From: a virus
Strand: one strand, 5' to 3'
DNA length: 64,000 bases
IMG/VR virus record: IMGVR_UViG_3300025687_000026
Location: 1-64,000 of that record
Part shown: one piece after another, positions 1 through 64,000 of the stretch
How the letters are laid out: every line of letters begins with the position of its first letter
How positions within the stretch are numbered: the stretch's first letter is position 1
Made by a program: the position numbers and the translations under genes
Notes under the pieces: generated by a model
What the model was told of the DNA's origin: nothing
Databases searched by the model: none
The model's input: only the letters and a program-made list of their open reading frames with translations

Positions 1-2644
1 ATTCTTCACGATACTTGACTTGGTCAGGACGCTTGTTGTAAGCAGCGTCGTATTCCCGCTTGTGACGCATGGCCTCAGGTGATTTGCGCTCTTTAACAAG
101 CACTTCCGAGCGAAGGAAGCCGCCGGATGCCATGCGAGACGCAAGCCCTCCTTGAGATTTATTATAGCGTTCCCAAAAGGCTTTATGGGGATTTTCGACA
201 TCCCATTCAGGAAACTCCTCAGCCATTCGAGCAAGAGCGATGTTGTTGGGATGTTCAGGGTGCGATTTAGCCTCTTGTGACATCAAGAAAAACTGCTTTT
301 CACGAGGTAGAGCGGCGGTGTCTTTTGCAGCATCAAAGTAATGCTGCAGGTAACGATGATATTGGTCATACGCTTCATCAGGGTAAAGATGGTGTTTGTC
401 CGACCGAAACATGCCGCTGTAGTATTCAGTTTCATATTCACGACTGGCCGGGTCAGTCCAGTAAGATGGAACATGCTGCCCATCTTTGTTGGAGATAAAG
501 TCAGCGATGACTCGTTGCTTGTCATGCAGTTCATCGTAAGGAATGAGGGGATAACCCATGTCAAACGCTTCGTCTATAAACTCATCTGATTTTCCAAAGA
601 GGTCGAACGGATTGGTCATGCTTTGTCGGTTGTAGACTTGCTCCATGAAAGGTTGAGTAACGGCGACTGCGTTCTCAAGCGGTTGACCAAAGATACGCTT
701 GTCGTGCTCTTCGTCTCCAATGGTGCGAGTGTAGACGCCTCCGCCATCGGGGTGCATGCGAATGTCCTTACCCGCCAACACTCGTTGAATCATCTCAGGA
801 CTCTCGACGACACCGACTTGATTGCGCTCAAGCACCGAAGCCATTGGACCGCTGGCCTCCATGAAATGCCCCGGTGTGTTCATCGCTTCAACGGCGTGAC
901 CAACAACAGCACGCCTACCGGCCTGAGAGCCGTCTTGTCCAAGCACTGATGACTTGAAGCCGTGCTCAGTTTCTTGGAAAACATGCGCAGCGTCGACATA
1001 CGGGTCTTCGTCGTTGTCAATCAAGTCGTAGCGAGCATGCTTACTTTCGCCACGAAGGTCATCGGCGTTCTTGTATTTAGCATGGCCGCCAATCGGAGCA
1101 TAGGCGATGTTCATGGCCTCAGCCACTTCATTGTAGAGTTCAGGCCGCTCATCCATACCTTCTTTGGGCAGTGAAACCCACTGGTCTTTGATGCCGAAGT
1201 AGTCGTTGAAGGTCTGCTGCTTGAGCAGACGCCAAGCGAGGTCCATCGGCTCTGATGCAATTTTGCGAGCGCCACCTCGCTTGTCTCTCAATGTCTCATC
1301 CATGTCGAGTCCCAACTCATCCGCACGCTCACGGACTTTTCGCATGGCGATGTCCAAAGGTATTTTCTCGCTGAAGGGAACAAAGCCCTCTGTTTCAGGG
1401 GATGTGAACTTCCCAGTAATGGCCCGGAAAGCAGCATCGCCAATCGTCGTGTTCCAATCCCTGTTATAGCGAGCCTCAGGGGTAATTTGTAGACCAACCT
1501 CGTTCATCAAATCTCGTTGATTTTCCATGGCCGCACGCTCCCAGTCGACTGCACGCAACATTTCACGAGGAGTGCGAACGCCGAGTTTCCCTAAGCGACG
1601 ACCTTCACCCCACTTTGCGTTGATGTCTTCAAGACCAAGGGCATGCCCGAGTTCGTGCAATTTTCGCCAGTTGTCGGTAAATGCCGTGTCACTGAACCCA
1701 GCCGTGCGAACTTCCGGGTCGTAAATCGCGAGATGACCAGTTTCGTAATTCTTTTTGTTGAGGTCGGGCATCGGATAACGCCCGCCGAAGTAATACGGCT
1801 CATAACCGTAAGATGCGAGGAGTTCGTCAACATGAGGTGTCAGTTCACTCATTTGCTGAAGTGGGTATGGTTCAAAGGCTTGATTGATAGCGTAAGGGTC
1901 GTAGTAACCGTAATGCCTCATGATGTCCCAAAAACGAGGGTCCCCGGTAGAAGCGTGTTGGTCGCCACCGAGCACTTCTTCTTTCAACAACCGCCAAGCA
2001 AAGTCCATCGGTTCACCTTTGATGAATTGGGAATAGGTTGACATTTGCCCTCCGTGACTGAACGAGTCAAAGCACGATTCACAGAGGTTGTAGGTAACTG
2101 GGCTATGCGGTCGACCTCGTGCCGAATATCCAGTTTTGTATTGTGCGGGTTGCTCTTTGCAGAGTTGACACATATCATCAGGATTGAGTGTCCCAGTTTC
2201 AAGATGTGAAGGCTCATTGTAATCAATCTCGAACGCTTCGTCAGATTTACCAATGGTTGTCCCCGTAGATGCTGCACTGCGAGCCATCTCAGTGGCTCGT
2301 TGCTCCTGCTCCCGCTTTCGCTGCTCGGCTGCCTGCTGCCGCTGTTGAATGCTTTGTTGAACCATCATGGTTCGCTGCAATTTTTTGTTTTGCGGCGTGC
2401 CGCTCTGCATAGCGGCGCTGGCTTGCTCTCTGAGTTCTCCAAGACCCTCTGTGATGTTAGAGCCAGCGGTCTTAGCAGCATCGGCGACTTTACCGACCCC
2501 TGTTTTGGCTGCACCTGCGGTAGCGCTTGCTGCTTTACCTGCGGCTTTAGCCCCTGCTTTGGCTGCACCAAGACCGGCTCGTGCGACAGCGGCAATCGCT
2601 GGAAAGAACTTTTCAACATCGTCCGGGTCGAACGAGGATGTCAT
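1..2644 (-). CDS. Multidomain putative polyprotein (>880 aa, runs off window start): Ala/Lys-rich helix, CxxC..CxxC Zn finger, HExxH zincin-like domain, further domains, separated by EPMD[FL]AWRLLK / GKSDE motifs
   Basis: Absent from the ORF track because it has no stop in the window. I read the frame by hand from ATG 2644 to position 2 with no stop. HELGH at 1643-1657; GEPMDFAWRLLK 1982-2017; SEPMDLAWRLLK 1220-1255. Confidence 0.85.
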   Translation of the reverse strand, partial: MTSSFDPDDVEKFFPAIAAVARAGLGAAKAGAKAAGKAASATAGAAKTGVGKVADAAKTAGSNITEGLGELREQASAAMQSGTPQNKKLQRTMMVQQSIQQRQQAAEQRKREQEQRATEMARSAASTGTTIGKSDEAFEIDYNEPSHLETGTLNPDDMCQLCKEQPAQYKTGYSARGRPHSPVTYNLCESCFDSFSHGGQMSTYSQFIKGEPMDFAWRLLKEEVLGGDQHASTGDPRFWDIMRHYGYYDPYAINQAFEPYPLQQMSELTPHVDELLASYGYEPYYFGGRYPMPDLNKKNYETGHLAIYDPEVRTAGFSDTAFTDNWRKLHELGHALGLEDINAKWGEGRRLGKLGVRTPREMLRAVDWERAAMENQRDLMNEVGLQITPEARYNRDWNTTIGDAAFRAITGKFTSPETEGFVPFSEKIPLDIAMRKVRERADELGLDMDETLRDKRGGARKIASEPMDLAWRLLKQQTFNDYFGIKDQWVSLPKEGMDERPELYNEVAEAMNIAYAPIGGHAKYKNADDLRGESKHARYDLIDNDEDPYVDAAHVFQETEHGFKSSVLGQDGSQAGRRAVVGHAVEAMNTPGHFMEASGPMASVLERNQVGVVESPEMIQRVLAGKDIRMHPDGGGVYTRTIGDEEHDKRIFGQPLENAVAVTQPFMEQVYNRQSMTNPFDLFGKSDEFIDEAFDMGYPLIPYDELHDKQRVIADFISNKDGQHVPSYWTDPASREYETEYYSGMFRSDKHHLYPDEAYDQYHRYLQHYFDAAKDTAALPREKQFFLMSQEAKSHPEHPNNIALARMAEEFPEWDVENPHKAFWERYNKSQGGLASRMASGGFLRSEVLVKERKSPEAMRHKREYDAAYNKRPDQVKYREE

Positions 2645-2650
2645 TGGACA

Positions 2651-2992
2651 TCACAACAAGCCAAAGTAATCGTTCATCACCGAGTAGAAGGCTTTGGCGA
2701 CAGGCTCAGGCACAGCGTCTTCGGGAGCGGGGGTTTCGCCCTCAGGGTTTTCCGTCGCCTTGGGTTGAGCGGCAAGGTGCTCCTGAAGGAGACTGAAAGC
2801 ATATTCCTTTTCTTCAGGAGGCAAATCCGCCAGTTCGGCAAGAGACATGTGCATGTAATCCTGAATGTTCTTACGCAGCACACCGTCGTCCAAGGCCTTC
2901 ATGAGCAAGGCATCGAATAACGCAGCACCGTAGGTGGCGTTGAAGTGATTCATTTTGATGAGGTCAAAGGCGGCAGCGAAAGCACGGCTCAT
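2651..2992 (-). CDS. Hypothetical protein with variant N-terminal tag (MSRAFAAAFDLIK)
   Basis: ORF track 2651..3016; ATG 2992 preferred because of the tag position and a TATA-like box 27 nt upstream. Confidence 0.75.
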   Translation of the reverse strand: MSRAFAAAFDLIKMNHFNATYGAALFDALLMKALDDGVLRKNIQDYMHMSLAELADLPPEEKEYAFSLLQEHLAAQPKATENPEGETPAPEDAVPEPVAKAFYSVMNDYFGLL

Positions 2993-3009
2993 GCAACTGC
3001 GATGATGTC

Positions 3010-3019
3010 GCTTCATATA
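3010..3019 (-). promoter_or_regulatory. Putative leaderless (late) promoter TATA-like box TATATGAAGC
   Basis: Begins 27 nt upstream of ATG 2992; followed by GACATCAT, as is the copy at 4681-4690. Confidence 0.55.
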
Positions 3020-3032
3020 GCGGTTGCGCTGG

Positions 3033-3935
3033 CTACTCCACTGGCTCTCGATTTTGAATCATGTCTCGCCATTTTTGAGCACCAAGTTTCTGACCCCAGT
3101 AATACTCACTTTCACCGCGGTCTTTTTCCTCTTCACCAACAAACTCAAACAAACGACGCTGCTCAGGGTTGTCAATCATGTCGTTCATCAATTGGAGGTT
3201 ACGAAGCCCTCTTCTGTAGAGTTCTTCTTGTGTTCCAAGATACCCCGTGCGAGGGTTGCGAGCGTCATTCCAAGGCTCAAAGCGTGAAGTGTCCCCGTAA
3301 ATGTTGATGAAACTGCGTCGTTGCTCATCGGGCACTTTCAACCAATCTTTCAAACGAGGCATCGTCGATGCCCACTTCTGACCATTTTCATCGTAAGTTG
3401 GCTCTCTATGAGCGCCAAGATTCATCACTTCAAAGTCAATGGCTTTCATACCATCGTCGTAAATGCCCGTGTTTGCTTCACGAACATCCGTAACGCCTAT
3501 GGCCTGCATCAAGGGGTCCTGAATCGGCCCGTAGGTAATGAGCGGGTGCCGCACTGTGTCTCTGAATTGATTCTGAAAATCAGTTTGCTCTTGCCATGTA
3601 GTGTCGGGGTCGTTTGACAAACGAGCCTTTTCATCCGACACCACAGCGTTCGCTCTCGGCTGCGTTGTTCCGGGGTAAGGACCTTGCACAGTGCCTCCAA
3701 TTTTGTAGGCTAAAACCGGTGTTTCAGGCATGACCGGATAACCCAGTTGAGCCAAGGCGTCCATGGCGGCGATGTTTGTCATTTGCTGCCCGCCCATGTT
3801 AGGGAGTTTGATGACTTCGTTCCTGTTCCTTCTGTTTGGAAAGACCTGTCGGAACGACCCTTCACCCATGGGTAATCCTGAAACGCTCACTTTTTCCGCC
3901 TTCAACACAGCCCATGCTGCATCAAAAGCCCTCAT
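3033..3935 (-). CDS. Protein kinase-like fold protein with N-terminal AFDAAWAVLK tag
   Basis: Gly-rich loop GEGSFRQV, VIK lysine, catalytic loop DVREAN (DxxxxN), IDF (DFG equivalent). Confidence 0.7.
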   Translation of the reverse strand: MRAFDAAWAVLKAEKVSVSGLPMGEGSFRQVFPNRRNRNEVIKLPNMGGQQMTNIAAMDALAQLGYPVMPETPVLAYKIGGTVQGPYPGTTQPRANAVVSDEKARLSNDPDTTWQEQTDFQNQFRDTVRHPLITYGPIQDPLMQAIGVTDVREANTGIYDDGMKAIDFEVMNLGAHREPTYDENGQKWASTMPRLKDWLKVPDEQRRSFINIYGDTSRFEPWNDARNPRTGYLGTQEELYRRGLRNLQLMNDMIDNPEQRRLFEFVGEEEKDRGESEYYWGQKLGAQKWRDMIQNREPVE

Positions 3936-4663
3936 CGGTATTCACCTCGTGTCCACACGGGGTCGATGTTGTTGATTAACAGAGGCTTATTGAGCCGATG
4001 CAAACCCATTCGGTATTCTTCATCAGCGTCATGATGTGAGCGTGCTTGTGCGAGTTCATCTGCTCCGTAGTAACCGTATTCGGGACGCAGGATAGCGTTC
4101 ATCAATGCTTCTCTTAACTTCTCATTGGTCATGTCATGACCGAAGAGGTATTTGCTACTCTGCAATTCAATCGGAACAGGGACATCGCCGTAGCCTGCAT
4201 CACGAAGTGCCTGCATGCGATGTCGACCTTCGTGTCCTACAACTCTGAATCCACCGCCTTCTTCGGGCATGACTTTGAGGAACGGGGCGGCAATCGGCGC
4301 ACCTTGGTCCATAAACTCACGAATGGCCGTTTGTTGACCTGAGCGGTGTTCGGGTGCGGGAGCCCCTACCAATTGGTGAAATTGTTCGGGGGTCATCATC
4401 ATTTTACCGGCTTTGAGTTCAAAGCCCGAGTTTTCACCGATGGGGTAGTATTGCTTTTCTTCTCTTGTTCCGCTTTCAATCCACTCACCTGTTTCTTCAT
4501 CTTGCTTGAAGTTGGGCACAGTGTAGGTTTGCGGTAGGTGAGCAAATTGAGCATCGCCTTCAGAGCCACGAACACGCTCGTTGCTGTCCCAAATCTCGTA
4601 GGGGCCTGCGGTGTAGCGAGCCATCTTGAGCACAGCCCACGCTGCGTCAAAGGCTCCGCTCAT
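3932..4663 (-). CDS. ParB/Sulfiredoxin-like domain protein with N-terminal AFDAAWAVLK tag
   Basis: FRVVGHEGRHRMQALRDAGYGDVPV matches the ParB/Srx GxHRxxA signature. Confidence 0.65.
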   Translation of the reverse strand: MSGAFDAAWAVLKMARYTAGPYEIWDSNERVRGSEGDAQFAHLPQTYTVPNFKQDEETGEWIESGTREEKQYYPIGENSGFELKAGKMMMTPEQFHQLVGAPAPEHRSGQQTAIREFMDQGAPIAAPFLKVMPEEGGGFRVVGHEGRHRMQALRDAGYGDVPVPIELQSSKYLFGHDMTNEKLREALMNAILRPEYGYYGADELAQARSHHDADEEYRMGLHRLNKPLLINNIDPVWTRGEYR

Positions 4664-5505
4664 ACCACTGTCATGATGTCGCTTGATAAAGCATTTTTGA
4701 GACGCATCGCTATTTGCTCCGCAGCCTGCAGGCTACGCTCGTCAATGCCTGTTTCAAAGCCCCAAGCGTTGAGATGGCGAACCAATGTTTCGGTAGCAAG
4801 GTTAGCACCGCTGCCTTCAGCGAATGGGCAACCACCAAGACCCCCGATGGACGAGTCAAATTGCCGGATTCCGGCAAGCAAACCGGCTCGAACGAGTGAA
4901 ATCGCCTGTGATTCGTCTCCACGATGATGCAAATGCAGCGCTGGCGTCATTTCATTTTCAAAAGCGACCGATGCTGCTACCGAGATGTCGCTGGGACTCG
5001 CACAGCCGACCGTATCGGCAAAAACCACCGTGTCGCCGAACATTTTGGCGTCTCGAACCATGTTTTGCAGGTGTTTTCGACCAAAAGAGCCGCTATCAGG
5101 GCTTCCAAAGGCCATCGAGATGTAGACTCGGACCTTTTCCTTGGAGTAGTTGTTCAACATTTGACGATAAGTAAGCATCAACTCACCATGTCGCTTACCC
5201 ATGTTGCGCATGCAGAATGTTTCGCACGGTGAGAGGACGATGTTCACTTTTTCAGCGCCGCAGGCCATCGCACGCTCAAATCCACGCTGATTGAGCACCA
5301 AAACCGACCCTTTTCCTGTGAAAACCGCCTCGGCATCGGCCATTTGCGGCAAAATCTTGGGATGAACGAACGAAACTTCCTCGATGTGCTCGATACCGGC
5401 GTTGTAGAGAGCATTGATGAGTTCACGACGCTTTTCAGTCGGCACGACATGCGAAAGTGACTGCAAACCGTCCCGAGGACCGACCTCGTAGACGGTGACT
5501 TTCAC
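4660..5505 (-). CDS. hmgL: Hydroxymethylglutaryl-CoA lyase (DRE-TIM metallolyase), auxiliary metabolic gene
   Basis: EVGPRDGLQ, SFVHPK..PQMADA, ADTVG, HLHH metal ligands, GLGGCPFA..SGANLATE. Confidence 0.9.
   Translation of the reverse strand: MKVTVYEVGPRDGLQSLSHVVPTEKRRELINALYNAGIEHIEEVSFVHPKILPQMADAEAVFTGKGSVLVLNQRGFERAMACGAEKVNIVLSPCETFCMRNMGKRHGELMLTYRQMLNNYSKEKVRVYISMAFGSPDSGSFGRKHLQNMVRDAKMFGDTVVFADTVGCASPSDISVAASVAFENEMTPALHLHHRGDESQAISLVRAGLLAGIRQFDSSIGGLGGCPFAEGSGANLATETLVRHLNAWGFETGIDERSLQAAEQIAMRLKNALSSDIMTVV
4681..4690 (-). promoter_or_regulatory. Putative leaderless promoter TATA-like box TTTATCAAGC
   Basis: Begins 27 nt upstream of ATG 4663; lies inside the 3' end of hmgL. Confidence 0.55.
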
Positions 5506-5657
5506 TGGATGCCCCTCCGCATTCCGTTGAAGCAGGCTTGGTGAAAGGCCGCCTCGTCTTCAATGAAAACTACAGTGTCAGTGGGGTCGGGGGTAGCCAG
5601 CCACATCGTTACAAACCCCGCTATGAAAGAGAGGAAGAGCAGCGTCGGCAACAGCAT
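5502..5657 (-). CDS. Small membrane protein (51 aa, MLLPTLLFLSFIAGFVTMWLA...)
   Basis: Hand-translated, below ORF-track cutoff; hydrophobic N-terminus; its TGA overlaps the GTG start of hmgL. Confidence 0.6.
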   Translation of the reverse strand: MLLPTLLFLSFIAGFVTMWLATPDPTDTVVFIEDEAAFHQACFNGMRRGIQ

Positions 5658-5696
5658 GTGTGAGCCGAGGGCGGTGTGGAAATTAAACTTATTGAC

Positions 5697-6254
5697 TCAA
5701 AGGCCGTATTGACGGGCTGTTTTGAGGCTGTCTCGGAACTCTCGTCCTTCCCTATTTTCCCTCACATCGTTTCTGAAAGCCATGGGTGATGTCGCATCCG
5801 GCTCACCGGTAGCAATCTCTTCCGGTGTCATGGGCCTACTCGTGACATAAGGTGGTCGGTTGAGCGTAGCCCCTTCTCTAAAATCAGGAACAAAGGCGTT
5901 ATCCAAAGCCGTCATAAGTTTTGAATGAGGAGTCCCTGCTTCGTAAGAATTGATATTGCTGAGACTTCTTCGTTCAAGGTCTGAAGCGGATGAGCGACTT
6001 TCACCGGTCTGTGGGTTGGTGTGAGTGACGGTGTCGAACGGTCGCGGTCGGCTTGAGTCAAAATTGAAAGGTTTGCTCACTGACGGCGGCAATCCATACG
6101 GGTCTGTGGCCCGCTGAACCATACCGGCAATAGCAGGGTGAACTGTTTGACTGACCGAGATGTTCCCCGGCCCGCCCGAAGGAGGGCCAAACATTCGTTG
6201 ACGAGGGTCCGCTTTGAGAACAGACCATGCTGCATCGAAGGCTCTCATCATCAA
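5697..6254 (-). CDS. Hypothetical protein with AFDAAWSVLK tag
   Basis: ORF track; shares TVHPAIxGxxQR with 6251..6790. Confidence 0.75.
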   Translation of the reverse strand: MMMRAFDAAWSVLKADPRQRMFGPPSGGPGNISVSQTVHPAIAGMVQRATDPYGLPPSVSKPFNFDSSRPRPFDTVTHTNPQTGESRSSASDLERRSLSNINSYEAGTPHSKLMTALDNAFVPDFREGATLNRPPYVTSRPMTPEEIATGEPDATSPMAFRNDVRENREGREFRDSLKTARQYGL

Positions 6255-6790
6255 AACTCCCTGTAAGGAACAGAATCTCTGCTGAATCGAGAAAATATGT
6301 GCGACGGCCTCATAGGTTGCCCTTGTTCGCGCCGACGAATTGCGGCTTCTCGGAGACTTCTTGTTGGATATTGAGCAAAGAAAGCAAGGTTTTGGTCTTC
6401 ATCTTCAAAGTAAGGTAATTCTTTCACACCATGTGACCTTTGAGCAATATCAAGGCTGTGTTGAGAAGAGCCCGGACTTGGTTTTATGGTTTCGACAGGG
6501 TCTTCGTAGAGTGTGCCTAAGTCTTCAATTTTTGGACCGGGTGACGACCAATGTCGGGGAGGGTCAAATTGCATTGAAGGTCTTGCCCGATTAAAGTCCG
6601 TATATCCATCCGGCCCAACTCCACGATGAAGGCGTTGCAGCAATCCTCGAATTGCGGGGTGAACGGTTCCAAACCGCTCTTGTGTAGGCTGTGTTTCAAA
6701 CCTTCCATCGCCCCTTTGCTCAAACACTTGGTCTTCAGGGAGCGCTTTGATAACGGACCATGCTGCGTCAAAGGCTCTCATGGGTTTCAC
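6251..6790 (-). CDS. Hypothetical protein with AFDAAWSVIK tag
   Basis: ORF track; 4-nt overlaps with neighbours; segment paralogous to 5697..6254. Confidence 0.75.
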   Translation of the reverse strand: MKPMRAFDAAWSVIKALPEDQVFEQRGDGRFETQPTQERFGTVHPAIRGLLQRLHRGVGPDGYTDFNRARPSMQFDPPRHWSSPGPKIEDLGTLYEDPVETIKPSPGSSQHSLDIAQRSHGVKELPYFEDEDQNLAFFAQYPTRSLREAAIRRREQGQPMRPSHIFSRFSRDSVPYREF

Positions 6791-7215
6791 TCTCCGAAGT
6801 GATAATCAGTTAACGGCATGGCTTCACGGGTGCGGAAACCGGGGCGAGGTGTCGTTGGCGCTCGCTCTCCACGACGCATCTCACGGGGTTTGCCCGCTGA
6901 GAGCGGCATCGTTTGGCCCGTTGAGCCAAGAGGAACATCGGTGTCGATGGGGCGAGGAGCGGCCGCTACAGGAGCCTGCTCCACGAACGGGTTGAATGGC
7001 TCGCCGCCGGGCTGTGAAAACGCACCCCGGCTATCTCGGGGGTCAGGCAAGTTTCGCATAGCGTCGATGCGGGCCTGATGGAATGCGTTAGCGCCAGCCA
7101 TAGCATCGTCACGAAGCGCCATGCGCCCTTCACGGCCCAGCGTGCGCTGACCACGATAGGAGTTCACATCGTATTGCTTGATGATGGACCAAGCGGCGTC
7201 AAAGGGTCGGACCAT
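6787..7215 (-). CDS. Hypothetical protein with PFDAAWSIIK tag
   Basis: ORF track; tag at N-terminus. Confidence 0.75.
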   Translation of the reverse strand: MVRPFDAAWSIIKQYDVNSYRGQRTLGREGRMALRDDAMAGANAFHQARIDAMRNLPDPRDSRGAFSQPGGEPFNPFVEQAPVAAAPRPIDTDVPLGSTGQTMPLSAGKPREMRRGERAPTTPRPGFRTREAMPLTDYHFGE

Positions 7216-7232
7216 AAACTTCTGACAAGGCT

Positions 7233-7242
7233 GCTTGATAAA
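7233..7242 (-). promoter_or_regulatory. Putative leaderless promoter TATA-like box TTTATCAAGC
   Basis: Identical 10-mer to 4681-4690, again 27 nt upstream of an ATG (7215). Confidence 0.55.
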
Positions 7243-7245
7243 AGA

Positions 7246-8340
7246 TTATTGGATGTAATTTGCCCGTGTCCTTCGAGCCATCTCCGATGCGTCGTCCATA
7301 GGGAAAAGCGGTTGATTGGCCTCCCAAGCGGCGTAGTCTGACTCCAAAAGACCGGGAAGCCGACTTTGTGAAAAGATTCGCGAACCGTAAGCGGGATTGG
7401 GAAGACGCATAGGCGCATCTTGCACAAGCCCGTAGGATGGATTGCTGTAATGGGAATCTATCCCCTTTTCGCGCTGTGCGTTTTTTAGACTGTTAATCAC
7501 TCTTCGTCTTTCATAGTCAAAACCACCATTATCACGAGCAAGGATTTCACGAGCCGCCTCGGTCGGGACAATGATGTCCCGGTTACGATGGTAATGTGGT
7601 CTTCCTGCTATTGGTCCCGGCACCTCAAGGTCACGAGTTCGATAAGACTCGCTTGAGCGGTCAAAAAAGGGCACGGTGATACGATGCGGTCCGCGCAGGT
7701 CGCCCCAATCGCCGCCCGGCCCGTGTTTGCCGGGGAAGTAAGGAGCGTGGGTGTAGTGATGGTCGTCATATTCGCTGTCACCCGATGAATCAAATATCGT
7801 GCTAACATCTATGTCGTCAGGTAGCGTGCGAATGAACTTTTTGTGAAACGGGTCGGACATTTCGTTGCGTGAATGTGAAGTCAATGGGAAACCATGCCGA
7901 ATGAGATTTTCAATCAGTTCACGGTAGTAGCCCTTGCGTCGATGCTGTGCGGGGACCTCACCGGCAAAATCGCTGATTTGATTTTCTCTGTTAGTGTGGA
8001 TTTCAGCCAACCGTTCCCCTGCTTCGTCTTCAAGGGCATAGGTGACAGCGTCATCAAATTGAAACCCTGCTGCAGTTGGATTCTCAAATGTCCTTACGAT
8101 GCGAGCAGGCATTCTTCTGCGGGCGACATAACGCTCACGCTGCCGTGGGTTATTCAGAACTTCTTCAAGACCTTCGAGGAAAGGCCCCATCTGACGAGGC
8201 CCCTCATCCGCAAAGCCACGGCCATCTCTTCGCCTGCTTCGCCTGCTATCAGCAATCATCTGCCCTTCGTAGCCGGGAAGCCTTGACTGCCGATTGACTT
8301 GTTTAAGCAGCAACCACGCTTGCTCAAACGCTTCCGACAT
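7246..8340 (-). CDS. GNAT-like acetyltransferase domain protein with MSEAFEQAWLLLK tag
   Basis: VPAQHRRKGYYRELIENL resembles GNAT acetyl-CoA binding motif A; start moved to the tag Met at 8340. Confidence 0.55.
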   Translation of the reverse strand: MSEAFEQAWLLLKQVNRQSRLPGYEGQMIADSRRSRRRDGRGFADEGPRQMGPFLEGLEEVLNNPRQRERYVARRRMPARIVRTFENPTAAGFQFDDAVTYALEDEAGERLAEIHTNRENQISDFAGEVPAQHRRKGYYRELIENLIRHGFPLTSHSRNEMSDPFHKKFIRTLPDDIDVSTIFDSSGDSEYDDHHYTHAPYFPGKHGPGGDWGDLRGPHRITVPFFDRSSESYRTRDLEVPGPIAGRPHYHRNRDIIVPTEAAREILARDNGGFDYERRRVINSLKNAQREKGIDSHYSNPSYGLVQDAPMRLPNPAYGSRIFSQSRLPGLLESDYAAWEANQPLFPMDDASEMARRTRANYIQ

Positions 8341-8344
8341 GCTT

Positions 8345-8869
8345 TTACCGCCTGTAATCACGCAGACGCCTCAAATCACGAGCAACTTCTTCATCGCTCA
8401 ATGGTTTGATTTTGCGACGATAGGAGAGCGGAGCGATAGAGCGTCGATGCGCTTCGGCAAGGTAACGCTGTATCTCTTCCATGTCGATGCCCTGTTCCCA
8501 TGGGATTGCTTCAGGGAGGCTTCCTTCGGGGTCTTCAACCGCTATGGGAGCGTTGCGAGCCTCTATGGCCTGCTGAGCAAACATGCGAGCGTCAGCGGGG
8601 TTGCGAGATGTCCTTGCTTGATGGTCGAGATTGGCGGCTTCCATCCACGGATTCAGGTCAACAAAGCCCTGCGGGAAGGGCGTGAGCGGTTTGTGTCCAG
8701 CAGGTTGAAGCCACCGTGGATTGGTGTTACCACGAGGCGTGTAGGTGTCGAGCATGGATTGCATGTTTTGATAATGACGCAAGTCTTGCTCAGGAGCATT
8801 CGGGTCGTCCTGAAAAGCAGGGTTGAGAGCCTTGAGGACGCTCCACGCCTGCTCAAACGCTTCCGACAT
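8345..8869 (-). CDS. Hypothetical protein with MSEAFEQAWSVLK tag
   Basis: ORF track 8345..8950; start moved to 8869, whose first 27 nt nearly match the start of the 8340 gene. Confidence 0.75.
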   Translation of the reverse strand: MSEAFEQAWSVLKALNPAFQDDPNAPEQDLRHYQNMQSMLDTYTPRGNTNPRWLQPAGHKPLTPFPQGFVDLNPWMEAANLDHQARTSRNPADARMFAQQAIEARNAPIAVEDPEGSLPEAIPWEQGIDMEEIQRYLAEAHRRSIAPLSYRRKIKPLSDEEVARDLRRLRDYRR

Positions 8870-8983
8870 GGCTGGGCCTAAGGTGCTTGAGATTTTGAGG
8901 CCATCGGTAATGAAAGGTAGTTCTGTAGGTAAAATTATTATTTTTTTCAATTTTTTTTGGAGCGGTGTGCGCGGTCATAAGGA

Positions 8984-9414
8984 GCGTAGCATAACGGCGT
9001 AGCCTATTGCTCCGGCTAAGGGGGGCGGCGTAGCAAGGCCCCGGTGCCCCGTTCTATAGACCGCACCCCGTTCGGCGTAGCAAGGCACTGCGGCGTGGTG
9101 GCGTGGTGCTGGCGTAGCACGGCGGAGCGCAACGCTGGCGAAGCCAGCGTGCCGCTCCTTCCCACGGCCCCGTGGAGCGTTAGGCTGGGGCGGTGTTGCT
9201 TCATAAGCGTGGGGCGGGGGGCCACTTCAGGGCCAGCGTTAGGCTCCCCGCATATAAGGCGGCATCGCCCCAGCGTTTTGCTACGCCCCCACCCCGAGCC
9301 CCCCGATGGGGAGCATCACGCTCAGGCGTTGAGCCGCAAGCCTCGGCCCCTTGACCCCCACCCATATGGGTGGCTTGTGCCGCCCTCCCTTGGCCGTAGC
9401 CTGACCGGCGTAGC
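8984..9414. repeat. GCGTAGC heptamer cluster in GC-rich divergent intergenic region
   Basis: Direct copies at 8984, 8997, 9028, 9075, 9112, 9408; inverted copies at 9280 and 10422. Confidence 0.75.
9358..9373. repeat. Perfect 16-bp palindrome CCACCCATATGGGTGG, with a second copy at 10553-10568
   Basis: Read directly; second copy CCATCCATATGGGTGG has 1 mismatch, and the flanking TGACCCC/GGGGTCA show the two copies are inverted. Confidence 0.75.
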
Positions 9415-9441
9415 CTGAGGCTAAACCGCTTGACTGAAAGC

Positions 9442-9465
9442 CTTCACTACTTAAAGCAGTATCAA
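9442..9465 (+). promoter_or_regulatory. 24-bp viral element copy 1 (putative early promoter)
   Basis: CTTCACTACTTAAAGCAGTATCAA upstream of 9501. Confidence 0.7.
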
Positions 9466-9500
9466 TAGTAGATGTCGCCGAAACGGCAGGAGAGATACAG

Positions 9501-10280
9501 ATGCAAGACAAGCAGACATACCCCGAGCAAGCCCAAGCCATGGTTACGACCATGGTGAACCACCTCAACGGACGAGGCCAGTCCGTGACCATGGAGGTGA
9601 ACCTTGACCATGGTGCACCCCTCTTCGGGAAGCCCTATGTGACGGGCTCCCGCACCTTCACCACGGATGAGGTCATTGAGGCCGTGAACCGCCTCATCGT
9701 CATCCCACGCAACAGCAAGGGCGAACCCCACTCCACCCTCGCCGCCTTCATCAGCGACGACGGCACCACCGGCGAAATCACGGGCCGCAAAGCCGCCGCT
9801 CTCGCCCTGTCCCAGACCAACCGCAACGGCAAGTGCGTCGTGGTCGCCGGTTTCACCGCCGGGCCACGCCACGACACGCCAAAGCGTCACGCCATGTCAG
9901 CCTTCAAGGCCGCACAGGACAACGCCGACACCTACACCGTGGACGGGCTTGACCGCACCTTCGCCAGCAAGGCCGACGCTATCGCCTTCGGTGTCCGTGC
10001 CCTCTTCGCCGAGGACTGGAAGGACGCTAACTCGCTGGAGAACGAGGACGACGCACGGGCAGAGCGGGCCGCTCTCAAGGCTCAACTCGTCGTCCGTCGC
10101 AACGGCGAAGTGATGCAGGGCAAAACGCCCAAGTCCACCGCCGCTCCCGCCGCCACCGTGAGCCTCTCAGCCGCTGAGGCCAAGGCCATGGCCGTCGCTC
10201 TCGGTGGCTCCGGTGCCGACATCAAGACGGGTGCCTCCGCCCTCGCCTACCTGCGCTCCAAGGGAATCGGTGGTATCTGA
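9501..10280 (+). CDS. Hypothetical protein, first gene of plus-strand block, in its own transcription unit
   Basis: 259-aa ORF, SD GGAG, strong C-ending codon bias, flanked by promoter-like element and terminator. Confidence 0.85.
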   Translation: MQDKQTYPEQAQAMVTTMVNHLNGRGQSVTMEVNLDHGAPLFGKPYVTGSRTFTTDEVIEAVNRLIVIPRNSKGEPHSTLAAFISDDGTTGEITGRKAAALALSQTNRNGKCVVVAGFTAGPRHDTPKRHAMSAFKAAQDNADTYTVDGLDRTFASKADAIAFGVRALFAEDWKDANSLENEDDARAERAALKAQLVVRRNGEVMQGKTPKSTAAPAATVSLSAAEAKAMAVALGGSGADIKTGASALAYLRSKGIGGI

Positions 10281-10371
10281 GTAGCGATACGCCGCCCCTG
10301 ACCCCCTAACGAAGCCTGACGAACGAACGCCAAGCCCCCAGCCCCCTACGAGGAGGCGGCTGGGGCACCCC

Positions 10372-10406
10372 GGCCCTCGCCCTTCGGGGCGGGGGCCATT
10401 TTTTTT
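10372..10406 (+). terminator. Hairpin (UUCG loop) plus T8 tract
   Basis: GGCCCTCGCCC-TTCG-GGGCGGGGGCC-A-TTTTTTTT. Confidence 0.75.
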
Positions 10407-10445
10407 GGCCTCCCGAGCCTTGCTACGCAGGCGGGGGGCACCGGC

Positions 10446-10516
10446 CTCGCTTCGCTCGGGGGAGGCGGCAGTCGCCGCCTTGGCTCGCTTCGCTCGCTTC
10501 CGCCTCGCTTCGCTCG
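10446..10516. repeat. CTCGCTTCGCTCG short repeats
   Basis: Three copies of CTCGCTTCGCTCG within about 70 bp. Confidence 0.65.
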
Positions 10517-10908
10517 GCGGGATGCGTTCCTTCGGCTTCGGTTCCCCCGCTTCCATCCATATGGGTGGGGTCATCCATTCTACCTGCGCCCTCTGAAAAT
10601 AATGACCTTGCTCCACAGAGAGGCGTGGCCCCTGTCCCATCCCTCTTAACCACCACGCCCGCCGAAGGGCGGCGAGTCCTGACCTTCCCACCACGGCGAG
10701 CGTAGGCTATCCCTATTACGCATATACGCATAGACGCATTCTGCAGAACCCCACCTACACTTGTATAGGTTGTCTTATTATTATTATATACATACATGTT
10801 ATTCTAACATAATAGAGTAGGGGGTGCCCGAGATTTGGACAGCACCTGTAACTGTATAGACGACACCTCCGACGACCTTGACATCCTCTCAGTCCACCGT
10901 TTCTCAGC

Positions 10909-10932
10909 CTTCACTACTTAAAGCAGTATCAA
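10909..10932 (+). promoter_or_regulatory. 24-bp viral element copy 2
   Basis: CTTCACTACTTAAAGCAGTATCAA, 12 nt before ATG 10944. Confidence 0.7.
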
Positions 10933-10943
10933 TGTTGGAGGCC

Positions 10944-11255
10944 ATGGAACCGACCCAGCCAATCCATGAAGCCCAATGTGAGAACGACTGCGGCAACGAG
11001 GCCCACCGCTTCGTTGTCTACGAGTGGGGGAACCACCCCATGGAATACGATGTGATGGAGGTGTGCCGTTCGTGTCATGCACAAATGGTCATCGCCGAGT
11101 TTGAGGGCAACATCCGCATCACACACAACGAACTCTTGCCTGACTACACCGACGACGGCACCCTCATCCCCGAACACGCCTTCACCGATGTTGTCCCCCT
11201 GTCCACCAGCGACCCGGTGGGCACCGTGGTTGAGCCCGTGGAGGTGGTTGCTTGA
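10944..11255 (+). CDS. Small Zn-finger-like hypothetical protein
   Basis: CxxxC...CxxC; start moved downstream of the element. Confidence 0.65.
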   Translation: MEPTQPIHEAQCENDCGNEAHRFVVYEWGNHPMEYDVMEVCRSCHAQMVIAEFEGNIRITHNELLPDYTDDGTLIPEHAFTDVVPLSTSDPVGTVVEPVEVVA

Positions 11256-11509
11256 GCAGTATCATGGGCCAACCCATCTACATGAACGACCCCGACGCTC
11301 TCATCGGTGCGTTGGCGAAAGACAGGAACAGCATGGTGGAGTCCTTCGTGGATGAGGCCACCCGCTTCTACTCCCTCATGCTCATCTACCCATCCTTCCC
11401 TGTGCGTGAAGCGATGGCGATGTGTCGTCACCCTGAGCGTTACAAGATTGAGGTCGGCGAGCAAGTGGGTGATTCCTTCGTCGTCACCATCACGGAGGTG
11501 GTTGCATGA
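11252..11509 (+). CDS. Hypothetical protein
   Basis: Overlapping start/stop with SD GGAGGTG. Confidence 0.65.
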   Translation: MSSIMGQPIYMNDPDALIGALAKDRNSMVESFVDEATRFYSLMLIYPSFPVREAMAMCRHPERYKIEVGEQVGDSFVVTITEVVA

Positions 11510-11670
11510 ACCGAGTAAATGTCATGTTCACATTCTTCCATTACAGCGTCATCACGACGGTTGATGTTGAGGACATTGACGACGCAGTGGGAGTGGCGCA
11601 AGATTTGTTGCACGATGAAGGTGTTTCAACTGACGGTGCACATGACATAACCGTGGAGGTGGTTGAATGA
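11506..11670 (+). CDS. Small acidic hypothetical protein (54 aa)
   Basis: Hand-translated; ATGA overlaps at both ends; SD GGAGGTG. Confidence 0.6.
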   Translation: MNRVNVMFTFFHYSVITTVDVEDIDDAVGVAQDLLHDEGVSTDGAHDITVEVVE

Positions 11671-11942
11671 GTAGCATACCTGAAGGCGCAACCAAACTTT
11701 GCATGGAATACACCCTCTATCATGAGATTGACCTGCCCGAAGACCTGAACCGTGAGGACATCGTTCGTTGGTGGGTTCAATGGAGCACACTACACATTCA
11801 GATGAAAGACGGAACCGTCCACGAATACGAGGACGAAGTGAACACAGAGACGATTGATTGGAAGGGTGGGCACAGCAACCTCACTTGGGTTGATGCGAAC
11901 TACTGCATCGTTTCGGCTGACGAACAGGAGGGAGAAGAATGA
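11667..11942 (+). CDS. Hypothetical protein
   Basis: ATGA overlaps, SD. Confidence 0.7.
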   Translation: MSSIPEGATKLCMEYTLYHEIDLPEDLNREDIVRWWVQWSTLHIQMKDGTVHEYEDEVNTETIDWKGGHSNLTWVDANYCIVSADEQEGEE

Positions 11943-12133
11943 GCGAATGGTTCGTGACACACTACAAATGCGGTGAGTCGGATGGCCCATTCGCTACATA
12001 CGAGGAAGCGAAGGCGCACTACGAATACTTGTGCAACGAGGGCGACCCGGACTCAGCCCATTGGTATTTCATTGAAGAGGTGAACGACCCTTCACTACTT
12101 AAAGAAGCATCACTAACTGAGGGAGAGGAATGA
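11939..12133 (+). CDS. Hypothetical protein
   Basis: GPFATYEEAK small phage-type motif; contains element copy 3. Confidence 0.65.
   Translation: MSEWFVTHYKCGESDGPFATYEEAKAHYEYLCNEGDPDSAHWYFIEEVNDPSLLKEASLTEGEE
12090..12113 (+). promoter_or_regulatory. 24-bp viral element copy 3
   Basis: CTTCACTACTTAAAGAAGCATCAC upstream of the helicase. Confidence 0.65.
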
Positions 12134-14742
12134 ACATGACCATCACACAAGACGAGATGAAAACAATGCTGGACTACTTCATGCAGGTTCATGTGCAGGG
12201 GAGGAAGGACAACATCGGGCCCAACGCCGGGGACGCTTCCTTCTTCGCCTCCCTACACACGACCCTTGACGAAACCCAATACGCCGAAGCCGCCCGTCGG
12301 CTCAGGACTTACCGCAACACCCAACTCCCGTGGCTCTTGAGCACCATCGGCATGGGTGCCGCAGACGGCACCGCCTTCCTTGACGACCTCGCCAAGCAGG
12401 GTGAGGAAGCCGCCGACTACATGAACGGGGTCAAGAAACTCACCACCTTGGTTCGCCATGCCGCTCGGCGTGGGGCCAAGGGTGAGTCTCAGAACCTCTC
12501 CCCGTTTGAGCAACTCGCCCAGCAACTCTTCGGTCACACCGCACACGACAGACTGAGTGCCGTGCCCGATGTGGCTGAACTCTACGCTTCCCTTGTGTCC
12601 GAATACAAGGAGAAGAATGCTCGCCATGAGGCCGAGGCTCGCCAGCGCAAGACCATCCGATGTGAAGTCTATGACGACACATGGTATGGGCGCAACGATA
12701 TTCACAAGCGGTTCCCAAAGACCAGCAAGCGCATCCTCTTGCGCTTCCCCTACGACCAGCAACTCATCGCCGCCCTCAAGTCCTCCCTCGTTGGGGAGGG
12801 GCGTTGCATTTGGAAGCCTGAGCATCGTGCATGGTCGCTCAAGATGGAGGCCGCTCTCATTGACCGGGCGTGTGAAGTCTTTGAGGCCAACGGCTACTAC
12901 GCTGACGAACTCCGCCCGCTCAAAGACCAGTGCGTTGCCGCACCCGTGAGTCCTACTGACTCCCGCATCCAAGCCACCGTTGAGGGTGACTCCCTCGTCC
13001 TCAAGTGGCCGTGGCTCAACAACGATGACCAGCGAGCGCAAGTCATGTCAATCGTCAAGGGCATCATGGGACGCAAGTGGAACGGTCAGCGCAAGGTGTG
13101 GTCTGTCCCACTTGCTCAAGGCTCCTTCCTCAAGGGTCGCCTTGACGGCGTGTATCAGGAACTCGCTGATGCTATCGCCGCCGTCCCGCAACTGAACAGC
13201 ATCGTAAGCAACACGGCCCAGCGCATCTCCATCAGTAGTGCCGCCGAACTCAACGACGAGTCAGCAGTTGCTGACATGCGTGACCGCTTGGCTGAAGTGT
13301 TCCCTGCTGGCCGTGAACTCTACCCCTTCCAGTATGTCGGTGTCCGTTTCGCTGAACTCGCCAACGGCAAAGCCCTCATCGGCGACGACATGGGTGTGGG
13401 TAAGACCATCCAAGCCTTGGCCTACGCCGCCCTTCACCCTGAGCATCACCCTGTCCTCGTTGTCTGTCCTGCGAATGTCAAGTTCAATTGGCTCAAGGAA
13501 TCACGGGCATGGCTCACCACCTACGAGAGCGAGGTCATCAAGAAGGGGAGCGACCCTGTGCCTGACACCGATGTCGTTGTCATCAACTACGACCTGATGA
13601 ACAAACAGGCACCCGCTCTGCTGGAGCGTGGCTTCGGCACCGTCATCTTTGACGAGTCCCACTACCTGAAGAACTACAAGGCTCAGCGCACACAGGCGAG
13701 CCTTGAGGTAGCCAAGGCGGCGAAGAGCGTCCTCGCTCTCTCAGGCACGGCCATCACCAACCGACCCAGCGAGTTCTTCACCACACTCAACCTCCTGCGT
13801 CCTGCTGAGTTCCCATCCTTCTTCTCCTTCGGCAAGCGATACTGCGATGCCCACCACAACGGATGGGGCTGGGACTTTAGTGGCTCGTCCAACGAGAAGG
13901 AACTCCATGAGCGCACCCGAACCGTAGCCATCCGCCGACTGAAGAAGGAGGTCATGGCTGAACTGCCTGACAAGATTCGTCAAATCGTGGATGTCCACCC
14001 TGCGCCCAAGGAGATGAAAGAGTATCGGGACATGTCTCGCATGTGGTCTTCTCAGTATTCAGCACACAAGGCGGCGGGCACCCTACCTGCTGGCTTCGTC
14101 TTGAACATGCTTACCGAACTGCGACACCACGCTGGCCGCATGAAGGCAGGAGCCACCGCTCGCTGGGCCATGGACTACCACAGCACCACGGGCAAGCCTC
14201 TCATCATCTTCACCCACCACCGGGATGTGCAAGAGATGGTGACCGACTCCCTCAAGCAAGAACATTCCAAACTGACCAAGGATGACCGAGCCATCTTCGG
14301 CCCGCTCACGATTGACTTCATCAACGGGAGCGTCTCCGCAGAGAAGCGACAGGAAGCAGTTGAACGCTTCCAATCAGGAGGCACCAAGTTCCTCGTCTGC
14401 TCCACGGTTGCGGCCAAGGAAGGACTGACCTTGACCGAGGCTGACACCGTTGTGTTCGTTGAGCGTGAATGGGTGCCCGGCTGGGAAGAGCAAGCCGAAG
14501 ACCGTGTGAACCGCATCGGTCAGGACGCTGAAACAGTTCACGCCATCTACCTGTCCGTGGCTGGAACCATTGATGAGAAGTTCAACGCCGTGGTTGAAGA
14601 GAAGCGAGCCACCGTTTCCGCTATCATTGACGGCGGAGAGATGGGCGAGCGTGATGGTATCGCCAAGGCTTTGCTCAAGGCCATGGTTGATGCTGGTGAC
14701 ATGCCCGCCGACATGCTCAAGAGCATGGGGGTGAGTGCTTGA
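12130..14742 (+). CDS. SNF2/SWI2-family helicase-like ATPase with two HARP-like domains (SMARCAL1-like)
   Basis: LYPFQ, DDMGVGKT, DESH, LSGT, QAEDRVNRIGQ; upstream FPYD..LIAALK..WKPEHRAW and VKGIMGRKWNGQRKVW repeats. Confidence 0.88.
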   Translation: MNMTITQDEMKTMLDYFMQVHVQGRKDNIGPNAGDASFFASLHTTLDETQYAEAARRLRTYRNTQLPWLLSTIGMGAADGTAFLDDLAKQGEEAADYMNGVKKLTTLVRHAARRGAKGESQNLSPFEQLAQQLFGHTAHDRLSAVPDVAELYASLVSEYKEKNARHEAEARQRKTIRCEVYDDTWYGRNDIHKRFPKTSKRILLRFPYDQQLIAALKSSLVGEGRCIWKPEHRAWSLKMEAALIDRACEVFEANGYYADELRPLKDQCVAAPVSPTDSRIQATVEGDSLVLKWPWLNNDDQRAQVMSIVKGIMGRKWNGQRKVWSVPLAQGSFLKGRLDGVYQELADAIAAVPQLNSIVSNTAQRISISSAAELNDESAVADMRDRLAEVFPAGRELYPFQYVGVRFAELANGKALIGDDMGVGKTIQALAYAALHPEHHPVLVVCPANVKFNWLKESRAWLTTYESEVIKKGSDPVPDTDVVVINYDLMNKQAPALLERGFGTVIFDESHYLKNYKAQRTQASLEVAKAAKSVLALSGTAITNRPSEFFTTLNLLRPAEFPSFFSFGKRYCDAHHNGWGWDFSGSSNEKELHERTRTVAIRRLKKEVMAELPDKIRQIVDVHPAPKEMKEYRDMSRMWSSQYSAHKAAGTLPAGFVLNMLTELRHHAGRMKAGATARWAMDYHSTTGKPLIIFTHHRDVQEMVTDSLKQEHSKLTKDDRAIFGPLTIDFINGSVSAEKRQEAVERFQSGGTKFLVCSTVAAKEGLTLTEADTVVFVEREWVPGWEEQAEDRVNRIGQDAETVHAIYLSVAGTIDEKFNAVVEEKRATVSAIIDGGEMGERDGIAKALLKAMVDAGDMPADMLKSMGVSA

Positions 14743-14867
14743 TTTACGAGTTCGGTGCTTGTCCTGAATGCGACATGCCTTGCTCGTTCACTCTGCATCC
14801 CGATGCTATTCGTGGTGACACTTGGGTGTGCAACTGCGAGTGCAATTTGAAGGAGGGCAACTGCTGA

Positions 14868-14891
14868 CTTCACTACTTAAAGCGGCATCAA
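14868..14891 (+). promoter_or_regulatory. 24-bp viral element copy 4
   Basis: CTTCACTACTTAAAGCGGCATCAA. Confidence 0.7.
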
Positions 14892-14916
14892 TGCAACAGG
14901 ACAAGGAGACGATTGA

Positions 14917-15255
14917 ATGATTGACACAAGCAAATACGAAGGACACACACCGGGGCCGTGGGAGGCGGAACTGGACGACACTGATGGGCACATGTATGTG
15001 GCTATCGCTGAGGGAGATGAAAAGCGAGAGGTGTTTTTGGACTTACCATGCTGGGTGTGTGAGGAAGACATGTTGGAACTCACGGCTACTGCTGAACTGA
15101 TAGCAGACGCACCACTTCTCCTCGCAGAAGTCAAGCGGTTGCGTGAGCGACTCATTAGAGCATACGATTGGGCTGAGAATGCGGTCAATGGTAATGACTC
15201 AGCGATGATGGACTACATTGAATATGTGTGCGGAGACGAAGGTGAAGAGGAATGA
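14917..15255 (+). CDS. Ead/Ea22-like small protein, paralog 1
   Basis: HTPGPW...LIADAPLLLAEVKRL. Confidence 0.7.
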   Translation: MIDTSKYEGHTPGPWEAELDDTDGHMYVAIAEGDEKREVFLDLPCWVCEEDMLELTATAELIADAPLLLAEVKRLRERLIRAYDWAENAVNGNDSAMMDYIEYVCGDEGEEE

Positions 15256-15536
15256 TTGACACAGACAAATACGAAGGACACACGCTGAACGACTCGTTGA
15301 AAATGGGTGAACCCGACTACGACGACGCGAGGGAAATGTTGTGTGGTGGTGGACTCGTCGGGTGGCTCATCATGAGCGACCATCCGGGTGCTGAAACAAA
15401 CGCACAACTCATCGCAGATGCACCACTTCTCCTCGCAGAAGTCAAGCGGTTGCGTGAAGCGATTGAATACGCCATTGTTCATGCGGAGAACTATGATGTG
15501 ATTAGGGTCTTAGATGAGGTGATGAAAAATGATTGA
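15252..15536 (+). CDS. Ead/Ea22-like small protein, paralog 2
   Basis: MIDTDKYEGHT...NAQLIADAPLLLAEVKRL. Confidence 0.7.
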   Translation: MIDTDKYEGHTLNDSLKMGEPDYDDAREMLCGGGLVGWLIMSDHPGAETNAQLIADAPLLLAEVKRLREAIEYAIVHAENYDVIRVLDEVMKND

Positions 15537-15918
15537 TGAAAGCAAATACGAAGGACGCACAGAAGGTAAATGGGAATACGACAGTGCTACTATTCATGCT
15601 ACTGCTAAAGGTGGTAATGAAATCATAGCGGAATACCCTTGTTGGAATTACAACAAAGACCAACTGATAACCAAAGAGGAAGAGGCTAACCTACGACTCA
15701 TGGCGGACGCACCACTTCTCCTTGAAGAACTGAAGAGACTACAACACAGACTCATGCTTGCAGAATCAGCCCTTGGTGAAATCCGTGCCTACCATGAAAG
15801 TGGTAGCGGCGACCTCGGTGAAATCATCCAACACTACAGGGACAACGAGGGCGTTGAAATGCCGAATGCGTTTGACGAGGATGATGATTCTTCATATACT
15901 GTGGAAGGAGATGACTGA
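15529..15918 (+). CDS. Ead/Ea22-like small protein, paralog 3
   Basis: MIDESKYEGRTEGKW...ANLRLMADAPLLLEELKRL. Confidence 0.7.
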   Translation: MIDESKYEGRTEGKWEYDSATIHATAKGGNEIIAEYPCWNYNKDQLITKEEEANLRLMADAPLLLEELKRLQHRLMLAESALGEIRAYHESGSGDLGEIIQHYRDNEGVEMPNAFDEDDDSSYTVEGDD

Positions 15919-15919
15919 C

Positions 15920-16387
15920 ATGACAACAAACAGCAACGAGATGTATGACGAATGGGAGAACCAAACTGAAGGGCAGTGCCCTAAGTGTGGAGAAGGTGAC
16001 ACCTCCATGGCTCAGGAGTTCAATCAGTTTTGGACTCGCTGGGACACACGCCCTGAGAAGATGAGCACAGACGGAGAAGAGATGGTTCTCATCAGGACGA
16101 AGTGTAGCGTGTGCGATTGGGAAGGCTCGTTCATGTATGAACTCGGCCCCTTCGCTGGCTACATCACCGACGAGCAGATGAAAGTCCATGAGGCTATCAT
16201 GGAGGCGAAGGATGAGGCTCGCAACCAAGCCGTCATGGATGGTGTGCTGTGCTTCATGCACGAAGTAGAGAACTGCGATGACCCCATGTGTCAGGCCCCG
16301 GTGCCTGAGCCCCAGCCTGTCAACCATGGCGAAGCGTTCAGCATGGTGAACCGTGCGCTCGCATCCGTCGTCGACGAGGAGGAATGA
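15920..16387 (+). CDS. Zn-ribbon hypothetical protein
   Basis: CPKC...CSVC; start inferred from SD spacing. Confidence 0.65.
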   Translation: MTTNSNEMYDEWENQTEGQCPKCGEGDTSMAQEFNQFWTRWDTRPEKMSTDGEEMVLIRTKCSVCDWEGSFMYELGPFAGYITDEQMKVHEAIMEAKDEARNQAVMDGVLCFMHEVENCDDPMCQAPVPEPQPVNHGEAFSMVNRALASVVDEEE

Positions 16388-16441
16388 GCATGACATATAC
16401 ACAAAGCGTAGGACAACCAAGACAAAAAGGACAACAGCAAA

Positions 16442-16465
16442 CTTCACTACTTAAAGCAGCATCAA
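16442..16465 (+). promoter_or_regulatory. 24-bp viral element copy 5
   Basis: CTTCACTACTTAAAGCAGCATCAA then GGAGGA and ATG 16494. Confidence 0.72.
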
Positions 16466-16493
16466 AAACGGAAAGCAGCAAGGAGGAACAAGA

Positions 16494-16892
16494 ATGACCC
16501 TGACCCATTACCAATGCGAACAACTGATGAGCACGGCTCGTGACCCTTACAAGGGCAAGCCGATGAAGAACAACACCCGACTGTATAAGTTGGGCGACCA
16601 CTACGGACTTGAACTGCACGGCACCATGGTGCTCCGCATCTATGTGGATGGATGGGTGCTCAGTGCTGGTGGTTGGACTACTGTGACAACCAAAGCGAGG
16701 CTCAATGAGTTCGGCCCGGCGCGTATCTCCCAGCGTGACTGGACTTGGTATGTTGCCTCCCCTGACGGTGACAAGATGTTTCACAACGGCATCTTCGTGG
16801 ACTTGAATCACAATGTGTGGGACAGCCGTGCCCACTACCTACACTCACTTACACTCAGTCAGCCTGATGACATCTCGGAGGTGGTTGAATGA
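16494..16892 (+). CDS. Hypothetical protein of a phage-type family (GGWxTxTTKxRLN)
   Basis: ORF with SD; recognisable motif of unknown function. Confidence 0.7.
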   Translation: MTLTHYQCEQLMSTARDPYKGKPMKNNTRLYKLGDHYGLELHGTMVLRIYVDGWVLSAGGWTTVTTKARLNEFGPARISQRDWTWYVASPDGDKMFHNGIFVDLNHNVWDSRAHYLHSLTLSQPDDISEVVE

Positions 16893-17001
16893 TGGAGGAC
16901 AGTTACAGCAGACTCATCCTGTGGATGCTCAACCACAAACCAACACGCCCTGCTGATGACTACGATGACATCGCTGGCTTTGAACCAACGGAGGGTTACT
17001 G

Positions 17002-17313
17002 ATGGCGAACGATACAATCAAGGAAACATTCACGGAGACACGAAGCCTGAACAGAGAGAACTCCTTCGGGACTGTGGCTACTGCGGAGGACATTGAACTC
17101 ACTGTGGACATTGGCTTCAGCCCGAGCACCGGGCGTGGTTGGTTTGAGTTCTACGACGAAGAACAGGACTGGTATGCTTCAGGTGGACTACGGATTACCG
17201 ACGGTGTGCTCACGGACTACGATGGAGTCTTTGCTCTACCCGACTTTGTGCTGGACTGGCTACAGACGCAAGGCGTTGATGTCACCGAGATGCGGAGGGT
17301 GATGAACGAATGA
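17002..17313 (+). CDS. Hypothetical protein
   Basis: ORF with SD GGAGG. Confidence 0.7.
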   Translation: MANDTIKETFTETRSLNRENSFGTVATAEDIELTVDIGFSPSTGRGWFEFYDEEQDWYASGGLRITDGVLTDYDGVFALPDFVLDWLQTQGVDVTEMRRVMNE

Positions 17314-17408
17314 GCATCGTCACACGGCACGGTCAGGCTCAGGTGGTTGTCATCGTTGAGCGAGAAGACGGACAGATGGAAGTCATCTTGGAACTGATGG
17401 ACTGAGGA

Positions 17409-17432
17409 CTTCACTACTTAAAGCGGCATCAA
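17409..17432 (+). promoter_or_regulatory. 24-bp viral element copy 6
   Basis: CTTCACTACTTAAAGCGGCATCAA upstream of ArdC. Confidence 0.72.
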
Positions 17433-17460
17433 TAACAAAGGACAGCAAGGAGGAACAACC

Positions 17461-18411
17461 ATGGCGAAGATGAGTAGAGAACAGAAGAAGACATACGGCA
17501 AACAGAAGAGCGATGAGATGAGCGAGCGGTGGTTCAACGCCATCGCTGACGGCATCAAGTCAGGCAACATCCCATGGCGTAAGCCGTGGAACGGTGGTGC
17601 TTCAGGTATGCCTCAGAACCTCAAGAGCAAGAAGACTTACCGTGGTGGTAACTTGATGGGACTGTGGTTCTCAGCCATGGCGGCTGGCTTCAGCGACCTT
17701 CGGTTCGCCACACGCAACCAACTCAAAGAGGCGGGCATGAGCATCGCTGGCCTGAAGAACGGGACTGGTTTCCCCATCCGCTTCTTCAAACCCAACACCT
17801 ACGAGAAAGAGAACGAGCGAGGCGAGGTTGAGGTTCGCTCAGGTTATGTCACCCGGTGGTATGAGGTGTGGTGCGTTGAGCAGTGCGAGGGTTACGAAGC
17901 CCCTCCCGTGAGCGACTCTCATCAACCTGTTCCCGTCCATGAGATGATGAGCAACTTCAACACCTATGTTGAGAGTCAACCCACGCTGACCTTGAACCGT
18001 GGCGGCAATCGTGCCTTCTATCGGCTCAACGGCGACACCATCCAACTCCCCGTCCACGAAGCATTCACCGATTCACTCGGCGAAGTCATGACGGCGTTTC
18101 ACGAAGCGGTTCACTCCACTGGGCACCCCCAGCGTTGTGAGCGTGACCTGAAGAACTCGTTCGGCTCCCCTGAGTATGCGCTTGAGGAACTGGTCGCTGA
18201 ACTTGGCTCCATGCTTACTGTTGTGCGCCTTGGTGGTGAGTTCAAACCTGATGCTGTCATGGAGGAAAACGCCAACAACATCGCCTACCTTCAGTCATGG
18301 CTCAAGGCTTGTAACGAGCAAGACAAAGCCCTCACCGCCGCATTCGGTCAGGCTCAAGCGGCCTCCGACTACATCGTTTCCTACTGTCAAAGCGAGGAGG
18401 TGAACGAATGA
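17461..18411 (+). CDS. ardC: ArdC-like antirestriction protein (ssDNA-binding domain + zincin-like domain)
   Basis: IPWRKPW, YRGGN, AFY, HEAVHSTGH, YALEELVAELGS, YLQSW. Confidence 0.85.
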   Translation: MAKMSREQKKTYGKQKSDEMSERWFNAIADGIKSGNIPWRKPWNGGASGMPQNLKSKKTYRGGNLMGLWFSAMAAGFSDLRFATRNQLKEAGMSIAGLKNGTGFPIRFFKPNTYEKENERGEVEVRSGYVTRWYEVWCVEQCEGYEAPPVSDSHQPVPVHEMMSNFNTYVESQPTLTLNRGGNRAFYRLNGDTIQLPVHEAFTDSLGEVMTAFHEAVHSTGHPQRCERDLKNSFGSPEYALEELVAELGSMLTVVRLGGEFKPDAVMEENANNIAYLQSWLKACNEQDKALTAAFGQAQAASDYIVSYCQSEEVNE

Positions 18412-18848
18412 GGAGCATCACATACACAGTCTACACGATTGACGAACATCCCGACAAGGAGAAGTGCTACGAGTGGATGCGGGACAACTTAGACTACTTG
18501 TCTGAGCACGAAGGTGAGGCATTCCTTGCTTCCCTCACCAAGTTGCACGAACACATTGGAGGCAAGTTCGACTACCGCGTTTCCCTTTATGTGGACCGAG
18601 GTGATGTGATTCGCTTCACGGACTACGATGAAGAACTGCTGGCTGAACTTGATGCAGATGCTTGCCCCTTGACTGGTTGCTATTGGGATGCGGAAGTGAT
18701 TGAACACCTGCGTGCCGATAACATGCGAGGGTTGATGGACAAACTGAACAAGGCACACGACTACTGCTACACCGACGAGGCTTTGCACGAAACGGCTGAG
18801 GCTAACGGATGGGAGTTCAAAGAGAACGGGGTGATGGAGAATGAATAG
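18408..18848 (+). CDS. Hypothetical acidic protein
   Basis: ATGA overlap; C-terminal EANGWEFKENG. Confidence 0.7.
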   Translation: MRSITYTVYTIDEHPDKEKCYEWMRDNLDYLSEHEGEAFLASLTKLHEHIGGKFDYRVSLYVDRGDVIRFTDYDEELLAELDADACPLTGCYWDAEVIEHLRADNMRGLMDKLNKAHDYCYTDEALHETAEANGWEFKENGVMENE

Positions 18849-19035
18849 TGGAATGATTGGAGATAAGGAAGTTGAGATGCACGAACTTGCTGACTTCACT
18901 TGGGCTATTGACATTGTTCGACACACATCTGAGGACACGAAAGAGTTGCTCGAAGGATGGATAGTCGCAGATGAACAAAAGGCACTTACATTGTATGATG
19001 AAAAAGTAAAGGAATTGCAGGAGATGATTGAATGA
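18841..19035 (+). CDS. Hypothetical protein
   Basis: Overlapping ORF chain. Confidence 0.55.
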   Translation: MNSGMIGDKEVEMHELADFTWAIDIVRHTSEDTKELLEGWIVADEQKALTLYDEKVKELQEMIE

Positions 19036-19535
19036 CTTGGGAAATGAGCGAATTGACATATGAAGTGACAGGAGAACACAGGGGTTGGATGTTGATTAAC
19101 ACCGAAACCAAGCGAACCATCGCTTGCGAATCGGAAGCCGAAGCAAGGGCTATCGCAGACGCACCACTTCTCCTTGAAGAAGTCAAGCGACTACAAAAGG
19201 TGGAGGCTCTCGCTGAGAAGCGGTTGGAGTTTATCCAACGCTTGATGAGCGAGAACGAGAACATGCGCTCTGACCTGTTTTGGCTTACGAACACGATGGA
19301 CGAAGGCCAACAGAAGGACACGGACTACCTCAAGCAACGAGCAGTTCACCCATCCATCGCTGACTTCGTTCAGAGCCTTGCTGAATGGGGCTTCAACCAT
19401 GTCGACCACGGATTCCTGTGGGAAGCCATGGTTTCAGTCATCGAGGCTGGCGAGCGTGGCGACCTTGATGACTTGATTGAGGAACAGGATTCACTACTTA
19501 AAGCGGCATCAAATGATGAGGGGGAGGAAGAATGA
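19032..19535 (+). CDS. Ead/Ea22-like protein, paralog 4
   Basis: AIADAPLLLEEVKRL; DNA at 19155-19189 similar to the 15103 and 15414 blocks. Confidence 0.65.
   Translation: MTWEMSELTYEVTGEHRGWMLINTETKRTIACESEAEARAIADAPLLLEEVKRLQKVEALAEKRLEFIQRLMSENENMRSDLFWLTNTMDEGQQKDTDYLKQRAVHPSIADFVQSLAEWGFNHVDHGFLWEAMVSVIEAGERGDLDDLIEEQDSLLKAASNDEGEEE
19489..19512 (+). promoter_or_regulatory. 24-bp viral element copy 7
   Basis: ATTCACTACTTAAAGCGGCATCAA inside the 3' end of a CDS. Confidence 0.65.
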
Positions 19536-19669
19536 AAGGAACAATGATTGCACTACGAAAAGCACAGAAGGAGAACCGTGAACTCAAGGAGAGACTCAAG
19601 GCCATGGAGCAGTGGCTCTCCGAAGAGACGATGGCCGAGATGGAAAAGCATGGGTGGGTGTTTGAATGA
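19532..19669 (+). CDS. Small coiled-coil protein (45 aa)
   Basis: Hand-translated; ATGA overlaps at both ends. Confidence 0.55.
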   Translation: MKGTMIALRKAQKENRELKERLKAMEQWLSEETMAEMEKHGWVFE

Positions 19670-19890
19670 TTACCTCATGTTTGAGCGTTAAATGCGAGTG
19701 TTGCAGGGAGCACTACAAAACCGAAGAACTTCACTCGCAAGAAGTGACGGAACTCAACCGACTCATCACTGAGATGCACAACATGCACATTCTCGGCACC
19801 CCCTTCAAGGAATGGGACATTGAGTTGCAGATAGCGGCCATGTCAGCGTATCTTGAAACGAAGGAATCGAAAGAGGAGTTGATTGCATGA
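19666..19890 (+). CDS. Hypothetical protein
   Basis: ATGA overlaps. Confidence 0.55.
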   Translation: MITSCLSVKCECCREHYKTEELHSQEVTELNRLITEMHNMHILGTPFKEWDIELQIAAMSAYLETKESKEELIA

Positions 19891-20180
19891 CCCGCATCAC
19901 TGCTGAAAGCATCCGTATGCAGATGGATTCTCTTCGCCTCCAACTGCGACGGCTTGAAGAGTTCAACTCCAAGAACTTCACTCCTGAGAAGTGCGCTGAA
20001 AAAGAACACTACTGGGTGGCTGTTGACAGCGAGCATGACTTCGGTGTCTACAACTGCGTCCTGATGGAGTGTCAACAGTGCGGCACCCGACAGTGGTGGA
20101 ACTACGATTTCAAGGACTCTGATGAAGAGGACCCATGGTCCGACCTGCGCCCTGAAGAACCCAAGGAGGAAGAGGAATGA
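19887..20180 (+). CDS. Hypothetical Zn-binding protein
   Basis: CxxxxH...CxxC; ATGA overlaps. Confidence 0.6.
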   Translation: MTRITAESIRMQMDSLRLQLRRLEEFNSKNFTPEKCAEKEHYWVAVDSEHDFGVYNCVLMECQQCGTRQWWNYDFKDSDEEDPWSDLRPEEPKEEEE

Positions 20181-20695
20181 ACATCTTCGTGCTCCATGAG
20201 AACCCCATCATCGCCGCTGAGATGCACTGCGACAAGCATGTGCCCAAGATGTGCGTCGAGGCCGCACAGATGATGGCCTCAGCCCTGCGCCGATGGGGGG
20301 CCACCGATGAGGACATGCCTCTCACCAAAGCAGGTAAGCCCTACAAGGGCGGCTACGCTCACCATCCCTGCACCGTTTGGGCCGGGGATTCATGGGCCAA
20401 CCTTGACTGGCTTGGCTCTCACGCCATCGCTCTCTGTCAAGAATATGAGGCTCGCTTCGGCAAGGAGCACGCTTGCTGGCGACCCATCGTTCACATGAAC
20501 TCACTCGCTCTCACACCACGCTTCTTCAACGATGCTGACAGGCTGACCCCGTTCGCTCAGGCCATGCCCGACGAACACCGTAACCCGTGCGCCATCACGG
20601 CCTACCGTTCTTACTACCATGACAAGACCTTCGCCAAGTGGGAGAAGGGCACACCTGCTCCCGACTGGTGGCGAGGCGTGGAGGTGACGGCATGA
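20177..20695 (+). CDS. Pyrimidine-dimer DNA glycosylase / endonuclease V-like family protein
   Basis: MNIFVL..HCDKHVPKM..EAAQM, HHPCTVW, EY..RFGK.H, QAMPD, AYR.YY. Confidence 0.75.
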   Translation: MNIFVLHENPIIAAEMHCDKHVPKMCVEAAQMMASALRRWGATDEDMPLTKAGKPYKGGYAHHPCTVWAGDSWANLDWLGSHAIALCQEYEARFGKEHACWRPIVHMNSLALTPRFFNDADRLTPFAQAMPDEHRNPCAITAYRSYYHDKTFAKWEKGTPAPDWWRGVEVTA

Positions 20696-20799
20696 GTGAT
20701 ACGAATGCACACAACCTGAAAATCAAAATTGAGACGGACGAATACATCTACTGGGAATACACGGAGGCATAAATCAGTTGAAAACCGATGGACTGAGGA

Positions 20800-20823
20800 C
20801 TTCACTACTTAAAGCAGCATTAA
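20800..20823 (+). promoter_or_regulatory. 24-bp viral element copy 8
   Basis: CTTCACTACTTAAAGCAGCATTAA then GGAGGAAACAAAC-ATG 20853. Confidence 0.72.
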
Positions 20824-20852
20824 GAAAAGAGGACAACAAGGAGGAAACAAAC

Positions 20853-23165
20853 ATGACGGAGATGATGAATATGAACGAACTACTGAGCAAGGAGCGGTTG
20901 GCTGAAGTCAAGTCGCAGAAGGCGGCGGCCATCTTCCGATACGCCAAAGCCTTCGGGACTTTCAGCATCCCACAGGACTGGGCCGTGCCCAACGCTGTGC
21001 CTTTGCTCTTGACTGACACTCCGCTCCATGTTGAGTCGGCTGGCGGAGTCACCGACTTCCCTGCATTCTTGAGAACCTGCCCACTCAACCCACGCCACGG
21101 TGTGCTTGAGTCTGTGCGCTGCGATGACATGGAATCACTTCACTCTGAGTTCAAGCGTCTCCGTGACATCATGATTGACGATGACCCTGAGGGTTGTCTC
21201 ATGCTCATGCCGTTCATCGACGCTGACAACAGTGCTGTGGTTGCTCTCAGCCACGGTGACTTCAACGGTTACGCCGTCTTCGGCCCCGGTCACGACGGTG
21301 TAACTGCTGGTCATGGCTTGCAGTTGGGCTTCCCTGTTCGTTCCGAGAAACACAGCGACAACATCGCACTCAACGCACTGGGTTGTAGCCCAGCAGACCA
21401 CGAACTTGAGTTCGTTTTCACCATGCCTAAGGGTCAGCGAGAGCGTGGTGTCTTCGATTGTAGCAAGGCCAATGGTGAATACATCACTCAGATTCGTGGG
21501 GCTCCTGAGCACACTCCCGTTAGCCCTCCACCTGCTGGTGTTGATACCATCGGCATGGTTCCGCAGGGTGAGGTTGTCATCAACGACTACATCATGATGA
21601 GTGGGCTTGAAGAGGTGGCTTGGCTTGAAGAGAACATCACCAAGGACAACTGCCCTGACGGTTACATGGTGGTCGAGCCGAACGGCTCTCGTCTCTCTCA
21701 CATCTACGCTCACTGCCGTGGCGTTGGTGTTCCCTATGTCATCACTGAGTCCGTGAACAAAGGTGACCGTTGGGTCGAGGCCGCTCCGGGTTGGGTGGTG
21801 CTTGACAACGAAGGCACCTTTGAGCCACAGCCCTACGCTCCCTCCGCATTCAAGGCCGACTTCATCCGTGGCCTCAATGCTGGTAACGACTACTGGGCTA
21901 AGCAACAGGGGTGGTTCTCCACCTTCTTCCATCAGTGGGTCAGTATGCCTTTGAGCAAACCTCAGGACACAGCGTTCCTCGCTGGTGTCTTTTGTGCATG
22001 GTTGCCGAAGTCCATCATGGCCCTCGGCCTCGGTGAGATGCGGCACGCTACTTCACTCAAGAGCAACGCTAACGCTTCACTGTTCGCTACCATCACCGCT
22101 TGCATCGGTGAAGATGTGTGGGTCAAGGTTCACGACAAGCCACACCTTGACAGCAATCGTAGCCACTACTATGCAGCCATCGGGCACATCAAACCAACCT
22201 TCTCACAGATGGCGAAGATGATGCTTTTCCTGTCCAAGCACTACATGAAGGGCTGGTCGGCTGGCTACGGCGGTCCTGCATGGGGCAACTCCATGGTGAC
22301 TGGAGCCACGCTCGCTCAGAGTGTGCAAACATTCCTTGACGCTCCTACTGATGAGAACCTTGACGCTCTCATCCTCAACGCCAACGCCGCTGAGAATGTG
22401 GTGCACAACAACGGCTTCCTGTTCAACAAGTGGCTGAGCAAGCGTGCGCTGGACGCAGGCACTGATGGCTTCAATGTTCGCAGTGACATCAAGAACATGG
22501 CCGCTACCTACACCATGGCGAGTGAGTTGCTCAACCCAGTGGAGGACATGAGTCCGGCTGAGGAACCTCAGCATGACTGGGATGGAGTGCTTGACTTTGT
22601 GTTCAAGAAGACTCCGGCCTACTGGCGCAAGAACCCGATTGCGATTGCCGCCAATGTGCCTGAGGCACTCAAGACTGCGGCCAAGACCATGCCGGTGGCC
22701 TACCGCCACGGCGACAAGGGCAGTCACAACAGCAGTCACAGCAAGGACTTCATCATGTGTGGTGTTGAGACTTGTTCCAAGTGTGCGTCCTTCATGCTGT
22801 GGGCAGCCAATAACAAGAACGAGGTGCCCGAACTGGTCGAGGTGCAACACTTGTTCGAGGAAGGAGCCATCGACATCATGCTTACTCCGACCAAGTTGGA
22901 TGTGTGGTTGGTCGGCACAGTGGTTCAAACCCGTGCTTCCGTCAAGCAACAGGTTGCTCTCATCAAGGCCAAGGAGTTCTTCCCTACCCCTGATGAGTTC
23001 AAGACCATCTACGCCGCACTCAACCCTGACGATTTGGACTACCCCGACATGGTGTATGTCCTGAACAAGTTCATGTCCAAGCAGGACGACAAGGAAGCGT
23101 TCGTCAACGCACTGCTCGGTAAGAAGCCGGACGACAATGACAACAACAAGGAGGCGATTGAATGA
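20853..23165 (+). CDS. Dikinase-like enzyme: degenerate ATP-grasp-like N-terminus, phospho-His swivel (PEP-utiliser mobile) domain, unknown C-terminal domain
   Basis: VVEPNGSRLSHIYAHCRGVGVPYV matches the GxxxSHxxxxxRxxGxPxV swivel signature (His codon 21699); LMPFIDA and ITQIRG resemble PEP-synthase N-domain motifs. Confidence 0.6.
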   Translation: MTEMMNMNELLSKERLAEVKSQKAAAIFRYAKAFGTFSIPQDWAVPNAVPLLLTDTPLHVESAGGVTDFPAFLRTCPLNPRHGVLESVRCDDMESLHSEFKRLRDIMIDDDPEGCLMLMPFIDADNSAVVALSHGDFNGYAVFGPGHDGVTAGHGLQLGFPVRSEKHSDNIALNALGCSPADHELEFVFTMPKGQRERGVFDCSKANGEYITQIRGAPEHTPVSPPPAGVDTIGMVPQGEVVINDYIMMSGLEEVAWLEENITKDNCPDGYMVVEPNGSRLSHIYAHCRGVGVPYVITESVNKGDRWVEAAPGWVVLDNEGTFEPQPYAPSAFKADFIRGLNAGNDYWAKQQGWFSTFFHQWVSMPLSKPQDTAFLAGVFCAWLPKSIMALGLGEMRHATSLKSNANASLFATITACIGEDVWVKVHDKPHLDSNRSHYYAAIGHIKPTFSQMAKMMLFLSKHYMKGWSAGYGGPAWGNSMVTGATLAQSVQTFLDAPTDENLDALILNANAAENVVHNNGFLFNKWLSKRALDAGTDGFNVRSDIKNMAATYTMASELLNPVEDMSPAEEPQHDWDGVLDFVFKKTPAYWRKNPIAIAANVPEALKTAAKTMPVAYRHGDKGSHNSSHSKDFIMCGVETCSKCASFMLWAANNKNEVPELVEVQHLFEEGAIDIMLTPTKLDVWLVGTVVQTRASVKQQVALIKAKEFFPTPDEFKTIYAALNPDDLDYPDMVYVLNKFMSKQDDKEAFVNALLGKKPDDNDNNKEAIE

Positions 23166-24271
23166 GCAACTGGATGAACGAGACGAGCAAGAAGACTGGA
23201 TGTCACACCGGCAACCCCGTGGTGTTTGAAGCGATGGGTGTCAAGGTGCACGCTGGAGGGCACAGCCGTAACGGTGGCTACCACCGCATGTCACCTGCGC
23301 CTGACCTCGCCATGGGTCCTGCTCAGGTCATGGGCAAGCAATCAGCAACCGTAGTCCCCGACGGTTTCACCTGCGCTGAGCATGTGTCGACCCCATACAT
23401 CATCAGCATCGACTGGCCTGACTTCGACATCCCTCAGGACATCCACCGTGAGTGGTGGCTCTCCCTCGTTGATGACATGCGACGACTCGGTATCAAGAGC
23501 GTCTCCACGCAGTGCGTTGGTGGCCATGGTCGCACTGGTGTGCAACTCGCCATCCTTGCTCACATCATGGGTGCAGTGCAGAAGCCCGATGCCGCCTCCC
23601 TCATCAAGTGGGTGCGCTCTACCTACTGCAGTCACGCTGTTGAGACTGCGAGTCAACAACAGTATGTTGCCGAGTGCTGTGACATACCCATGGGGGATTC
23701 ATTGTTCGCATCATTCAAGGCCCGTGGGCCGTCCTTGACCTTCAGTGATGATGCCCCAGTCAGCGTGCCTAAAAGCATCTACTGGGCTGACGAGGATGAA
23801 GACTATGAAGACGGGCTCTCCATACCCAAGGGCTTCAATCTCCTCGGCTGTCACGACTGTGGTGACCTGAGTTGGGTGCATGAAGACGATGCTGATAAAC
23901 CGTGCAAGTGCGGTAGCCCTGAGCGACTGAATACCAACGACATCCTCTACGATACAAATGCAACTTGCCTTGAGTGCGACAGCCCGTGCAACGACTTAGC
24001 CATCCAATCTGATGGCCGTTGCCTATCTTGTCATGCTCAGGAGCAGAAGAAGAAGACACGGGATGGCGATGTGCAGTGCGGTAAGTGCAAGCGTTACTAC
24101 ATCCCTGAGGTCATCAACTGTAAGACATTCCACTGTGTGGGTTGCGAGCGCAAGGCCACACAGAAGCCCAAGGGCAAAGGCAAGAAAGGACTCAAGCCTG
24201 TGCCCAAGGGCGGGCTCAAGGGCAAGGACCTGTATGACTTCGTTGATGGCTTTAAGGAGGACAACTGCTGA
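23162..24271 (+). CDS. Cys-based (PTP/dual-specificity) phosphatase with C-terminal Zn-finger repeats
   Basis: IDWPDF (WPD loop), QCVGGHGRTG (CX5R, Cys codon 23513), AVETASQ (Q loop), multiple CxxC. Confidence 0.85.
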   Translation: MSNWMNETSKKTGCHTGNPVVFEAMGVKVHAGGHSRNGGYHRMSPAPDLAMGPAQVMGKQSATVVPDGFTCAEHVSTPYIISIDWPDFDIPQDIHREWWLSLVDDMRRLGIKSVSTQCVGGHGRTGVQLAILAHIMGAVQKPDAASLIKWVRSTYCSHAVETASQQQYVAECCDIPMGDSLFASFKARGPSLTFSDDAPVSVPKSIYWADEDEDYEDGLSIPKGFNLLGCHDCGDLSWVHEDDADKPCKCGSPERLNTNDILYDTNATCLECDSPCNDLAIQSDGRCLSCHAQEQKKKTRDGDVQCGKCKRYYIPEVINCKTFHCVGCERKATQKPKGKGKKGLKPVPKGGLKGKDLYDFVDGFKEDNC

Positions 24272-24295
24272 CTTCACTACTTAAAGCAGTATCAA
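24272..24295 (+). promoter_or_regulatory. 24-bp viral element copy 9
   Basis: CTTCACTACTTAAAGCAGTATCAA immediately after a stop codon. Confidence 0.72.
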
Positions 24296-24324
24296 TGAAA
24301 GAGAACACCGAGGAGGAAACAAAC

Positions 24325-24750
24325 ATGAGTAACACCGATGGACAATATGGAGAACACCGACTGCAAGTGCGCTGTGAGTTTGATGCTCAACGCATTCACC
24401 TGCAGGGCGTAGGAGAAATACAGGTCAACCGCAAGTATGGCTTGGCCCTTGAACTACAGGCACCGCCTGAACTCACCGGCTGGCTACAGGAACAGGAGCC
24501 CACGACTGTGAGCCCCGCCAGCGGCAACGCCCTCTACATCAGGGCAGAGATGCGGCACTACTTTGAGAGCGACACCACACAACTCGTCGTGTTCGGTGAA
24601 TCGCTCAACCACCCTGAAGGGGCTGCGCTTGCGATGGACCCGAACGCTGAGAACCTCGCCGTGCAGACACTCATCGAGTTCGCCAAGCAGAACGGATTGC
24701 TGACTCTCGTGGCTGGCGACCCTTACACTGTGGAGGACAGCGAAGAGTAG
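24325..24750 (+). CDS. Hypothetical protein
   Basis: GGAGGAAACAAAC-ATG start. Confidence 0.7.
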   Translation: MSNTDGQYGEHRLQVRCEFDAQRIHLQGVGEIQVNRKYGLALELQAPPELTGWLQEQEPTTVSPASGNALYIRAEMRHYFESDTTQLVVFGESLNHPEGAALAMDPNAENLAVQTLIEFAKQNGLLTLVAGDPYTVEDSEE

Positions 24751-24751
24751 T

Positions 24752-24775
24752 CTTCACTACTTAAAGCAGCATTAA
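24752..24775 (+). promoter_or_regulatory. 24-bp viral element copy 10
   Basis: CTTCACTACTTAAAGCAGCATTAA. Confidence 0.72.
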
Positions 24776-24804
24776 CAAAAGAGGACACCAAGGAGGAAAC
24801 AAAC

Positions 24805-25338
24805 ATGGACAACCAAGACAATACGAAAGAAGAGAAACGAATGCAAGCACTGGCCGACAAGCACGCCGCTGACTACTCATACGGTCAATCGTGTGTGCCT
24901 GCAGGCAGCACTGACTCATCCACCCCGTTGGACACTGAGTTCTTCGGCGTGCGGATGCTCAATGGAGACATCCACAACCTGAGCGGCATGCACCATCGTG
25001 ACCGAATCATCGGAAATGAATACATCACATCGGACGGCATGCGGCACACAACACTTACTGCTCCGAGGCATGAGGTGCTGGACCACTACTCACAGGGGGA
25101 GTTCGAGGTCGACTGCATCGTCGTCCTCAGGATGCTCCCCTTCACACATAGGTGTGGTCATGTCTTCTACACCAACGATTGGTCAAGACCGATTCGAGCC
25201 CCCATCACACCGTTGGTCGAGGTTGTCGCTGAACTCAGCGACCTCACCATCGAGTCACCTGCAGAAGCGTGGAACTATGACCTCGCTGTTGTTCCTATTC
25301 CATCAGGTCAGTATGACTTGACGGAGGTGATTGCATGA
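24805..25338 (+). CDS. Hypothetical protein
   Basis: SD and ORF. Confidence 0.7.
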   Translation: MDNQDNTKEEKRMQALADKHAADYSYGQSCVPAGSTDSSTPLDTEFFGVRMLNGDIHNLSGMHHRDRIIGNEYITSDGMRHTTLTAPRHEVLDHYSQGEFEVDCIVVLRMLPFTHRCGHVFYTNDWSRPIRAPITPLVEVVAELSDLTIESPAEAWNYDLAVVPIPSGQYDLTEVIA

Positions 25339-26855
25339 GCGGAGAATGGAAAGGCTGGAACACATGGGAACGATACGAGAAAGCAGGAATTGTTGAGCGG
25401 AGTCTTGACTTTAGCGAGGAAGACATCATCGTCGACCACGCTGTCGGGCGAACGAAGAACGCCATCGGCAAGTGTTGGCCGATGGATGCGGCCGTGGCCT
25501 ACAGTCTGATGAAGGCTGGCCCGAACGCCTCGTTGACTTGGTCAGACCTCGTCAACCCCTTCACCCGTGCCGCCGCAGTCATGATGACACGCAAGGTGGC
25601 GTGGGGTGAAGTGCCCACGCCGGGCACTCCGTCCTGCGGTCACGATGAGTTCACGGGCTACCGAGCGTTGCTCGGCCGCCCGTCTAAGGACGCCAACGGC
25701 TACCTGCGATTCAGCACCGGCAGTTGGAACACCAAGACCATGAAGCAGTGGTTCAACGATTTGAAGTTGCCCGACGACCACCCTGCCCGCCCTCTCGCTG
25801 AAGTCAGGCTGAGCGAGTATAGCGTTATCTTCTTCGAGCACATCCTTCAAACGCCAGCATTCAAGCCCTTGTTGGACTTGCTCGTTGAGCGGTTCCCTGA
25901 CTTCAAGGTGGTGAAAGACACGCAGGTGAATTATGCTCTCACACACTACAAAGGTGAGTGTGCGTGGGCCAACGACAGTGAGAAGGCATGTCTCCATCAC
26001 GACACACCAAAGTCCACCATGTGGGCCTTGGTGCGCCACGCTGACAACGACGGCTTCGTCACTGCTTACACCCGTAAGGCTTGTCACAGTGGGTGGAACA
26101 ACCACCAGTGGAGTGATAGGGACATCAAACCTACCAGCACCGTCTCATGGGATGAGGTGCGTCGCAGCATGGCTGCCGCTGTTCCTGAGCACGAGGTCAT
26201 CGGTCATATCAAAGATAGCCTCTCTCGTATGCTCAAGCGCAACGACAACATCGTGAGCAAGGAGGGTATCGGTAAGAACGCCAAGCACAAGTGGTCCGAC
26301 TGGGGTTGGCTCGCTGAGATGGCTTCGTATGTCAAGAACACCAACAGCAAAAAGCGCAAGGAAGGTGACATCGTCAACGGCTGGGTCTACACCAAGACTC
26401 GCTCTCGTCAGTCCTACGGTCACGAGATTGCCGACTTCGTGTGGACGCCACAGCAAGAAGTCAAGGACTACATCGTGGCTCGTAAAGAGTATGATGATTG
26501 GAACGCTCGTGGTGTGCTCACCAACATGCGCTTCGCTTCCAAGGCTCAGGCCGAGGCGTTCGCCACGGCTATCGCCGCTGCTCACCTTGAGAACGGGGGC
26601 TTCTTCGCCTACCGCACTCACGAGGACTTCGAGAAGCGTGAGGACGAGGTGAATGTTCAGTGGAGCATCCGCTCCATCGACCAAACGAGTTCCCTCGTCA
26701 TGCTCGGCACCGTCGACCCTGAGGAATACTTCAGTCCTGAGGACATCATGATGCTCATGCGCAACGCTGCTCCCTCGGTCATCGCCGAGCACCGTGATAA
26801 GTTCGAGCGACTACCCTCCTACAACATCAAGGAGGTAAAGCCCGATGGGCAGTGA
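25335..26855 (+). CDS. Hypothetical protein (506 aa)
   Basis: Long ORF, SD GGAGGTGA, ATGA overlap. Confidence 0.8.
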   Translation: MSGEWKGWNTWERYEKAGIVERSLDFSEEDIIVDHAVGRTKNAIGKCWPMDAAVAYSLMKAGPNASLTWSDLVNPFTRAAAVMMTRKVAWGEVPTPGTPSCGHDEFTGYRALLGRPSKDANGYLRFSTGSWNTKTMKQWFNDLKLPDDHPARPLAEVRLSEYSVIFFEHILQTPAFKPLLDLLVERFPDFKVVKDTQVNYALTHYKGECAWANDSEKACLHHDTPKSTMWALVRHADNDGFVTAYTRKACHSGWNNHQWSDRDIKPTSTVSWDEVRRSMAAAVPEHEVIGHIKDSLSRMLKRNDNIVSKEGIGKNAKHKWSDWGWLAEMASYVKNTNSKKRKEGDIVNGWVYTKTRSRQSYGHEIADFVWTPQQEVKDYIVARKEYDDWNARGVLTNMRFASKAQAEAFATAIAAAHLENGGFFAYRTHEDFEKREDEVNVQWSIRSIDQTSSLVMLGTVDPEEYFSPEDIMMLMRNAAPSVIAEHRDKFERLPSYNIKEVKPDGQ

Positions 26856-27174
26856 CGACCGTGTCACTGAGCCACTGCGAGCCGAGAACATCAGCAACGA
26901 TGGGATGTGGACCCTTTCAAGTGGTCACATCGTAGACCTGCGAAATGTTCAACTACGCCTCCCCGGTGACTACGGACATGAGGCCGTCAGTGCTGTGCTC
27001 TGCGGGACCGAGGGTTTCCTTGAATCCTGCCCGATGTGCATGGTCACGCTTGCTGACACAGACTCGCTATTCATCATCATGGAGCAACACTTCTACCTCG
27101 TGGGAAAGTGCTGTAACACGATGATGCTTTACGAGATAGCCAAAGACATGAAGGAGATGAAACAATGGACATGA
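26845..27174 (+). CDS. Hypothetical Cys-containing protein
   Basis: CPMC...CC; SD GGAGGT. Confidence 0.65.
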   Translation: MGSDDRVTEPLRAENISNDGMWTLSSGHIVDLRNVQLRLPGDYGHEAVSAVLCGTEGFLESCPMCMVTLADTDSLFIIMEQHFYLVGKCCNTMMLYEIAKDMKEMKQWT

Positions 27175-27908
27175 ACGAAGACTTTGACCCTGAACTGAAA
27201 GTATGGATGCTGGAGCACTTTGGTAGAATGGCTCCCGGTGCCGTGTGGCGGCCGGAAGGCACTGGCCTGCGTTACCGTAAGAGTGGTGACGATGTGCTGA
27301 CGCTTGACCATCGCATCGACCACCCTGACTCTGTGCACCATCACGAGCGCATCGTTCGTCTGATGGAGTCGGTCAACCTTCGGGTTGAAGACGACGAGGT
27401 CATGGTCACGCCTGCTGCCCTGTCAGCGGAGGACGCCTTCCGTCAGGAGATGCAGGAGCGGCAAGCCGTCGCTTCATCGTGGACCTGTGAGTGCGGCATC
27501 CGCCTCGCCGACATGGACCTTGAGGACGGCACGCCGACCTTCATGGGTGAGCGTGAAATCCTACTGGACGACGGTGAAACATCTTCCATTGAGGACTGGG
27601 CTGTGGTCATCACCTGCGGTGAATGCGACGGCAAAGAGATACCGATGAACCCTGACGACTACAACTTGCTGGCGGGTGACGACCTCTTCATGCGCTATCG
27701 AAATGAGTTCGGTTACCTCAGTGCGATGACTCGTCAACAAATGTTTGAGATGGCGTCGGGCGATGAACTCGGGGTCCTTGTCGGTAGCGAGTGTCCTGAC
27801 ACTGGCGAGAAGGTTCCGCCATGGATGTGGGGCACTTACTGTTCTCGTGACTACGACCTTGACGCCATCTACAAGGAACTCATCAGCGACCCCACGGAGG
27901 AAGAGTAG
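27165..27908 (+). CDS. Acidic Zn-ribbon-containing hypothetical protein
   Basis: CECG...CGEC; ORF track. Confidence 0.75.
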   Translation: MDMNEDFDPELKVWMLEHFGRMAPGAVWRPEGTGLRYRKSGDDVLTLDHRIDHPDSVHHHERIVRLMESVNLRVEDDEVMVTPAALSAEDAFRQEMQERQAVASSWTCECGIRLADMDLEDGTPTFMGEREILLDDGETSSIEDWAVVITCGECDGKEIPMNPDDYNLLAGDDLFMRYRNEFGYLSAMTRQQMFEMASGDELGVLVGSECPDTGEKVPPWMWGTYCSRDYDLDAIYKELISDPTEEE

Positions 27909-28165
27909 TGCACAACTATCCTGACAACTGGAGTTGGTCGGCCTACGACGAGCACCATGACCCGAAGTTACAGTGCGGTCACCATCTACACGACGGTTGT
28001 GACTGTTGGTGTGAGTGGGCTTTTGACGACAAGGCTCATGCTCCGGGTGAGTGCACATCGAGCAACTGTCGCCTTGCCTCCTGCAAACACTGCGGTGAGG
28101 CGTTCAAAAACGCTGACAGAGACGAGCCTGCTGTTTGTGCCTACTGCTCAGGAGAGGAGGAGTAG
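27908..28165 (+). CDS. Small Cys/His-rich protein
   Basis: Multiple CxxC. Confidence 0.55.
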   Translation: MHNYPDNWSWSAYDEHHDPKLQCGHHLHDGCDCWCEWAFDDKAHAPGECTSSNCRLASCKHCGEAFKNADRDEPAVCAYCSGEEE

Positions 28166-28333
28166 ATGTGCGATGGCGTCGTAACACCGTGCAAGAAGTG
28201 CAGTCGGTGGAGCGCAGGCACCCACGAGTGCGTGGCCCCAAGTGCCGAGGCTGTCGCCGAGACGAAGAGGTGCTCCACCCAACCCTGAGTCTTTGTCACC
28301 GATGCTACATGATAATCAAATCAAGAGGTGTGT

Positions 28334-28603
28334 ATGATGAGTGAAGTAACCGTATGGCGAACAGCGAGCATGGAAGGTAAATGGAGGGACGGCAAGGGCG
28401 ATGTGCGCCTTGCGTTCATTGATTACTACGGCAAGTCATGGATTGACTTGCGCATTGTAAATACAAGCGATGGTAAGAATCAACACACACGCCACGGCGT
28501 AAGGCTGACGCTACAGCAGATGAAGGAGATGCTCCCCCGCCTGCTGGAAGCCATCGAGGAATGCGAGGCTATCGAAGAGCAGCGTTCACGCAAGGAGGAC
28601 TGA
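28334..28603 (+). CDS. PC4/Sub1-like ssDNA-binding protein (transcriptional coactivator p15 family)
   Basis: YYGKSWIDLR...TRHGVRLTLQQ matches the PC4 pattern (IDIR..TxKGI.L). Confidence 0.7.
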   Translation: MMSEVTVWRTASMEGKWRDGKGDVRLAFIDYYGKSWIDLRIVNTSDGKNQHTRHGVRLTLQQMKEMLPRLLEAIEECEAIEEQRSRKED

Positions 28604-28642
28604 GTGAGCATGAGTGAACGGACGGAACACTGTCGCTGTGGC

Positions 28643-28666
28643 CTTCACTACTTAAAGCAGCATCAA
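28643..28666 (+). promoter_or_regulatory. 24-bp viral element copy 11
   Basis: CTTCACTACTTAAAGCAGCATCAA, 12 nt before ATG 28678. Confidence 0.72.
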
Positions 28667-28677
28667 AAGGTGATACC

Positions 28678-28902
28678 ATGAACCGAGCAAGAAACATCCC
28701 CGAAGTCGAATACGAACTGCTGAAGCATCTGATGTCCAGCGTGAACATCACTCCGCTTGAAGCGGCCATGGCTACTGACGAGCACAGCCGGAAACGATTC
28801 GATAATGGCGTGAAGAACATACTTGCCTTGCTTGACAACATGGTCGAGCGCAGGCTGCACCGACTACCCAAAGAGCACGCTGACTACAAAGCCAAGGAGT
28901 GA
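28678..28902 (+). CDS. Hypothetical protein
   Basis: SD AGGTGA, ORF. Confidence 0.7.
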   Translation: MNRARNIPEVEYELLKHLMSSVNITPLEAAMATDEHSRKRFDNGVKNILALLDNMVERRLHRLPKEHADYKAKE

Positions 28903-29222
28903 GTGCCGTGAACCGACTCTTTCCGAATGCACCTGAGTCTATCCGATGTAGGATGTGCACCAACATGTTTCCCAATCCCATCCTCAACGGAGCACGCGGC
29001 GTCACAGTTGTGTGTCCCACCTGCAGGACCAACATGTTCAGTGCAAAGACGCAGCGAGCGATGGCTCGTGCTATGACTGAGCCGACCAAGAGCGGGCCGA
29101 CCCCTGAGTCCGTGACTCCTGTGCCTGAAGTTACCACTCAGTTAGATGAGTTCGTCTTCAAGTGTCTCAACGACTACCGCTCTTCACTACTTAAAGCAGT
29201 ATCAAAGGAGGGTCATGAATGA
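28899..29222 (+). CDS. Zn-ribbon protein
   Basis: CRMC...CPTC. Confidence 0.6.
   Translation: MSAVNRLFPNAPESIRCRMCTNMFPNPILNGARGVTVVCPTCRTNMFSAKTQRAMARAMTEPTKSGPTPESVTPVPEVTTQLDEFVFKCLNDYRSSLLKAVSKEGHE
29182..29205 (+). promoter_or_regulatory. 24-bp viral element copy 12
   Basis: CTTCACTACTTAAAGCAGTATCAA within a CDS 3' end. Confidence 0.68.
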
Positions 29223-29800
29223 AGCAACTCTCCGAGATGGACTGGACTGATGGGACGGCCAAGGCACTGAAGGTGGCCGCCTCTCAGATTGAGAAGCGTG
29301 AGAAGTCCCTGCATGACAAGCATGAGGACTACTACGCTGACCCGCAACTCATGCTCATGGACATGACTACTGGCTCAAGCGTCATGCTGACGACTGAGCC
29401 ACACACTGGGGGTAAGACCCACGGCCATGGCTACCGTCGCTGCGCTGCTGTCGAGCAACGCATCCCTCGTAAGTTACCGATGAAGCGTGTCATGCGGCGC
29501 TTGTTGCGCATGGCGATTCGCAACTTCGTTCCCACAGATGCTGACCCCGATGAGATGAGCCCTGTCGTCAAGAAGGCTCTCAAGGACATAGCGGCCATCA
29601 TCGCTGACGACAGTATCGAAGACGACGACAAGCACGAGGCTGCGCTTGATGCAGCCCTTGAGAAGATTCTCGGGCACACGATGTCCACCCGTTCGGGTGA
29701 CACGCTGCTCAAGATGCAGGCCATTCCCCTGAGCACGGCGCACATGGATGTGAGCGCCATCAAGGCTGAAGTGGATGAACAACTGGAGGTAGAAGTATGA
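29219..29800 (+). CDS. Hypothetical protein
   Basis: ATGA overlap. Confidence 0.7.
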   Translation: MKQLSEMDWTDGTAKALKVAASQIEKREKSLHDKHEDYYADPQLMLMDMTTGSSVMLTTEPHTGGKTHGHGYRRCAAVEQRIPRKLPMKRVMRRLLRMAIRNFVPTDADPDEMSPVVKKALKDIAAIIADDSIEDDDKHEAALDAALEKILGHTMSTRSGDTLLKMQAIPLSTAHMDVSAIKAEVDEQLEVEV

Positions 29801-30357
29801 CCAAAAAGAACCGAGGAAAATGGACGACGAATGAAGAGAAGAAATTGGTGGGCCTGTTCAAGCAGGGACTCAAAGTGAAGCAGATTGCCCGAGTGCTCGG
29901 GCGAACCTTCGCTGCGACGAACACCCGCCTGAGTTACCTACGCAAGAGCGGAGCGCTTGATGAGAAGCGAGGCGCATCCAATGGACCAGTCACCCCTGCG
30001 ACCGGTGAGCGTGGACCAAACGACACACAACCAACTGGCGAAGATGCACTCCCGACAGCCATACAGAAGCGAGACATGGTCAGCATCAGTAGCGAGGAGT
30101 TGCGTTCACTGCGTGACGCTGTCAAGCAATTGAAGAAGAAGAACTCGGAAGGCCGTGCGAGAAACATCGTCGCTAACCGGCGAATCAAGACGCTGGAGAA
30201 TGCACTTGACTTTGCTGAGAAGAAGATGGACCAAGGCTTCGCCGCTCAAGAGTTCACTCAGCAACTGCAGCGTGAGAACGCAGCCTTGCGCAAAGCACTC
30301 GCTGCACTGAACGAAGTCATCCTCGTCTACACTGCACGAGGTGAAGACAGCGCATGA
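29797..30357 (+). CDS. Myb/GcrA-like HTH DNA-binding protein with C-terminal coiled coil
   Basis: KWTTNEEKKL...GLKVKQIARVLGRTFAA...RL. Confidence 0.7.
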   Translation: MTKKNRGKWTTNEEKKLVGLFKQGLKVKQIARVLGRTFAATNTRLSYLRKSGALDEKRGASNGPVTPATGERGPNDTQPTGEDALPTAIQKRDMVSISSEELRSLRDAVKQLKKKNSEGRARNIVANRRIKTLENALDFAEKKMDQGFAAQEFTQQLQRENAALRKALAALNEVILVYTARGEDSA

Positions 30358-30692
30358 GTGACAAGGCCGACGCTCTAAGGCGTGCTGTCGAAGCGCACAG
30401 TGAGAACGACCGGACTCTTGAACTGGCGACCAGCCTCGGCTTGAGCGTCGAGCAGTTCGCCGCCGCCAAAATGCTACAGATACGGATTGAACAAGCACCG
30501 AATTGGTTCGGTGTGCGCAGTCCTCACGGGTTGATGGTTGACTGCATTTACCTCGTGGCGAAGCGCAGCGGCATGAAGACAAGTGCTGTCAAGATGAGAG
30601 AGCACACGCTGAAGATTTTCGGAGTCGGCACTCAGCCTCGTCCGAGTTCATGGATGCAGGACTTCACTGAACTCGTCGAGGAGTTTGCATGA
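30354..30692 (+). CDS. Single cyclin-repeat TFB/TFIIB-like protein
   Basis: LATSLGLS..AAK....GVRSPHGL..CIYLVA...G aligns by eye with the archaeal TFB repeat (ASxLGLS..GKSPxGLAAAxIYIA). Confidence 0.6.
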   Translation: MSDKADALRRAVEAHSENDRTLELATSLGLSVEQFAAAKMLQIRIEQAPNWFGVRSPHGLMVDCIYLVAKRSGMKTSAVKMREHTLKIFGVGTQPRPSSWMQDFTELVEEFA

Positions 30693-31924
30693 GGTTCGCT
30701 ACACTCGCTGACATACACGAGCGTATCAGACTTGGCTCACCGAAGCGTGGTCAACTGCAGCGCCTGACCTCCAAGGAGGAAGCACTCTTCTTCTTCGAGT
30801 TCTTCTACCCCGAGCGTGCGAGAGTTTCAACGAGCACAGCCATCGGTAAGGTAGCGCACGAACTGTCGCTTTTCTACGATGTCGCCGCCAACATGATGCC
30901 CGACGAAGAGACATGGTATGCTCTTGCTTCTGAAAGCAACAAGTCAGCCTCCCGTGCGATGACTTGTCAGCAGGTGCTTGACCTACCTTTTGAGTCCATG
31001 TCGTTCACTGACATCGCTTACCGCTTCAATGAAGTCGAGGCTCGCCTCGTATGGCGTTACCTCATGCGAGCAACACCTGACATCAGCAAGCGTTCTTTTT
31101 TCGGTATCATGTCCACGCTCATGGACTTACCTTCCGCTGTTGTCAAACAGAGCATGACGCGTGACACACTCATCAAGATGTTCGATGACCCGAACTCAAT
31201 CCAGTCGCTGACCGAATGGTGGAAGCACTCCGCTTTCCCAACGCCTGCACGCTGGCGCTCGTGGCGCAAACTCACGCCACCCGAGGATGACCACATCGCT
31301 GTCATCGTTCCCAATGGACCGCTCTACTTCACTTGGAGAGGAGAGGCTCGGACCCGTTCAGGAGAGCGTCTGTCTTCCGTGCACGCCAACGACTACCTCA
31401 TTGAGTGGGCGGGCGACCATATCATCGACAGGATTCCAGCCAGCGACCCCGCACGAGCGTGGGCTGACCGAGTCCCTGATGATGCTGAGACATACACCCT
31501 CGCCGACCATGGAGCATGGGAGAATGTCATGCGCCGTCTGAACGATGATGATGTCCAGTGCGTCCGCCTCGTGCGAGCGTCGAACCACTACGAGCCTGAC
31601 GAGGTCATGGGATTCACCATGTTTCCCCATCGCTCTCGCGTCTTCCTCCGCCTGCATGAGATTGATGAGAGTCGCTGGACGCTTGCTGCGCTGGATGGAC
31701 TGGATGACTACGAGCCTGTTGCGAGGATTGAGAGTCCTGAGCCGACCATCCGTGAGGTGGAAGAAGATTCATGTGCTGTCGTGGAGGTGGCTGTGCTTTC
31801 CGTTGACAGTGAGGGTAACATCAACCAGTGCCTGTTCGTGGACATGCGTCCTGACTTGGGCATTGGCGATGTCACCCAAGTGACGGAACTGATTGAAAGG
31901 GGGTTAGAACATGCAGGTGACTGA
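30689..31924 (+). CDS. ATP-dependent DNA ligase-like protein, apparently catalytically degenerate
   Basis: N-terminal MRFATLA (ligase DBD-like), C-terminal FVDMRPDL..DVTQVTEL (motif VI-like); no KxDG adenylation motif. Confidence 0.5.
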   Translation: MRFATLADIHERIRLGSPKRGQLQRLTSKEEALFFFEFFYPERARVSTSTAIGKVAHELSLFYDVAANMMPDEETWYALASESNKSASRAMTCQQVLDLPFESMSFTDIAYRFNEVEARLVWRYLMRATPDISKRSFFGIMSTLMDLPSAVVKQSMTRDTLIKMFDDPNSIQSLTEWWKHSAFPTPARWRSWRKLTPPEDDHIAVIVPNGPLYFTWRGEARTRSGERLSSVHANDYLIEWAGDHIIDRIPASDPARAWADRVPDDAETYTLADHGAWENVMRRLNDDDVQCVRLVRASNHYEPDEVMGFTMFPHRSRVFLRLHEIDESRWTLAALDGLDDYEPVARIESPEPTIREVEEDSCAVVEVAVLSVDSEGNINQCLFVDMRPDLGIGDVTQVTELIERGLEHAGD

Positions 31925-32366
31925 TGACCGTGAGATGTGGCTGGGACTGGGTTACATCCTCGGAGGAGTTCGCTTCACCGTGAGCGTGTCCAAGGCCAGT
32001 GACCGGCCCGCCGGTTATCGTGTCCGCTCCAGCATTCGTTTCCAAAAGCCAGTGGCGCTTCATGCTGAGCGCTCTGTGAGTGAAGCACTCTTCGTAGCCG
32101 GGCTTGAGGTGCAGGAGACATACGAGAGTCAGCCTGAACTCATGGCGTGGGTGGCCTTCATCCTCCGCATGGATGATGCCTATAGCATCCGTAACATGTT
32201 TGCTGACCAAGACGGACTGCACATGTTTCTGTGGGTCTACGACAACCCACCGCCTCGTGACTACGAATCGTTTCTTCAATGGGCTGAGGCTTACGACGAT
32301 GAAATCGAGGCACTGAATCCTTCACTACTTAAAGAAGTATCAAAGGGGGATGACCGTGATGACTGA
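31911..32366 (+). CDS. Degenerate LAGLIDADG-like protein
   Basis: LGYILGGVRFTVSVSK....GYRVRSSIRFQ resembles the LAGLIDADG helix plus beta-hairpin but lacks the acidic catalytic residue. Confidence 0.4.
   Translation: MQVTDDREMWLGLGYILGGVRFTVSVSKASDRPAGYRVRSSIRFQKPVALHAERSVSEALFVAGLEVQETYESQPELMAWVAFILRMDDAYSIRNMFADQDGLHMFLWVYDNPPPRDYESFLQWAEAYDDEIEALNPSLLKEVSKGDDRDD
32320..32343 (+). promoter_or_regulatory. 24-bp viral element copy 13
   Basis: CTTCACTACTTAAAGAAGTATCAA upstream of the RFC/replication operon. Confidence 0.68.
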
Positions 32367-33309
32367 ACCGACGACACTTGACGAGATAGCGGGGCAGAGT
32401 GCCTTCGTTACCGAGGCTAAGCGTTGGGCAGAACAGGGTGAATATCCACCCGCCGTTCTTGTCCACGGTCCCCCCGGTGTCGGTAAGACCACGGTTGGTA
32501 AGGTGCTCGCTCGTGTATCGCTGGGTGAGTTCTTTGACCCGATGAACTTCATCATAACCAACGCCAGCGACGACCGTGGTATTGACTTCATTCGCAACGA
32601 ACTCAAGCAGTGGGCGACCATTAAGGCGATGGGCGCTGACCGACGGGTCATCTTGCTTGATGAGGCCGATGGCCTCACACCTGCAGCGCAAGATGCGCTG
32701 CGTCAAATTATTGAGTTGTTATCGGACAACTGCTTCTTCATTCTCACAGCCAACGACATCAGCAAGATTCGTCCTGCTATTCAGAGCAGGTGTCTCGTAT
32801 ATGAGTTCAAGCCCATCAGTCCTGAAGATGGGGCTAAGAGACTTGTTGAATTATTCAAAGGACACTTGAGTTGGATTGGTGACAGCGCAACACTCAGCGC
32901 TTGGAATAACACATTCATGCGACTCATGAAGTTCACTGGTGGCGACATGCGAAGCGCTATCGCTATCATGGAGAGTCATGGTGACGCTCCTCTTGTTGCT
33001 CTACAGAAGAGGCTATCCGATGGGGGTAACCCATCACAGGCCGCACTCGCCGCCATCAGTGGTGAGTATGGTGACATGCGTAAGCAATTCTATTCTATGC
33101 TTGACCGAGGGTTATCACTTACCTTCGTCATGCGAACATTCCATGAGAATCTAACCGAGTTCTTTGAGATGGATGCTGATACCACCTTCACGGTGATGGC
33201 CGTGCTTGGTGAGATGGTGCCTCACATGTATGAGTGGCCCATCGGTTCCTATTCCTTCGTGGATTGCCTCGTTGCGAGGCTGAAGAAGGAGGTGCACACA
33301 AATGAGTGA
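32350..33309 (+). CDS. rfcS: Replication factor C small subunit (clamp loader)
   Basis: GPPGVGKT, NASDDRG, ILLDEADGLT..AQ.ALR, SRC, GDMR. Confidence 0.92.
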   Translation: MTVMTEPTTLDEIAGQSAFVTEAKRWAEQGEYPPAVLVHGPPGVGKTTVGKVLARVSLGEFFDPMNFIITNASDDRGIDFIRNELKQWATIKAMGADRRVILLDEADGLTPAAQDALRQIIELLSDNCFFILTANDISKIRPAIQSRCLVYEFKPISPEDGAKRLVELFKGHLSWIGDSATLSAWNNTFMRLMKFTGGDMRSAIAIMESHGDAPLVALQKRLSDGGNPSQAALAAISGEYGDMRKQFYSMLDRGLSLTFVMRTFHENLTEFFEMDADTTFTVMAVLGEMVPHMYEWPIGSYSFVDCLVARLKKEVHTNE

Positions 33310-34648
33310 TGAATACGAAGAGCCGGACTACGGCGAAGACGACATGCCTGAGAAAACGAACGACAGCACCGGACTGCCTTCCGGGGTCACGGAGCGCTTG
33401 GCCAAGTATGCCGAGCGCACGAAGAAGGACATCGCTACGGTAACGCAGCAGTTCCATGACTACATCGCCAACGAATACCTCTGTGAAGATGCCTCGGCTG
33501 AAGATGAGGACCTTCTTGAAGACTGGGCCGAGCAAATGCTCGTTGAAACCCGCAACGAAAGCAGCGGTGGCGGCGGAGCCTACGGTGGCGTGCCCTTCGT
33601 CGGCATGTTCGTCGGCGTCGAACCCAACTCCCGTGACCGTCGTGATGGGCTCGTCAAGCGAGCCAAGCGTGACTTCACCCTTGACGCAGGTGCCGCTGTC
33701 GGTAGTGGTTTCGTGGGTCATTTCACCAAGGGCGATGGCGTGTGGATGCTCAACACCAGCGACGGTGAGCGTCGCACGGAGTTCTCCACTGACGAGATTC
33801 CCGACCACTCGTTCATCGCTGATGGCGAACGCATCTGCTTGCTCACCAAGACAAATCGCCCGAAGGCCATGAGCGTGATGGGGCGCAACTACATCTTCCT
33901 CGGCGCACCTGAGGAGGAGTTCACCAACGACAACGCCATCCAAATGTGGCGACTTGATTGTCAAGGTGAAGACGCCGACATGGTCGTGCGCATCGGGGCA
34001 CCCTGCCGCATCAACGCTCGGCTTCCTAACGAGAACGCCCCCGAAGGTTTCAAGGATGTCTTGAGCACGAGCCTCGGCTTGAAAGACAGCATCGAATACA
34101 CCGACGAGTTCGTCGACAAGGATGTCCGTCCGTTCCTGAACCCGTTCAAGATGTGGGTCGATGGCGAACTCCATGGCCACTACGCTGCGCTTGAAGACCT
34201 CGTGGAAGTGTTCGAGTCCGGCAGCCGAACCTTCACCATCAACGGCGAGCAGGGCAAGTCGGGTCCAATCGTCTTCACCAAGGGCACCGTCAACCGCCTC
34301 TCCTCTGAGGCTCGTGACAGTGACTTCGATGAAGGTAACCGCTCTTACTCGCTCTCTCTAACCTCCAGCGCCCTGCAGAGCATGCACAGCAAGCAGGACC
34401 AGCGTGAAGTCATGTGTTGGATTGGTAGTGCTTGTAACGACCTAACCAATCCCTTCTCCGCTTTCGACGGTGACGAGGAGATTCCCTACGCTGAGGGCTC
34501 AACGGTTCTCGTCTGTGGTCGTATCGCCGTGAAGCGAAAGGAAGGCGTCGACATCCCCAACCTCAAGGTCATGGGTGTCTTTGCTCACCCTCGCCGCATT
34601 CGCCGCCGTGCAACCGGAGGCGACACTGGTCGAGGTCAGTTCGAGTGA
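33302..34648 (+). CDS. Putative RPA-like OB-fold ssDNA-binding protein
   Basis: Acidic 448-aa protein, beta-rich C-terminus, position within replisome operon; no diagnostic motif. Confidence 0.4.
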   Translation: MSDEYEEPDYGEDDMPEKTNDSTGLPSGVTERLAKYAERTKKDIATVTQQFHDYIANEYLCEDASAEDEDLLEDWAEQMLVETRNESSGGGGAYGGVPFVGMFVGVEPNSRDRRDGLVKRAKRDFTLDAGAAVGSGFVGHFTKGDGVWMLNTSDGERRTEFSTDEIPDHSFIADGERICLLTKTNRPKAMSVMGRNYIFLGAPEEEFTNDNAIQMWRLDCQGEDADMVVRIGAPCRINARLPNENAPEGFKDVLSTSLGLKDSIEYTDEFVDKDVRPFLNPFKMWVDGELHGHYAALEDLVEVFESGSRTFTINGEQGKSGPIVFTKGTVNRLSSEARDSDFDEGNRSYSLSLTSSALQSMHSKQDQREVMCWIGSACNDLTNPFSAFDGDEEIPYAEGSTVLVCGRIAVKRKEGVDIPNLKVMGVFAHPRRIRRRATGGDTGRGQFE

Positions 34649-34659
34649 GGTGATGAAGT

Positions 34660-35646
34660 ATGGCTGGATTCGGAAAAACCAAAGAAGCAGAGAAGCAAGA
34701 GGTCGAGCAGGAGGTCCTTGAGGCCACCCCTGCTCACAAGCGCACCGACGCTGACCCTTTCGCTATTCTACAAAAGGAACTGGCGATGATGGACAACACT
34801 CCTCAGACGCACATCTTCATGGGCATCGCTGGTCACGACAACACCGGTAAGACCGCTATCGTGACGGACGCCTTCACCAAGGACGAGCGTGCTCGTGAGA
34901 CTGGTGAGGAACTGTGGATTCTTGACTTCGAGGGTGGCGGTGCCGCCAACAAGTCAGCGTTCCATGCTCACGAAGGTCGCATCAAGTGCTGGGAACCATG
35001 GGTCATGTCCCGTGGCGACCGCACTGCTTACGACTACCCTGCTACTCACGACCGTGTCATGAGCATTGTCCAGTTTGCTGTCGACATCGCTCAGAAGCAG
35101 CGTGACCCTGACTACACCGGCACCCGCCTGTGGGGTCTTCTTGTCACTGGTGTCGACCTGTGGGACAGCGTGTGTGTCAACTGCATGCGTATCGTTGACC
35201 TCAACATCGCCAAGGACGGTATTGAAGCCGCTGACTGGAACAAGAAGGTCGGGCATCAATGGGACTGGGCCATCCGCAAGACTCGCTTCCACCAACTGAC
35301 TGGTCTGTGCCGTGCACTGGTCAAGGCTGGTGTCCGAGTGTTTTGGGAGACGCACCTGCGCCTGACCAACTACTCCTTCGGCAAGAGCGAGGCCGTTGAC
35401 CCATCGTGGCGACCCGACTGGGAGAAGGCCAGCAACAACTTCGTCTATCAAATCCTCATCTGTGAGCGCAAGGATGTGCTGGATGACGAGACGGGTGAAG
35501 TTGTCCGCAGCGAATACCAAGTGACCTTTGACAAGAGCAAGACCAATGCTCGCTTGCAGGGACAAAAGCGAACGACACTCATCACGGAGGCTGGACAGGA
35601 GCCGCAGTGGTTCGGGCTACCCGAACTCTACGACGGCTCACTCTGA
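34660..35646 (+). CDS. RecA-superfamily P-loop ATPase (Sak4/RadB-like recombination protein)
   Basis: GIAGHDNTGKT Walker A, ILDFEGG, downstream VFWETH and KSK motifs. Confidence 0.65.
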   Translation: MAGFGKTKEAEKQEVEQEVLEATPAHKRTDADPFAILQKELAMMDNTPQTHIFMGIAGHDNTGKTAIVTDAFTKDERARETGEELWILDFEGGGAANKSAFHAHEGRIKCWEPWVMSRGDRTAYDYPATHDRVMSIVQFAVDIAQKQRDPDYTGTRLWGLLVTGVDLWDSVCVNCMRIVDLNIAKDGIEAADWNKKVGHQWDWAIRKTRFHQLTGLCRALVKAGVRVFWETHLRLTNYSFGKSEAVDPSWRPDWEKASNNFVYQILICERKDVLDDETGEVVRSEYQVTFDKSKTNARLQGQKRTTLITEAGQEPQWFGLPELYDGSL

Positions 35647-35652
35647 GACACA

Positions 35653-35782
35653 CTCACACATGGGGGTTTGCCTGAATAAAAACGGTTATGGTTTGTTTCT
35701 TCCCAGCGTGCATCCCATCGCTTGCTGGTTGTTTGAGGCAGGGGGCAGGGGTGCCTCCGAACCGTTCCCCCACCCGTGTGAG
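35653..35782. ncRNA. Candidate structured RNA (multibranch fold)
   Basis: Nested pairings CTCACAC/GTGTGAG, TGGGGG/CCCCCA, AACGGTT/AACCGTT, CCAGC/GCTGG, GAGGCA/TGCCTC fill the intergenic gap. Confidence 0.55.
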
Positions 35783-35800
35783 AAAAAAAGGTGATAGTAA

Positions 35801-36556
35801 ATGACAGAAGTAACGATTAACCGCAAGCAGGCACTGGGCTTCCTTTCCTCGTTCGGCAACAATGTCGGCGACCTCAAGGTCACCTTTGCCCTTGATGGTA
35901 AGATGACGGCCACGGTGGCCTTCATGTCACACTACTTTCACAAGGAGCGTCAGGTCGAGGGCACTGTGAAGACAGCGGGCACCATCGACATCAGCGAGTT
36001 AGAGAAGGCATGTAAGTTCCTGAAGAGCGCCAAGGGTGACACGGTGACCCTGAAGCAAATGGGTAGCGGTAAGACCCTCTACATCAACGCCGGGACCACG
36101 AAGGTGCAGTTTCCGAGCAGCACGGCCGTTGTTTCCTACAGCAAGGTCCCGCTCATCGAGCGTCTCATCAATCAGACCATTGACTCGCAGTGGACAAAGT
36201 GGAGCACCTTTGACTTGGAAGTCAGCGGCACGGTGAACATCACCGACCTGCTGACGGTGTCGAAGATGCGAGGCATCCTTAACGCCAGCCCTGTCTTCAG
36301 AATCATCGCTAATGCAGAAGAGGCTGAACTTAGCATCACTGCAGGAAAGCGTCATGAGGCTCGGTTGTTCAACACAGTCACGCTGACGGACCCTGTCGGT
36401 CCCAACGCCAGCATCGAGTCTACCTACGGGCCATGGCTGATGGAAACCATCGGGCTGCTGAGCGAAGGTCCTGCTGAGATTCATTTTGGCGCAAGCACCA
36501 TCCTTGCAGTGCGACAGAACGCTGACTTGCTTATCGTGGTTGACCAAAGAGCGTGA
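35801..36556 (+). CDS. Putative DNA sliding clamp (PCNA-like)
   Basis: 251 aa, alternating alpha/beta pattern, between RFC and PolB; sequence divergent. Confidence 0.55.
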   Translation: MTEVTINRKQALGFLSSFGNNVGDLKVTFALDGKMTATVAFMSHYFHKERQVEGTVKTAGTIDISELEKACKFLKSAKGDTVTLKQMGSGKTLYINAGTTKVQFPSSTAVVSYSKVPLIERLINQTIDSQWTKWSTFDLEVSGTVNITDLLTVSKMRGILNASPVFRIIANAEEAELSITAGKRHEARLFNTVTLTDPVGPNASIESTYGPWLMETIGLLSEGPAEIHFGASTILAVRQNADLLIVVDQRA

Positions 36557-36560
36557 TAGC

Positions 36561-38930
36561 GTGATTGTCGACTGGTTCTATCCTGAGTGGTCCGACTCGT
36601 TCGGAGCACCATCCCTCTACCTTAGGACGAGGGGTAAGGACGGAGCCTTGGTCACACGCACCGTCCATCCTGAAGACGATGACTACCTGCGTCCATTCTG
36701 TTGGATTCCATCCAACACACCTCAGTGGAAGTTGAATCGCTTAGCCAATCGCATTCCTGCTGCCGATGTCCTCTACAAAGAGAAGGCGACAGGCCGTGAC
36801 GGTCGCGCTCTCATCAAGGTCGAGGTCGACAAGCCGAACGACCTTTGGGAAGTCAAGGACCTCATGGACACTTATGAAGCAGACTTGAACTACCTTGAGC
36901 AAATCCTGCTACACTTCTACCCTGAGAAAATCCCTGAGTTCCACCCTCGTGTGTGGTTCTTCGACCTTGAGTGGGACCCGAAGCAAGACTTCACGACCGT
37001 CATGGCCGTGGTTGACAGTCACGCTGATGTGCCTGTGGCCTTCGCTTGGAAGCGCGGCATCGACACGATGAGTGTCACCTATGTCGAGCGTGAGGGTGGC
37101 TACATGCTTCATCAGTTCGGCAGCGAAGCCGCCATGCACGAAGCGTTTCTTCAACACATGGAGGCCTGTGACCCCGATATTCTCGTGGCTCACGCTATCA
37201 TGTGGGCCGACTTACCGCACTTGCTGCGCCGACTGGAGAACCCTGACCGCCTCTCCCCGTTGGGTCAAGTGGTCAAGCCGTTCAAGGACAGTGGCTACAA
37301 GGACACACAGCAGCCCATCAAAGGACGCCTCTGCTGGGACTCAGCAGCGCACTGGAAGAGCGGTAGTGGCTTTGAGACACTTTGGCAAAAGTCCGGGCGT
37401 GGGCAATTACCTAACCGCAAGTTGAACACCATCGCTGGTCTGTTGGACCTTGGCTCCAAACTGACGGATGAAATCGAAGGCATGACGGTGTTCAATGGTT
37501 GGTATGACCACTACGACCACTTCGTAGACTACTGTGTTCGTGACACTACACTACTCTCAGCAATCGCTGAGCGCCTCAACGCCATCGACTTCTTCGTCGC
37601 TATGCAACAACTGTGCGGTGTCTCATGGGGAAGCACGCACAAGGTGACTCGTTACTTCCGTGGCCTCATCGGTAGGCGCACGGACCTCAAAGCACCGAGC
37701 GCACGCAACAAGAATCGTGTGGACATGCAAGCGGCCTACATCCCTGACCCCATTCCCGGCCGTCATGTTGGCGTTGCGCTGGTGGACTACGCCGCACTCT
37801 ACCCGAACATCATTCTCAGCGACAACCTCTCCTATGAGACGAAGCGTGACGGTCCGGGGCCGGGTATCAAAAGCCTCGGCAACGGAACGCACTGGGACCA
37901 AACCAAGAAGGGTCTACTCCCATCCATCGTGGAAGAGATGCTGGAACTCAGAAAACGCTACAAGCAACTGATGAAAGAGGCTCAGAGCGAGGAAGAGCGC
38001 CTCGGTTACAACATGCTGCAGACTGCCGCTAAGGTCGCTGTCAACGCCCTCTACGGCATGTGCGGCATGAAGGCTGTCGACGGTATGTGGATTGACAACG
38101 ACATCGCTTCCTCCATCACCTTCCGTGGGCGTGAGGCTATCCGCCACCTGATGAGCGAGAGCGAGGAGATGGGCTACAAGTCCCTCTTCGGCCACACTGA
38201 CTCCGCCTTTATCCAAGTCCCATTCGAGGAGGCTCATACCCTCGCTGAGCACTTGACAAGCACGGCTCAGTCTAAGTTGGACCTGTCTCACATGGATGTG
38301 GAACTGGAAGCCTACTTCGACTACTGGACCACGGCCCCTGTCAAGAACCGCTACTTCGGTTACAAGGTGTGGCCTGAGAGCGACGCAGGGCAACTAAAGG
38401 TATCAGGCTATGAAATCAAAGCATCCAGTTCTGCAGCCATCACGAAGGAGATTCAGGAGACAGCCATGCGCCTCATCGGTCACGGAGCCGAAGAGGAAGA
38501 AGTGACTGAGACGCTGCGTGCATTGTCCCTTGCCGTCAAGAACGGCGAGGTGCCCATCAAAGACACGGCGTGTTCCACTCGTTTAACCAAGGACCCGACC
38601 GACTACGATTCGCCCACGCCGGGAGCCAAGGCTGCTTTATATTACAACCAACACTGCGGTGGCGAATTATGGCGCAAGGGCGACAGCGTGACATGGACCT
38701 ATGTCAAAGGTGTCAACGAGGGTGTTGCTGACTTTGTCACCATCAAGGGTCAGGATTCACCTGTCGCCTTCATCGCCTTCCGAGAGGTAGAAGAACTGTC
38801 AAACTACATCGTGGACTGGGATAAGGTCCTTGATGTGTTAGTGAAGTCAAAACTCAAGCGTCTCTATGAGAGCGTGGGTTGGGACATCGCCGCTGCAGCG
38901 GGAGATGTGGTTCCCAAAAGTTACTGGTGA
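36561..38930 (+). CDS. polB: Family B DNA polymerase
   Basis: Exo FDLEW / YCVRD; pol DYAALYPNI, KVAVNALYG, FGHTDS, KNRY; start moved to GTG 36561. Confidence 0.95.
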   Translation: MIVDWFYPEWSDSFGAPSLYLRTRGKDGALVTRTVHPEDDDYLRPFCWIPSNTPQWKLNRLANRIPAADVLYKEKATGRDGRALIKVEVDKPNDLWEVKDLMDTYEADLNYLEQILLHFYPEKIPEFHPRVWFFDLEWDPKQDFTTVMAVVDSHADVPVAFAWKRGIDTMSVTYVEREGGYMLHQFGSEAAMHEAFLQHMEACDPDILVAHAIMWADLPHLLRRLENPDRLSPLGQVVKPFKDSGYKDTQQPIKGRLCWDSAAHWKSGSGFETLWQKSGRGQLPNRKLNTIAGLLDLGSKLTDEIEGMTVFNGWYDHYDHFVDYCVRDTTLLSAIAERLNAIDFFVAMQQLCGVSWGSTHKVTRYFRGLIGRRTDLKAPSARNKNRVDMQAAYIPDPIPGRHVGVALVDYAALYPNIILSDNLSYETKRDGPGPGIKSLGNGTHWDQTKKGLLPSIVEEMLELRKRYKQLMKEAQSEEERLGYNMLQTAAKVAVNALYGMCGMKAVDGMWIDNDIASSITFRGREAIRHLMSESEEMGYKSLFGHTDSAFIQVPFEEAHTLAEHLTSTAQSKLDLSHMDVELEAYFDYWTTAPVKNRYFGYKVWPESDAGQLKVSGYEIKASSSAAITKEIQETAMRLIGHGAEEEEVTETLRALSLAVKNGEVPIKDTACSTRLTKDPTDYDSPTPGAKAALYYNQHCGGELWRKGDSVTWTYVKGVNEGVADFVTIKGQDSPVAFIAFREVEELSNYIVDWDKVLDVLVKSKLKRLYESVGWDIAAAAGDVVPKSYW

Positions 38931-38935
38931 TTGAG

Positions 38936-39049
38936 ATGAATGGATTTTGGGATAGGATATTCAAGCGACTACGGACGCAAGAAGAAAAGCGCATGATTGA
39001 AGGCTATTACGAAAAAGCGAAGCGCATCTATGGAGTTGAAGAAGAATGA
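38936..39049 (+). CDS. Small hypothetical protein (37 aa)
   Basis: Hand-translated; SD GGTGA; ATGA overlap with next gene. Confidence 0.45.
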   Translation: MNGFWDRIFKRLRTQEEKRMIEGYYEKAKRIYGVEEE

Positions 39050-39231
39050 GCAGAATTGAAGATGAAGTGTGCGAGAAGATTCAGCAGCGTGCTGCTGTTG
39101 GAAAGAAGAAGTATGGTGTAACCATGGAGCGTGGCGACCTCAACCTGCTGGAGTGGCTGCAGCACCTGCAGGAAGAACTCATGGACGCCGCTGTGTATGT
39201 GCAGCGCCTGATGGAAGAGGTGAGCGAATGA
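39046..39231 (+). CDS. Small all-alpha NTP pyrophosphohydrolase-like (MazG-like) protein
   Basis: GKKKYG..M.R.DL...WLQHLQEELMDAAVY (EExxD). Confidence 0.55.
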   Translation: MSRIEDEVCEKIQQRAAVGKKKYGVTMERGDLNLLEWLQHLQEELMDAAVYVQRLMEEVSE

Positions 39232-39509
39232 AAGTCAGAGTGGAGTTCGCTAAGCCCGGAGGCACAAGTGACATTGTCGAGGGAGAGTTTGTTCTACCTG
39301 ACGGTCCCTTCTCATCTTTCATGGCTGTTGACACAGGCGAAGGTCATGTCCTGTTTCCGTGGGATGCCGTCGCTCGCATTGATGTTGTGCTTGAGGAGCA
39401 ATACTTCGCTGACCTTGATGTCGTCGCTCAGAGCAAGGAGATGGCCCTGACCAACTTTGCTCGTGAATACAAGCGCATGACCAACTCACCGGGGGGTCAC
39501 TTCGGATGA
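39228..39509 (+). CDS. Hypothetical small beta-rich protein
   Basis: SD GAGGTGA; ATGA overlap gives start 39228. Confidence 0.6.
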   Translation: MKVRVEFAKPGGTSDIVEGEFVLPDGPFSSFMAVDTGEGHVLFPWDAVARIDVVLEEQYFADLDVVAQSKEMALTNFAREYKRMTNSPGGHFG

Positions 39510-40057
39510 GCGTCATGGTTGAAACCATCAACGGAGCGGTCACCATCAACTTGACCGACTCACAAGTGGAGTGGTGTCGTGAACACGCTCAAAAAACCAA
39601 GGAGCATCACGACAACACTGGGACTGGTGTCTACAGCCACAACCGCCTTTTCGGTGCTATCGTTGGTGCCCGTTGTGAAATTGCCGCTGAAGTCTATCTC
39701 ACTCGCCTCTATCAATCAATGAAGACGAATTACCGTGGCGACATTGAGAACCCTGACATTGAACTGAAAGAAAAACCGGTCGAAGTCAAGGGACTTCGGG
39801 GTGAAGATTGGGACAAACTCAAACGCATGGTGCCTCCAAAGCAACTTGAGAAGTATGTCAACAGCGATAGTATTCTACTGTGGCTCACGACCGAGTCAGG
39901 CAATAGAGTCATTATTCGTGGTTGGAACTTCGCCGCCGATGTTGCTTCAAAGGGTGAAAAAGTCAAGACCATCTGCGACAATGTGTGGTTGAAGGACGAT
40001 AACGACATGCGTTCCCTTGACACTCTCGCAGGAGCACTACGAGGTGATTGGAAGTGA
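39506..40057 (+). CDS. PD-(D/E)xK nuclease-fold protein
   Basis: GARCE...PDIE...VEVK. Confidence 0.55.
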   Translation: MSVMVETINGAVTINLTDSQVEWCREHAQKTKEHHDNTGTGVYSHNRLFGAIVGARCEIAAEVYLTRLYQSMKTNYRGDIENPDIELKEKPVEVKGLRGEDWDKLKRMVPPKQLEKYVNSDSILLWLTTESGNRVIIRGWNFAADVASKGEKVKTICDNVWLKDDNDMRSLDTLAGALRGDWK

Positions 40058-41031
40058 GATGGAATCCCAACCCCGAAGGGGGCAATAACGAGCGTGACAC
40101 TTACGAGCACGAAGACCTCCTCAAATCCTACGAGAAGAGCACTTACGCTTGGGACCCCGACATGAAGGACAAGATTCTCCGAGTCACCAAGTCATCGGTC
40201 GGCACCTTCGATTGGTGCCCTCAGCAGTATTACTTCCAGCAGATTCTCGGCCTGCGTGGCGAGGAGCAGGATTATCACATCCGTGGGTCCAATGTCCACG
40301 ACGCTGTCGAATACTGGTGGAAGGCCATGGAAGATGTCGTAGAGGATGTCTACGACCTCATCGAGAAGGGCGACAAGGACACCGCCCTGAGCCTCTGCAT
40401 CGACACACTCCCTACACCTCCTGAGCCATACATCTACGGGGAGCCTGAGCAACTACGACTCTATGTCAAGTGGGCGTTTCAACGGCTGTGCAACTGCGAG
40501 CGTGATGAAATCAAGGACTGGTTCCCCGTGGGTAACGAGACGGAAGTGCATGCTACTCGCATCGTTGTAGCGAGCGACGGAACCGAGGTGCCGATTCACA
40601 TGAAAGGCTACATCGACCGGATGTTCATGGACGATGACCGCATGGGTATCATTCTCATGGAACTGAAGACCGGCAAGTGGAGCAAATACAAGCCTGCTCA
40701 GATGCGTTCTGAGATGCAGTTCTACCGTATGATGTTAGAACACAGCCCGCACATGGAGTTCCTCCCCGTTGTCGGATGGGGCTGGGCTTTTCCCGGCGGC
40801 GGTATCAATGGTGGCGATGGTCCTGTGTGGGACTACGAGCCCGTGAACGGGCCGGGTGGCCGTTACGCACCCAAAACCGTCGAGAAGCGCATCAAGGCGC
40901 TCGTCGACGCTCACCTTAAGCGAGACTTCCCTGCTGACAAGAACGAGAGCAAGTGCAGTTACTGTGACTTCATGGAGCGCTGCCCGGCTTGGATGGGGGA
41001 TTACAAAATAGGAGATGATATACATGATTAA
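40048..41031 (+). CDS. Cas4/RecB-like exonuclease with Fe-S cluster cysteines
   Basis: WCPQQY, G..VH, GYIDR, ELKTG, QFY, CSYCDFMERCP. Confidence 0.85.
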   Translation: MEVRWNPNPEGGNNERDTYEHEDLLKSYEKSTYAWDPDMKDKILRVTKSSVGTFDWCPQQYYFQQILGLRGEEQDYHIRGSNVHDAVEYWWKAMEDVVEDVYDLIEKGDKDTALSLCIDTLPTPPEPYIYGEPEQLRLYVKWAFQRLCNCERDEIKDWFPVGNETEVHATRIVVASDGTEVPIHMKGYIDRMFMDDDRMGIILMELKTGKWSKYKPAQMRSEMQFYRMMLEHSPHMEFLPVVGWGWAFPGGGINGGDGPVWDYEPVNGPGGRYAPKTVEKRIKALVDAHLKRDFPADKNESKCSYCDFMERCPAWMGDYKIGDDIHD

Positions 41032-41347
41032 TAGGGAAACCTTGAGAATACAGATGAATGAATTGGAAGAACTGCTGCGTGAGCGACGGCCGCATGACGG
41101 CTTCACGCTGCGCATTGGGTTGCCGAAGAACGGGAAGTTCCTTCTCGTTGGCTCCCACGCCATGAGGCAGACCACGCTTGATGAGTTCGGTGACTTGGGT
41201 GAAGAAATCCCTCTACCACCACCGGCAAAGAACTACGAGTTCCACCTCACGGTGCACCCGCAAGCCTTGGATTCTGAGTGCTTGCGTGACACGCTGGAGC
41301 ACATCTTGGCGCTTATCAAGACCAATTATCCGAGACAAGACTGGTGA
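41015..41347 (+). CDS. Hypothetical protein
   Basis: ORF in operon chain. Confidence 0.6.
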   Translation: MIYMINRETLRIQMNELEELLRERRPHDGFTLRIGLPKNGKFLLVGSHAMRQTTLDEFGDLGEEIPLPPPAKNYEFHLTVHPQALDSECLRDTLEHILALIKTNYPRQDW

Positions 41348-41351
41348 GCCC

Positions 41352-42458
41352 ATGGGCTTCATTCGCTTGGACTTCCCACGGGAAGTGCTGGAGATTGGCT
41401 CCAACGGGATGCAGGGTGGACGATTCATCGTTCGTTCATGGGATGAGTTGGAACGATACTGGAAGGGCAAGAACGGTAGCGGTAACGCCTACTTTACGGC
41501 CTACGGCTATCGTGCTACCAAGCCGCCTCGCAACCATCGAGTCGACTACGACACGCCAGTCATCCATCACTTCATCATGGACTTTGACTGCAAGGACTTC
41601 AAACAGCGTGGCGCTGAGGTCCCGTTCTCCTACATGCACGAGCAGGTTAAAAGGCTACATCGTTTCCTGCTGAGTGAAGACATTCGCCACTTCGTGTGGT
41701 TCAGCGGCGGTGGATTCCACCTGTGGGTGCCCCTCTCTGAAACCTACATGCCGACCTCTCCTCAAGAAGTCCGCCGCATCAAAGAGGGTGGTCGCAACCT
41801 GATGTCTTACTGGCATCGCAAGTTGGACCTCGGATGTAACGACCCTGCTGTCGCTTTCGACACGAGCGGCATGATTCGCATTCCCAACTCCTACAACGCA
41901 CGCCGTGGTTGTTGGAGTATTCCCCTCTTGAGCAAGGAGATTCTTGAACTGGACCACGACGGTCTGATGGAACTCGCTCAAGACCCTCGCCCCGGTTACA
42001 TCGAGCACGGTAGCAAGGGCGCTGAAATCACCTTGCCCGAGCGCAAGAACTTCTTCAAGCGTAAGGTTGAGCGAGTAGAGCACCTGCCCGATGTCACGCT
42101 TGACGACATCGTCGTGCTCCCCTGTCTCTCCCCCGCTCTTGGAGTCGGTAACCCAACACACCGTCACCGTCTGCACCTCGCTTCTTACCTTGCAGCACGC
42201 ATGCGCTGGTTCTTCCGACCTGAGGCTGTCAGCAACGAAGACCGTGCGGAGCATGTTCAACGCCTGTGTGAAATTATCGAGAAGCAGGGCTGGGTAGACT
42301 TCAAGGAAGACATGACAAAAATGCAAGTCGAAAGCATCATTTACGGCGGCGAAGGCAAGTGTGGATTGGACGCACCCCGCTGCTCCACCATCGAACGAGA
42401 TGGTTTCTGCGTGGGCCGATGTCGTTACTACGATGGGAGTATCATGGAGGAAGTGTGA
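41352..42458 (+). CDS. Archaeo-eukaryotic primase, PriS-PriL(CTD) fusion
   Basis: DFD, SGGGFH, RIPNSYN; C-terminal LPCL..H..R...YL...C..I...GFC...C Fe-S domain; start at ATG 41352 after SD GGTGA. Confidence 0.88.
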   Translation: MGFIRLDFPREVLEIGSNGMQGGRFIVRSWDELERYWKGKNGSGNAYFTAYGYRATKPPRNHRVDYDTPVIHHFIMDFDCKDFKQRGAEVPFSYMHEQVKRLHRFLLSEDIRHFVWFSGGGFHLWVPLSETYMPTSPQEVRRIKEGGRNLMSYWHRKLDLGCNDPAVAFDTSGMIRIPNSYNARRGCWSIPLLSKEILELDHDGLMELAQDPRPGYIEHGSKGAEITLPERKNFFKRKVERVEHLPDVTLDDIVVLPCLSPALGVGNPTHRHRLHLASYLAARMRWFFRPEAVSNEDRAEHVQRLCEIIEKQGWVDFKEDMTKMQVESIIYGGEGKCGLDAPRCSTIERDGFCVGRCRYYDGSIMEEV

Positions 42459-42856
42459 TGAAGAGGACAGTAGGTTCATCGAGGAGGACTCGCTACAAGA
42501 ATCGCCTGATTCAATTGCTGGACATGGTTGACAGACCACTCTCCCACCACGAGATTATTGACTATACAGTTCAATGGAAACACGGCATTTCAACCGTTGT
42601 CCTGAGCAACATCCTCAGTAAAGACGAGGCCTTTGAAATCTTCGGGAAGGTGAAGTCAGCCAAAACCGTAGGAAGCAGCGACTGCTGGGATGTCAATACA
42701 TACATCCTCAGTCCAATTGGAGTTGAACTGGCTGCTTCTCTACCCACCGCCACACCGTGTAAGGGCTGCAACCAAACTATCATCTTCACAAATGAGAAGC
42801 GTCCGTGCAGCGCTTGCTACATAAAAAAGAAAGAGGAGGAAAGGAACAATGCCTAA
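42458..42856 (+). CDS. wHTH-like plus Zn-finger protein
   Basis: RPLSHHEI..LSNILSK; CKGC...CSAC; TGATG overlap. Confidence 0.55.
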   Translation: MKRTVGSSRRTRYKNRLIQLLDMVDRPLSHHEIIDYTVQWKHGISTVVLSNILSKDEAFEIFGKVKSAKTVGSSDCWDVNTYILSPIGVELAASLPTATPCKGCNQTIIFTNEKRPCSACYIKKKEEERNNA

Positions 42857-43547
42857 GCCCGACCTCATCATTGACAGCAACGAGCGAGGACCGCTCTGCG
42901 ACTCCATTCTGCGTAAGGCGCAGAAGTCAGGGTTGGCCGTCGTCCGTCAGTCTCTCGTGGTAGGTGATTACTTACTCGGCGCAGCGTGCGTTGAAGCCAA
43001 GAGCATCGGCGACCTGTTTCAGTCCAGCCATTCAGGTCACCTATGGCGACAACTGGAGAACATGGACGCCAACTACGAACGCTTCTTCCTGCTTGTGCAC
43101 GGGAGCGTAGCGAAGCATGTCGCCATGGGCAGCAAGAACGGTAAGCGCCTGACGCACAGTCGAGTGCAGAGTGAACTCACCGGCACCATCGCTCGCATCA
43201 TGGCTGACTTTGACTGTCAGGTGTTCTACACGCCCAATGTCAGCGAGGCTGCGCTGTTTGTCGTTAAACTCCATGACAAGTTGCACAAGCCAGCCAGCAG
43301 CCACGGAGCGAAAGCCGTGCGTCGAGTATCAACCAATGATGTCAGGAAGGATGTCTTGCTCGCTATCCCCGGCATCGGACCCGACCTTGTCGACCGCCTC
43401 CTTGAGAAGTGTGGGAACATTGAGGAGATGATGTTCCCCGAGGCACTGAAGCAAGTCAAGGGGCTCGGTGAGCAGCGACGCAAGATGATTCTTGATGTTC
43501 TCACCAGTGAAGACCCGGTGCACATTCAACGCACTGTCCGACGGTAG
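42849..43547 (+). CDS. ERCC4/XPF-family structure-specific nuclease with HhH motifs
   Basis: IIDSNE, GDY, VEAKS..DL..S, G.L..Q; IPGIG and VKGLG HhH. Confidence 0.88.
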   Translation: MPKPDLIIDSNERGPLCDSILRKAQKSGLAVVRQSLVVGDYLLGAACVEAKSIGDLFQSSHSGHLWRQLENMDANYERFFLLVHGSVAKHVAMGSKNGKRLTHSRVQSELTGTIARIMADFDCQVFYTPNVSEAALFVVKLHDKLHKPASSHGAKAVRRVSTNDVRKDVLLAIPGIGPDLVDRLLEKCGNIEEMMFPEALKQVKGLGEQRRKMILDVLTSEDPVHIQRTVRR

Positions 43548-43634
43548 GTTATAATGCAGCATCATATTTGTCAAATGTCTCGGTTGTCTTGCCTTTCGTA
43601 TAGTTTAAGTAGAGGTAGTTGGTGAGGTAGAATT

Positions 43635-45041
43635 ATGCGACGAGCCGTGGATTATCAAGCAGTGAAAAAGTTCGACTTCTTCCGAGGGTATGTAGACCAG
43701 TTTGGGGAAGTCAGTATTGACAACGACATCCCAGCCATGCTGTCTTTCTTTTTCATTCAAGGGCAGGTGGCTGCACCCTATGTGCGCATCCCGTGGGGTA
43801 ACACTCACCTTGACCCCCGTGTTCACTGCTTTTGGATTCAACCCTCAAGGACGGGCAAGTCCATCGCTTGGGAGTTTGTCGGGGATGTCCTGAAAGATTG
43901 TGACATCGCCTACGACGCATACACCAGTGGTTCGGACGCCGGGCTCATCGGTGGTGTGACCACTGAAACAGTCGTCAACGACGAGGGTAAGAAAGAGCAG
44001 ATTACTGTGCAGACCGACGGCATGCTCGGTGGACGCAAGGCTCTCAACTTTGACGAGGGGTCCATCATCCTCAACCCCGGTAAGCACAGCCAAGAGACGG
44101 TGCTTTACCTGCAGTCCGCCTGTAACCCCATCGGGAGCAACAGCAACATCCTCGTGAAGCACCTGAGTGGTCGCCGTATCGAAACGGAGTCGCTGGCCTC
44201 GCTGTGGATTACCACCTACCCGCCCAAGGGCGTGAAGGAGTATGTGCTGACCAAGGGTATCTTCCAGCGTGTGTTGCTTTACTGGTCCCATTGGGACATG
44301 GACCGTCGCCAACAGGTTTCACAGATTCGGATGAACCGGGCTTTCACGCAGGGTGAGGACACCGTTGTTTCTTACAAGGACATCGTCGATTACTTCCGAG
44401 GGCTTGAGACTCGCCTCCGCTACCGTGTGCTTGACCTAACGGGGACCACGAAGAATGAGTGGGACAACTGCACTCGTGAGGAGCAGGAGGACCTCGTTCA
44501 GTCCTGCATGCACGAGATGTTCACGGCTGATGAGTCGTTTTACGCAGCGTCCTACGATGTCGTGGATGACTTCTACAGTCTACTCAAAGACTTGAACTTC
44601 GCCATCGCCGATGTCGTCGCATCCTTTGTTCCCGCCATGGAGAACTACTCTGTCATCCTCGCCACGCACCTCGCCATGATGGATGAGTCGTGGGTCATCA
44701 CGGGTGAGCACCTTGACATGGCGAAAGACATCCTCTACGACTTGTTCAAGAACCTCATTCAGTGGCTTGAGGGTGAGGTCGAAGTCGGTGCAAAGAAGGT
44801 TGAGAAGGAGCAGCACAAGAAGGACTGGATGGCTGCGTTCAACTCTGTCTCCGCTGTTGAACTTGACAAGCGTGGCGACGGCTGGCGTAAGAAGTCAGCA
44901 GTCATCCAGCAATACTGCACCAACCTCCACATCACCCGAGCCACTGGTTTCAAGAAGTTCAACGACTGGGCAGCACACATGTTCAACGCAGCAAAGGATG
45001 GGGCGACCGTCTACCTCCGCTTGAAGGAGGCCGAGGCATGA
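43635..45041 (+). CDS. Divergent MCM-like AAA+ replicative helicase
   Basis: PSRTGKS Walker A, SDAGLIG (MCM SxxGL), LNFDE Walker B, FQR Arg-finger region, C-terminal wHTH-like segment. Confidence 0.65.
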   Translation: MRRAVDYQAVKKFDFFRGYVDQFGEVSIDNDIPAMLSFFFIQGQVAAPYVRIPWGNTHLDPRVHCFWIQPSRTGKSIAWEFVGDVLKDCDIAYDAYTSGSDAGLIGGVTTETVVNDEGKKEQITVQTDGMLGGRKALNFDEGSIILNPGKHSQETVLYLQSACNPIGSNSNILVKHLSGRRIETESLASLWITTYPPKGVKEYVLTKGIFQRVLLYWSHWDMDRRQQVSQIRMNRAFTQGEDTVVSYKDIVDYFRGLETRLRYRVLDLTGTTKNEWDNCTREEQEDLVQSCMHEMFTADESFYAASYDVVDDFYSLLKDLNFAIADVVASFVPAMENYSVILATHLAMMDESWVITGEHLDMAKDILYDLFKNLIQWLEGEVEVGAKKVEKEQHKKDWMAAFNSVSAVELDKRGDGWRKKSAVIQQYCTNLHITRATGFKKFNDWAAHMFNAAKDGATVYLRLKEAEA

Positions 45042-45646
45042 CTGAAATAATGGCCCTTGACATCGAGACGGGTAACTACTCGTATGAGATTGGAGGTTGG
45101 GACAAGCACGCCTTGTTCGAGCCTACCGTTGTCGCTACATGGGACGGAGCCAACGGCGATGTCTTCAGCAAACAGAGCATTGACATGGCTACCGCCAAGG
45201 TGCACGACCTTCACCCACGCACGCTGGGCGACCACCTGCAAAAGCACATTGACGCTGGAGGCGTCGTGCTCGGTCACAACATCAAGAAGTTCGACCTCCC
45301 AGTGCTCAACGCAGCACTGGACTGCTGGACAGCAGGCGACCTGATGAGCAAGTCTGAGAGTGTCATTGACACCAAACTACTCGTCAGCAAGGCCGCTGGC
45401 GGCAAGGACATCGCTACCAGCCTTGAGATGCTGGCCCGTAACACACTGGACATCGGTAAGAGCATGACAAGTGCCGATGCCCCTGAAGCATGGCGAGCAG
45501 GCCGCTACCTTGAGGTGGCTGAATACTGCTTGAAAGACGCTCAATTGACCTACGACCTCTACCAACACGGTCGTGAGAATGGAGTGGTGAAAAGCCGCTC
45601 GTTGGAGGACGGGTCAATTGTTGAAATTGAGGTGAACTGGGAATGA
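45038..45646 (+). CDS. DEDD/RNase H-like 3'-5' exonuclease (YprB-like)
   Basis: LDIET, GHNIKKFDL, YCLKD. Confidence 0.82.
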   Translation: MTEIMALDIETGNYSYEIGGWDKHALFEPTVVATWDGANGDVFSKQSIDMATAKVHDLHPRTLGDHLQKHIDAGGVVLGHNIKKFDLPVLNAALDCWTAGDLMSKSESVIDTKLLVSKAAGGKDIATSLEMLARNTLDIGKSMTSADAPEAWRAGRYLEVAEYCLKDAQLTYDLYQHGRENGVVKSRSLEDGSIVEIEVNWE

Positions 45647-47118
45647 CTGAAAACAAAAATCACAACGCACAACGACTGAACATCGAGGCTGTCAAGCGCA
45701 TCGTCGGCACTGTCCGCACCACGCTTGGTCCGATGGGTATGGACAAAATGATGGTTGACGGTGGCGGAAATGTCATCGTCACCAACGACGGAGCAACCAT
45801 TCTCCGTGAATTGGATAGCGCCCACCCTGCGGCGAAGATGATTGTCGAGGTGTCCAAGGTCCAAGAAACGAACTGCTACGACGGAACCACCAGCAGCGTG
45901 GTGCTCGCAGGTCAACTGCTAAGCAACGCCGAGGGTCTATTCGACAAGGGCCTTCACCCCAATGTCGTCAACAAGGGTTACACCAAGGCTCAGGCGATGG
46001 TGCTTGAAGAACTTCCGAAACTCTCAGTTGATGGTGAGCGCTCACTGCAAGCCATCGCACGCACAGCCATCACAGGAAAGTCATTGGAAGCATCCGAAGA
46101 CCGCGTTGCTCAACTCTGCGTCGACACCATCCGTGCTGTCGGCGATGCTTCCGATGTCCGTGTGCTCGCTGCGCCCGGTGGCTCGCTCAATGACTCCTAT
46201 CTTTTCGAGGGCGTCGTGGTCAACAAGGACTTCGTTACGGCTGATGGTGACTTCGAGAACGCCGTTACGCCCATCCTGCTGGTCAACAGTGGGCTGGAGG
46301 AGCAGAAGCAAGACGGGAATGTGCAAGTGCAGGTGGACGCTTCGTCCTACAGCACGCTGAAGAATGCAGGGCGTGAGGAACTGCTGGAAGCAGCCAAGCA
46401 TATCGAAGCCTCAGGTGCCCGAGTCGTCTTCGTTCGCGACGGGGTGCACGATACGGTCGTGCAATATCTACACAAGCGTGGTGTCTTTGTCTGCCGCCGT
46501 GTGCCCCCGAGCACCATGAAGCGTCTCTGCAACGAGTTCGGTGTCAACGCTTACCACACGCCCGAGAGCGACATGGAATTGTGCGAGGCTCTCATCGACC
46601 GTCGCCGCTACAACGATGTCGACTACCTCTTCGTCAGCAACAACCTCGCCTCAAGCGAGGCTACACTGGTGCTGTTTGGCGCAACGCAGTCGACGCTGGA
46701 CGAGGTTCAGCGTGGCTTTGACGACGCATTGGGCGTCGTGTCCCTCGTGGCCAACGGCGACAGCGTCTGCTACGGTGGAGGTGCAACTTACCTCGCACTG
46801 GCCTCTTGCTTGAGGAGCCGTGCTGCTGAGGTGGGTGGTCGTGCTCAGATGGCGATTGAAGCCTACGCTGACGCACTGGAGGCTATCCCCGGCACCATCG
46901 CTGAAAACGCTGGTCATGATGCACTGGACACTGTGCTCGCTATGCGCCACGCTGGACTGCCCTTCGGGCCCAATGTGGAGACTGGCGGTATCATGGACAT
47001 GGGTGAGTCTCAGGTCTTTGAACCGATGTCGCTCATCCGCAGCGCTATCACGAGCGCTACTGAGGTCACGACAGCCATCCTACGCATCGACGACATCATT
47101 GGTCGGCGTGGTGAGTAA
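45643..47118 (+). CDS. ths: Group II chaperonin (thermosome-like)
   Basis: TLGPMGMDKM, TNDGATIL, DGTTS, GGGA, ILRIDD. Confidence 0.93.
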   Translation: MTENKNHNAQRLNIEAVKRIVGTVRTTLGPMGMDKMMVDGGGNVIVTNDGATILRELDSAHPAAKMIVEVSKVQETNCYDGTTSSVVLAGQLLSNAEGLFDKGLHPNVVNKGYTKAQAMVLEELPKLSVDGERSLQAIARTAITGKSLEASEDRVAQLCVDTIRAVGDASDVRVLAAPGGSLNDSYLFEGVVVNKDFVTADGDFENAVTPILLVNSGLEEQKQDGNVQVQVDASSYSTLKNAGREELLEAAKHIEASGARVVFVRDGVHDTVVQYLHKRGVFVCRRVPPSTMKRLCNEFGVNAYHTPESDMELCEALIDRRRYNDVDYLFVSNNLASSEATLVLFGATQSTLDEVQRGFDDALGVVSLVANGDSVCYGGGATYLALASCLRSRAAEVGGRAQMAIEAYADALEAIPGTIAENAGHDALDTVLAMRHAGLPFGPNVETGGIMDMGESQVFEPMSLIRSAITSATEVTTAILRIDDIIGRRGE

Positions 47119-47213
47119 GTGGCTACTTGCATCGCATGTCAGCGCTCTTGCCTACAAATACATCTTGTAGATGGCGAGTGGTGCCTTGATTGCTGGGAGA
47201 GCGAGGAAGAATA

Positions 47214-47381
47214 ATGGGTCGGCTGCTTGACAAGATGAAAGTCAAGTGCCGTCGCTGCGAGCACGAGCACATCCCTCGTCGTCTGCAAGCCCGGTTTCTT
47301 GACGGTGACAAAGAGCGGGTCAGCCTGTGGTGCTGTAGGGCCTGCGGTCACCTATGGGTTGACAGTGCCTTCAAGCATTAA
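47214..47381 (+). CDS. Small Zn-ribbon protein
   Basis: CRRC...CRAC; last gene before the convergent strand switch. Confidence 0.6.
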   Translation: MGRLLDKMKVKCRRCEHEHIPRRLQARFLDGDKERVSLWCCRACGHLWVDSAFKH

Positions 47382-47389
47382 CTATCACA

Positions 47390-50300
47390 TCAAGGAATTG
47401 GTCCCGGCGTGTAAACCGGATTGTTTGCCCAAGCCGCTATCCTGTCTAACGCTTCGGCTACTGTTGTTGGCGGAGGGCCTGCCCAATAAGCAGGGTTTGC
47501 CGCATAAACATCCGCCGCCGCATCTGTCGTGTCTGTCGTTGAGTAAGCGGTGTCAGTAAGGTTGCTTGCGGCAACGAGGTCACCGTTGGAGTCAGCGACA
47601 AGAACAGCGTTTGTAGCGTTAGTTTGTCGGATAGTGCCGTCCACATGAAGTTTTTGAGAGGGTGAAATCGTTCCAATACCGATTCTTCCTGTGGAGGCTT
47701 CGTGAGCAATACCATATCCACCGGGGCCACCATCACCCGTTCCGAGGTTTAAGGTTCGGAAATTGATGTTTTTAGCGTTATAATTGGTGACGACTTGCCC
47801 CGTTCCGCCTGTGGTATAACCTTCTAAATACATCATGGTTCTAAGGGTTCCTTCCACATCGGATTGGATAAACATAGCACCCGATTCCGCACCGCCCGTG
47901 GGGTCGTCTAAAACCATTCCAATTCGGCCATAAGGTTCGGGATTTGCACCATCGTTGTTTCCATACCACCATAGACTTCCGAGATAATCGTTTGTGGTTT
48001 GTTTTGCACTTTTAATGATGACATCGGGAGCCGAGTTAGAACCCGGAGTCGGGTCGGTGGATTCAATACGGAGGATTTCGTCTAAAGAGTTTTTGGAAAT
48101 ATGAAGGGCAACCTGCGGGGAGGCCGTTCCTAAACCAAGTCTGTTGTTTGCGTTGTCAAAGTGAAGGTTCGCATTGTCGCTGGCGAAAGCCACACCGTCG
48201 CTGAATTGGATAGCACCAGCCGCACCCGATGGCGTTCCAACCGAGCCAAGCGCGGTGTCAATTCCAGCAAGGTGACCTTCAACCGTTGATGCGGTAGGAG
48301 TGTAGTTTGTTGCACTTGCGGCGGCGGTGATTTCACCATCGTCGTAATCTCCCGATGTAGCAACAACCGCACCCGTCCTTCCGAACACGGATGATACACT
48401 ACCAGCAGAAGCAAGTGCGTTGTCAATTCCAACAAGGTGAGCCTCAACATCAGCGGTAGTGGCGGTGTAGTTGGTCGGAGAGTGTGTGGCGACAGGAACC
48501 TCATCGGCATTTTGGTCTGCCGTTGCGCCTGTTTCAATTCCTGTCAGTTTCGTGCGCTCGGCTGAAGTGATGATGGCTCCGCTTCCAGCGTTGGTCACAT
48601 CGTTAAGTTCAGTCACGCTGTGCGTTGAGAGGTCGGTCACATCCGTTGGCTTGTTGAGGATTTCAGCATCGCCGCTCACGGCATTCCAATCCGCATTGAC
48701 ATTGACTTCTGCGCCCGTAGCGATACCAGCAAGTTTGGTTTGCTCGGCATCCGTAAAGGCGTTGGTGTCGGCGTTGCTCTCGTAAGCCGTCTTGATTTCA
48801 CCCGCCGTTTGGTCTGCTGTTGCGCCCACTTCGATACCGTCGAGTTTGGTAGCCTGAGCGCCTGTCATCAAGCCGGAGTTACCACCGGCTACCACTTCAG
48901 TCAGCGTGGCGTTCGTCCCAGTGCTGCTACTCACAGTTTTTGAAGCAGCATCGTAAGCAAGGTCGGTAGCGGCAGCAGCCGCAGCGCCAGCAGCATCGAC
49001 AAAGCCAGCGTCGTTGTTGAGTTCGCTGATGTTGTCACCCTCGATAATCACCTTCTTCTCAGCGTTAGCGTTATTGGTGAACATCGGTCGGTTGGGTGTT
49101 TCGTTCTTGACCCAATACAACCCCTTGCCAGCAACCGATGTATGACCAGTGGCCGCTGTGTCAGCCTTTTCGTCGACGACTAAGCCGGTAGGGTCAATGA
49201 GCCCAGTCACGGTCAATTTACCGTTAACGGTGAGTTCGTTGGCTGCTGTGTCGTATGAGAGCGTTGAGTCACTGGTGAAGCCACCAGCACCATCGGAGAG
49301 TTGCACAAGACCGCTGGTCCCGCTTGAGGTGGTAGCCACGGTGCTGCTGAAGAGCACACGCTTCCAATTGGTGCCGTCGTAAGCGAACATGAGGGCGTTG
49401 CCTGCAGTGATGGCTTGGTTGAGCCCCGTGCTGTCAAAAGTGACGGTGCTGCCGCTGGGCACTGAGACAAAGACCGTGTGGCCCGGTGGGAAGGTGCCGC
49501 TGGGATTGAGCGTGATACCACTGCTTGCTGTTAGAACGAAGACCCGGTTACCGTCAAAGGTGAAGGTTTGATTCGTGCTTGGACTGGAGACATCAATGTT
49601 GGTAGGACCGAGCAAATGAGTGTGTCGGTTGCTGCCGTCTTTGGCGCTATAGTAGAGCATCGACTCGCCGTCGCTGTTAAACGATTGCCATACGATGCCG
49701 TTGTCGCCAAAAGTAGCGGGTTGACCCGTGTGCACCGTCTGTAGCGCTGTGTGGCTGTTGATGCCCGTGGTTGCCGAGATGGTGCCGTCACGCACTGGGG
49801 AGAAGTAAAGCGGCGAGGGGCGCACGAAGACGCGCTTGTCGTTGTATTCAGACAGAGATTCGATGTTCAAGTCACCCGTGGTCGCTCCACCAGCGTTGAC
49901 AGCACGCACTGTGCCCAGCACGATAGTCTGACGGTTGTCACCAGCCCCGCTACCGGTGGTGAGATAAGAAGCAGCCGTGCCTGAAATGGAGGGGTAGGCT
50001 CCTGCAGCGGTCGTGATGTTGACCGTTTGCGTTATCTTGAGGCCATCAGCCGTAGCAACGACTACGAAAAGACACTCTTCGCCGCTATTGAGTGCAACGA
50101 AGGAGCCAAGTTTCTCAGCGGTCGTGCTGGTCAGCGTGACCGTGATGTCACTGCCGCCGCCGATGGCGTAGAGGATGCCGTCAAGAATGACATCGCACGC
50201 TTTGACCACGAACTGGTTGGCGCCCGCTCCCGCACTGATAGCGCCGGGAAGGTCGGGTGGGTCGTTGCGGTCGTTATCGTCGTAAGCCGTATCGTGCGGC

Positions 50301-50434
50301 AACAAGATACCGTTGCCGTGCACGCCTTCGTAGAGATTTGTCAAGGACGGTGAGAGGATGTGACTTCCGTCAGTCAGTCCATCGTTAGCGCCGTCTGTGT
50401 GTCCCGAAAGGGGGTTATCTGTAGTCATCGTCAT
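47390..50434 (-). CDS. Tail fibre / receptor-binding-like virion protein
   Basis: Three TKLxGIxxGA repeats, two NYTxTxxxVExHLxGIDxAL repeats, VSSVFGRTGAV, two R[LI]G[LI]GT..P...LH motifs; Thr/Gly/Ser-rich. Confidence 0.75.
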   Translation of the reverse strand: MTMTTDNPLSGHTDGANDGLTDGSHILSPSLTNLYEGVHGNGILLPHDTAYDDNDRNDPPDLPGAISAGAGANQFVVKACDVILDGILYAIGGGSDITVTLTSTTAEKLGSFVALNSGEECLFVVVATADGLKITQTVNITTAAGAYPSISGTAASYLTTGSGAGDNRQTIVLGTVRAVNAGGATTGDLNIESLSEYNDKRVFVRPSPLYFSPVRDGTISATTGINSHTALQTVHTGQPATFGDNGIVWQSFNSDGESMLYYSAKDGSNRHTHLLGPTNIDVSSPSTNQTFTFDGNRVFVLTASSGITLNPSGTFPPGHTVFVSVPSGSTVTFDSTGLNQAITAGNALMFAYDGTNWKRVLFSSTVATTSSGTSGLVQLSDGAGGFTSDSTLSYDTAANELTVNGKLTVTGLIDPTGLVVDEKADTAATGHTSVAGKGLYWVKNETPNRPMFTNNANAEKKVIIEGDNISELNNDAGFVDAAGAAAAAATDLAYDAASKTVSSSTGTNATLTEVVAGGNSGLMTGAQATKLDGIEVGATADQTAGEIKTAYESNADTNAFTDAEQTKLAGIATGAEVNVNADWNAVSGDAEILNKPTDVTDLSTHSVTELNDVTNAGSGAIITSAERTKLTGIETGATADQNADEVPVATHSPTNYTATTADVEAHLVGIDNALASAGSVSSVFGRTGAVVATSGDYDDGEITAAASATNYTPTASTVEGHLAGIDTALGSVGTPSGAAGAIQFSDGVAFASDNANLHFDNANNRLGLGTASPQVALHISKNSLDEILRIESTDPTPGSNSAPDVIIKSAKQTTNDYLGSLWWYGNNDGANPEPYGRIGMVLDDPTGGAESGAMFIQSDVEGTLRTMMYLEGYTTGGTGQVVTNYNAKNINFRTLNLGTGDGGPGGYGIAHEASTGRIGIGTISPSQKLHVDGTIRQTNATNAVLVADSNGDLVAASNLTDTAYSTTDTTDAAADVYAANPAYWAGPPPTTVAEALDRIAAWANNPVYTPGPIP

Positions 50435-50435
50435 T

Positions 50436-50780
50436 CTATTTCACCTCAATCAACAATTGAATGCGTAGTTCGTTTTGCGTCGTCTTAAGCACAGGAAGAA
50501 TCGTGTGCCGAGCGACTGGCGTGAAAGAGTTTGAACCACGGAACTGGACATAGACTTCTTTCAAGGAGTCCGTGAACTCTTCCGATGCTGGTATAAAACC
50601 TTCAACGAGGATGGTGTTGTCGTCGACGATGCGCACCGTCGGATTGAGCGTGATGGCTGGACGACCAGCGGCCCCATCAGAACTCGTAGATGGGGTTCCA
50701 TCGAAACCTATAATCATCTCGTTGATGTTGCTCGCTATCGTGTCGAGCAGCGCCCGTTTGATGTGGTCGCTTACCGGCAT
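50436..50780 (-). CDS. Putative tail structural protein
   Basis: Position in structural operon; beta-rich. Confidence 0.55.
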   Translation of the reverse strand: MPVSDHIKRALLDTIASNINEMIIGFDGTPSTSSDGAAGRPAITLNPTVRIVDDNTILVEGFIPASEEFTDSLKEVYVQFRGSNSFTPVARHTILPVLKTTQNELRIQLLIEVK

Positions 50781-52189
50781 TATGCGTCACCTCTGTATGT
50801 GATTGGAGTGGACTTGCTACCACCGAGGGTTTCTTCGTCACTACTTCCACCGAGCACGCCCCTGTTCATGGCTTTACCGATGATAAACCCTGAGAGGCCG
50901 TGATTCTGAATTGTAATGATGGGAACCGTGACAATTTCGATGTCACCAAACAACGAGAAGTTTTGTTCAATGACCTGCTCGACGACTTCAGGCCGACGGC
51001 CGGTGTTCTGAGCACCCTCAAGAATGCCTTGCAGCACGCCTTCAATGCCGCTGTCAACGGTGAGGAAAACAAGGTCAGCGGTGTTCTCCGAAAGGTTGTG
51101 ACGCACTTCGGTGAGGATGCGGTTGCGTCCTTCATATTCGATGATTTTACCCGGTCGCAAGTCCCATGAAGCGGTGTGACCTGAACTGGTCTTGTTACCG
51201 GCGAGAAGGTTGTTGGCCTTCAACACGCTGCGTGCAACACGACGGGCCGCCTCGTTGTTTCGCACCGTGAAGTCTTCAATGACCTGCGGGTCCTGTTGCA
51301 CATCGCCACCACGACCACTCTGTCGCTCAGCATCGCTGACTTCGGCGTAGGCGGTATCGTTGACCGAGAGGGGTGTGCCTTGCACGATAACACGGTTGCT
51401 GGTGTTGTCGACTGGGTTGGTTCCAGCAGGCCCGGTCCTGTTGTTAGCGTCGACGAAACGACCGCTTTCACCGAAGTTGAACGGCACATAGAGCAGGCTA
51501 CCAAAGCGCTCAAAGTAGATGATGCGATTGTCATGACGCCCAAGGAAACGCAACGCCGTGACGAGGTTGACTCCGTAGAAGTCGGTAGCGATAAAGCGGG
51601 TGCTGTGACGGCGACGGTCACCGCTGGAGTTGCTGGGAGTGAGCGGAAGTGCGATGTTGACCGAGGTGAGCGTATCAGCGATGTCACGACCAAGACGCAT
51701 GGCCATGTCGGTCGTGCGGAAACCGACATCAATTGGCTGCGCTGCGTAACCTGCCGTGCTGTTGAAGCCCAGTTCACTGAGCGTTTTGCCTTTCATGTTC
51801 CGCACTGCAAAAACAGAACCCTTGTTTCCAGTGGAGTGACTACCGAGTGACAGGCGCTCAGTCTGCTGGTCTATAGAATACAACATCCTCGGACTATTTG
51901 AAGCAGCATCGCTACGCATGTAGAAGATGCGATTTTGTGAAGTGTGACCCGGCGTTGATGTGTGAGTCAAAACGACACTGTCTTGACGCTCGTCGATGGT
52001 GTAAGAGTGCGTTGATGCGACAGCGTAGGTTGAGGTCTTGCGTTGCTTGACGGTGACCTTAGCCTGCGTTGTGCCCTGCATAGCAATTTCACCAAGGTGC
52101 ACTGCGTTGTCGACGAAGACTGGCTTGCGCACTTGTTTCATCACGACATCGGTGTCACCGGTCGTGCGTTGCTGTGCGAGGAAGGTCAC
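50780..52189 (-). CDS. Putative tail hub/baseplate-like protein
   Basis: NRVIVQG...A...A..L...DLRPG.I pattern typical of hub proteins; position. Confidence 0.55.
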   Translation of the reverse strand: MTFLAQQRTTGDTDVVMKQVRKPVFVDNAVHLGEIAMQGTTQAKVTVKQRKTSTYAVASTHSYTIDERQDSVVLTHTSTPGHTSQNRIFYMRSDAASNSPRMLYSIDQQTERLSLGSHSTGNKGSVFAVRNMKGKTLSELGFNSTAGYAAQPIDVGFRTTDMAMRLGRDIADTLTSVNIALPLTPSNSSGDRRRHSTRFIATDFYGVNLVTALRFLGRHDNRIIYFERFGSLLYVPFNFGESGRFVDANNRTGPAGTNPVDNTSNRVIVQGTPLSVNDTAYAEVSDAERQSGRGGDVQQDPQVIEDFTVRNNEAARRVARSVLKANNLLAGNKTSSGHTASWDLRPGKIIEYEGRNRILTEVRHNLSENTADLVFLTVDSGIEGVLQGILEGAQNTGRRPEVVEQVIEQNFSLFGDIEIVTVPIITIQNHGLSGFIIGKAMNRGVLGGSSDEETLGGSKSTPITYRGDA

Positions 52190-55100
52190 GGAGCATCACC
52201 ACTGTGGTCGGATGTGTTGTAAGTCACATCGGCCTTGTGTCCCTTGCTATGCAGAGACTGACTGAAGCGGGGCTTGACTGAGTAGTCCTTACCGCTACCT
52301 GTGCGACGAGGAGCGTCGCTGCGATAGTGCTGCAGCGTGTTCTCGCTGATGAGCAAACGAGTCACTGTGGACTTGAGTGTGCCGGTGTCGAATGTAGGCA
52401 TCGCCGAACCGGGGAGTTTCGGACCCTTCGACACCGGCACAGTGTCGCTACTGCTTTCCATCAAATAAACGGGCTGGTAAGGAGCGTTTCCGTCAGGCAC
52501 CGTTGCACGCATGTAAGAGCCCGCTGAGGCGTTGGTGGACTCGTAGGTGAAGAGCCCATACTTGCCGCCAGCAGTGGCGGTGTAGAAGGTGCTTCCGTAT
52601 TGAGGTGTGCCGCTGGCGACAGCGCGAACAGGGCGGAAGACTTCGATGTGTTGGTTGTCCAGCAGACGCACCGGACGCAACATGAATCGCACTGTCGTGT
52701 CCGTGAGGTTATGAGGTGTCGTCGTGCTTGTCGTGGTCTGATATGGATTGCTGGTTGTGCCCGAACCGCTGCGACCCCAACCGGTGTCATCGAATGGGTT
52801 GACGAACGAGCGGGACTCAAGGATGTAGGTGCCGCCCATGGGCTTGATGTTACCAGTGTGGCTAAAACGCATGACCCCGCCTTGAGGTTGAGCAGCGAAG
52901 GAGAGGCTCGTTAGGTCATAGTCTTCCAGCGTCTGCGAACCTGACTGCAATCCACCCTGCAGGACGATACGCTGCCCAACACCACGGTCAGTGTGCAGGC
53001 TATGAGCCTCACTGTTGATGGCGACCATGTCGGCATTGATGCCGGTGGAGAAGGACTCAAGCGTGTCAGCGTCAATACCGATACGGGGCGAGGAGCGAGA
53101 GATTGGCTCTTTGTGCACCGAGGTGCCGGTGATGCTCTCGACACGGTCGCTGACTGCAGCCTCGGGCTTAAGCAAACCGTCCTCAGCAATTTCAAGGCGA
53201 CCACTGATACCACGCTTGACTTCGTCGGGCTGCAGCACATCATCACGAGGTCGCAGCAACCCTTGACCGAAGGTTGGCTCAGCCGTGTGATGCGAGAGAA
53301 CGACGCCCGAACCTTCGTAGACGGCGCTTAATTCGGTTAGAACATCCTCGTTGAACTGCGTTGGATAACGCACACCACGCCCACCACCCATGTCGCCGAC
53401 ACGCATGGCGTTGGTTGGGGCAAAGACATCGACAAGGACGAAGGCGTTGTTGTTGTTTGTGTCATTGAGTCGACCACCAAAGCGTGGAATGACTTCAGTT
53501 GGGCTGCTCAACACTTTGCCCGTAAGAGGGTCAACGACACCTTTGAAGTTGACAATCGGCTTACCTCCGTTCCACAACCGAGCGTAAGGTGAACGACCGT
53601 AAGTGCGGTCGTATTCGTATGCGTCGCCTGCGTCCCAAGCAGGACGGATGCCGAAGCCACGCACCGGTGCTTTGCGGACATCTTCACCGCGAGTGTTGCC
53701 CCACCAGTCGACAAGATAGTAGCCCGCCGCACCTTCAATGGTGCCGATACCAAGACCTTGGCTATCACCCCACCAGTCACGAGGAGCGTCAGCATTGTTG
53801 CGAATGATGCGAACAGGACAGCCAAACGAGCGAGTCATGCGGCGACCGTCGCTGTAGCGCACCTGCCATTCAGGTTTGTCGGGCCCGAGCATACCACTAA
53901 AGTTGGTCTGCCTTTCCATAACGCCAACATAGGTCGTTGGTAGCGTTTTTGGGGTCAAACCAGCACCACCAGCGTAATTCCAATCTTGCGATTCGTATTC
54001 GACCAGTGGACCGGGCTTGTAACCGAGGGTCAGGTTGCTGCTACTATAGGAGGATTCAGTGAAGGCACGCATGCCGTAGTGTCCCCATTGAGGGCGGTTC
54101 CACGGTTGACGCAGACCGAATCGGTAGCCGAATGGATAAGAGCGGGTGCTCACAAGACTCGATGCGATGCCGATGCCGTCGCTCGCAGTATAAGAAGCAG
54201 CATCGCCAGTGTCTTCCCAATGCTTACCGCCGCCTGCTTCGTAGAGGGCTGGTAGATTCCACGCAGCAGACCAAGCAGCATAGCCGTCAAGACGACTGAC
54301 GAGTGGTCCGCCACGGCTACCGCTTGGCCAATAGTGACTGAGCATGACAGTGTTGCTGCCTTGCGCTTGATAACCCGACATAATGTGAATGTTAGCAGCC
54401 GTCTCTGCTGTTCCGTCAGCGCCAAAGTAGACCTTGGACCCAACGGCCGGTGTAAAGAGGATGTCTGTAGTCAGAACAATGTTCACACCGCTTATTCCAC
54501 CGCCTGCAATTTTACCCAACACCTTACCTTCGACAAAAATGTAATCGCCTGCTGAAGCCCCGTCGCTACTGACATCAGCATTCATCGTGATGGTGGAAGG
54601 TGAACCGGCCGCTGATTGGAAAGTGCCTGAGAACTGACTGGGTGGCTCGGGCGTCTTGAAATCGAGGTGGAACGGACCAAGGCTGGCGGCGTAGTTGACG
54701 CCGTGATAATGCACCGTCTCAAAGTGTTCAGGCATGCTGTTGTAGGCCGCTTTGTCTACAGCCCGGTCATCAGTAGCGTCGCCCCATGTTCGGCTGCTGT
54801 CGGAGTAGAAAGTATGGGGTCGACCGAGGTTTGGATGCCATGCGCAAACGAATGCGTCAGGAGTGTAGAGACTGTTCGTATCTCGTGTCCCACCACGCAA
54901 CTGGTCGAGATTAAGCGACAAAACACCTTGCGACTTGGTCAATAGCGAAGTCGAAACTTCACGACTGTAAGGTCGACTTAAGCGGAGCACGGTGCCCGCA
55001 CTCGGCAAACTCAAAGCAGTCGTGATGAAACGATAGGGTTGGTTCATTGTTCCGCTACTGTAAGTCAAGCCTGTGCGTTTGGTGTAAGACAGCGTCTGAG

Positions 55101-58100
55101 TCACACCGTCATTATCGGTGTAGACCAGTTGTTGACCGTAGTAGGGCACTTCAGGGAACAACGAAGCGTCATCGACCTGAATGTAACCAACGCCCGTGCT
55201 CTGCACCGTGGCGACAGGTGAAATGGAGGTGTTAGCCAGCACCTTGGAGTAGATGTCAGGGCTAATGGAGGGATAGCCACCAAGCGTCAACTGAGCGCCA
55301 AGTGCTCCATGAGAGGCACGACAGAACTCGTAGTAGTTGTCAAGACGATAGAGGGCGAGATGGCGGAAACCTGTGGCCGTAGCGTCATCGGGGGAGTTTT
55401 TGTGCAAAATGCTCCACCATGGGATGTTCAATGTGTAACCGGGTGTGGCGTCAACGAACATGCTCGTGTGATAGGGGTGAGAGCGACGAGTGAAAGTGGG
55501 CGATTCGCTACCCTGCACACCCAATGCGTTGTAAAGCAGCATCGGTGGGAGATTGCTAAACTGACTGCCGTGGTCAGGGTCGTGGTCAAGGATGACCTCG
55601 TTGACGAAAATCTCGCAGCCGCGCACATCAGCAAGCGTCGCTTCAGAAAGGATGAGAGTCGCCGCACCAATCGCCGTCCCTCGCTCGCTGTCATACTTGA
55701 TGCCGACCACGAGGTGCACTTGTTGACCGGTGAGTTCACGAGCAGTGCCGTCGGGTAAGGCTGAAGCGTCACTGTTGTTATGATGGAAGCCAGTAAGTTG
55801 TTGCTTACGCAGGTTAGGCTGGATGACAATTTGATAGGCACCAACCTCGGCAGGGTCAGGGAAGTGTCCGTCCTGCGTGTAGTTGGCTCCTGCCTCAAGC
55901 ACGATGGAGTGGCCACCGGCTTTGTTGATGTCGCCAGCATCGCCCTTGGATGCGAGGACGCCGTAGCCATCAAAGCGCACCTTTGTTTCAAACATCAGCG
56001 TGAAGGCCCCACCATGGATGTCGCTGGGACCGCTCGGCGTAGCGGTCAGACTACCGATGCGCAGTTGCGGGTTGAGAGGGTGTAGGTAGTCGGTGACGCT
56101 GGCCGGTAGGGTTGTCGTGGTTGGGTCCACATTCTCCAGTAGACGGATGAGGTCGGCATCTTGGAGTGTCGCTCTGCGCTCGGCCTCGTGCTTGCCGTAG
56201 AGGCCTTGGTAAGCAGGATGAGCCCAGTGACCGGGTAGCATCGGCATCGTAGCGTTAACGAAGTGATGTCCCATACGAGGCATCGGCATTGGTGTGAGTT
56301 GCGGTTTGCTGTAGCGTGTGTGAGCCAGCAACGCAGTGCCGGTGATGTATTCAGTATGAGCCATGTCAGGGCTGTTACCGCTCACTTCGGCGTGGTCACG
56401 CAAGCGGCGTGCTGCAAAGAAGCGAGTGCTACCAGCAGGGATGTAGTAGGAGGGTGTGATGGTGGCGCTTGGATTGGCTGCGATAAACTCGGTGAAGTCA
56501 ATGTCACCAACCACGCCAGTGAAGGTGTCGCCGCTTATGCCCGTGTAGGACACTACGCACGAGTCGCCGCTGCTTGAAAGGCGCAAGAAACGACGGTTGT
56601 CGCTAACTTCTTTGGAAGCAAACGCTGCATCAAAAACACGGCTGTTGATGGTGGCTGAAGCGGTCAACACACCGCTGCTGTAAGAAGACACGGTGAGGCT
56701 TTGCGTCTCAACGCCGTTGCTGTGCGTGTAGACGGTTGGGAAGCGGTCCGTGTGGCTGTGCCCCATCTTTGTGACATGGAAGAAGAGCGTGCGGTCGTGC
56801 AATTCGTAAGACGACTGCAGTGGGCGGTTACCGGTAGTTTCAACCCATCCGTTCTTCGTGCTGTCGGGGAAGGCACTACCTTCAGCGATGTGCTCCCAAC
56901 CCACTTCGTTCATGGTCGGACCGTAGCGCGGTCCGCTGATGGCGTTGTCAAACAGATGTCCGAGGTGGCTCGCACCAAGGTCGGGGTGAATCATACCGCC
57001 GTCGCCCATTGTCTCGTTTTGATAGGCTTGCAGCCGGTCAAATCCGCTGCGGACAAGGATGTTACCGGGGATGGACTCAGGGTCAGGAAGTTGGACCACG
57101 AGGTTTGGCGAGGTTGAGGTGTTGGCTACCGAAGGAGCCAAACCGCTGGCGAGGCGCTCACCAGCAGCACGGAAGGCACGAATGACCACACCGAGTGGCG
57201 AGCCGCCGCTAAGCGTGTGTGTTTGTCCCGTGTCGTCAATGACTTCCATCTCTTCAAACTGCAGATGCTCGTTGGGAATCTCAAGCACATTCTGTAGTTT
57301 GATACGGTGCTTTTCAGCCAGTTGCGGATGCGCCAGTTCCTGCGCTTGCAGGACAGGTAACATAGCGCTGTTCGTTGTCTCAAAAGAGAAACGGACATTC
57401 CCAAGCAACTTCTCACCCGTAGTGTAGCCTACACCGCCGCTGACACGGTTCACCCAAGGCACAGCACCAAGTCCACGAGCGTTGACGGCAGGCATCGAGA
57501 GGCTACCACCGTCCATTCGTTTCCACACAACATGCTCAATGTTGAAGTTCTTAGCAGGGGAGCGAGCATACATCTCGTAAGCGTTGACATCTCCGACCCA
57601 AAAGGTGTTTTTTTGCTTCGTCCCACCAAACAGTGTAGAAGGTTGGACAGATGCGGAAGCATAGAAGTTAGCAGCAACATTCCGTTGCGCCCCTGCGCTG
57701 GCTGAGAAGTGGGAGCCGATGCTCTTGTCAAGGTCAAAAAAGAGGTCGCCGGTTTTCGTAAAGCAGGGCTCAGCGTTTTCCAAGTCACTCTCAGCAGTAA
57801 TCGGCGGATGAAGTGAGAACTCTGCGTCAAATGGAGCGCCGTCCAAAGCGTTCGTAACAGTGTAATCTGAGATAGTTGGACGAGAAGTTGCATTGTGGAT
57901 GAGTGCCTCGACATTCGGGCCTGCGTGCGCTGGAGCATAGAAGCGGTCTTGACCGTGAATGCGGTCGTCCCAGCGCACTGTGCCCGCCTTAGTGACATCA
58001 GCAGCGTCGACAAGACGCAGCCAGTCACCAACGCTCTTTTGCCCGTCACGGTCCGTCTTGGCGACAAGAGCCAATTCTGACTCATGAGAGATAACAAGCA

Positions 58101-61100
58101 TCGCACGGGAGAACACACCTTGCATGTGAGTGAGTTCTTTCTGCATCTCAGGCTCGTTTTCCATAATGGGCGGTGTGTTGAAGTCGCTACTGTCGGTAAA
58201 GGCGAGGGTGTAGGAACCTGAGTCTGTTCCCATATCGTAGCGGTCTTGCGGCGCATCGGGGTTGCTATTGGAGGGGAAGGTAGCCAACCCATCTGAACCG
58301 TTGTTCGGTGGTGCAGATTCAGGACTGTTCGGCATGGGGGTGATGTTCGGTAGATGGCCGAGCACGCTGGCGCAGCCCATGCTTCCACCGTAGGGTGAGA
58401 AACCAAGCGAAGCGTGCCATGCTCCCAAACCAGCAGCATATTGTCCGCTAAGCCCACCACTCAGTGTGTTGAGATAGGAATAGCGCTCACCAGCCCAACC
58501 TGCAACACCAACGGGTTTAGTTCGGTCAATAGCGTCAACGAGGCCGTTGAAGTGGACTTGTCCATAACCGCTCACCCTCGTCGTATTCCTCCATTGGTGG
58601 ACACCTGCCTTAACCCACACATACAGTTTTAGTCCCGATACACCGGAGCCCAGCGTTGGGTAGGTCAACGGGTTACCGTCAAGGTAGTTATCCCATGTCG
58701 CTACACTCTCAAAAGCACCGTAACCGCTGATTCGATTCTGTCCAAGGAAGAACTTGACTTTGTAACTACCACCGACATACAGGACGATGCGGCTGTGATA
58801 GGGAGCAAAGGCCGGTGAGTTCTCTCCGAGGATAGTTGTAGCAAACGAGTTAGTGGTGCGAATCCAACCCGTTTCAGGAATGTTGTAACCATCGTCAGGA
58901 TTGCTACCAATGTCGACGGTGATGAAGGACGAATTGAGAGCGATGCCTCCACCTCCTTGCGCATAGTCGACAATGTTAGCGCCTTCAAGTTCCCGCCACC
59001 CGTAACGGTCTTGCTTCATGGCGTTGCTAAAACTCGGTAAGAAGGTCCCGCCCATGGCTTTGAGTGCACCGCCGCCGGGATAGGTGTTGATAGCGGCACC
59101 GAGTAGAGCGGCTAACTCTTCTCCGTTTTGACAGCGAGTGGCGTCTACAGCGATGTATTCCATGTCGATGATGTCACGCGTGACTGTTTCAGACACAAAG
59201 GCACCCGAAGAGCCGTAAAGAATCTTGGTCGCCAGTGGAGCGGCAACACGGAAAGCACTGGGATGCAATTCGTTGCCGCTAATGGCGCTCTTTGACACTC
59301 GACTGTTGTCATCAGGATGAGGCGGATTGAAAGTAATTTGATTGTCCATCCACGAACCGCCCGGATGGTAACCGCCATCCATGTGGAAACACCAGTCTGA
59401 ACTACTCGCCATGGAGAAGCCCATGTAGACCCCGTGACGGTTGGGGTGAGCCATGCGGTAGTCATGAACATTGGACACCGTGAGGTTAGTCGCTCCTGAA
59501 GTGAACACTTCACCATACATACGACCAGCCTCGGGACGCTGGCGCAGAATCTCAACATTGGGCTTACCCTGAGCAGGTTCCCAGTTGATGGTTTGACGCC
59601 AATGGAATCGACCGCGGTTGAGTTGATAGGTGCTGGTCCACGGCATGTAGTGACCGGCGTCGTTCATGATGTGGTTGGGCATGAATGCCGTGTTGCTACC
59701 CGTGTGAGCAGGCACTTTAGACCAAGTGTTACCCACCGTGATAGCCCGTCCGGGCGCAGGTTCGTAGGTGTTGACGGGCGTCGCCTCCTCTTGCGTAAAT
59801 GGGAAGGCCTGACCGGGGCCAAAAATGAGGAATGTTGTTTTGTTTTCAACACCATCACGGTGGTCGTTGTAGCGGGCTGTTGGGTGAGCGAAGCGTAGCA
59901 CCAAAGGAATGGGCACCTGAATAGCAACGCCTGCCGTGTAGGGGGCGGGATTGGGATGGTCAGGGTGAACGGTCTGAGTCCCGCCCTTGATGTCAGGACT
60001 GAGGAGGCTATCCTGATTGAAGAACGGTGGATTGATGCTTCCACGATGCTGATTCAAAAGTGCTGTGCCGGGGAAGAAGGCCATGATTGCGTTGCAGTCC
60101 ACCAATGAGAAGGACGAGAGTGTCTCGTTGGCGTGCTGAATGCCCGCCACACCGGTCGGCCCGTTTGCATAAGGATGAGTGTATTTTTCGCTGTAGTCGT
60201 TAGCGCTACCGTCATTGACATCAATGGTTACACCGCTAAAGCCGCCACCGAAGAACAACGGAACCCAATGGTCGCTGCTGTCCCGACCCCCACGGAAGAA
60301 CACTTGCGACCGTGAGTGGAGGCTACCAAGCACACGCACACCGGCAGTCCTGAAGGCTCGCAGCGCACCGTAGCGCTGAATGGTTGGGTCGGTGGACGGT
60401 TTGGCGTCGGGTGGAGTTCCAGTCAATGTTGCTTCATCAATCAAGATGTGGTCAAGTGAAGTAAAACCGGAAGACGCTGTTCCACCGTTGACAGTAGTTG
60501 CGAGAGCGGAAGAGAAGTTTCCAAAATAGACCTCGGATTGACTGCTAAAGGACGCAACTTTCGCAAGGCTGCTGATGGTGTCTCCTTCGTTACCAGCAGG
60601 TCGGAAGAAGTGCCATGGCTTACCGCTACCGGCAGCCAACCCCACTTCAGGGAACTTAGGTGAGTTGATGTAAGAGTCGTTTGCATCGGTTTCAAGAGTT
60701 GGGTTGTTGACCATTGGTAGGATGTGGTCGCCTGAGTAAGCAGTAAAGCGTTGACCGTTGAGATTTTGTTCCCACACTTCCGTGTCAACAGGTTCGTTGC
60801 TTGAGTCGACGAGAACCGGTGAGGCAGTGTTGGCGTTAGAGCCGCGCCCCTTGGTGCTCACTTGCACGACAGTGTAGGGAATGTAGCCACACTCTGCTCT
60901 TAAGCCAGCATCAATTTGAGCATCGGTGGCTGCCCGGTTGTTGGAACTGGGCAGGGTCACACCATCCTTGGTCATCTTGACAAACTGCACATCCCCGTGC
61001 TCAACATGGGCGGCTTGAATCGCCATGTCACGATGTAGCGTGGCGGTGAAAAAGTCAGAGATTGGTCGCACTTTACGGGCCGTGTTGTAAGCACGAATGC

Positions 61101-64000
61101 GAATAGCATCTTCAGCCACGCCCCATTGACCGAGAGTGCGTCCATCAGCAGCGAAAAACTCAGTGCAATCAAACGGCACACCCTCCTCAATGTTTGGATT
61201 CGGTAGGTTGATGGCCGTCGTGACCACTGCCGCCAACAGTTCGTCGGTGACCAATGTGGTCCAATTAGCGCAAGACGACACCAATGCACGAATGCTTGTC
61301 GTGTTGAGGCCAAAACGCTTAGCACCGACGGTAACGGTCGAAGCCGTAGCGAAAGTGTGTGAAGTCATGAACTCGGTGCCTTCGACGCCGTAAAAAATGT
61401 GGGGGCCTGTGTTATCGTTACGGGTGCGACTCGTGTAGGAAAACATGTGACCCCATGAGCCAACAGCGGTGGCTGCGTTGAAGGGGTCTGATACCTGAAT
61501 GACGCCATCTTCAATTGGAAAGCCCATGTAACCCAGCACATCGAAGTGAGGACAGTTGTTGTAAGGGTCGGTCATCTCCAAGGTCAGCGTCTTGGCTGAA
61601 CTGTCGTAAGTGGCCTTGCAGTCGTAGGCTGCGTTGACACTCGGAACACCGTTCCACCGGTTACCTTCCCAACCAATCAGCGTAGCGTTGCTCGGATTTG
61701 CACCGAAACGACCAGTAGCGTCACCCAATCCACGCATGTGGCGACCGATGGTCAAGCCGCCCTGCCCGACATCTCGGTCGTCAATGTAGATGACAATTTC
61801 ATCCTCAAGCGTGTCAGGCAGTTGCGTTTCATCCAGTGTGAAGTTGTTGTTAATCGCTCGGTAGACGATGCGAATACCATGACGCCTACCAAGGTGGTCA
61901 ATGAATTGAAACCCGTAGAGTGGCGAATCACCGATAGCGTCGTGTGAGATTTGAGAAGCAGGCACATGACCCGTGTAGGTCACCGGGAGAGTGTCGCCCG
62001 ATGTGTTCTGAATATCACCATATCGCTTATCGAAGCGCTTGTCACCCTTGCGACCAAAGCCCCACTTCCCGGCATCGGGTGCGAATCCGGGGATTCCGGC
62101 AGCAACAAGACCGCCAAAGTTCACACGACCGGTAGCCTGCGAACCTGTGCGGAGCCCTTCGGTGTAGTTGGTAATGTAGCCTTCAGCCTCCAACGATTCC
62201 GTGTTGACGGTGTTGAAGGACTGGCCGGAGCCCGTCACCATCGACATGGCTCGCATAACCGGGTCCGAGGATTCATCACCACGCTGAGCAAAGTCACCGG
62301 TGGACTTGACATCAGCAGATGAAGCATCGGGCAGGGTGTATTGACGCAGCGAAGTAATCGGTGCAAAGGGTCGCCCGTGCTTGTTTAGAGGCATTGGCGC
62401 TGGGTGCATGTTCTCGCCACTGAGTTCATCAGGTTGACACCAAAAAGTCCTGAAGCGACCACCGTGACCAATCAAGAACTCAGGTTGGTAAGCCGATTGA
62501 CCCCGAGCGTTGTCAAGCCACACAGCAAAGTTGCGACCGGTAGCACCGGGCACGGTGCTGTGAATGACCACGGAGAAACCTTCTCGTCCCTTGGTGTCTT
62601 GCACGACACGGCCAAGATGAGCACGGAAGTAACCCATGTGACTGCCTTGGTCTTGCGTGCTGAACGCCTTGTCTGAGTCCCACCACACGGCAGGGTCGAA
62701 AGCAGAGCCCGTCTCACCGTTGGTAAGATTGGTGCGGGCGTTCTTGGCCCCTGCTTGGTTAATAATTCGCACTACTTCACGAGCAGCAGCCTCAATGTCG
62801 GTGACACCGTCACGAGTAGCGACTTCACCGCAGTCAATGGTAAGACGACGGGTGAAGTCCATTTCAGTCCAGTGCTTAAGATGCTGCAAACGCTGCTCGT
62901 CGTGCGAAGACAGGTCAAGAGCACCTGAGCGAATACCACGCAGAGCAAGGAAGGCAGGGACAACACGAGTGCCGTCGGGTGTATCGAACAGGGTAGATGG
63001 GTCACGGGTCGTGGCCCCTGCCTTCTCCTCACGATGTAGCGTTAAAGCGACGATAAAGCGGTCGAGGTTGGAGCGAACCTTGCGAGTGTAAGTGTGTGCC
63101 TCATTAGCCCAGTAGGGGATGACTGTAGCGTCGTTGGTTCGAGGCTGAATGCTGTCGCCAATCGACCGCTCGCTAAACGGACCGCCGGTGTAATAACCCG
63201 TGTGCACCATGTGTCCGTGTGCCTTCCCATACTGCGTGATGCGGTCAAGTGCCGTGAGGTGGGTTGAAGTGCCCGAAGGAGCGACACTCACGCGGAACCT
63301 ACCGCTTGTGCCGCCGCTCACGGTGATGACATCGTTGTGCTGATAACCTGTCCCGGCAGATGCAATCACCGCTGTAGCAATCGCCCCGCCGCTCACTGTA
63401 ATGGTGACGGTAAGCCCAGCACCGGTGCCCGTCGTGGTCGTTGCCTTGGTTCCAGCCGTGTAACCTGAACCGTTTGCACCGCTACTATAGTAAGGAGTGA
63501 GAGCAGTGACTTTACCCGTGATAGGTGATTTCATGACGCTCGCAGCATAGTGGTTAGCGAGGTCATGAGCATAAGCACTCTCCATGAAACGAGAGCGAGT
63601 AGTGTTGCGGACGAACTTGTTCTGACTGGGATAACCGGCAGCCGTGTCAATTTGAGTGATGTAGCCGTGCTGTCCAGCGCCATTATACTCAATGCCGTAT
63701 TTACCAAGGTCAATTTGGTCGCTACCGTCAACGATGTTCTGCGCCGTGGTGTGCCGTTGGAACCCGATTTCAGTTACCTTGGCGCTGGTTTGAACCTGCA
63801 TGTGAAGGTCTTGGAATGCGACGAACTCACGGTCGTGAGCGACATCGTAGAGAAGGACACGAGCGTGGTCATCACCGTTGAGCATGGGGTCGAGATAAGC
63901 AACTACTGGCGGATTGCTGATACCCAGTTCAGCGTAGTTGACCTCGATGGTCTTATTGACATGCTGAGCGTAGTTGATGGCCGTTTCACGACAAGTGTTG
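52186..64000 (-). CDS. Giant virion-associated protein (>3930 aa, 5' end outside the window)
   Basis: ORF track 3899 aa; frame stays open from 63885 to the window end; G/T/S/P-rich, structural context. Confidence 0.85.
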   Translation of the reverse strand, partial: NTCRETAINYAQHVNKTIEVNYAELGISNPPVVAYLDPMLNGDDHARVLLYDVAHDREFVAFQDLHMQVQTSAKVTEIGFQRHTTAQNIVDGSDQIDLGKYGIEYNGAGQHGYITQIDTAAGYPSQNKFVRNTTRSRFMESAYAHDLANHYAASVMKSPITGKVTALTPYYSSGANGSGYTAGTKATTTTGTGAGLTVTITVSGGAIATAVIASAGTGYQHNDVITVSGGTSGRFRVSVAPSGTSTHLTALDRITQYGKAHGHMVHTGYYTGGPFSERSIGDSIQPRTNDATVIPYWANEAHTYTRKVRSNLDRFIVALTLHREEKAGATTRDPSTLFDTPDGTRVVPAFLALRGIRSGALDLSSHDEQRLQHLKHWTEMDFTRRLTIDCGEVATRDGVTDIEAAAREVVRIINQAGAKNARTNLTNGETGSAFDPAVWWDSDKAFSTQDQGSHMGYFRAHLGRVVQDTKGREGFSVVIHSTVPGATGRNFAVWLDNARGQSAYQPEFLIGHGGRFRTFWCQPDELSGENMHPAPMPLNKHGRPFAPITSLRQYTLPDASSADVKSTGDFAQRGDESSDPVMRAMSMVTGSGQSFNTVNTESLEAEGYITNYTEGLRTGSQATGRVNFGGLVAAGIPGFAPDAGKWGFGRKGDKRFDKRYGDIQNTSGDTLPVTYTGHVPASQISHDAIGDSPLYGFQFIDHLGRRHGIRIVYRAINNNFTLDETQLPDTLEDEIVIYIDDRDVGQGGLTIGRHMRGLGDATGRFGANPSNATLIGWEGNRWNGVPSVNAAYDCKATYDSSAKTLTLEMTDPYNNCPHFDVLGYMGFPIEDGVIQVSDPFNAATAVGSWGHMFSYTSRTRNDNTGPHIFYGVEGTEFMTSHTFATASTVTVGAKRFGLNTTSIRALVSSCANWTTLVTDELLAAVVTTAINLPNPNIEEGVPFDCTEFFAADGRTLGQWGVAEDAIRIRAYNTARKVRPISDFFTATLHRDMAIQAAHVEHGDVQFVKMTKDGVTLPSSNNRAATDAQIDAGLRAECGYIPYTVVQVSTKGRGSNANTASPVLVDSSNEPVDTEVWEQNLNGQRFTAYSGDHILPMVNNPTLETDANDSYINSPKFPEVGLAAGSGKPWHFFRPAGNEGDTISSLAKVASFSSQSEVYFGNFSSALATTVNGGTASSGFTSLDHILIDEATLTGTPPDAKPSTDPTIQRYGALRAFRTAGVRVLGSLHSRSQVFFRGGRDSSDHWVPLFFGGGFSGVTIDVNDGSANDYSEKYTHPYANGPTGVAGIQHANETLSSFSLVDCNAIMAFFPGTALLNQHRGSINPPFFNQDSLLSPDIKGGTQTVHPDHPNPAPYTAGVAIQVPIPLVLRFAHPTARYNDHRDGVENKTTFLIFGPGQAFPFTQEEATPVNTYEPAPGRAITVGNTWSKVPAHTGSNTAFMPNHIMNDAGHYMPWTSTYQLNRGRFHWRQTINWEPAQGKPNVEILRQRPEAGRMYGEVFTSGATNLTVSNVHDYRMAHPNRHGVYMGFSMASSSDWCFHMDGGYHPGGSWMDNQITFNPPHPDDNSRVSKSAISGNELHPSAFRVAAPLATKILYGSSGAFVSETVTRDIIDMEYIAVDATRCQNGEELAALLGAAINTYPGGGALKAMGGTFLPSFSNAMKQDRYGWRELEGANIVDYAQGGGGIALNSSFITVDIGSNPDDGYNIPETGWIRTTNSFATTILGENSPAFAPYHSRIVLYVGGSYKVKFFLGQNRISGYGAFESVATWDNYLDGNPLTYPTLGSGVSGLKLYVWVKAGVHQWRNTTRVSGYGQVHFNGLVDAIDRTKPVGVAGWAGERYSYLNTLSGGLSGQYAAGLGAWHASLGFSPYGGSMGCASVLGHLPNITPMPNSPESAPPNNGSDGLATFPSNSNPDAPQDRYDMGTDSGSYTLAFTDSSDFNTPPIMENEPEMQKELTHMQGVFSRAMLVISHESELALVAKTDRDGQKSVGDWLRLVDAADVTKAGTVRWDDRIHGQDRFYAPAHAGPNVEALIHNATSRPTISDYTVTNALDGAPFDAEFSLHPPITAESDLENAEPCFTKTGDLFFDLDKSIGSHFSASAGAQRNVAANFYASASVQPSTLFGGTKQKNTFWVGDVNAYEMYARSPAKNFNIEHVVWKRMDGGSLSMPAVNARGLGAVPWVNRVSGGVGYTTGEKLLGNVRFSFETTNSAMLPVLQAQELAHPQLAEKHRIKLQNVLEIPNEHLQFEEMEVIDDTGQTHTLSGGSPLGVVIRAFRAAGERLASGLAPSVANTSTSPNLVVQLPDPESIPGNILVRSGFDRLQAYQNETMGDGGMIHPDLGASHLGHLFDNAISGPRYGPTMNEVGWEHIAEGSAFPDSTKNGWVETTGNRPLQSSYELHDRTLFFHVTKMGHSHTDRFPTVYTHSNGVETQSLTVSSYSSGVLTASATINSRVFDAAFASKEVSDNRRFLRLSSSGDSCVVSYTGISGDTFTGVVGDIDFTEFIAANPSATITPSYYIPAGSTRFFAARRLRDHAEVSGNSPDMAHTEYITGTALLAHTRYSKPQLTPMPMPRMGHHFVNATMPMLPGHWAHPAYQGLYGKHEAERRATLQDADLIRLLENVDPTTTTLPASVTDYLHPLNPQLRIGSLTATPSGPSDIHGGAFTLMFETKVRFDGYGVLASKGDAGDINKAGGHSIVLEAGANYTQDGHFPDPAEVGAYQIVIQPNLRKQQLTGFHHNNSDASALPDGTARELTGQQVHLVVGIKYDSERGTAIGAATLILSEATLADVRGCEIFVNEVILDHDPDHGSQFSNLPPMLLYNALGVQGSESPTFTRRSHPYHTSMFVDATPGYTLNIPWWSILHKNSPDDATATGFRHLALYRLDNYYEFCRASHGALGAQLTLGGYPSISPDIYSKVLANTSISPVATVQSTGVGYIQVDDASLFPEVPYYGQQLVYTDNDGVTQTLSYTKRTGLTYSSGTMNQPYRFITTALSLPSAGTVLRLSRPYSREVSTSLLTKSQGVLSLNLDQLRGGTRDTNSLYTPDAFVCAWHPNLGRPHTFYSDSSRTWGDATDDRAVDKAAYNSMPEHFETVHYHGVNYAASLGPFHLDFKTPEPPSQFSGTFQSAAGSPSTITMNADVSSDGASAGDYIFVEGKVLGKIAGGGISGVNIVLTTDILFTPAVGSKVYFGADGTAETAANIHIMSGYQAQGSNTVMLSHYWPSGSRGGPLVSRLDGYAAWSAAWNLPALYEAGGGKHWEDTGDAASYTASDGIGIASSLVSTRSYPFGYRFGLRQPWNRPQWGHYGMRAFTESSYSSSNLTLGYKPGPLVEYESQDWNYAGGAGLTPKTLPTTYVGVMERQTNFSGMLGPDKPEWQVRYSDGRRMTRSFGCPVRIIRNNADAPRDWWGDSQGLGIGTIEGAAGYYLVDWWGNTRGEDVRKAPVRGFGIRPAWDAGDAYEYDRTYGRSPYARLWNGGKPIVNFKGVVDPLTGKVLSSPTEVIPRFGGRLNDTNNNNAFVLVDVFAPTNAMRVGDMGGGRGVRYPTQFNEDVLTELSAVYEGSGVVLSHHTAEPTFGQGLLRPRDDVLQPDEVKRGISGRLEIAEDGLLKPEAAVSDRVESITGTSVHKEPISRSSPRIGIDADTLESFSTGINADMVAINSEAHSLHTDRGVGQRIVLQGGLQSGSQTLEDYDLTSLSFAAQPQGGVMRFSHTGNIKPMGGTYILESRSFVNPFDDTGWGRSGSGTTSNPYQTTTSTTTPHNLTDTTVRFMLRPVRLLDNQHIEVFRPVRAVASGTPQYGSTFYTATAGGKYGLFTYESTNASAGSYMRATVPDGNAPYQPVYLMESSSDTVPVSKGPKLPGSAMPTFDTGTLKSTVTRLLISENTLQHYRSDAPRRTGSGKDYSVKPRFSQSLHSKGHKADVTYNTSDHSGDAP

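Follow-up and report, generated by a model that had tools for sequence, protein, structure and literature searches.

Sulfolobus TFB3 retains the ribbon of archaeal TFB but not the DNA-binding core; it is inactive by itself and modulates initiation by way of the regular TBP–TFB complex. In eukaryotes, two TFIIB-like domains are used in replication by Orc6. In phage T4, late transcription is coupled to the replication clamp, gp45, through gp33 and the minimal sigma factor gp55. The known factors of archaeal viruses act on RNA polymerase or DNA; to our knowledge, none has been demonstrated to target TBP or TFB. We also know of no archaeal or viral precedent for a TFB-type fold that serves as a replication accessory. 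Annotations of TFB homologues exist for other archaeal viruses (PMC10768690, PMC13700489), and Sulfolobus TFB3 is a truncated TFB paralogue (PMC6101591). The R169E substitution in human TFIIB blocks binding to TBP–TATA (PMC6004067).

In this study, a window of 64,000 nucleotides (positions 1 to 64,000 of IMG/VR virus record IMGVR_UViG_3300025687_000026) was analysed, and a gene encoding a small TFB-like protein, here termed mini-TFB, was investigated together with its neighbours (Table 1). The original prediction regarded this gene, a Myb/GcrA-like HTH gene and a PC4-like gene as a compact kit for the hijacking of transcription. The three open reading frames exist as described, including the 4-nt overlap between the HTH and mini-TFB genes (ATGA).

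Table 1. Features of the mini-TFB locus, with positions numbered from the first letter of the window
Feature	Position	Strand	Remark
PC4-like small protein, 89 aa	28334..28603	+	PF02229 25.4-25.5 bits vs gathering threshold 25
Element core copy	28644..28657	+	20 nt upstream of 74-aa gene
CxxC...CxxC small protein, 107 aa	28899..29222	+	closest relatives only
Element core copy	29183..29196	+	heads unit g193 - HTH - mini-TFB - ligase-like - g151
g193, conserved 193-aa protein, no family match; first gene of unit	29219..29800	+	
GcrA/Myb-like HTH (residues 4-67) with C-terminal coiled coil; variable accessory gene	29797..30357	+	
Mini-TFB, stand-alone single TFB/TFIIB-type cyclin repeat	30354..30692	+	112 aa; sequence profiles and AF2/Foldseek
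Divergent ATP-dependent-DNA-ligase-fold protein, 411 aa	30689..31924	+	AF2 pLDDT 83; Foldseek
g151, conserved 151-aa protein, no family match	31911..32366	+	
Last element core copy	32321..32334	+	heads RFC gene
Replication factor C small subunit (RFC-S, clamp loader)	32350..33309	+	AAA 9e-15, DNA_pol3_delta2 1.7e-14

Mini-TFB is composed of one cyclin-type repeat, with homology to both archaeal TFB and the TFIIB of eukaryotes, plus one extra preceding helix. The AF2 model of the protein (pLDDT 90.3) contains an N-terminal helix (residues 3-16) followed by a five-helix cyclin bundle that begins at about residue 19. The best Foldseek match of this model was 1ais_B, the TFB of P. woesei (prob 0.99); nearly all of the top 50 matches were TFIIB, Brf1 or cyclins, and VIA-align Z values were 9.3-10.9. 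When the PDB was searched with a profile of 43 family sequences (HMMER), human TFIIB (5e-7) and P. woesei TFB (3e-6) were retrieved, and comparison of the family with haloarchaeal TFB repeat 1 by hhalign gave 90% at an E value of 1.7e-6. The predicted single TFB-type cyclin repeat that lacks a Zn ribbon and B-reader is confirmed, and the original interpretation is supported as regards the cyclin fold and the kinship to TFB/TFIIB. The kinship surfaced in the PDB with the wider 43-sequence alignment and not with the close-family profile alone, which returned nothing meaningful (best E value 0.79) and recovered no TFB among 1.84 billion proteins (HMMER). The single-sequence search found nothing, and the 112-aa sequence alone had no match in Pfam. 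Sub-threshold matches to PF00382 were obtained for 15 of the 31 close and 19 of the 43 wider homologues, and the best score of 22.9 bits lay under the gathering threshold of 23.6 bits. NCBIfam yielded one weak TFB match among 10 family members (P0054, E value 0.22, profile positions 228-284 of 312).

Only one repeat is present. No Cys pairs and no zinc ribbon (PF08271) were found in the 112 residues, which leave no space for a ribbon or B-reader, and the B-linker and second cyclin repeat are likewise absent. No other TFB gene and no TBP gene were found in this virus, which therefore would depend on host factors. A split TFB was considered and set aside: an N-terminal CxxC extension in one family member (P0040) and small Cys-rich neighbours were without TFIIB-ribbon signal, no such signal was detectable in the 107-aa CxxC...CxxC protein, and extensions of the P0040 type have no homologue in this viral genome.

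The original assignment to the BRE-reading C-terminal repeat is not borne out by sequence: the N-terminal repeat was favoured in each of the five hhalign comparisons and in the HMMER search against human TFIIB. Structure comparison does not discriminate between the two. The original prediction read GVGTQPRP at the place of the BRE-recognition helix. Residues 90-100 (G-V-G-T-Q-P-R-P-S-S-W) are non-helical in the AF2 model, where this 11-residue Pro-rich loop stands in for the turn and the first part of the DNA-reading last helix of a TFB repeat, and G-T-Q-P-R-P-x-x-W is invariant across the family. Lys70, which is present in 28 of 31 sequences and replaced by Asn in a distant sub-clade, aligns with human TFIIB Arg169, and the G-x-K-x-S/T turn ahead of helix 4 is retained. 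A PIP-like motif noted by eye at the C terminus was rejected; it lies within the last helix, which is packed, and it has no conserved Gln.

The mini-TFB gene is virus-specific and under purifying selection (dN 0.22-0.44, with synonymous sites saturated). The family forms about 40 clusters at 50% identity, and its members range from 66 to 211 aa when three spurious tandem-repeat ORFs are set aside. No full-length TFB was found among them, and a search of proteins of 371-2000 aa revealed no longer relatives. The sole match in 185,579 prokaryote species genomes was one mis-binned viral contig. Two family members were compared by tblastn with 50,697 phage records, without a match; this collection seems to contain no magrovirus. 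No close structural relative was found in BFVD.

A 24-bp promoter-like element is repeated in the genome. Its 14-nt invariant core occurs in 13 exact copies on the + strand, compared with 0.18 expected by chance, and a start codon lies downstream of each copy. In relatives its place is taken by a canonical TATA box, and the upstream half of the element is lineage-specific, reading TTCACTAC here and TTGATAT, TTCCTAT or TAGTAT elsewhere. The unit that contains mini-TFB comprises five genes, with overlaps of 4-14 nt.

Our preferred reading, adopted tentatively and at somewhat less than an even chance, is that mini-TFB docks on the host initiation machinery, where, as a competitor or a co-factor, it would alter the balance of initiation between viral promoters and those of the host. 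The protein would be unable to start transcription alone. Its most likely docking site would be the TBP stirrup or the TBP–promoter complex, approached in the fashion of a TFB repeat, and once docked it could compete with or assist the host factors, thereby moving initiation from one class of promoters to the other. Because mini-TFB shares its unit with replication genes, any such effect would be timed with genome replication. Homology and fold shared with TFB and TFIIB, the position of Lys70, the retained turn and the correspondence of the 13 promoter-like elements to TATA boxes in relatives speak for docking on the host, as do the virus-restricted family of short proteins under purifying selection, the lack of any further TFB or a TBP in this virus, and the TFB homologues annotated in other archaeal viruses. 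Against it, the normal start of the DNA-reading helix is replaced, Lys70 is lost in the distant sub-clade, the gene is always found in the replication block and never among obvious regulators, with the ligase-fold gene downstream of it even at 23% identity of the latter, and a general TBP blocker would hurt viral TATA-box promoters too.

The position of the gene also bears on a second reading, which we regard as possible but unlikely, namely that the TFB-type fold has been reused in the viral replisome, where mini-TFB would be a DNA-binding or adaptor subunit and most probably a partner of the catalytically dead ligase-fold protein encoded downstream. In each related locus that spans the downstream genes, mini-TFB forms part of the core of the magrovirus replication module. 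The order mini-TFB, ligase-fold, g151, RFC-S and g448 was kept in 27 of 27 related loci examined (L022 stops within RFC-S), down to identities of 35% for mini-TFB and 22% for the ligase-fold protein. The ligase-fold gene lies directly downstream of mini-TFB in most of these loci, with a 4-nt start/stop overlap here. AF2 and Foldseek reveal the three-domain ligase fold in its product (2cfm at 1.7e-11; 83 matches at 1e-3 or below, with DNA ligases making up all 50 listed). The motif I lysine (KxDG), which is adenylated in ligases, is absent; no invariant Lys is found anywhere in the protein among 14 homologues, in which K134 and K163, both in the N-terminal helical domain, are the only nearly invariant lysines, and the motif-I position reads V-P-N-G by eye. 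Human Orc6 (6kvg) was a weak Foldseek match of mini-TFB at rank 26 and provides an analogy for TFIIB-like domains in replication. However, gene order in the early and middle regions of viral genomes is weak evidence of physical partnership, and the sequence kinship of mini-TFB to TFB and TFIIB is far above that to anything replicative.

The PC4-like gene can be placed in the same context. The original assignment was upheld, as the threshold of PF02229 (PC4/YdbC-like ssDNA-binding fold) was passed by 10 of 10 homologues; BPSL1147 (5a4n), a homologue of PC4, was matched weakly. Of the 27 related loci, 19 contain the gene, and most of those without it do not extend that far upstream; it is the immediate upstream neighbour of mini-TFB in two distant loci (L026/27), which accords with a replication accessory. 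The product is probably a ssDNA-binding protein of the replication module, a role that would fit at least as well as one in transcription. The HTH protein is real (phage HTH family phrog_323 at 4.3e-9; phrog_31591 at 1.9e-6), and the Myb/GcrA label given to it fell short of the Pfam thresholds (GcrA and Myb at 15.4 and 14.6 bits vs 24.4 and 26.9; HTH_23 also weak). Its gene is confined to the close relatives L001-L004, plus a partial match of about 50 aa to the HTH region in L026/27. The notion of a three-gene kit is accordingly not supported: the promoter-like element copies at 28644 and 29183 separate the PC4-like gene from the unit with the HTH and mini-TFB genes, the HTH gene is restricted in its distribution, and mini-TFB belongs to the replication module.

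It is improbable that mini-TFB is a generic cyclin-fold module for protein binding, with a target outside initiation and replication, such as a viral or host enzyme, and a likeness to TFB that reflects ancestry. Cyclin C gave the lowest rmsd to the model (2.4 Å over 93 residues, Z 10.6) and was scored 4e-4 by the 43-sequence profile in the PDB, and the most conserved residues of the family (Arg55, Asp63-Cys64, Tyr66, Trp100 and the TQPxP loop) do not coincide with the residues known to function in TFB; nevertheless, TFIIB and TFB outscored cyclins in every sequence comparison, and the surroundings of the gene show no obvious partner kinase.

A role as a sigma-like specificity factor, which would read the upstream half of the 24-bp element and redirect TBP and RNA polymerase to viral promoters, was the main idea of the original prediction and appears highly improbable. 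The 13 identical cores make the viral promoters unusually uniform, and the lineage-specific upstream half invites a virus-specific reader. But the candidate reading loop is invariant while that half varies between lineages, which renders the predicted redirection through the loop unlikely; furthermore, mini-TFB lacks the ribbon and B-reader needed for polymerase recruitment, its sequence prefers the repeat that does not read the BRE, and no TFIIB-type ribbon was detected as a separate gene in this viral genome. We give equally little credence to the idea that mini-TFB works with the ligase-fold protein, clamp loader and clamp so that viral transcription is licensed by replicating or nicked DNA in the manner of T4 gp55/gp33/gp45, or that it is an Orc6-like replication factor.

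Magroviruses rank with the most abundant viruses of archaea in the surface ocean, and the virus studied here is one of abundant marine archaea. The conserved and easily expressed mini-TFB would offer a direct handle on the takeover of host gene expression by magroviruses. It also represents the TFB repeat in a naturally minimal form, and its strict linkage to the lysine-less ligase-fold protein is a second testable puzzle.

Compared with the archaeal TFB and human TFIIB cores (P. woesei TFBc, 1AIS/1D3U; human TFIIBc, 1VOL/1C9B/5WH1), mini-TFB is likewise built as a five-helix cyclin repeat. Sequence homology at the profile level extends over helices 1-4, the R-S-P cap ahead of helix 3 is retained, and the residue aligned with TFIIB Arg169 is basic. 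Mini-TFB differs in possessing one repeat rather than two, without zinc ribbon, B-reader or B-linker, in a helix 4 that is about one turn longer, and in the invariant, Trp-terminated Pro-rich loop found in place of the turn and the first part of the last helix. Putative virus-encoded TFB relatives are likewise found in rudiviruses such as SSRV1, in the Asgard virus JinchiV1 and in Aoguangviridae YSH_150918. The rudiviral homologue is near full length (270 aa) and matches mini-TFB weakly (Foldseek E value 1.3). The ICTV genome map of the related YSH_150918 lists a 'TFB' just before RFC-S, the neighbourhood of mini-TFB, and this gene is a candidate orthologue. Orc6 resembles mini-TFB in its TFIIB-type fold and replication setting, with a weak fold match and no sequence signal. 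T4 gp55 is, like mini-TFB, a virus-encoded minimal fragment of an initiation factor, although it derives from the bacterial sigma lineage, and unlike the clamp-linked T4 system no credible PIP motif for clamp binding was seen by eye in mini-TFB. Sulfolobus TFB3 and mini-TFB are both cut-down TFBs, and mini-TFB represents the reversed case, in which the core repeat is all that is kept.

The 112-aa protein encoded by this virus, referred to as mini-TFB, was modelled with AlphaFold2 from the family alignment (pLDDT 90.3), yielding a helix at residues 3-16 followed by five at 21-27, 32-47, 57-71, 78-89 and 101-111. The top Foldseek match in the PDB was the Pyrococcus woesei TFB core (1ais_B, prob 0.99, 21% identity), and nearly all of the other PDB matches listed were TFIIB, Brf1 or cyclins. 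No close relative was present among predicted viral structures. VIA-align against TFIIB/TFB gave Z of 9.3-10.9, a range only middling for helical bundles, so sequence evidence matters for the kinship. The close-family profile alone found no TFB, neither in the PDB nor in a set of 1.84 billion representative proteins. With a profile built from 43 diverse members (alignment A2), the PDB search retrieved human TFIIB (5e-7), P. woesei TFB (3e-6), cyclin C (4e-4) and Brf1 (1.6e-3), and 19 of the 43 carried sub-threshold PF00382 matches. Comparison with a profile of 115 haloarchaeal TFBs using hhalign gave 90% probability (E 1.7e-6), and the nearest neighbours in an independent protein-language-model search included clusters of ~105-135 aa carrying PF00382. 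These results therefore provide good support for the cyclin fold and TFB/TFIIB ancestry that had been proposed.

Approximately 30 close homologue clusters were identified, nearly all of 111-113 aa and of 52-86% identity; dN of 0.22-0.44 with saturated synonymous sites indicates a real, selected gene. The close-family search of the representative proteins widened the family to about 40 clusters, with all members of 66-211 aa except three spurious tandem-repeat ORFs. The latter (P0039, P0059 and P0066) were rejected as fused forms, being long ORFs from unrelated assemblies that score via repeated short motifs. N-terminal extensions of 55-100 aa occur in P0040 (176 aa), P0042, P0043 and P0033, and have no homologue within this viral genome; that of P0040 is ribbon-like (CxxC...CxxC) and has no TFIIB-ribbon signal in Pfam.

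The original prediction assigned mini-TFB to the C-terminal, BRE-reading repeat, which is not established. In hhalign, each of the five query alignments matched repeat 1 better than repeat 2 (scores of 40.1 vs 28.5 and probabilities of 90% vs 41% in the case of A2), and HMMER against human TFIIB scored repeat 1 at 26.6 bits and repeat 2 at 4.4 bits. Residues 137-199, which are in repeat 1, were chosen by A2 in a single Halobacterium TFB, and sub-family A7 chose repeat 1 in P. woesei TFB. In the opposite direction, repeat 2 was the choice of A2 in both P. woesei TFB and Brf1, and structural alignments gave 14-20% identity to repeat 2 vs 8-9% to repeat 1. On the balance of sequence evidence, mini-TFB appears closer to the N-terminal repeat, with the limitation that every TFB profile in this comparison was haloarchaeal.

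Conservation within the family peaks at residues 90-100, which are non-helical in the model: all 31 close members share T93, Q94, P95 and W100, and between 38 and 42 of the 43 wider members retain P95, P97 and W100. This loop takes the place of the turn and the start of the last helix in a TFB repeat, the portion of the HTH on which major groove reading chiefly depends (PMC4581349). The original prediction put the sequence GVGTQPRP where TFB has its BRE-recognition helix, and this placement is valid whichever repeat is considered. The protein is unlikely to have kept canonical HTH reading.

The parent record comprises 107,060 bp and is rated 100% complete. Its genes for a family B DNA polymerase, RFC, SNF2 helicase, PD-(D/E)XK nuclease, ERCC4 nuclease and thermosome-type chaperonin constitute the set of magroviruses, tailed viruses with marine group II archaea as their assigned hosts (PMC5434244). 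The features considered are listed in the table.

Coordinates of the features within the window
Feature	Position	Strand	Remarks
ArdC-N and zincin-like metallopeptidase (MPTase-PolyVal) protein	17461-18411	+	anti-restriction-type gene, early region
PC4-like gene	28334-28603	+	PF02229, 25.4 bits vs Pfam's own threshold of 25
HTH gene	29797-30357	+	N-terminal GcrA/Myb-type HTH, then coiled coil
mini-TFB gene	30354-30692	+	112 aa
g411	30689-31924	+	411 aa
g151	31911-32366	+	
Group II chaperonin, virus-encoded	45643-47118	+	Cpn60_TCP1, 1.6e-122
One open frame	52186-63885	-	3,899 aa

The PC4-like, HTH and mini-TFB genes all lie where the original prediction placed them, on the + strand within a run of closely packed genes. 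The PF02229 threshold was also reached by 10 of 10 PC4-like homologues from related viruses; the HTH gene matched phage family phrog_323 (4e-9), with Pfam matches below threshold. The HTH gene, whose stop overlaps the mini-TFB start by 4 nt, occurs in the closest relatives alone, apart from a partial (~50-aa) match in loci L026/27; elsewhere its slot is occupied by other genes. In L026/27, mini-TFB is directly preceded by the PC4-like gene. The order mini-TFB, g411, g151, RFC-S, g448 was constant wherever covered across 27 related loci, at mini-TFB identities down to 35%. Thus, mini-TFB counts among the core genes of the replication block and is no part of a regulatory cassette. Locus L022 (NZQM01000111.1, 30 kb), binned as a Parvibaculum (alphaproteobacterial) MAG, bears the magrovirus block g193 - mini-TFB - ligase-like - g151 - RFC; this contig is almost certainly viral and mis-binned.

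Conserved across all the magrovirus loci examined, g411 adopts a three-domain ATP-dependent DNA ligase fold (pLDDT 83; Foldseek 2cfm, 1.7e-11). It is probably a catalytically dead relative rather than an active ligase, because no invariant lysine was found among 14 homologues; by eye, its motif-I position reads V-P-N-G. The N-terminus of g151, a conserved protein of 151 aa, (W-L-G-L-G-Y-I-L-G-G) recalls by eye a LAGLIDADG motif without acidic residues, a likeness with no support in Pfam.

A 24-bp repeated element has a 14-nt core (T-T-C-A-C-T-A-C-T-T-A-A-A-G) with 13 copies from 9443 to 32321, the last ending at 32334, all on the + strand (chance expectation 0.18). A start codon follows each copy at a distance of 20-52 nt. 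In more distant relatives the same positions hold T-T-G-A-T-A-T-A-T-A-A-A-G-C-A, about 22 nt from the ATG; this canonical archaeal TATA box lies upstream of g193 and RFC homologues in most of them (L005-L021), and only the present lineage has it in degenerate form (C-T-A-C-T-T-A-A-A-G). Because of this correspondence, the element is best and most simply read as a putative viral early/middle promoter, frequently of leaderless or short-leader mRNAs. Copies at 28644 and 29183 delimit three units: one with the PC4-like gene, one with a 74-aa/Zn gene pair and one with mini-TFB; the last runs g193 - HTH - mini-TFB - g411 - g151 with all junctions overlapping. The proposed three-gene kit is not borne out: the PC4-like gene lies in a unit apart from the other two genes, and mini-TFB belongs to the replication block.

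No TBP and no second TFB signal were found in the viral genome, and its promoters are of the TATA-box type; host TBP, TFB and RNA polymerase must therefore serve the virus. Polymerase recruitment is beyond a lone TFB repeat without the ribbon and B-reader (PMC5569661; PMC4581349), and the TBP stirrup is flanked by both TFB repeats (PMC4581349). Our first-ranked, tentative reading is that mini-TFB may dock on TBP, alone or in its complex with a promoter, and act there as a competitor or co-factor. The sole specific pointer to TBP binding, a weak one, is Lys70 (28 of 31 sequences; Asn in one distant sub-clade), which falls on human TFIIB Arg169 in the HMMER alignment; the R169E change blocks TBP-TATA binding (PMC6004067). 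Ranked second, and rather doubtful, is an accessory role in the replisome or a partnership with the ligase-fold protein. Sigma-like reading of the 24-bp element, also part of the original prediction, is improbable because the loop that would do the reading does not vary, whereas the upstream half of the element differs among lineages.

TFB homologues are annotated in rudiviruses and Asgard viruses. For Aoguangviridae, the family to which a magrovirus relative belongs, the genome-map legend in the ICTV profile has 'TFB' just before 'RFC-S' (PMC10768690). No discussion of the mini-TFB gene was found in the magrovirus literature searched. Mini-TFB is a virus-encoded TFB relative cut to one repeat, bearing a family-specific loop and fixed in the replication module.

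Follow-up and report, generated by a model that had tools for sequence, protein, structure and literature searches.

A family of sense-strand structured RNAs beside the replication genes of magrovirus-like viruses

Constraint of the kind described here is usual in riboswitch aptamers, ribozymes and RNAs that dock onto conserved host machines. Among the known systems that come closest are the minihelix substrates of RNase P (tRNA acceptor/T), tRNA-like structures (the TYMV TLS and mascRNA) and the shunt of the CaMV 35S RNA, in which an upstream ORF stops shortly ahead of a stable structure and translation starts again directly behind it. Small ribozymes typically occur in viral intergenic settings, and new ribozyme classes are rare. 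As far as we know, hardly any structured RNAs with a regulatory or catalytic role have been described from archaeal viruses, and in archaea at large they are rare; we know of no riboswitch from an archaeal virus, and a literature search found none. Uncultured Marine Group II archaea are the hosts of magroviruses, which rank among the commonest viruses of surface seawater (PMC5434244). A term search of Philosof 2017 and of some later magrovirus papers returned no mention of a non-coding or regulatory RNA.

The element described here lies in the genome of a marine, magrovirus-like virus (~107 kb), of which positions 1 to 64,000 of IMG/VR record IMGVR_UViG_3300025687_000026 were analysed (the window, 64,000 nucleotides). 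An earlier note on this DNA had proposed a structured RNA between a recombination ATPase gene and the clamp and polymerase genes, and ORFs, Foldseek and Pfam bear out this location. On the + strand, the RecA/RadA-like ATPase gene (34660..35646; 328 aa) ends with UGA at 35644-46, and the fold occupies the 154-nt gap between this stop codon and the start codon at 35801 (AUG 35801-03, preceded by the ribosome-binding site AGGUGAU at 35789-95). The ATPase has no Pfam, PHROG or NCBIfam match; its family consensus contains a Walker-A-like GHDNTGKT, and its AlphaFold model, of low confidence (pLDDT 65), has its best Foldseek matches among RecA filaments (E 1e-6). A RadA-like ATPase has been reported in magroviruses (PMC5434244). 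The downstream gene (35801..36556, +; 251 aa) encodes a PCNA-like sliding clamp (AlphaFold pLDDT 91.8; top Foldseek matches archaeal PCNAs, E about 1e-12). Next comes a family B DNA polymerase gene (36486..38930, +; Pfam DNA_pol_B, 2.5e-38), whose closest cultured relatives, at 24% identity, are in haloarchaeal tailed viruses.

Every helix that had been listed for the gap is present in the sequence and in the minimum free energy (MFE) fold. The outermost helix, P0, pairs CUCACAC (35653..35659) with GUGUGAG (35776..35782). It is separated by a CA/CCU internal loop, with an unpaired A at 35660 and the conserved unpaired CC(U/C) at 35773..35775, from P1, formed by UGGGGG (35661..35666) and CCCCCA (35767..35772). 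The strand UUUGCCU (35667..35673, core UGCCU 35669-73) then enters a pseudoknot and is followed by the UAAA-rich linker (GAAUAAA, 35674..35680), P2 (AACGGUU, 35681..35687, with AACCGUU, 35760..35766), the variable P3 domain (35688..35734, containing the hairpin CCAGC 35703-07/GCUGG 35724-28) and P4 (GGGGGCA-GGGG-UGCCUCC, 35741..35758, arms 35741-47/35752-58). The motif thus comprises five helices, the pseudoknot and a near-invariant junction, all on the + strand. In two places homology changes the register first proposed. The UUUGCCU strand does form a pseudoknot, but its partner in the homologues is AGGCA (35736..35740), directly 5' of P4, and not the G-rich loop; likewise, the hairpin GAGGCA/UGCCUC (35735-40/35752-57) exists in the MFE fold, whereas by homology P4 takes its place. 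Since GGCAGG occurs twice in the window, this hairpin and the loop-pseudoknot register constitute an alternative in this one sequence.

The gap element belongs to a new family of structured sense-strand RNAs in magrovirus-like viruses. A covariance model search gathered 38 distinct sequences of ~105-170 nt, one copy per virus, and the model (R1) gives exactly one match per locus. It detects the window element, which was left out of its seed, with 56.9 bits (E 3e-12), and finds no second copy in the window or in the whole 107-kb genome. The element persists among viruses whose PolB proteins are only 27% identical, and its orientation is always that of the surrounding genes.

Several lines of evidence show that the helices have been selected for pairing. 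In the 38 sequences 92.8% of the cells are paired, and the covariation score is 0.512, compared to 0.194 after shuffling (0/500) and no more than 0.125 in slid controls. RNAalifold, applied to a plain MAFFT alignment, recovers P1 and P2 with compensatory changes at six pairs. When the fit of each strand to its own partner is compared with its fit to the partners of other members (50000 permutations), z is 4.9 for the pseudoknot, 10.8 for P2, 5.5 for P4 and 5.8 for P0; for P0 the fit (z 5.8-6.3) was equalled in 0 of 50000 permutations, and for the pseudoknot (z about 5) in at most one. P2 shows compensatory changes at 6 of its 7 pairs, with 94.4% of cells paired. Its length is mostly 6-8 bp (10 bp in one member), and through a continuous 3' strand it stacks on the 5 bp of P1 to give about 12 pairs. 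A close relative, L207, whose RecA-like and PCNA proteins are 95% and 88% identical to those of the window, has AACAGUC/GACUGUU as its P2. All five pairs of P4 change on both sides, with frequent G·U (one pair is GU in 17 and GC in 13 of the 38 members); its 5' arm is purine-rich, its 3' arm of CCUC type, and in most relatives it carries a long U-rich loop. The pseudoknot, in which the strand after P1 pairs with the strand just 5' of P4, spans 4-7 bp and includes variants such as UGGUAG/CUACCA (L240) and UACUAU/AUAGUA (G007). P3 varies from 15 to 78 nt.

P1 is a near-invariant G5:C5 helix, with GC in 38 of 38 members at four pairs. Rare compensatory variants are GGGAG/CUCCC, GAGGG/CCCUC in G007 and GGAGAAAAGG/CCUUUUCUC in L021/L024. 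The unpaired bases before the G run are C-3 (37/38), A-2 (38/38) and U-1 (35/38), and after P1 an unpaired CC (38/38) is followed by U in 33 of 38; the CC is missing in the L021/L024 and G007 copies. The C7 and A8 columns of a MAFFT alignment of 33 sequences are invariant, and directly before P2 the linker has the consensus U-A-A-A (U33, A36, A38 and A31 of 38). P1 and CC look invariant partly because some members were gathered with a pattern that demands them; the same conservation is seen in members found via the protein instead of the pattern. P1 is conserved in the sequence itself, beyond its pairing, as are the unpaired bases on either side (C-A-U preceding, R-CC-U following), which favours recognition by a macromolecule.

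In contrast to the covariation, the folding energy is unremarkable. For the whole gap the MFE z is -1.63, with 11 of 200 shuffles as good, and over 22 homologues the mean z is -1.17 on the + strand versus -1.58 on the - strand; folding energy by itself neither sets the fold apart nor tells the strands apart. The earlier note had made its proposal depend on compensatory changes in homologues and on an energy better than that of shuffled controls: the changes are abundant in P2, P4, P0 and the pseudoknot, while the energy is not clearly beyond that of the shuffles. The energy z-scores are also what would be expected if the complementarity were a chance feature of a spacer with no function, a reading that is hardly credible given conservation across PolB proteins 27% identical and compensatory changes in four helices. 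There is thus little doubt that the gap RNA between the recombinase-like and the clamp/polymerase genes is a real, selected structure.

The pairs that vary also bear on the strand. The sense strand has 56 G·U cells versus 11 A·C, an excess that points to a sense-strand RNA. A structure in single-stranded DNA, such as a priming site, an origin or a packaging signal, would suit a position inside a replication module, the ~280 nt of AT-rich sequence after the G007 copy and the nearly equal folding of the - strand. Such a DNA-level role, a form of which had been offered as an alternative (a priming site), is nevertheless very improbable: besides the G·U excess, the P4 pair with G·U in 17 of the 38 sequences would read A·C on the opposite strand, the orientation is constant with the genes, and covariation of the pseudoknot and P0 fits an RNA tertiary fold. 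A replication origin was also rejected on the lack of a GC-skew turn at 35.7 kb. A comparison with phage DNA gave no similarity. A coding role was dismissed as well, as at least 8 of 22 representatives have stops in all three frames, which makes an 88-aa ORF in the window (35528-35794) spurious.

The RNA lies outside every catalogued RNA family, including Rfam, tRNA and the known ribozymes. Rfam 15 gave no match at the gathering threshold over the whole window, and with E up to 10 the region 35400-36000 returned only PyrR207, at 16.6 bits (gathering 60) and on the opposite strand. With compensatory changes in the homologues, this upholds the suggestion of a genuine structured RNA that is absent from Rfam. 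It was also correctly stated to be neither tRNA nor hammerhead: ARAGORN found no tRNA or tmRNA gene in the window, while the same tool detected the tRNA-Ile beside the L254 copy, and covariance models of hammerhead, twister, pistol and hatchet did not match. An archaeal bulge-helix-bulge intron was rejected because the inner helix has 5-6 bp where exactly 4 are required; the outer loop beside P1 is a 1-2 x 2-3 internal loop, and the bulge-helix-bulge needs two 3-nt bulges. A kink-turn was rejected for want of tandem sheared G·A/A·G pairs after the CC(U) bulge, where G and U face A and C, so that a second A·G pair is impossible.

The topology invites comparison with HDV-like ribozymes and flaviviral xrRNAs, which share an H-type pseudoknot whose two loops each hold a hairpin, the same strand order and a viral setting, some xrRNAs also being intergenic. 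The strands of the element follow the HDV-like order PKa, P2a, P3 hairpin, PKb, P4 hairpin, P2b. In contrast to both systems, its knot is enclosed by P1/P0, has an A-rich linker of 8 nt and a long pseudoknot (4-7 bp); it lacks the conserved catalytic C and equivalents of L3 and P1.1 of the HDV-like ribozymes, and the junction signature of the xrRNAs, with no match to Rfam models of the latter. An HDV-like ribozyme was therefore rejected, as the gap between P4 and P2 is 0-4 nt without a conserved base, the variable hairpin is the first one and no HDV-type Rfam model gives a match. A self-cleaving ribozyme of a new class, cutting the polycistronic replication mRNA between cistrons, would agree with the viral intergenic setting, with invariant unpaired bases that adjoin helices and with a strand order like that of the HDV-like nested double pseudoknot. 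We nonetheless consider it quite improbable, since no Rfam ribozyme matches even at E up to 10 and the pattern of conservation is the reverse of the HDV-like one. In addition, a metatranscriptome contig is uncut across the 5' boundary, a weak argument. This contig, from a ~93% relative, runs from the RecA-like gene to 50 nt into the element and gives a weak hint of their co-transcription; in two metatranscriptome runs relatives are covered by short assembled contigs only, from which ends and levels are unreadable.

The genomic settings of the family are varied. The usual one is that of the window, with a RecA/RadA-like ATPase gene, the RNA, a PCNA-like clamp gene and then PolB. At some loci the element follows an unrelated gene of 272-303 aa, 2 kb upstream of PolB; the L254 copy lies 30 nt before a tRNA-Ile gene in a non-coding stretch; and in G007, where the RecA-like and PCNA genes abut, the RNA stands ~10 kb past the RecA-like, PCNA and PolB genes, after a chaperonin gene and a Zn-ribbon ORF at the end of the replicative block. 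Immediately downstream across members are PCNA, a 67-82-aa Cys ORF, a 110-aa ORF, a 151-aa ORF, a tRNA or an AT-rich region. The small ORFs and a 448-aa neighbour have no Pfam match, and the Zn-ribbon ORF of G007 shows no homology to the small Cys ORF downstream of other copies. These varied neighbours show that the element is a self-contained module; its cassette has been exchanged between lineages. It had been suggested that the RNA might be a regulator of the replication genes; the case for a dedicated clamp/PolB regulator is weakened by the copies in relatives that precede other genes, adjoin a tRNA or close a replicative block, and by the finding that occlusion of the ribosome-binding site is not general.

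In most loci the fit to the flanking genes is tight: the element begins 0-8 nt after the stop codon and ends a few nt before the ribosome-binding site. The distance from the stop codon to the G run is 7-16 nt in 32 of the 33 loci analysed. Where relatives have no such RNA, only 0-4 nt part the two genes. There are also complete relatives from which the RNA is absent, so that some lineages can dispense with it. A stimulator of readthrough or frameshifting would fit the spacing, but was rejected, as the in-frame extensions are only 6-13 codons long and end at non-homologous places.

Independence from particular neighbours, as in the copies beside the tRNA and at the replicative-block end, the single copy per genome and the exchange of the cassette could all be explained if the element were a stable RNA excised from the operon transcript and acting in trans as a decoy or tRNA-like mimic (its ends resemble a tRNA acceptor end) aimed at a host enzyme or defence, or as the RNA component of a viral ribonucleoprotein; its pseudoknot strands could then even pair between molecules. 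We regard this as unlikely. Most loci lack a promoter or terminator belonging to the element (in the L064 group, a promoter-like motif that follows it proved not to be a repeat); the tight fit between stop codon and ribosome-binding site means that such an RNA would need precise excision; covariation of P0 suggests that flanking mRNA bases belong to the functional fold; and the RNA has been lost from complete relatives.

Closer in probability to the preferred reading set out below, and still doubtful, is a sensor or regulator in cis (riboswitch-like or a protein operator), in which the junction of P1, pseudoknot and P2 would bind a small molecule or factor and stabilisation of P1/P0 would alter translation (re)initiation or transcription of PCNA and PolB. 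As in riboswitch aptamers, a conserved aptamer-like core is combined with helices that covary and with a peripheral hairpin that varies; the architecture is complex, includes a pseudoknot and has its conserved unpaired bases clustered at the junction. The element is usually found 16-34 nt before the start codon, upstream of PolB in the replicative block, in three diverged lineages. At loci of the class spaced by 16-17 nt, UUGAG, the 3' strand of P0, overlaps with the GAGGUGAU ribosome-binding site, and a ribosome at the upstream stop modestly raises the predicted accessibility, from 0.28-0.43 to 0.45-0.55. However, the mean unpaired probability of the site across members is 0.52 whether or not a ribosome occupies the stop (p 0.42), and the window site, unpaired with a probability of about 0.8 in both modelled states, stays accessible despite the fold; occlusion of the ribosome-binding site and a ribosome-at-stop switch were rejected as general mechanisms. 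The invariant sequence of P1 is unlike that of a typical switching helix, the downstream genes are incoherent, the G007 copy is remote from the RecA-like, PCNA and PolB genes, and no consistent terminator follows the element. A generic riboswitch expression platform was rejected accordingly, site accessibility being generally independent of the fold.

As our leading guess, to which we assign a probability of roughly 0.3, we propose that the element acts in cis on RNA fate, that is on processing or stability. Its similarity to the tRNA acceptor/T minihelix lies in a G-C-rich helix that starts at a G after U-1, with an unpaired purine (G/A in 34 of 38) and CC on the 3' side, in the ~12 stacked pairs of P1 and P2 and in P0, which corresponds to a paired leader and trailer; the L254 copy also lies close to a tRNA gene. 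The G5:C5 helix with U at -1 and unpaired R-CC would thus be a look-alike of a tRNA acceptor end, and P1 may serve as the site at which a conserved host macromolecule docks or processes the RNA; for this macromolecule, an RNase-P-type endonuclease is a candidate. The likeness is partial: unlike a tRNA, the element has no cloverleaf, T loop or anticodon arm, its 5-bp helix leads into a pseudoknot, and CC is followed by U, not A.

In the proposed mechanism the element would be a module carried inside the transcripts of replicative genes, and its compact pseudoknotted core would stay behind as a nuclease-resistant cap or a stable fragment, separating and stabilising the cistrons. In two-gene settings P0 may bring the upstream stop near the next ribosome-binding site, by which the translational coupling of the relatives without the RNA could be kept. 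This arrangement resembles the CaMV 35S shunt, in that the stop lies 7-16 nt before P1 and P0 sets the next ribosome-binding site beside it. It differs in using a prokaryote-type ribosome-binding site, and the analogy covers P0 and P1 only, not the conserved core. A simple processing signal would not account for what the pseudoknot, the A-rich linker or P4 does, and the existence of complete relatives without the RNA also counts against a role in RNA fate.

More broadly, and tentatively, the element may found a new functional class of RNA among archaeal viruses. It would then be a ligand-sensing riboswitch, a new self-cleaving ribozyme, or an exonuclease-resistant or tRNA-mimicking RNA that uses conserved machinery of the host for RNA processing to control expression of the viral replisome genes. 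At about 110-130 nt it is short enough for direct study in vitro without host culture, which would open gene expression in an uncultured virus-host system to experiment.

A pattern scan of 185,579 cellular species genomes gave 112 matches, about the number estimated for chance; the scan required the exact pattern, so diverged cellular relatives may escape it. Among 80 of the 112 loci only one, L082, passes the covariance model; it carries the magrovirus replication module and is likely a mis-binned viral contig.

The 154-nt gap at 35647-35800 of the window, between a 328-aa ORF ending in UGA (35644-46) and a 251-aa ORF starting at 35801, holds a pseudoknotted RNA of the sense strand that is under selection and forms a self-contained module within the replicative-gene transcripts of magroviruses. 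The nested helices that the earlier note had described here all appear in the minimum-free-energy fold (-54.8 kcal/mol). Compared with shuffled controls, as that note had proposed, the gap is not clearly better: it lies 1.6 SD under dinucleotide shuffles, of which 11 in 200 are equally stable. As this z is modest, and the mean z over 22 non-redundant homologues is lower for antisense (-1.58) than for sense (-1.17), folding energy is no evidence for the element. ARAGORN finds no tRNA or tmRNA, in agreement with the same note. An 88-aa ORF (35528-35794, TTG start) running in the +1 frame through the whole element is an artefact of G/C/U-rich structured sequence, since homologues carry stops in that frame; the element does not code for protein, as stop codons break all three frames in 8 or more of 22 representatives.

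With the upstream protein as query, 47 related IMG/VR loci were recovered. The gap after the RecA-like gene carries a recognisable version of the element in 29 of these; in 13, more distant, the RecA-like and downstream genes abut (0-4 nt apart), and in five an unrelated small ORF fills the gap. A DNA pattern made from the conserved ends was run on IMG/VR, where it found extra copies, on metagenomes, where 13 of the 80 pattern loci listed passed the covariance model, and on 185,579 species genomes. The latter gave 112 matches, roughly the number estimated for chance, and among the 80 listed only one (L082) passes the model. This 30-kb contig (NZQM01000111.1) is labelled MAG: Parvibaculum sp., an alphaproteobacterial bin; as it carries the RecA-like, RNA, PCNA and PolB module (78%, 53% and 64% amino acid identity to the window's proteins), it is most likely viral DNA placed in the wrong bin. 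There is one copy of the element in the window, and no further one in the complete 107-kb virus record.

RNAalifold predicts helices P1 and P2 from an ordinary MAFFT alignment of 12 members, with 6 pairs kept through two-sided changes, and the architecture recurs repeatedly in single-sequence folds of 33 members. Parsed member by member, P1 is UGGGGG/CCCCCA, and P2, directly 5' of the C run, has 6-8 bp (10 bp in L053) of diverse sequence, such as AACGGUU/AACCGUU, GACGCGCG/UGCGCGUC, AAGGAAG/CUUCCUU, AAAUUCAG/CUGAAUUU, AAGUCACA/UGUGAUUU, AAGAUAC/GUAUCUU and AAGGGCA/UGCCCUU. P3 is variable (15-78 nt), and P4 has a purine-rich 5' side and a CCUC-like 3' side. The pseudoknot joins the bases directly after the G run to those immediately 5' of P4: UGCCU/AGGCA in the window, and elsewhere UUGGCA/UGCCAG, GCGGC/GUCGC, UUGGGA/UCCCAA, ACACA/UGUGU, UUGUC/GACAA, UGGUAG/CUACCA and UACUAU/AUAGUA.

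A covariance model (R1) with a seed of 12 members, the window outside it, scores the window at 56.9 bits. Among 38 distinct sequences in a model-fitted alignment, standard pairs fill 92.8% of cells against 76.4% when shuffled, and the covariation score is 0.512 against 0.194, attained by none of 500 shuffles; slid registers give 0.07-0.125. The compensatory changes that the earlier note had wished to see in homologues are present, with double changes in 6 of 7 P2 pairs and 5 of 5 P4 pairs. Because this alignment is model-fitted, an alignment-free test was added, in which the 5' strand of each member, taken from position-defined windows, was scored with its own 3' strand and with the 3' strands of the 21 other groups. 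The own partner was best for all four helices (z of 4.9 for the pseudoknot, 10.8 for P2, 5.5 for P4 and 5.8 for the closing helix P0), with at most 1 in 50,000 permutations as good. L207 is the most telling single example: its flanking proteins are 95%, 88% and 91% identical to the window's, and its P2 reads AACAGUC/GACUGUU, two compensatory changes away from the window. Chance, which the folding energy alone would accommodate, is exceedingly improbable beside these figures. G·U cells outnumber A·C cells by 56 to 11, with one P4 pair G·U in 17 of 38 members, and the folding strand is thus sense-strand RNA; an element acting at the DNA level, which would sit with the lower antisense energies, is very improbable.

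Within the window, the earlier note was right that the TTTGCCT bulge enters a pseudoknot, and it differs from the homologues in the partner, for which it took a G-rich loop: by homology the partner of UUUGCCU is AGGCA (35736-40), and 35741-47/35752-58 form P4. GGCAGG occurs there twice in tandem (35737-42 and 35744-49), as does UGCCU (35669-73 and 35752-56), so that pseudoknot and P4 are possible in two mutually exclusive registers, the one in the note being an alternative in the window sequence only. The duplication is absent from L207, the window's closest relative.

Conservation was read from the columns of the 38-member alignment, counted from the G run. They show C at -3 (37/38), A at -2 (38/38), U at -1 (35/38), GGGGG (38/38 at four positions, 36/38 at the fourth G) and the UUU that follows (38, 34 and 38 of 38). 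Further along are U-A-A-A at the linker end (33, 36, 38 and 31), A-A opening P2 (32 and 37), U-U closing it (38 and 33) and CCCCC (38/38 at four positions, 36/38 at the second C). The next base is G in 18, A in 16 and U in 4, and is followed by CC (38/38) and U (33/38). Part of this conservation stems from the search pattern, which demands these bases; in a plain alignment of 33 sequences, mostly protein-found, C, A, G, G and both C's are likewise invariant. Rare P1 variants keep the pairing: GGGAG/CUCCC (L007, L009), GAGGG/CCCUC (G007, a related virus) and GGAGAAAAGG/CCUUUUCUC (L021, L024).

At 32 of the 33 loci analysed, the G run begins 7-16 nt past the stop codon, mostly UGA, of a long upstream ORF; at the remaining one, L062, the sequence breaks off just upstream. 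The next start usually follows 16-34 nt after the C run. P0 joins the bases right after the stop to those just before the next ribosome-binding site, and overlaps GAGGUGAU in the class with 16-17 nt spacing. This placement would suit a riboswitch-like or protein-binding sensor, a possible if doubtful reading. A modelled ribosome on the stop leaves accessibility of the ribosome-binding site unchanged in general (0.52 vs 0.52, p 0.42), so a general occlusion switch is unsupported; for the window, the model leaves about 80% of the site unpaired with or without the ribosome. P0 is weak or absent in L254 and G007, both lacking a closely following ORF of at least 60 aa, which fits P0 as an adaptation to the place between coupled genes; P1, the pseudoknot, P2 and P4 would then form the functional core.

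Most copies sit between the RecA-like gene and PCNA, many with a small ORF inserted after the RNA. The commonly placed 67-82-aa ORF (MSKWKxWKK..., one Cys-x2-Cys-Gly-Gly, C-terminal KPRKYRG; no Pfam match) separates the RNA from the PCNA gene at L001:2400-2623, with equivalents in L002/L003, L005, L007, L009, L020, L022, L023, L038, L207, L240, L247 and L267, and is absent in the window. A different ORF fills the slot in L018 and one of 151 aa in L037, and the slot is an insertion hot spot for small genes. The element is kept at RecA-like identities as low as 37-51% (L057, L062, L072, L248, L257). In the L051/L053/L064/L070 lineage (PolB 27% identical) it follows an unrelated 272-303-aa ORF; downstream come an ORF of 110 aa and a DNA methylase gene, and PolB lies another 2 kb away. 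At L254:2011-2216 no ORF flanks it directly: it lies 98 nt past an ORF and 30 nt upstream of tRNA-Ile(UAU). Only an exonuclease gene of that contig is shared with the window virus; its other genes include a glycosyltransferase and a GDP-mannose dehydratase. The RecA-like and PCNA genes abut in G007, where a relocated, divergent and fully compensated copy (L316:1505-1631 (-) = G007:C1:4615-4745) without P0 or CC lies 13 nt after a 70-aa Zn-ribbon ORF, itself after a chaperonin gene, where the replicative block ends, some 10 kb away from PolB; 3' of it come some 280 nt of AT-rich sequence with only short possible ORFs, then convergent tail genes. The complete relatives G005 and G006 have no detectable copy. 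Nucleotide identity between the window and L001 is 87% upstream, 80% in PCNA and 59% in the element, and between L001 and L020 84%, 57% and 94% (90% in the small ORF), a pattern that indicates swapping of the RNA cassette by recombination between lineages.

These varied neighbours imply a function not tied to one downstream gene. An RNA excised to act in trans would agree with this, less so with a P0 adapted to coupled genes, and is rather unlikely. The G5:C5 helix and the unpaired bases flanking it are invariant in sequence, which speaks for a conserved macromolecule as the recognising partner and not for a mere switching helix. As a lead, the arrangement is reminiscent of the acceptor end of a tRNA from the viewpoint of RNase P: a U at -1 precedes G-C pairs that start at +1, the 3' strand runs on into an unpaired purine plus CC, leader and trailer pair, and about 12 stacked pairs share one continuous strand. 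Our first-placed reading, at roughly 30%, is by this analogy an RNA-fate module, in which a processing or docking point would be joined to a compact core, possibly a nuclease-resistant cap. HDV-like ribozymes and flaviviral exonuclease-resistant RNAs share the strand order of the element; their defining conserved features are missing, which places it outside both. A self-cleaving ribozyme would have to be of a new class, and is improbable.

For the candidate novel RNA of the earlier note, Rfam returns nothing at gathering thresholds in the window, and at E up to 10 only a chance-level 16.6-bit match. Literature searches found no description of the element, and magrovirus papers searched by text (including PMC5434244) do not mention non-coding RNA, riboswitches or intergenic elements. 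We therefore treat it as a new RNA family: conserved structured viral RNAs are known as a general kind, and the fold and host range are new.

The flanking genes are those that the note had named, a recombination ATPase and a clamp. The 328-aa protein has a Walker-A-like GHDNTGKT, with RecA as best match of a low-confidence model; the 251-aa protein folds in its model (pLDDT 92) as a PCNA-type clamp whose best Foldseek matches are archaeal PCNAs (E about 1e-12). The neighbourhood encodes a clamp-loader ATPase, a PD-(D/E)XK nuclease, a primase-like gene and a family B polymerase, whose nearest cultured relatives are haloarchaeal tailed viruses (24% identity). A 448-aa protein (33302-34648) between the clamp loader and the RecA-like gene is present in all related replication modules (28-86% identity), with nothing in Pfam, PHROG or NCBIfam. 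The published description of magroviruses, which infect Marine Group II archaea (PMC5434244), agrees with these genes, with a genome of roughly 100 kb and with the chaperonin gene that relatives carry in the replicative block, and this match suggests the same hosts here.

The 14-mer TTCACTACTTAAAG has 13 sites (9443-32334), all on the + strand, against 0.18 expected, and is probably an early or replicative promoter of the window virus. Its last copy, at 32321, lies just before the clamp-loader gene, which would place the element, probably, inside one polycistronic transcript. A metatranscriptome contig of a ~93% relative, running from the RecA-like gene to 50 nt inside the element, is a weak hint of their co-transcription. 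TTCACTC motifs resembling TTCACTACTTAAAG occur in L254, 40-50 nt before the RNA copy and just before the tRNA. In L045, the match to the RecA-like gene is interrupted by about 330 nt (3237-3569) absent in other members, possibly a domain insertion or an intein- or intron-like insert.
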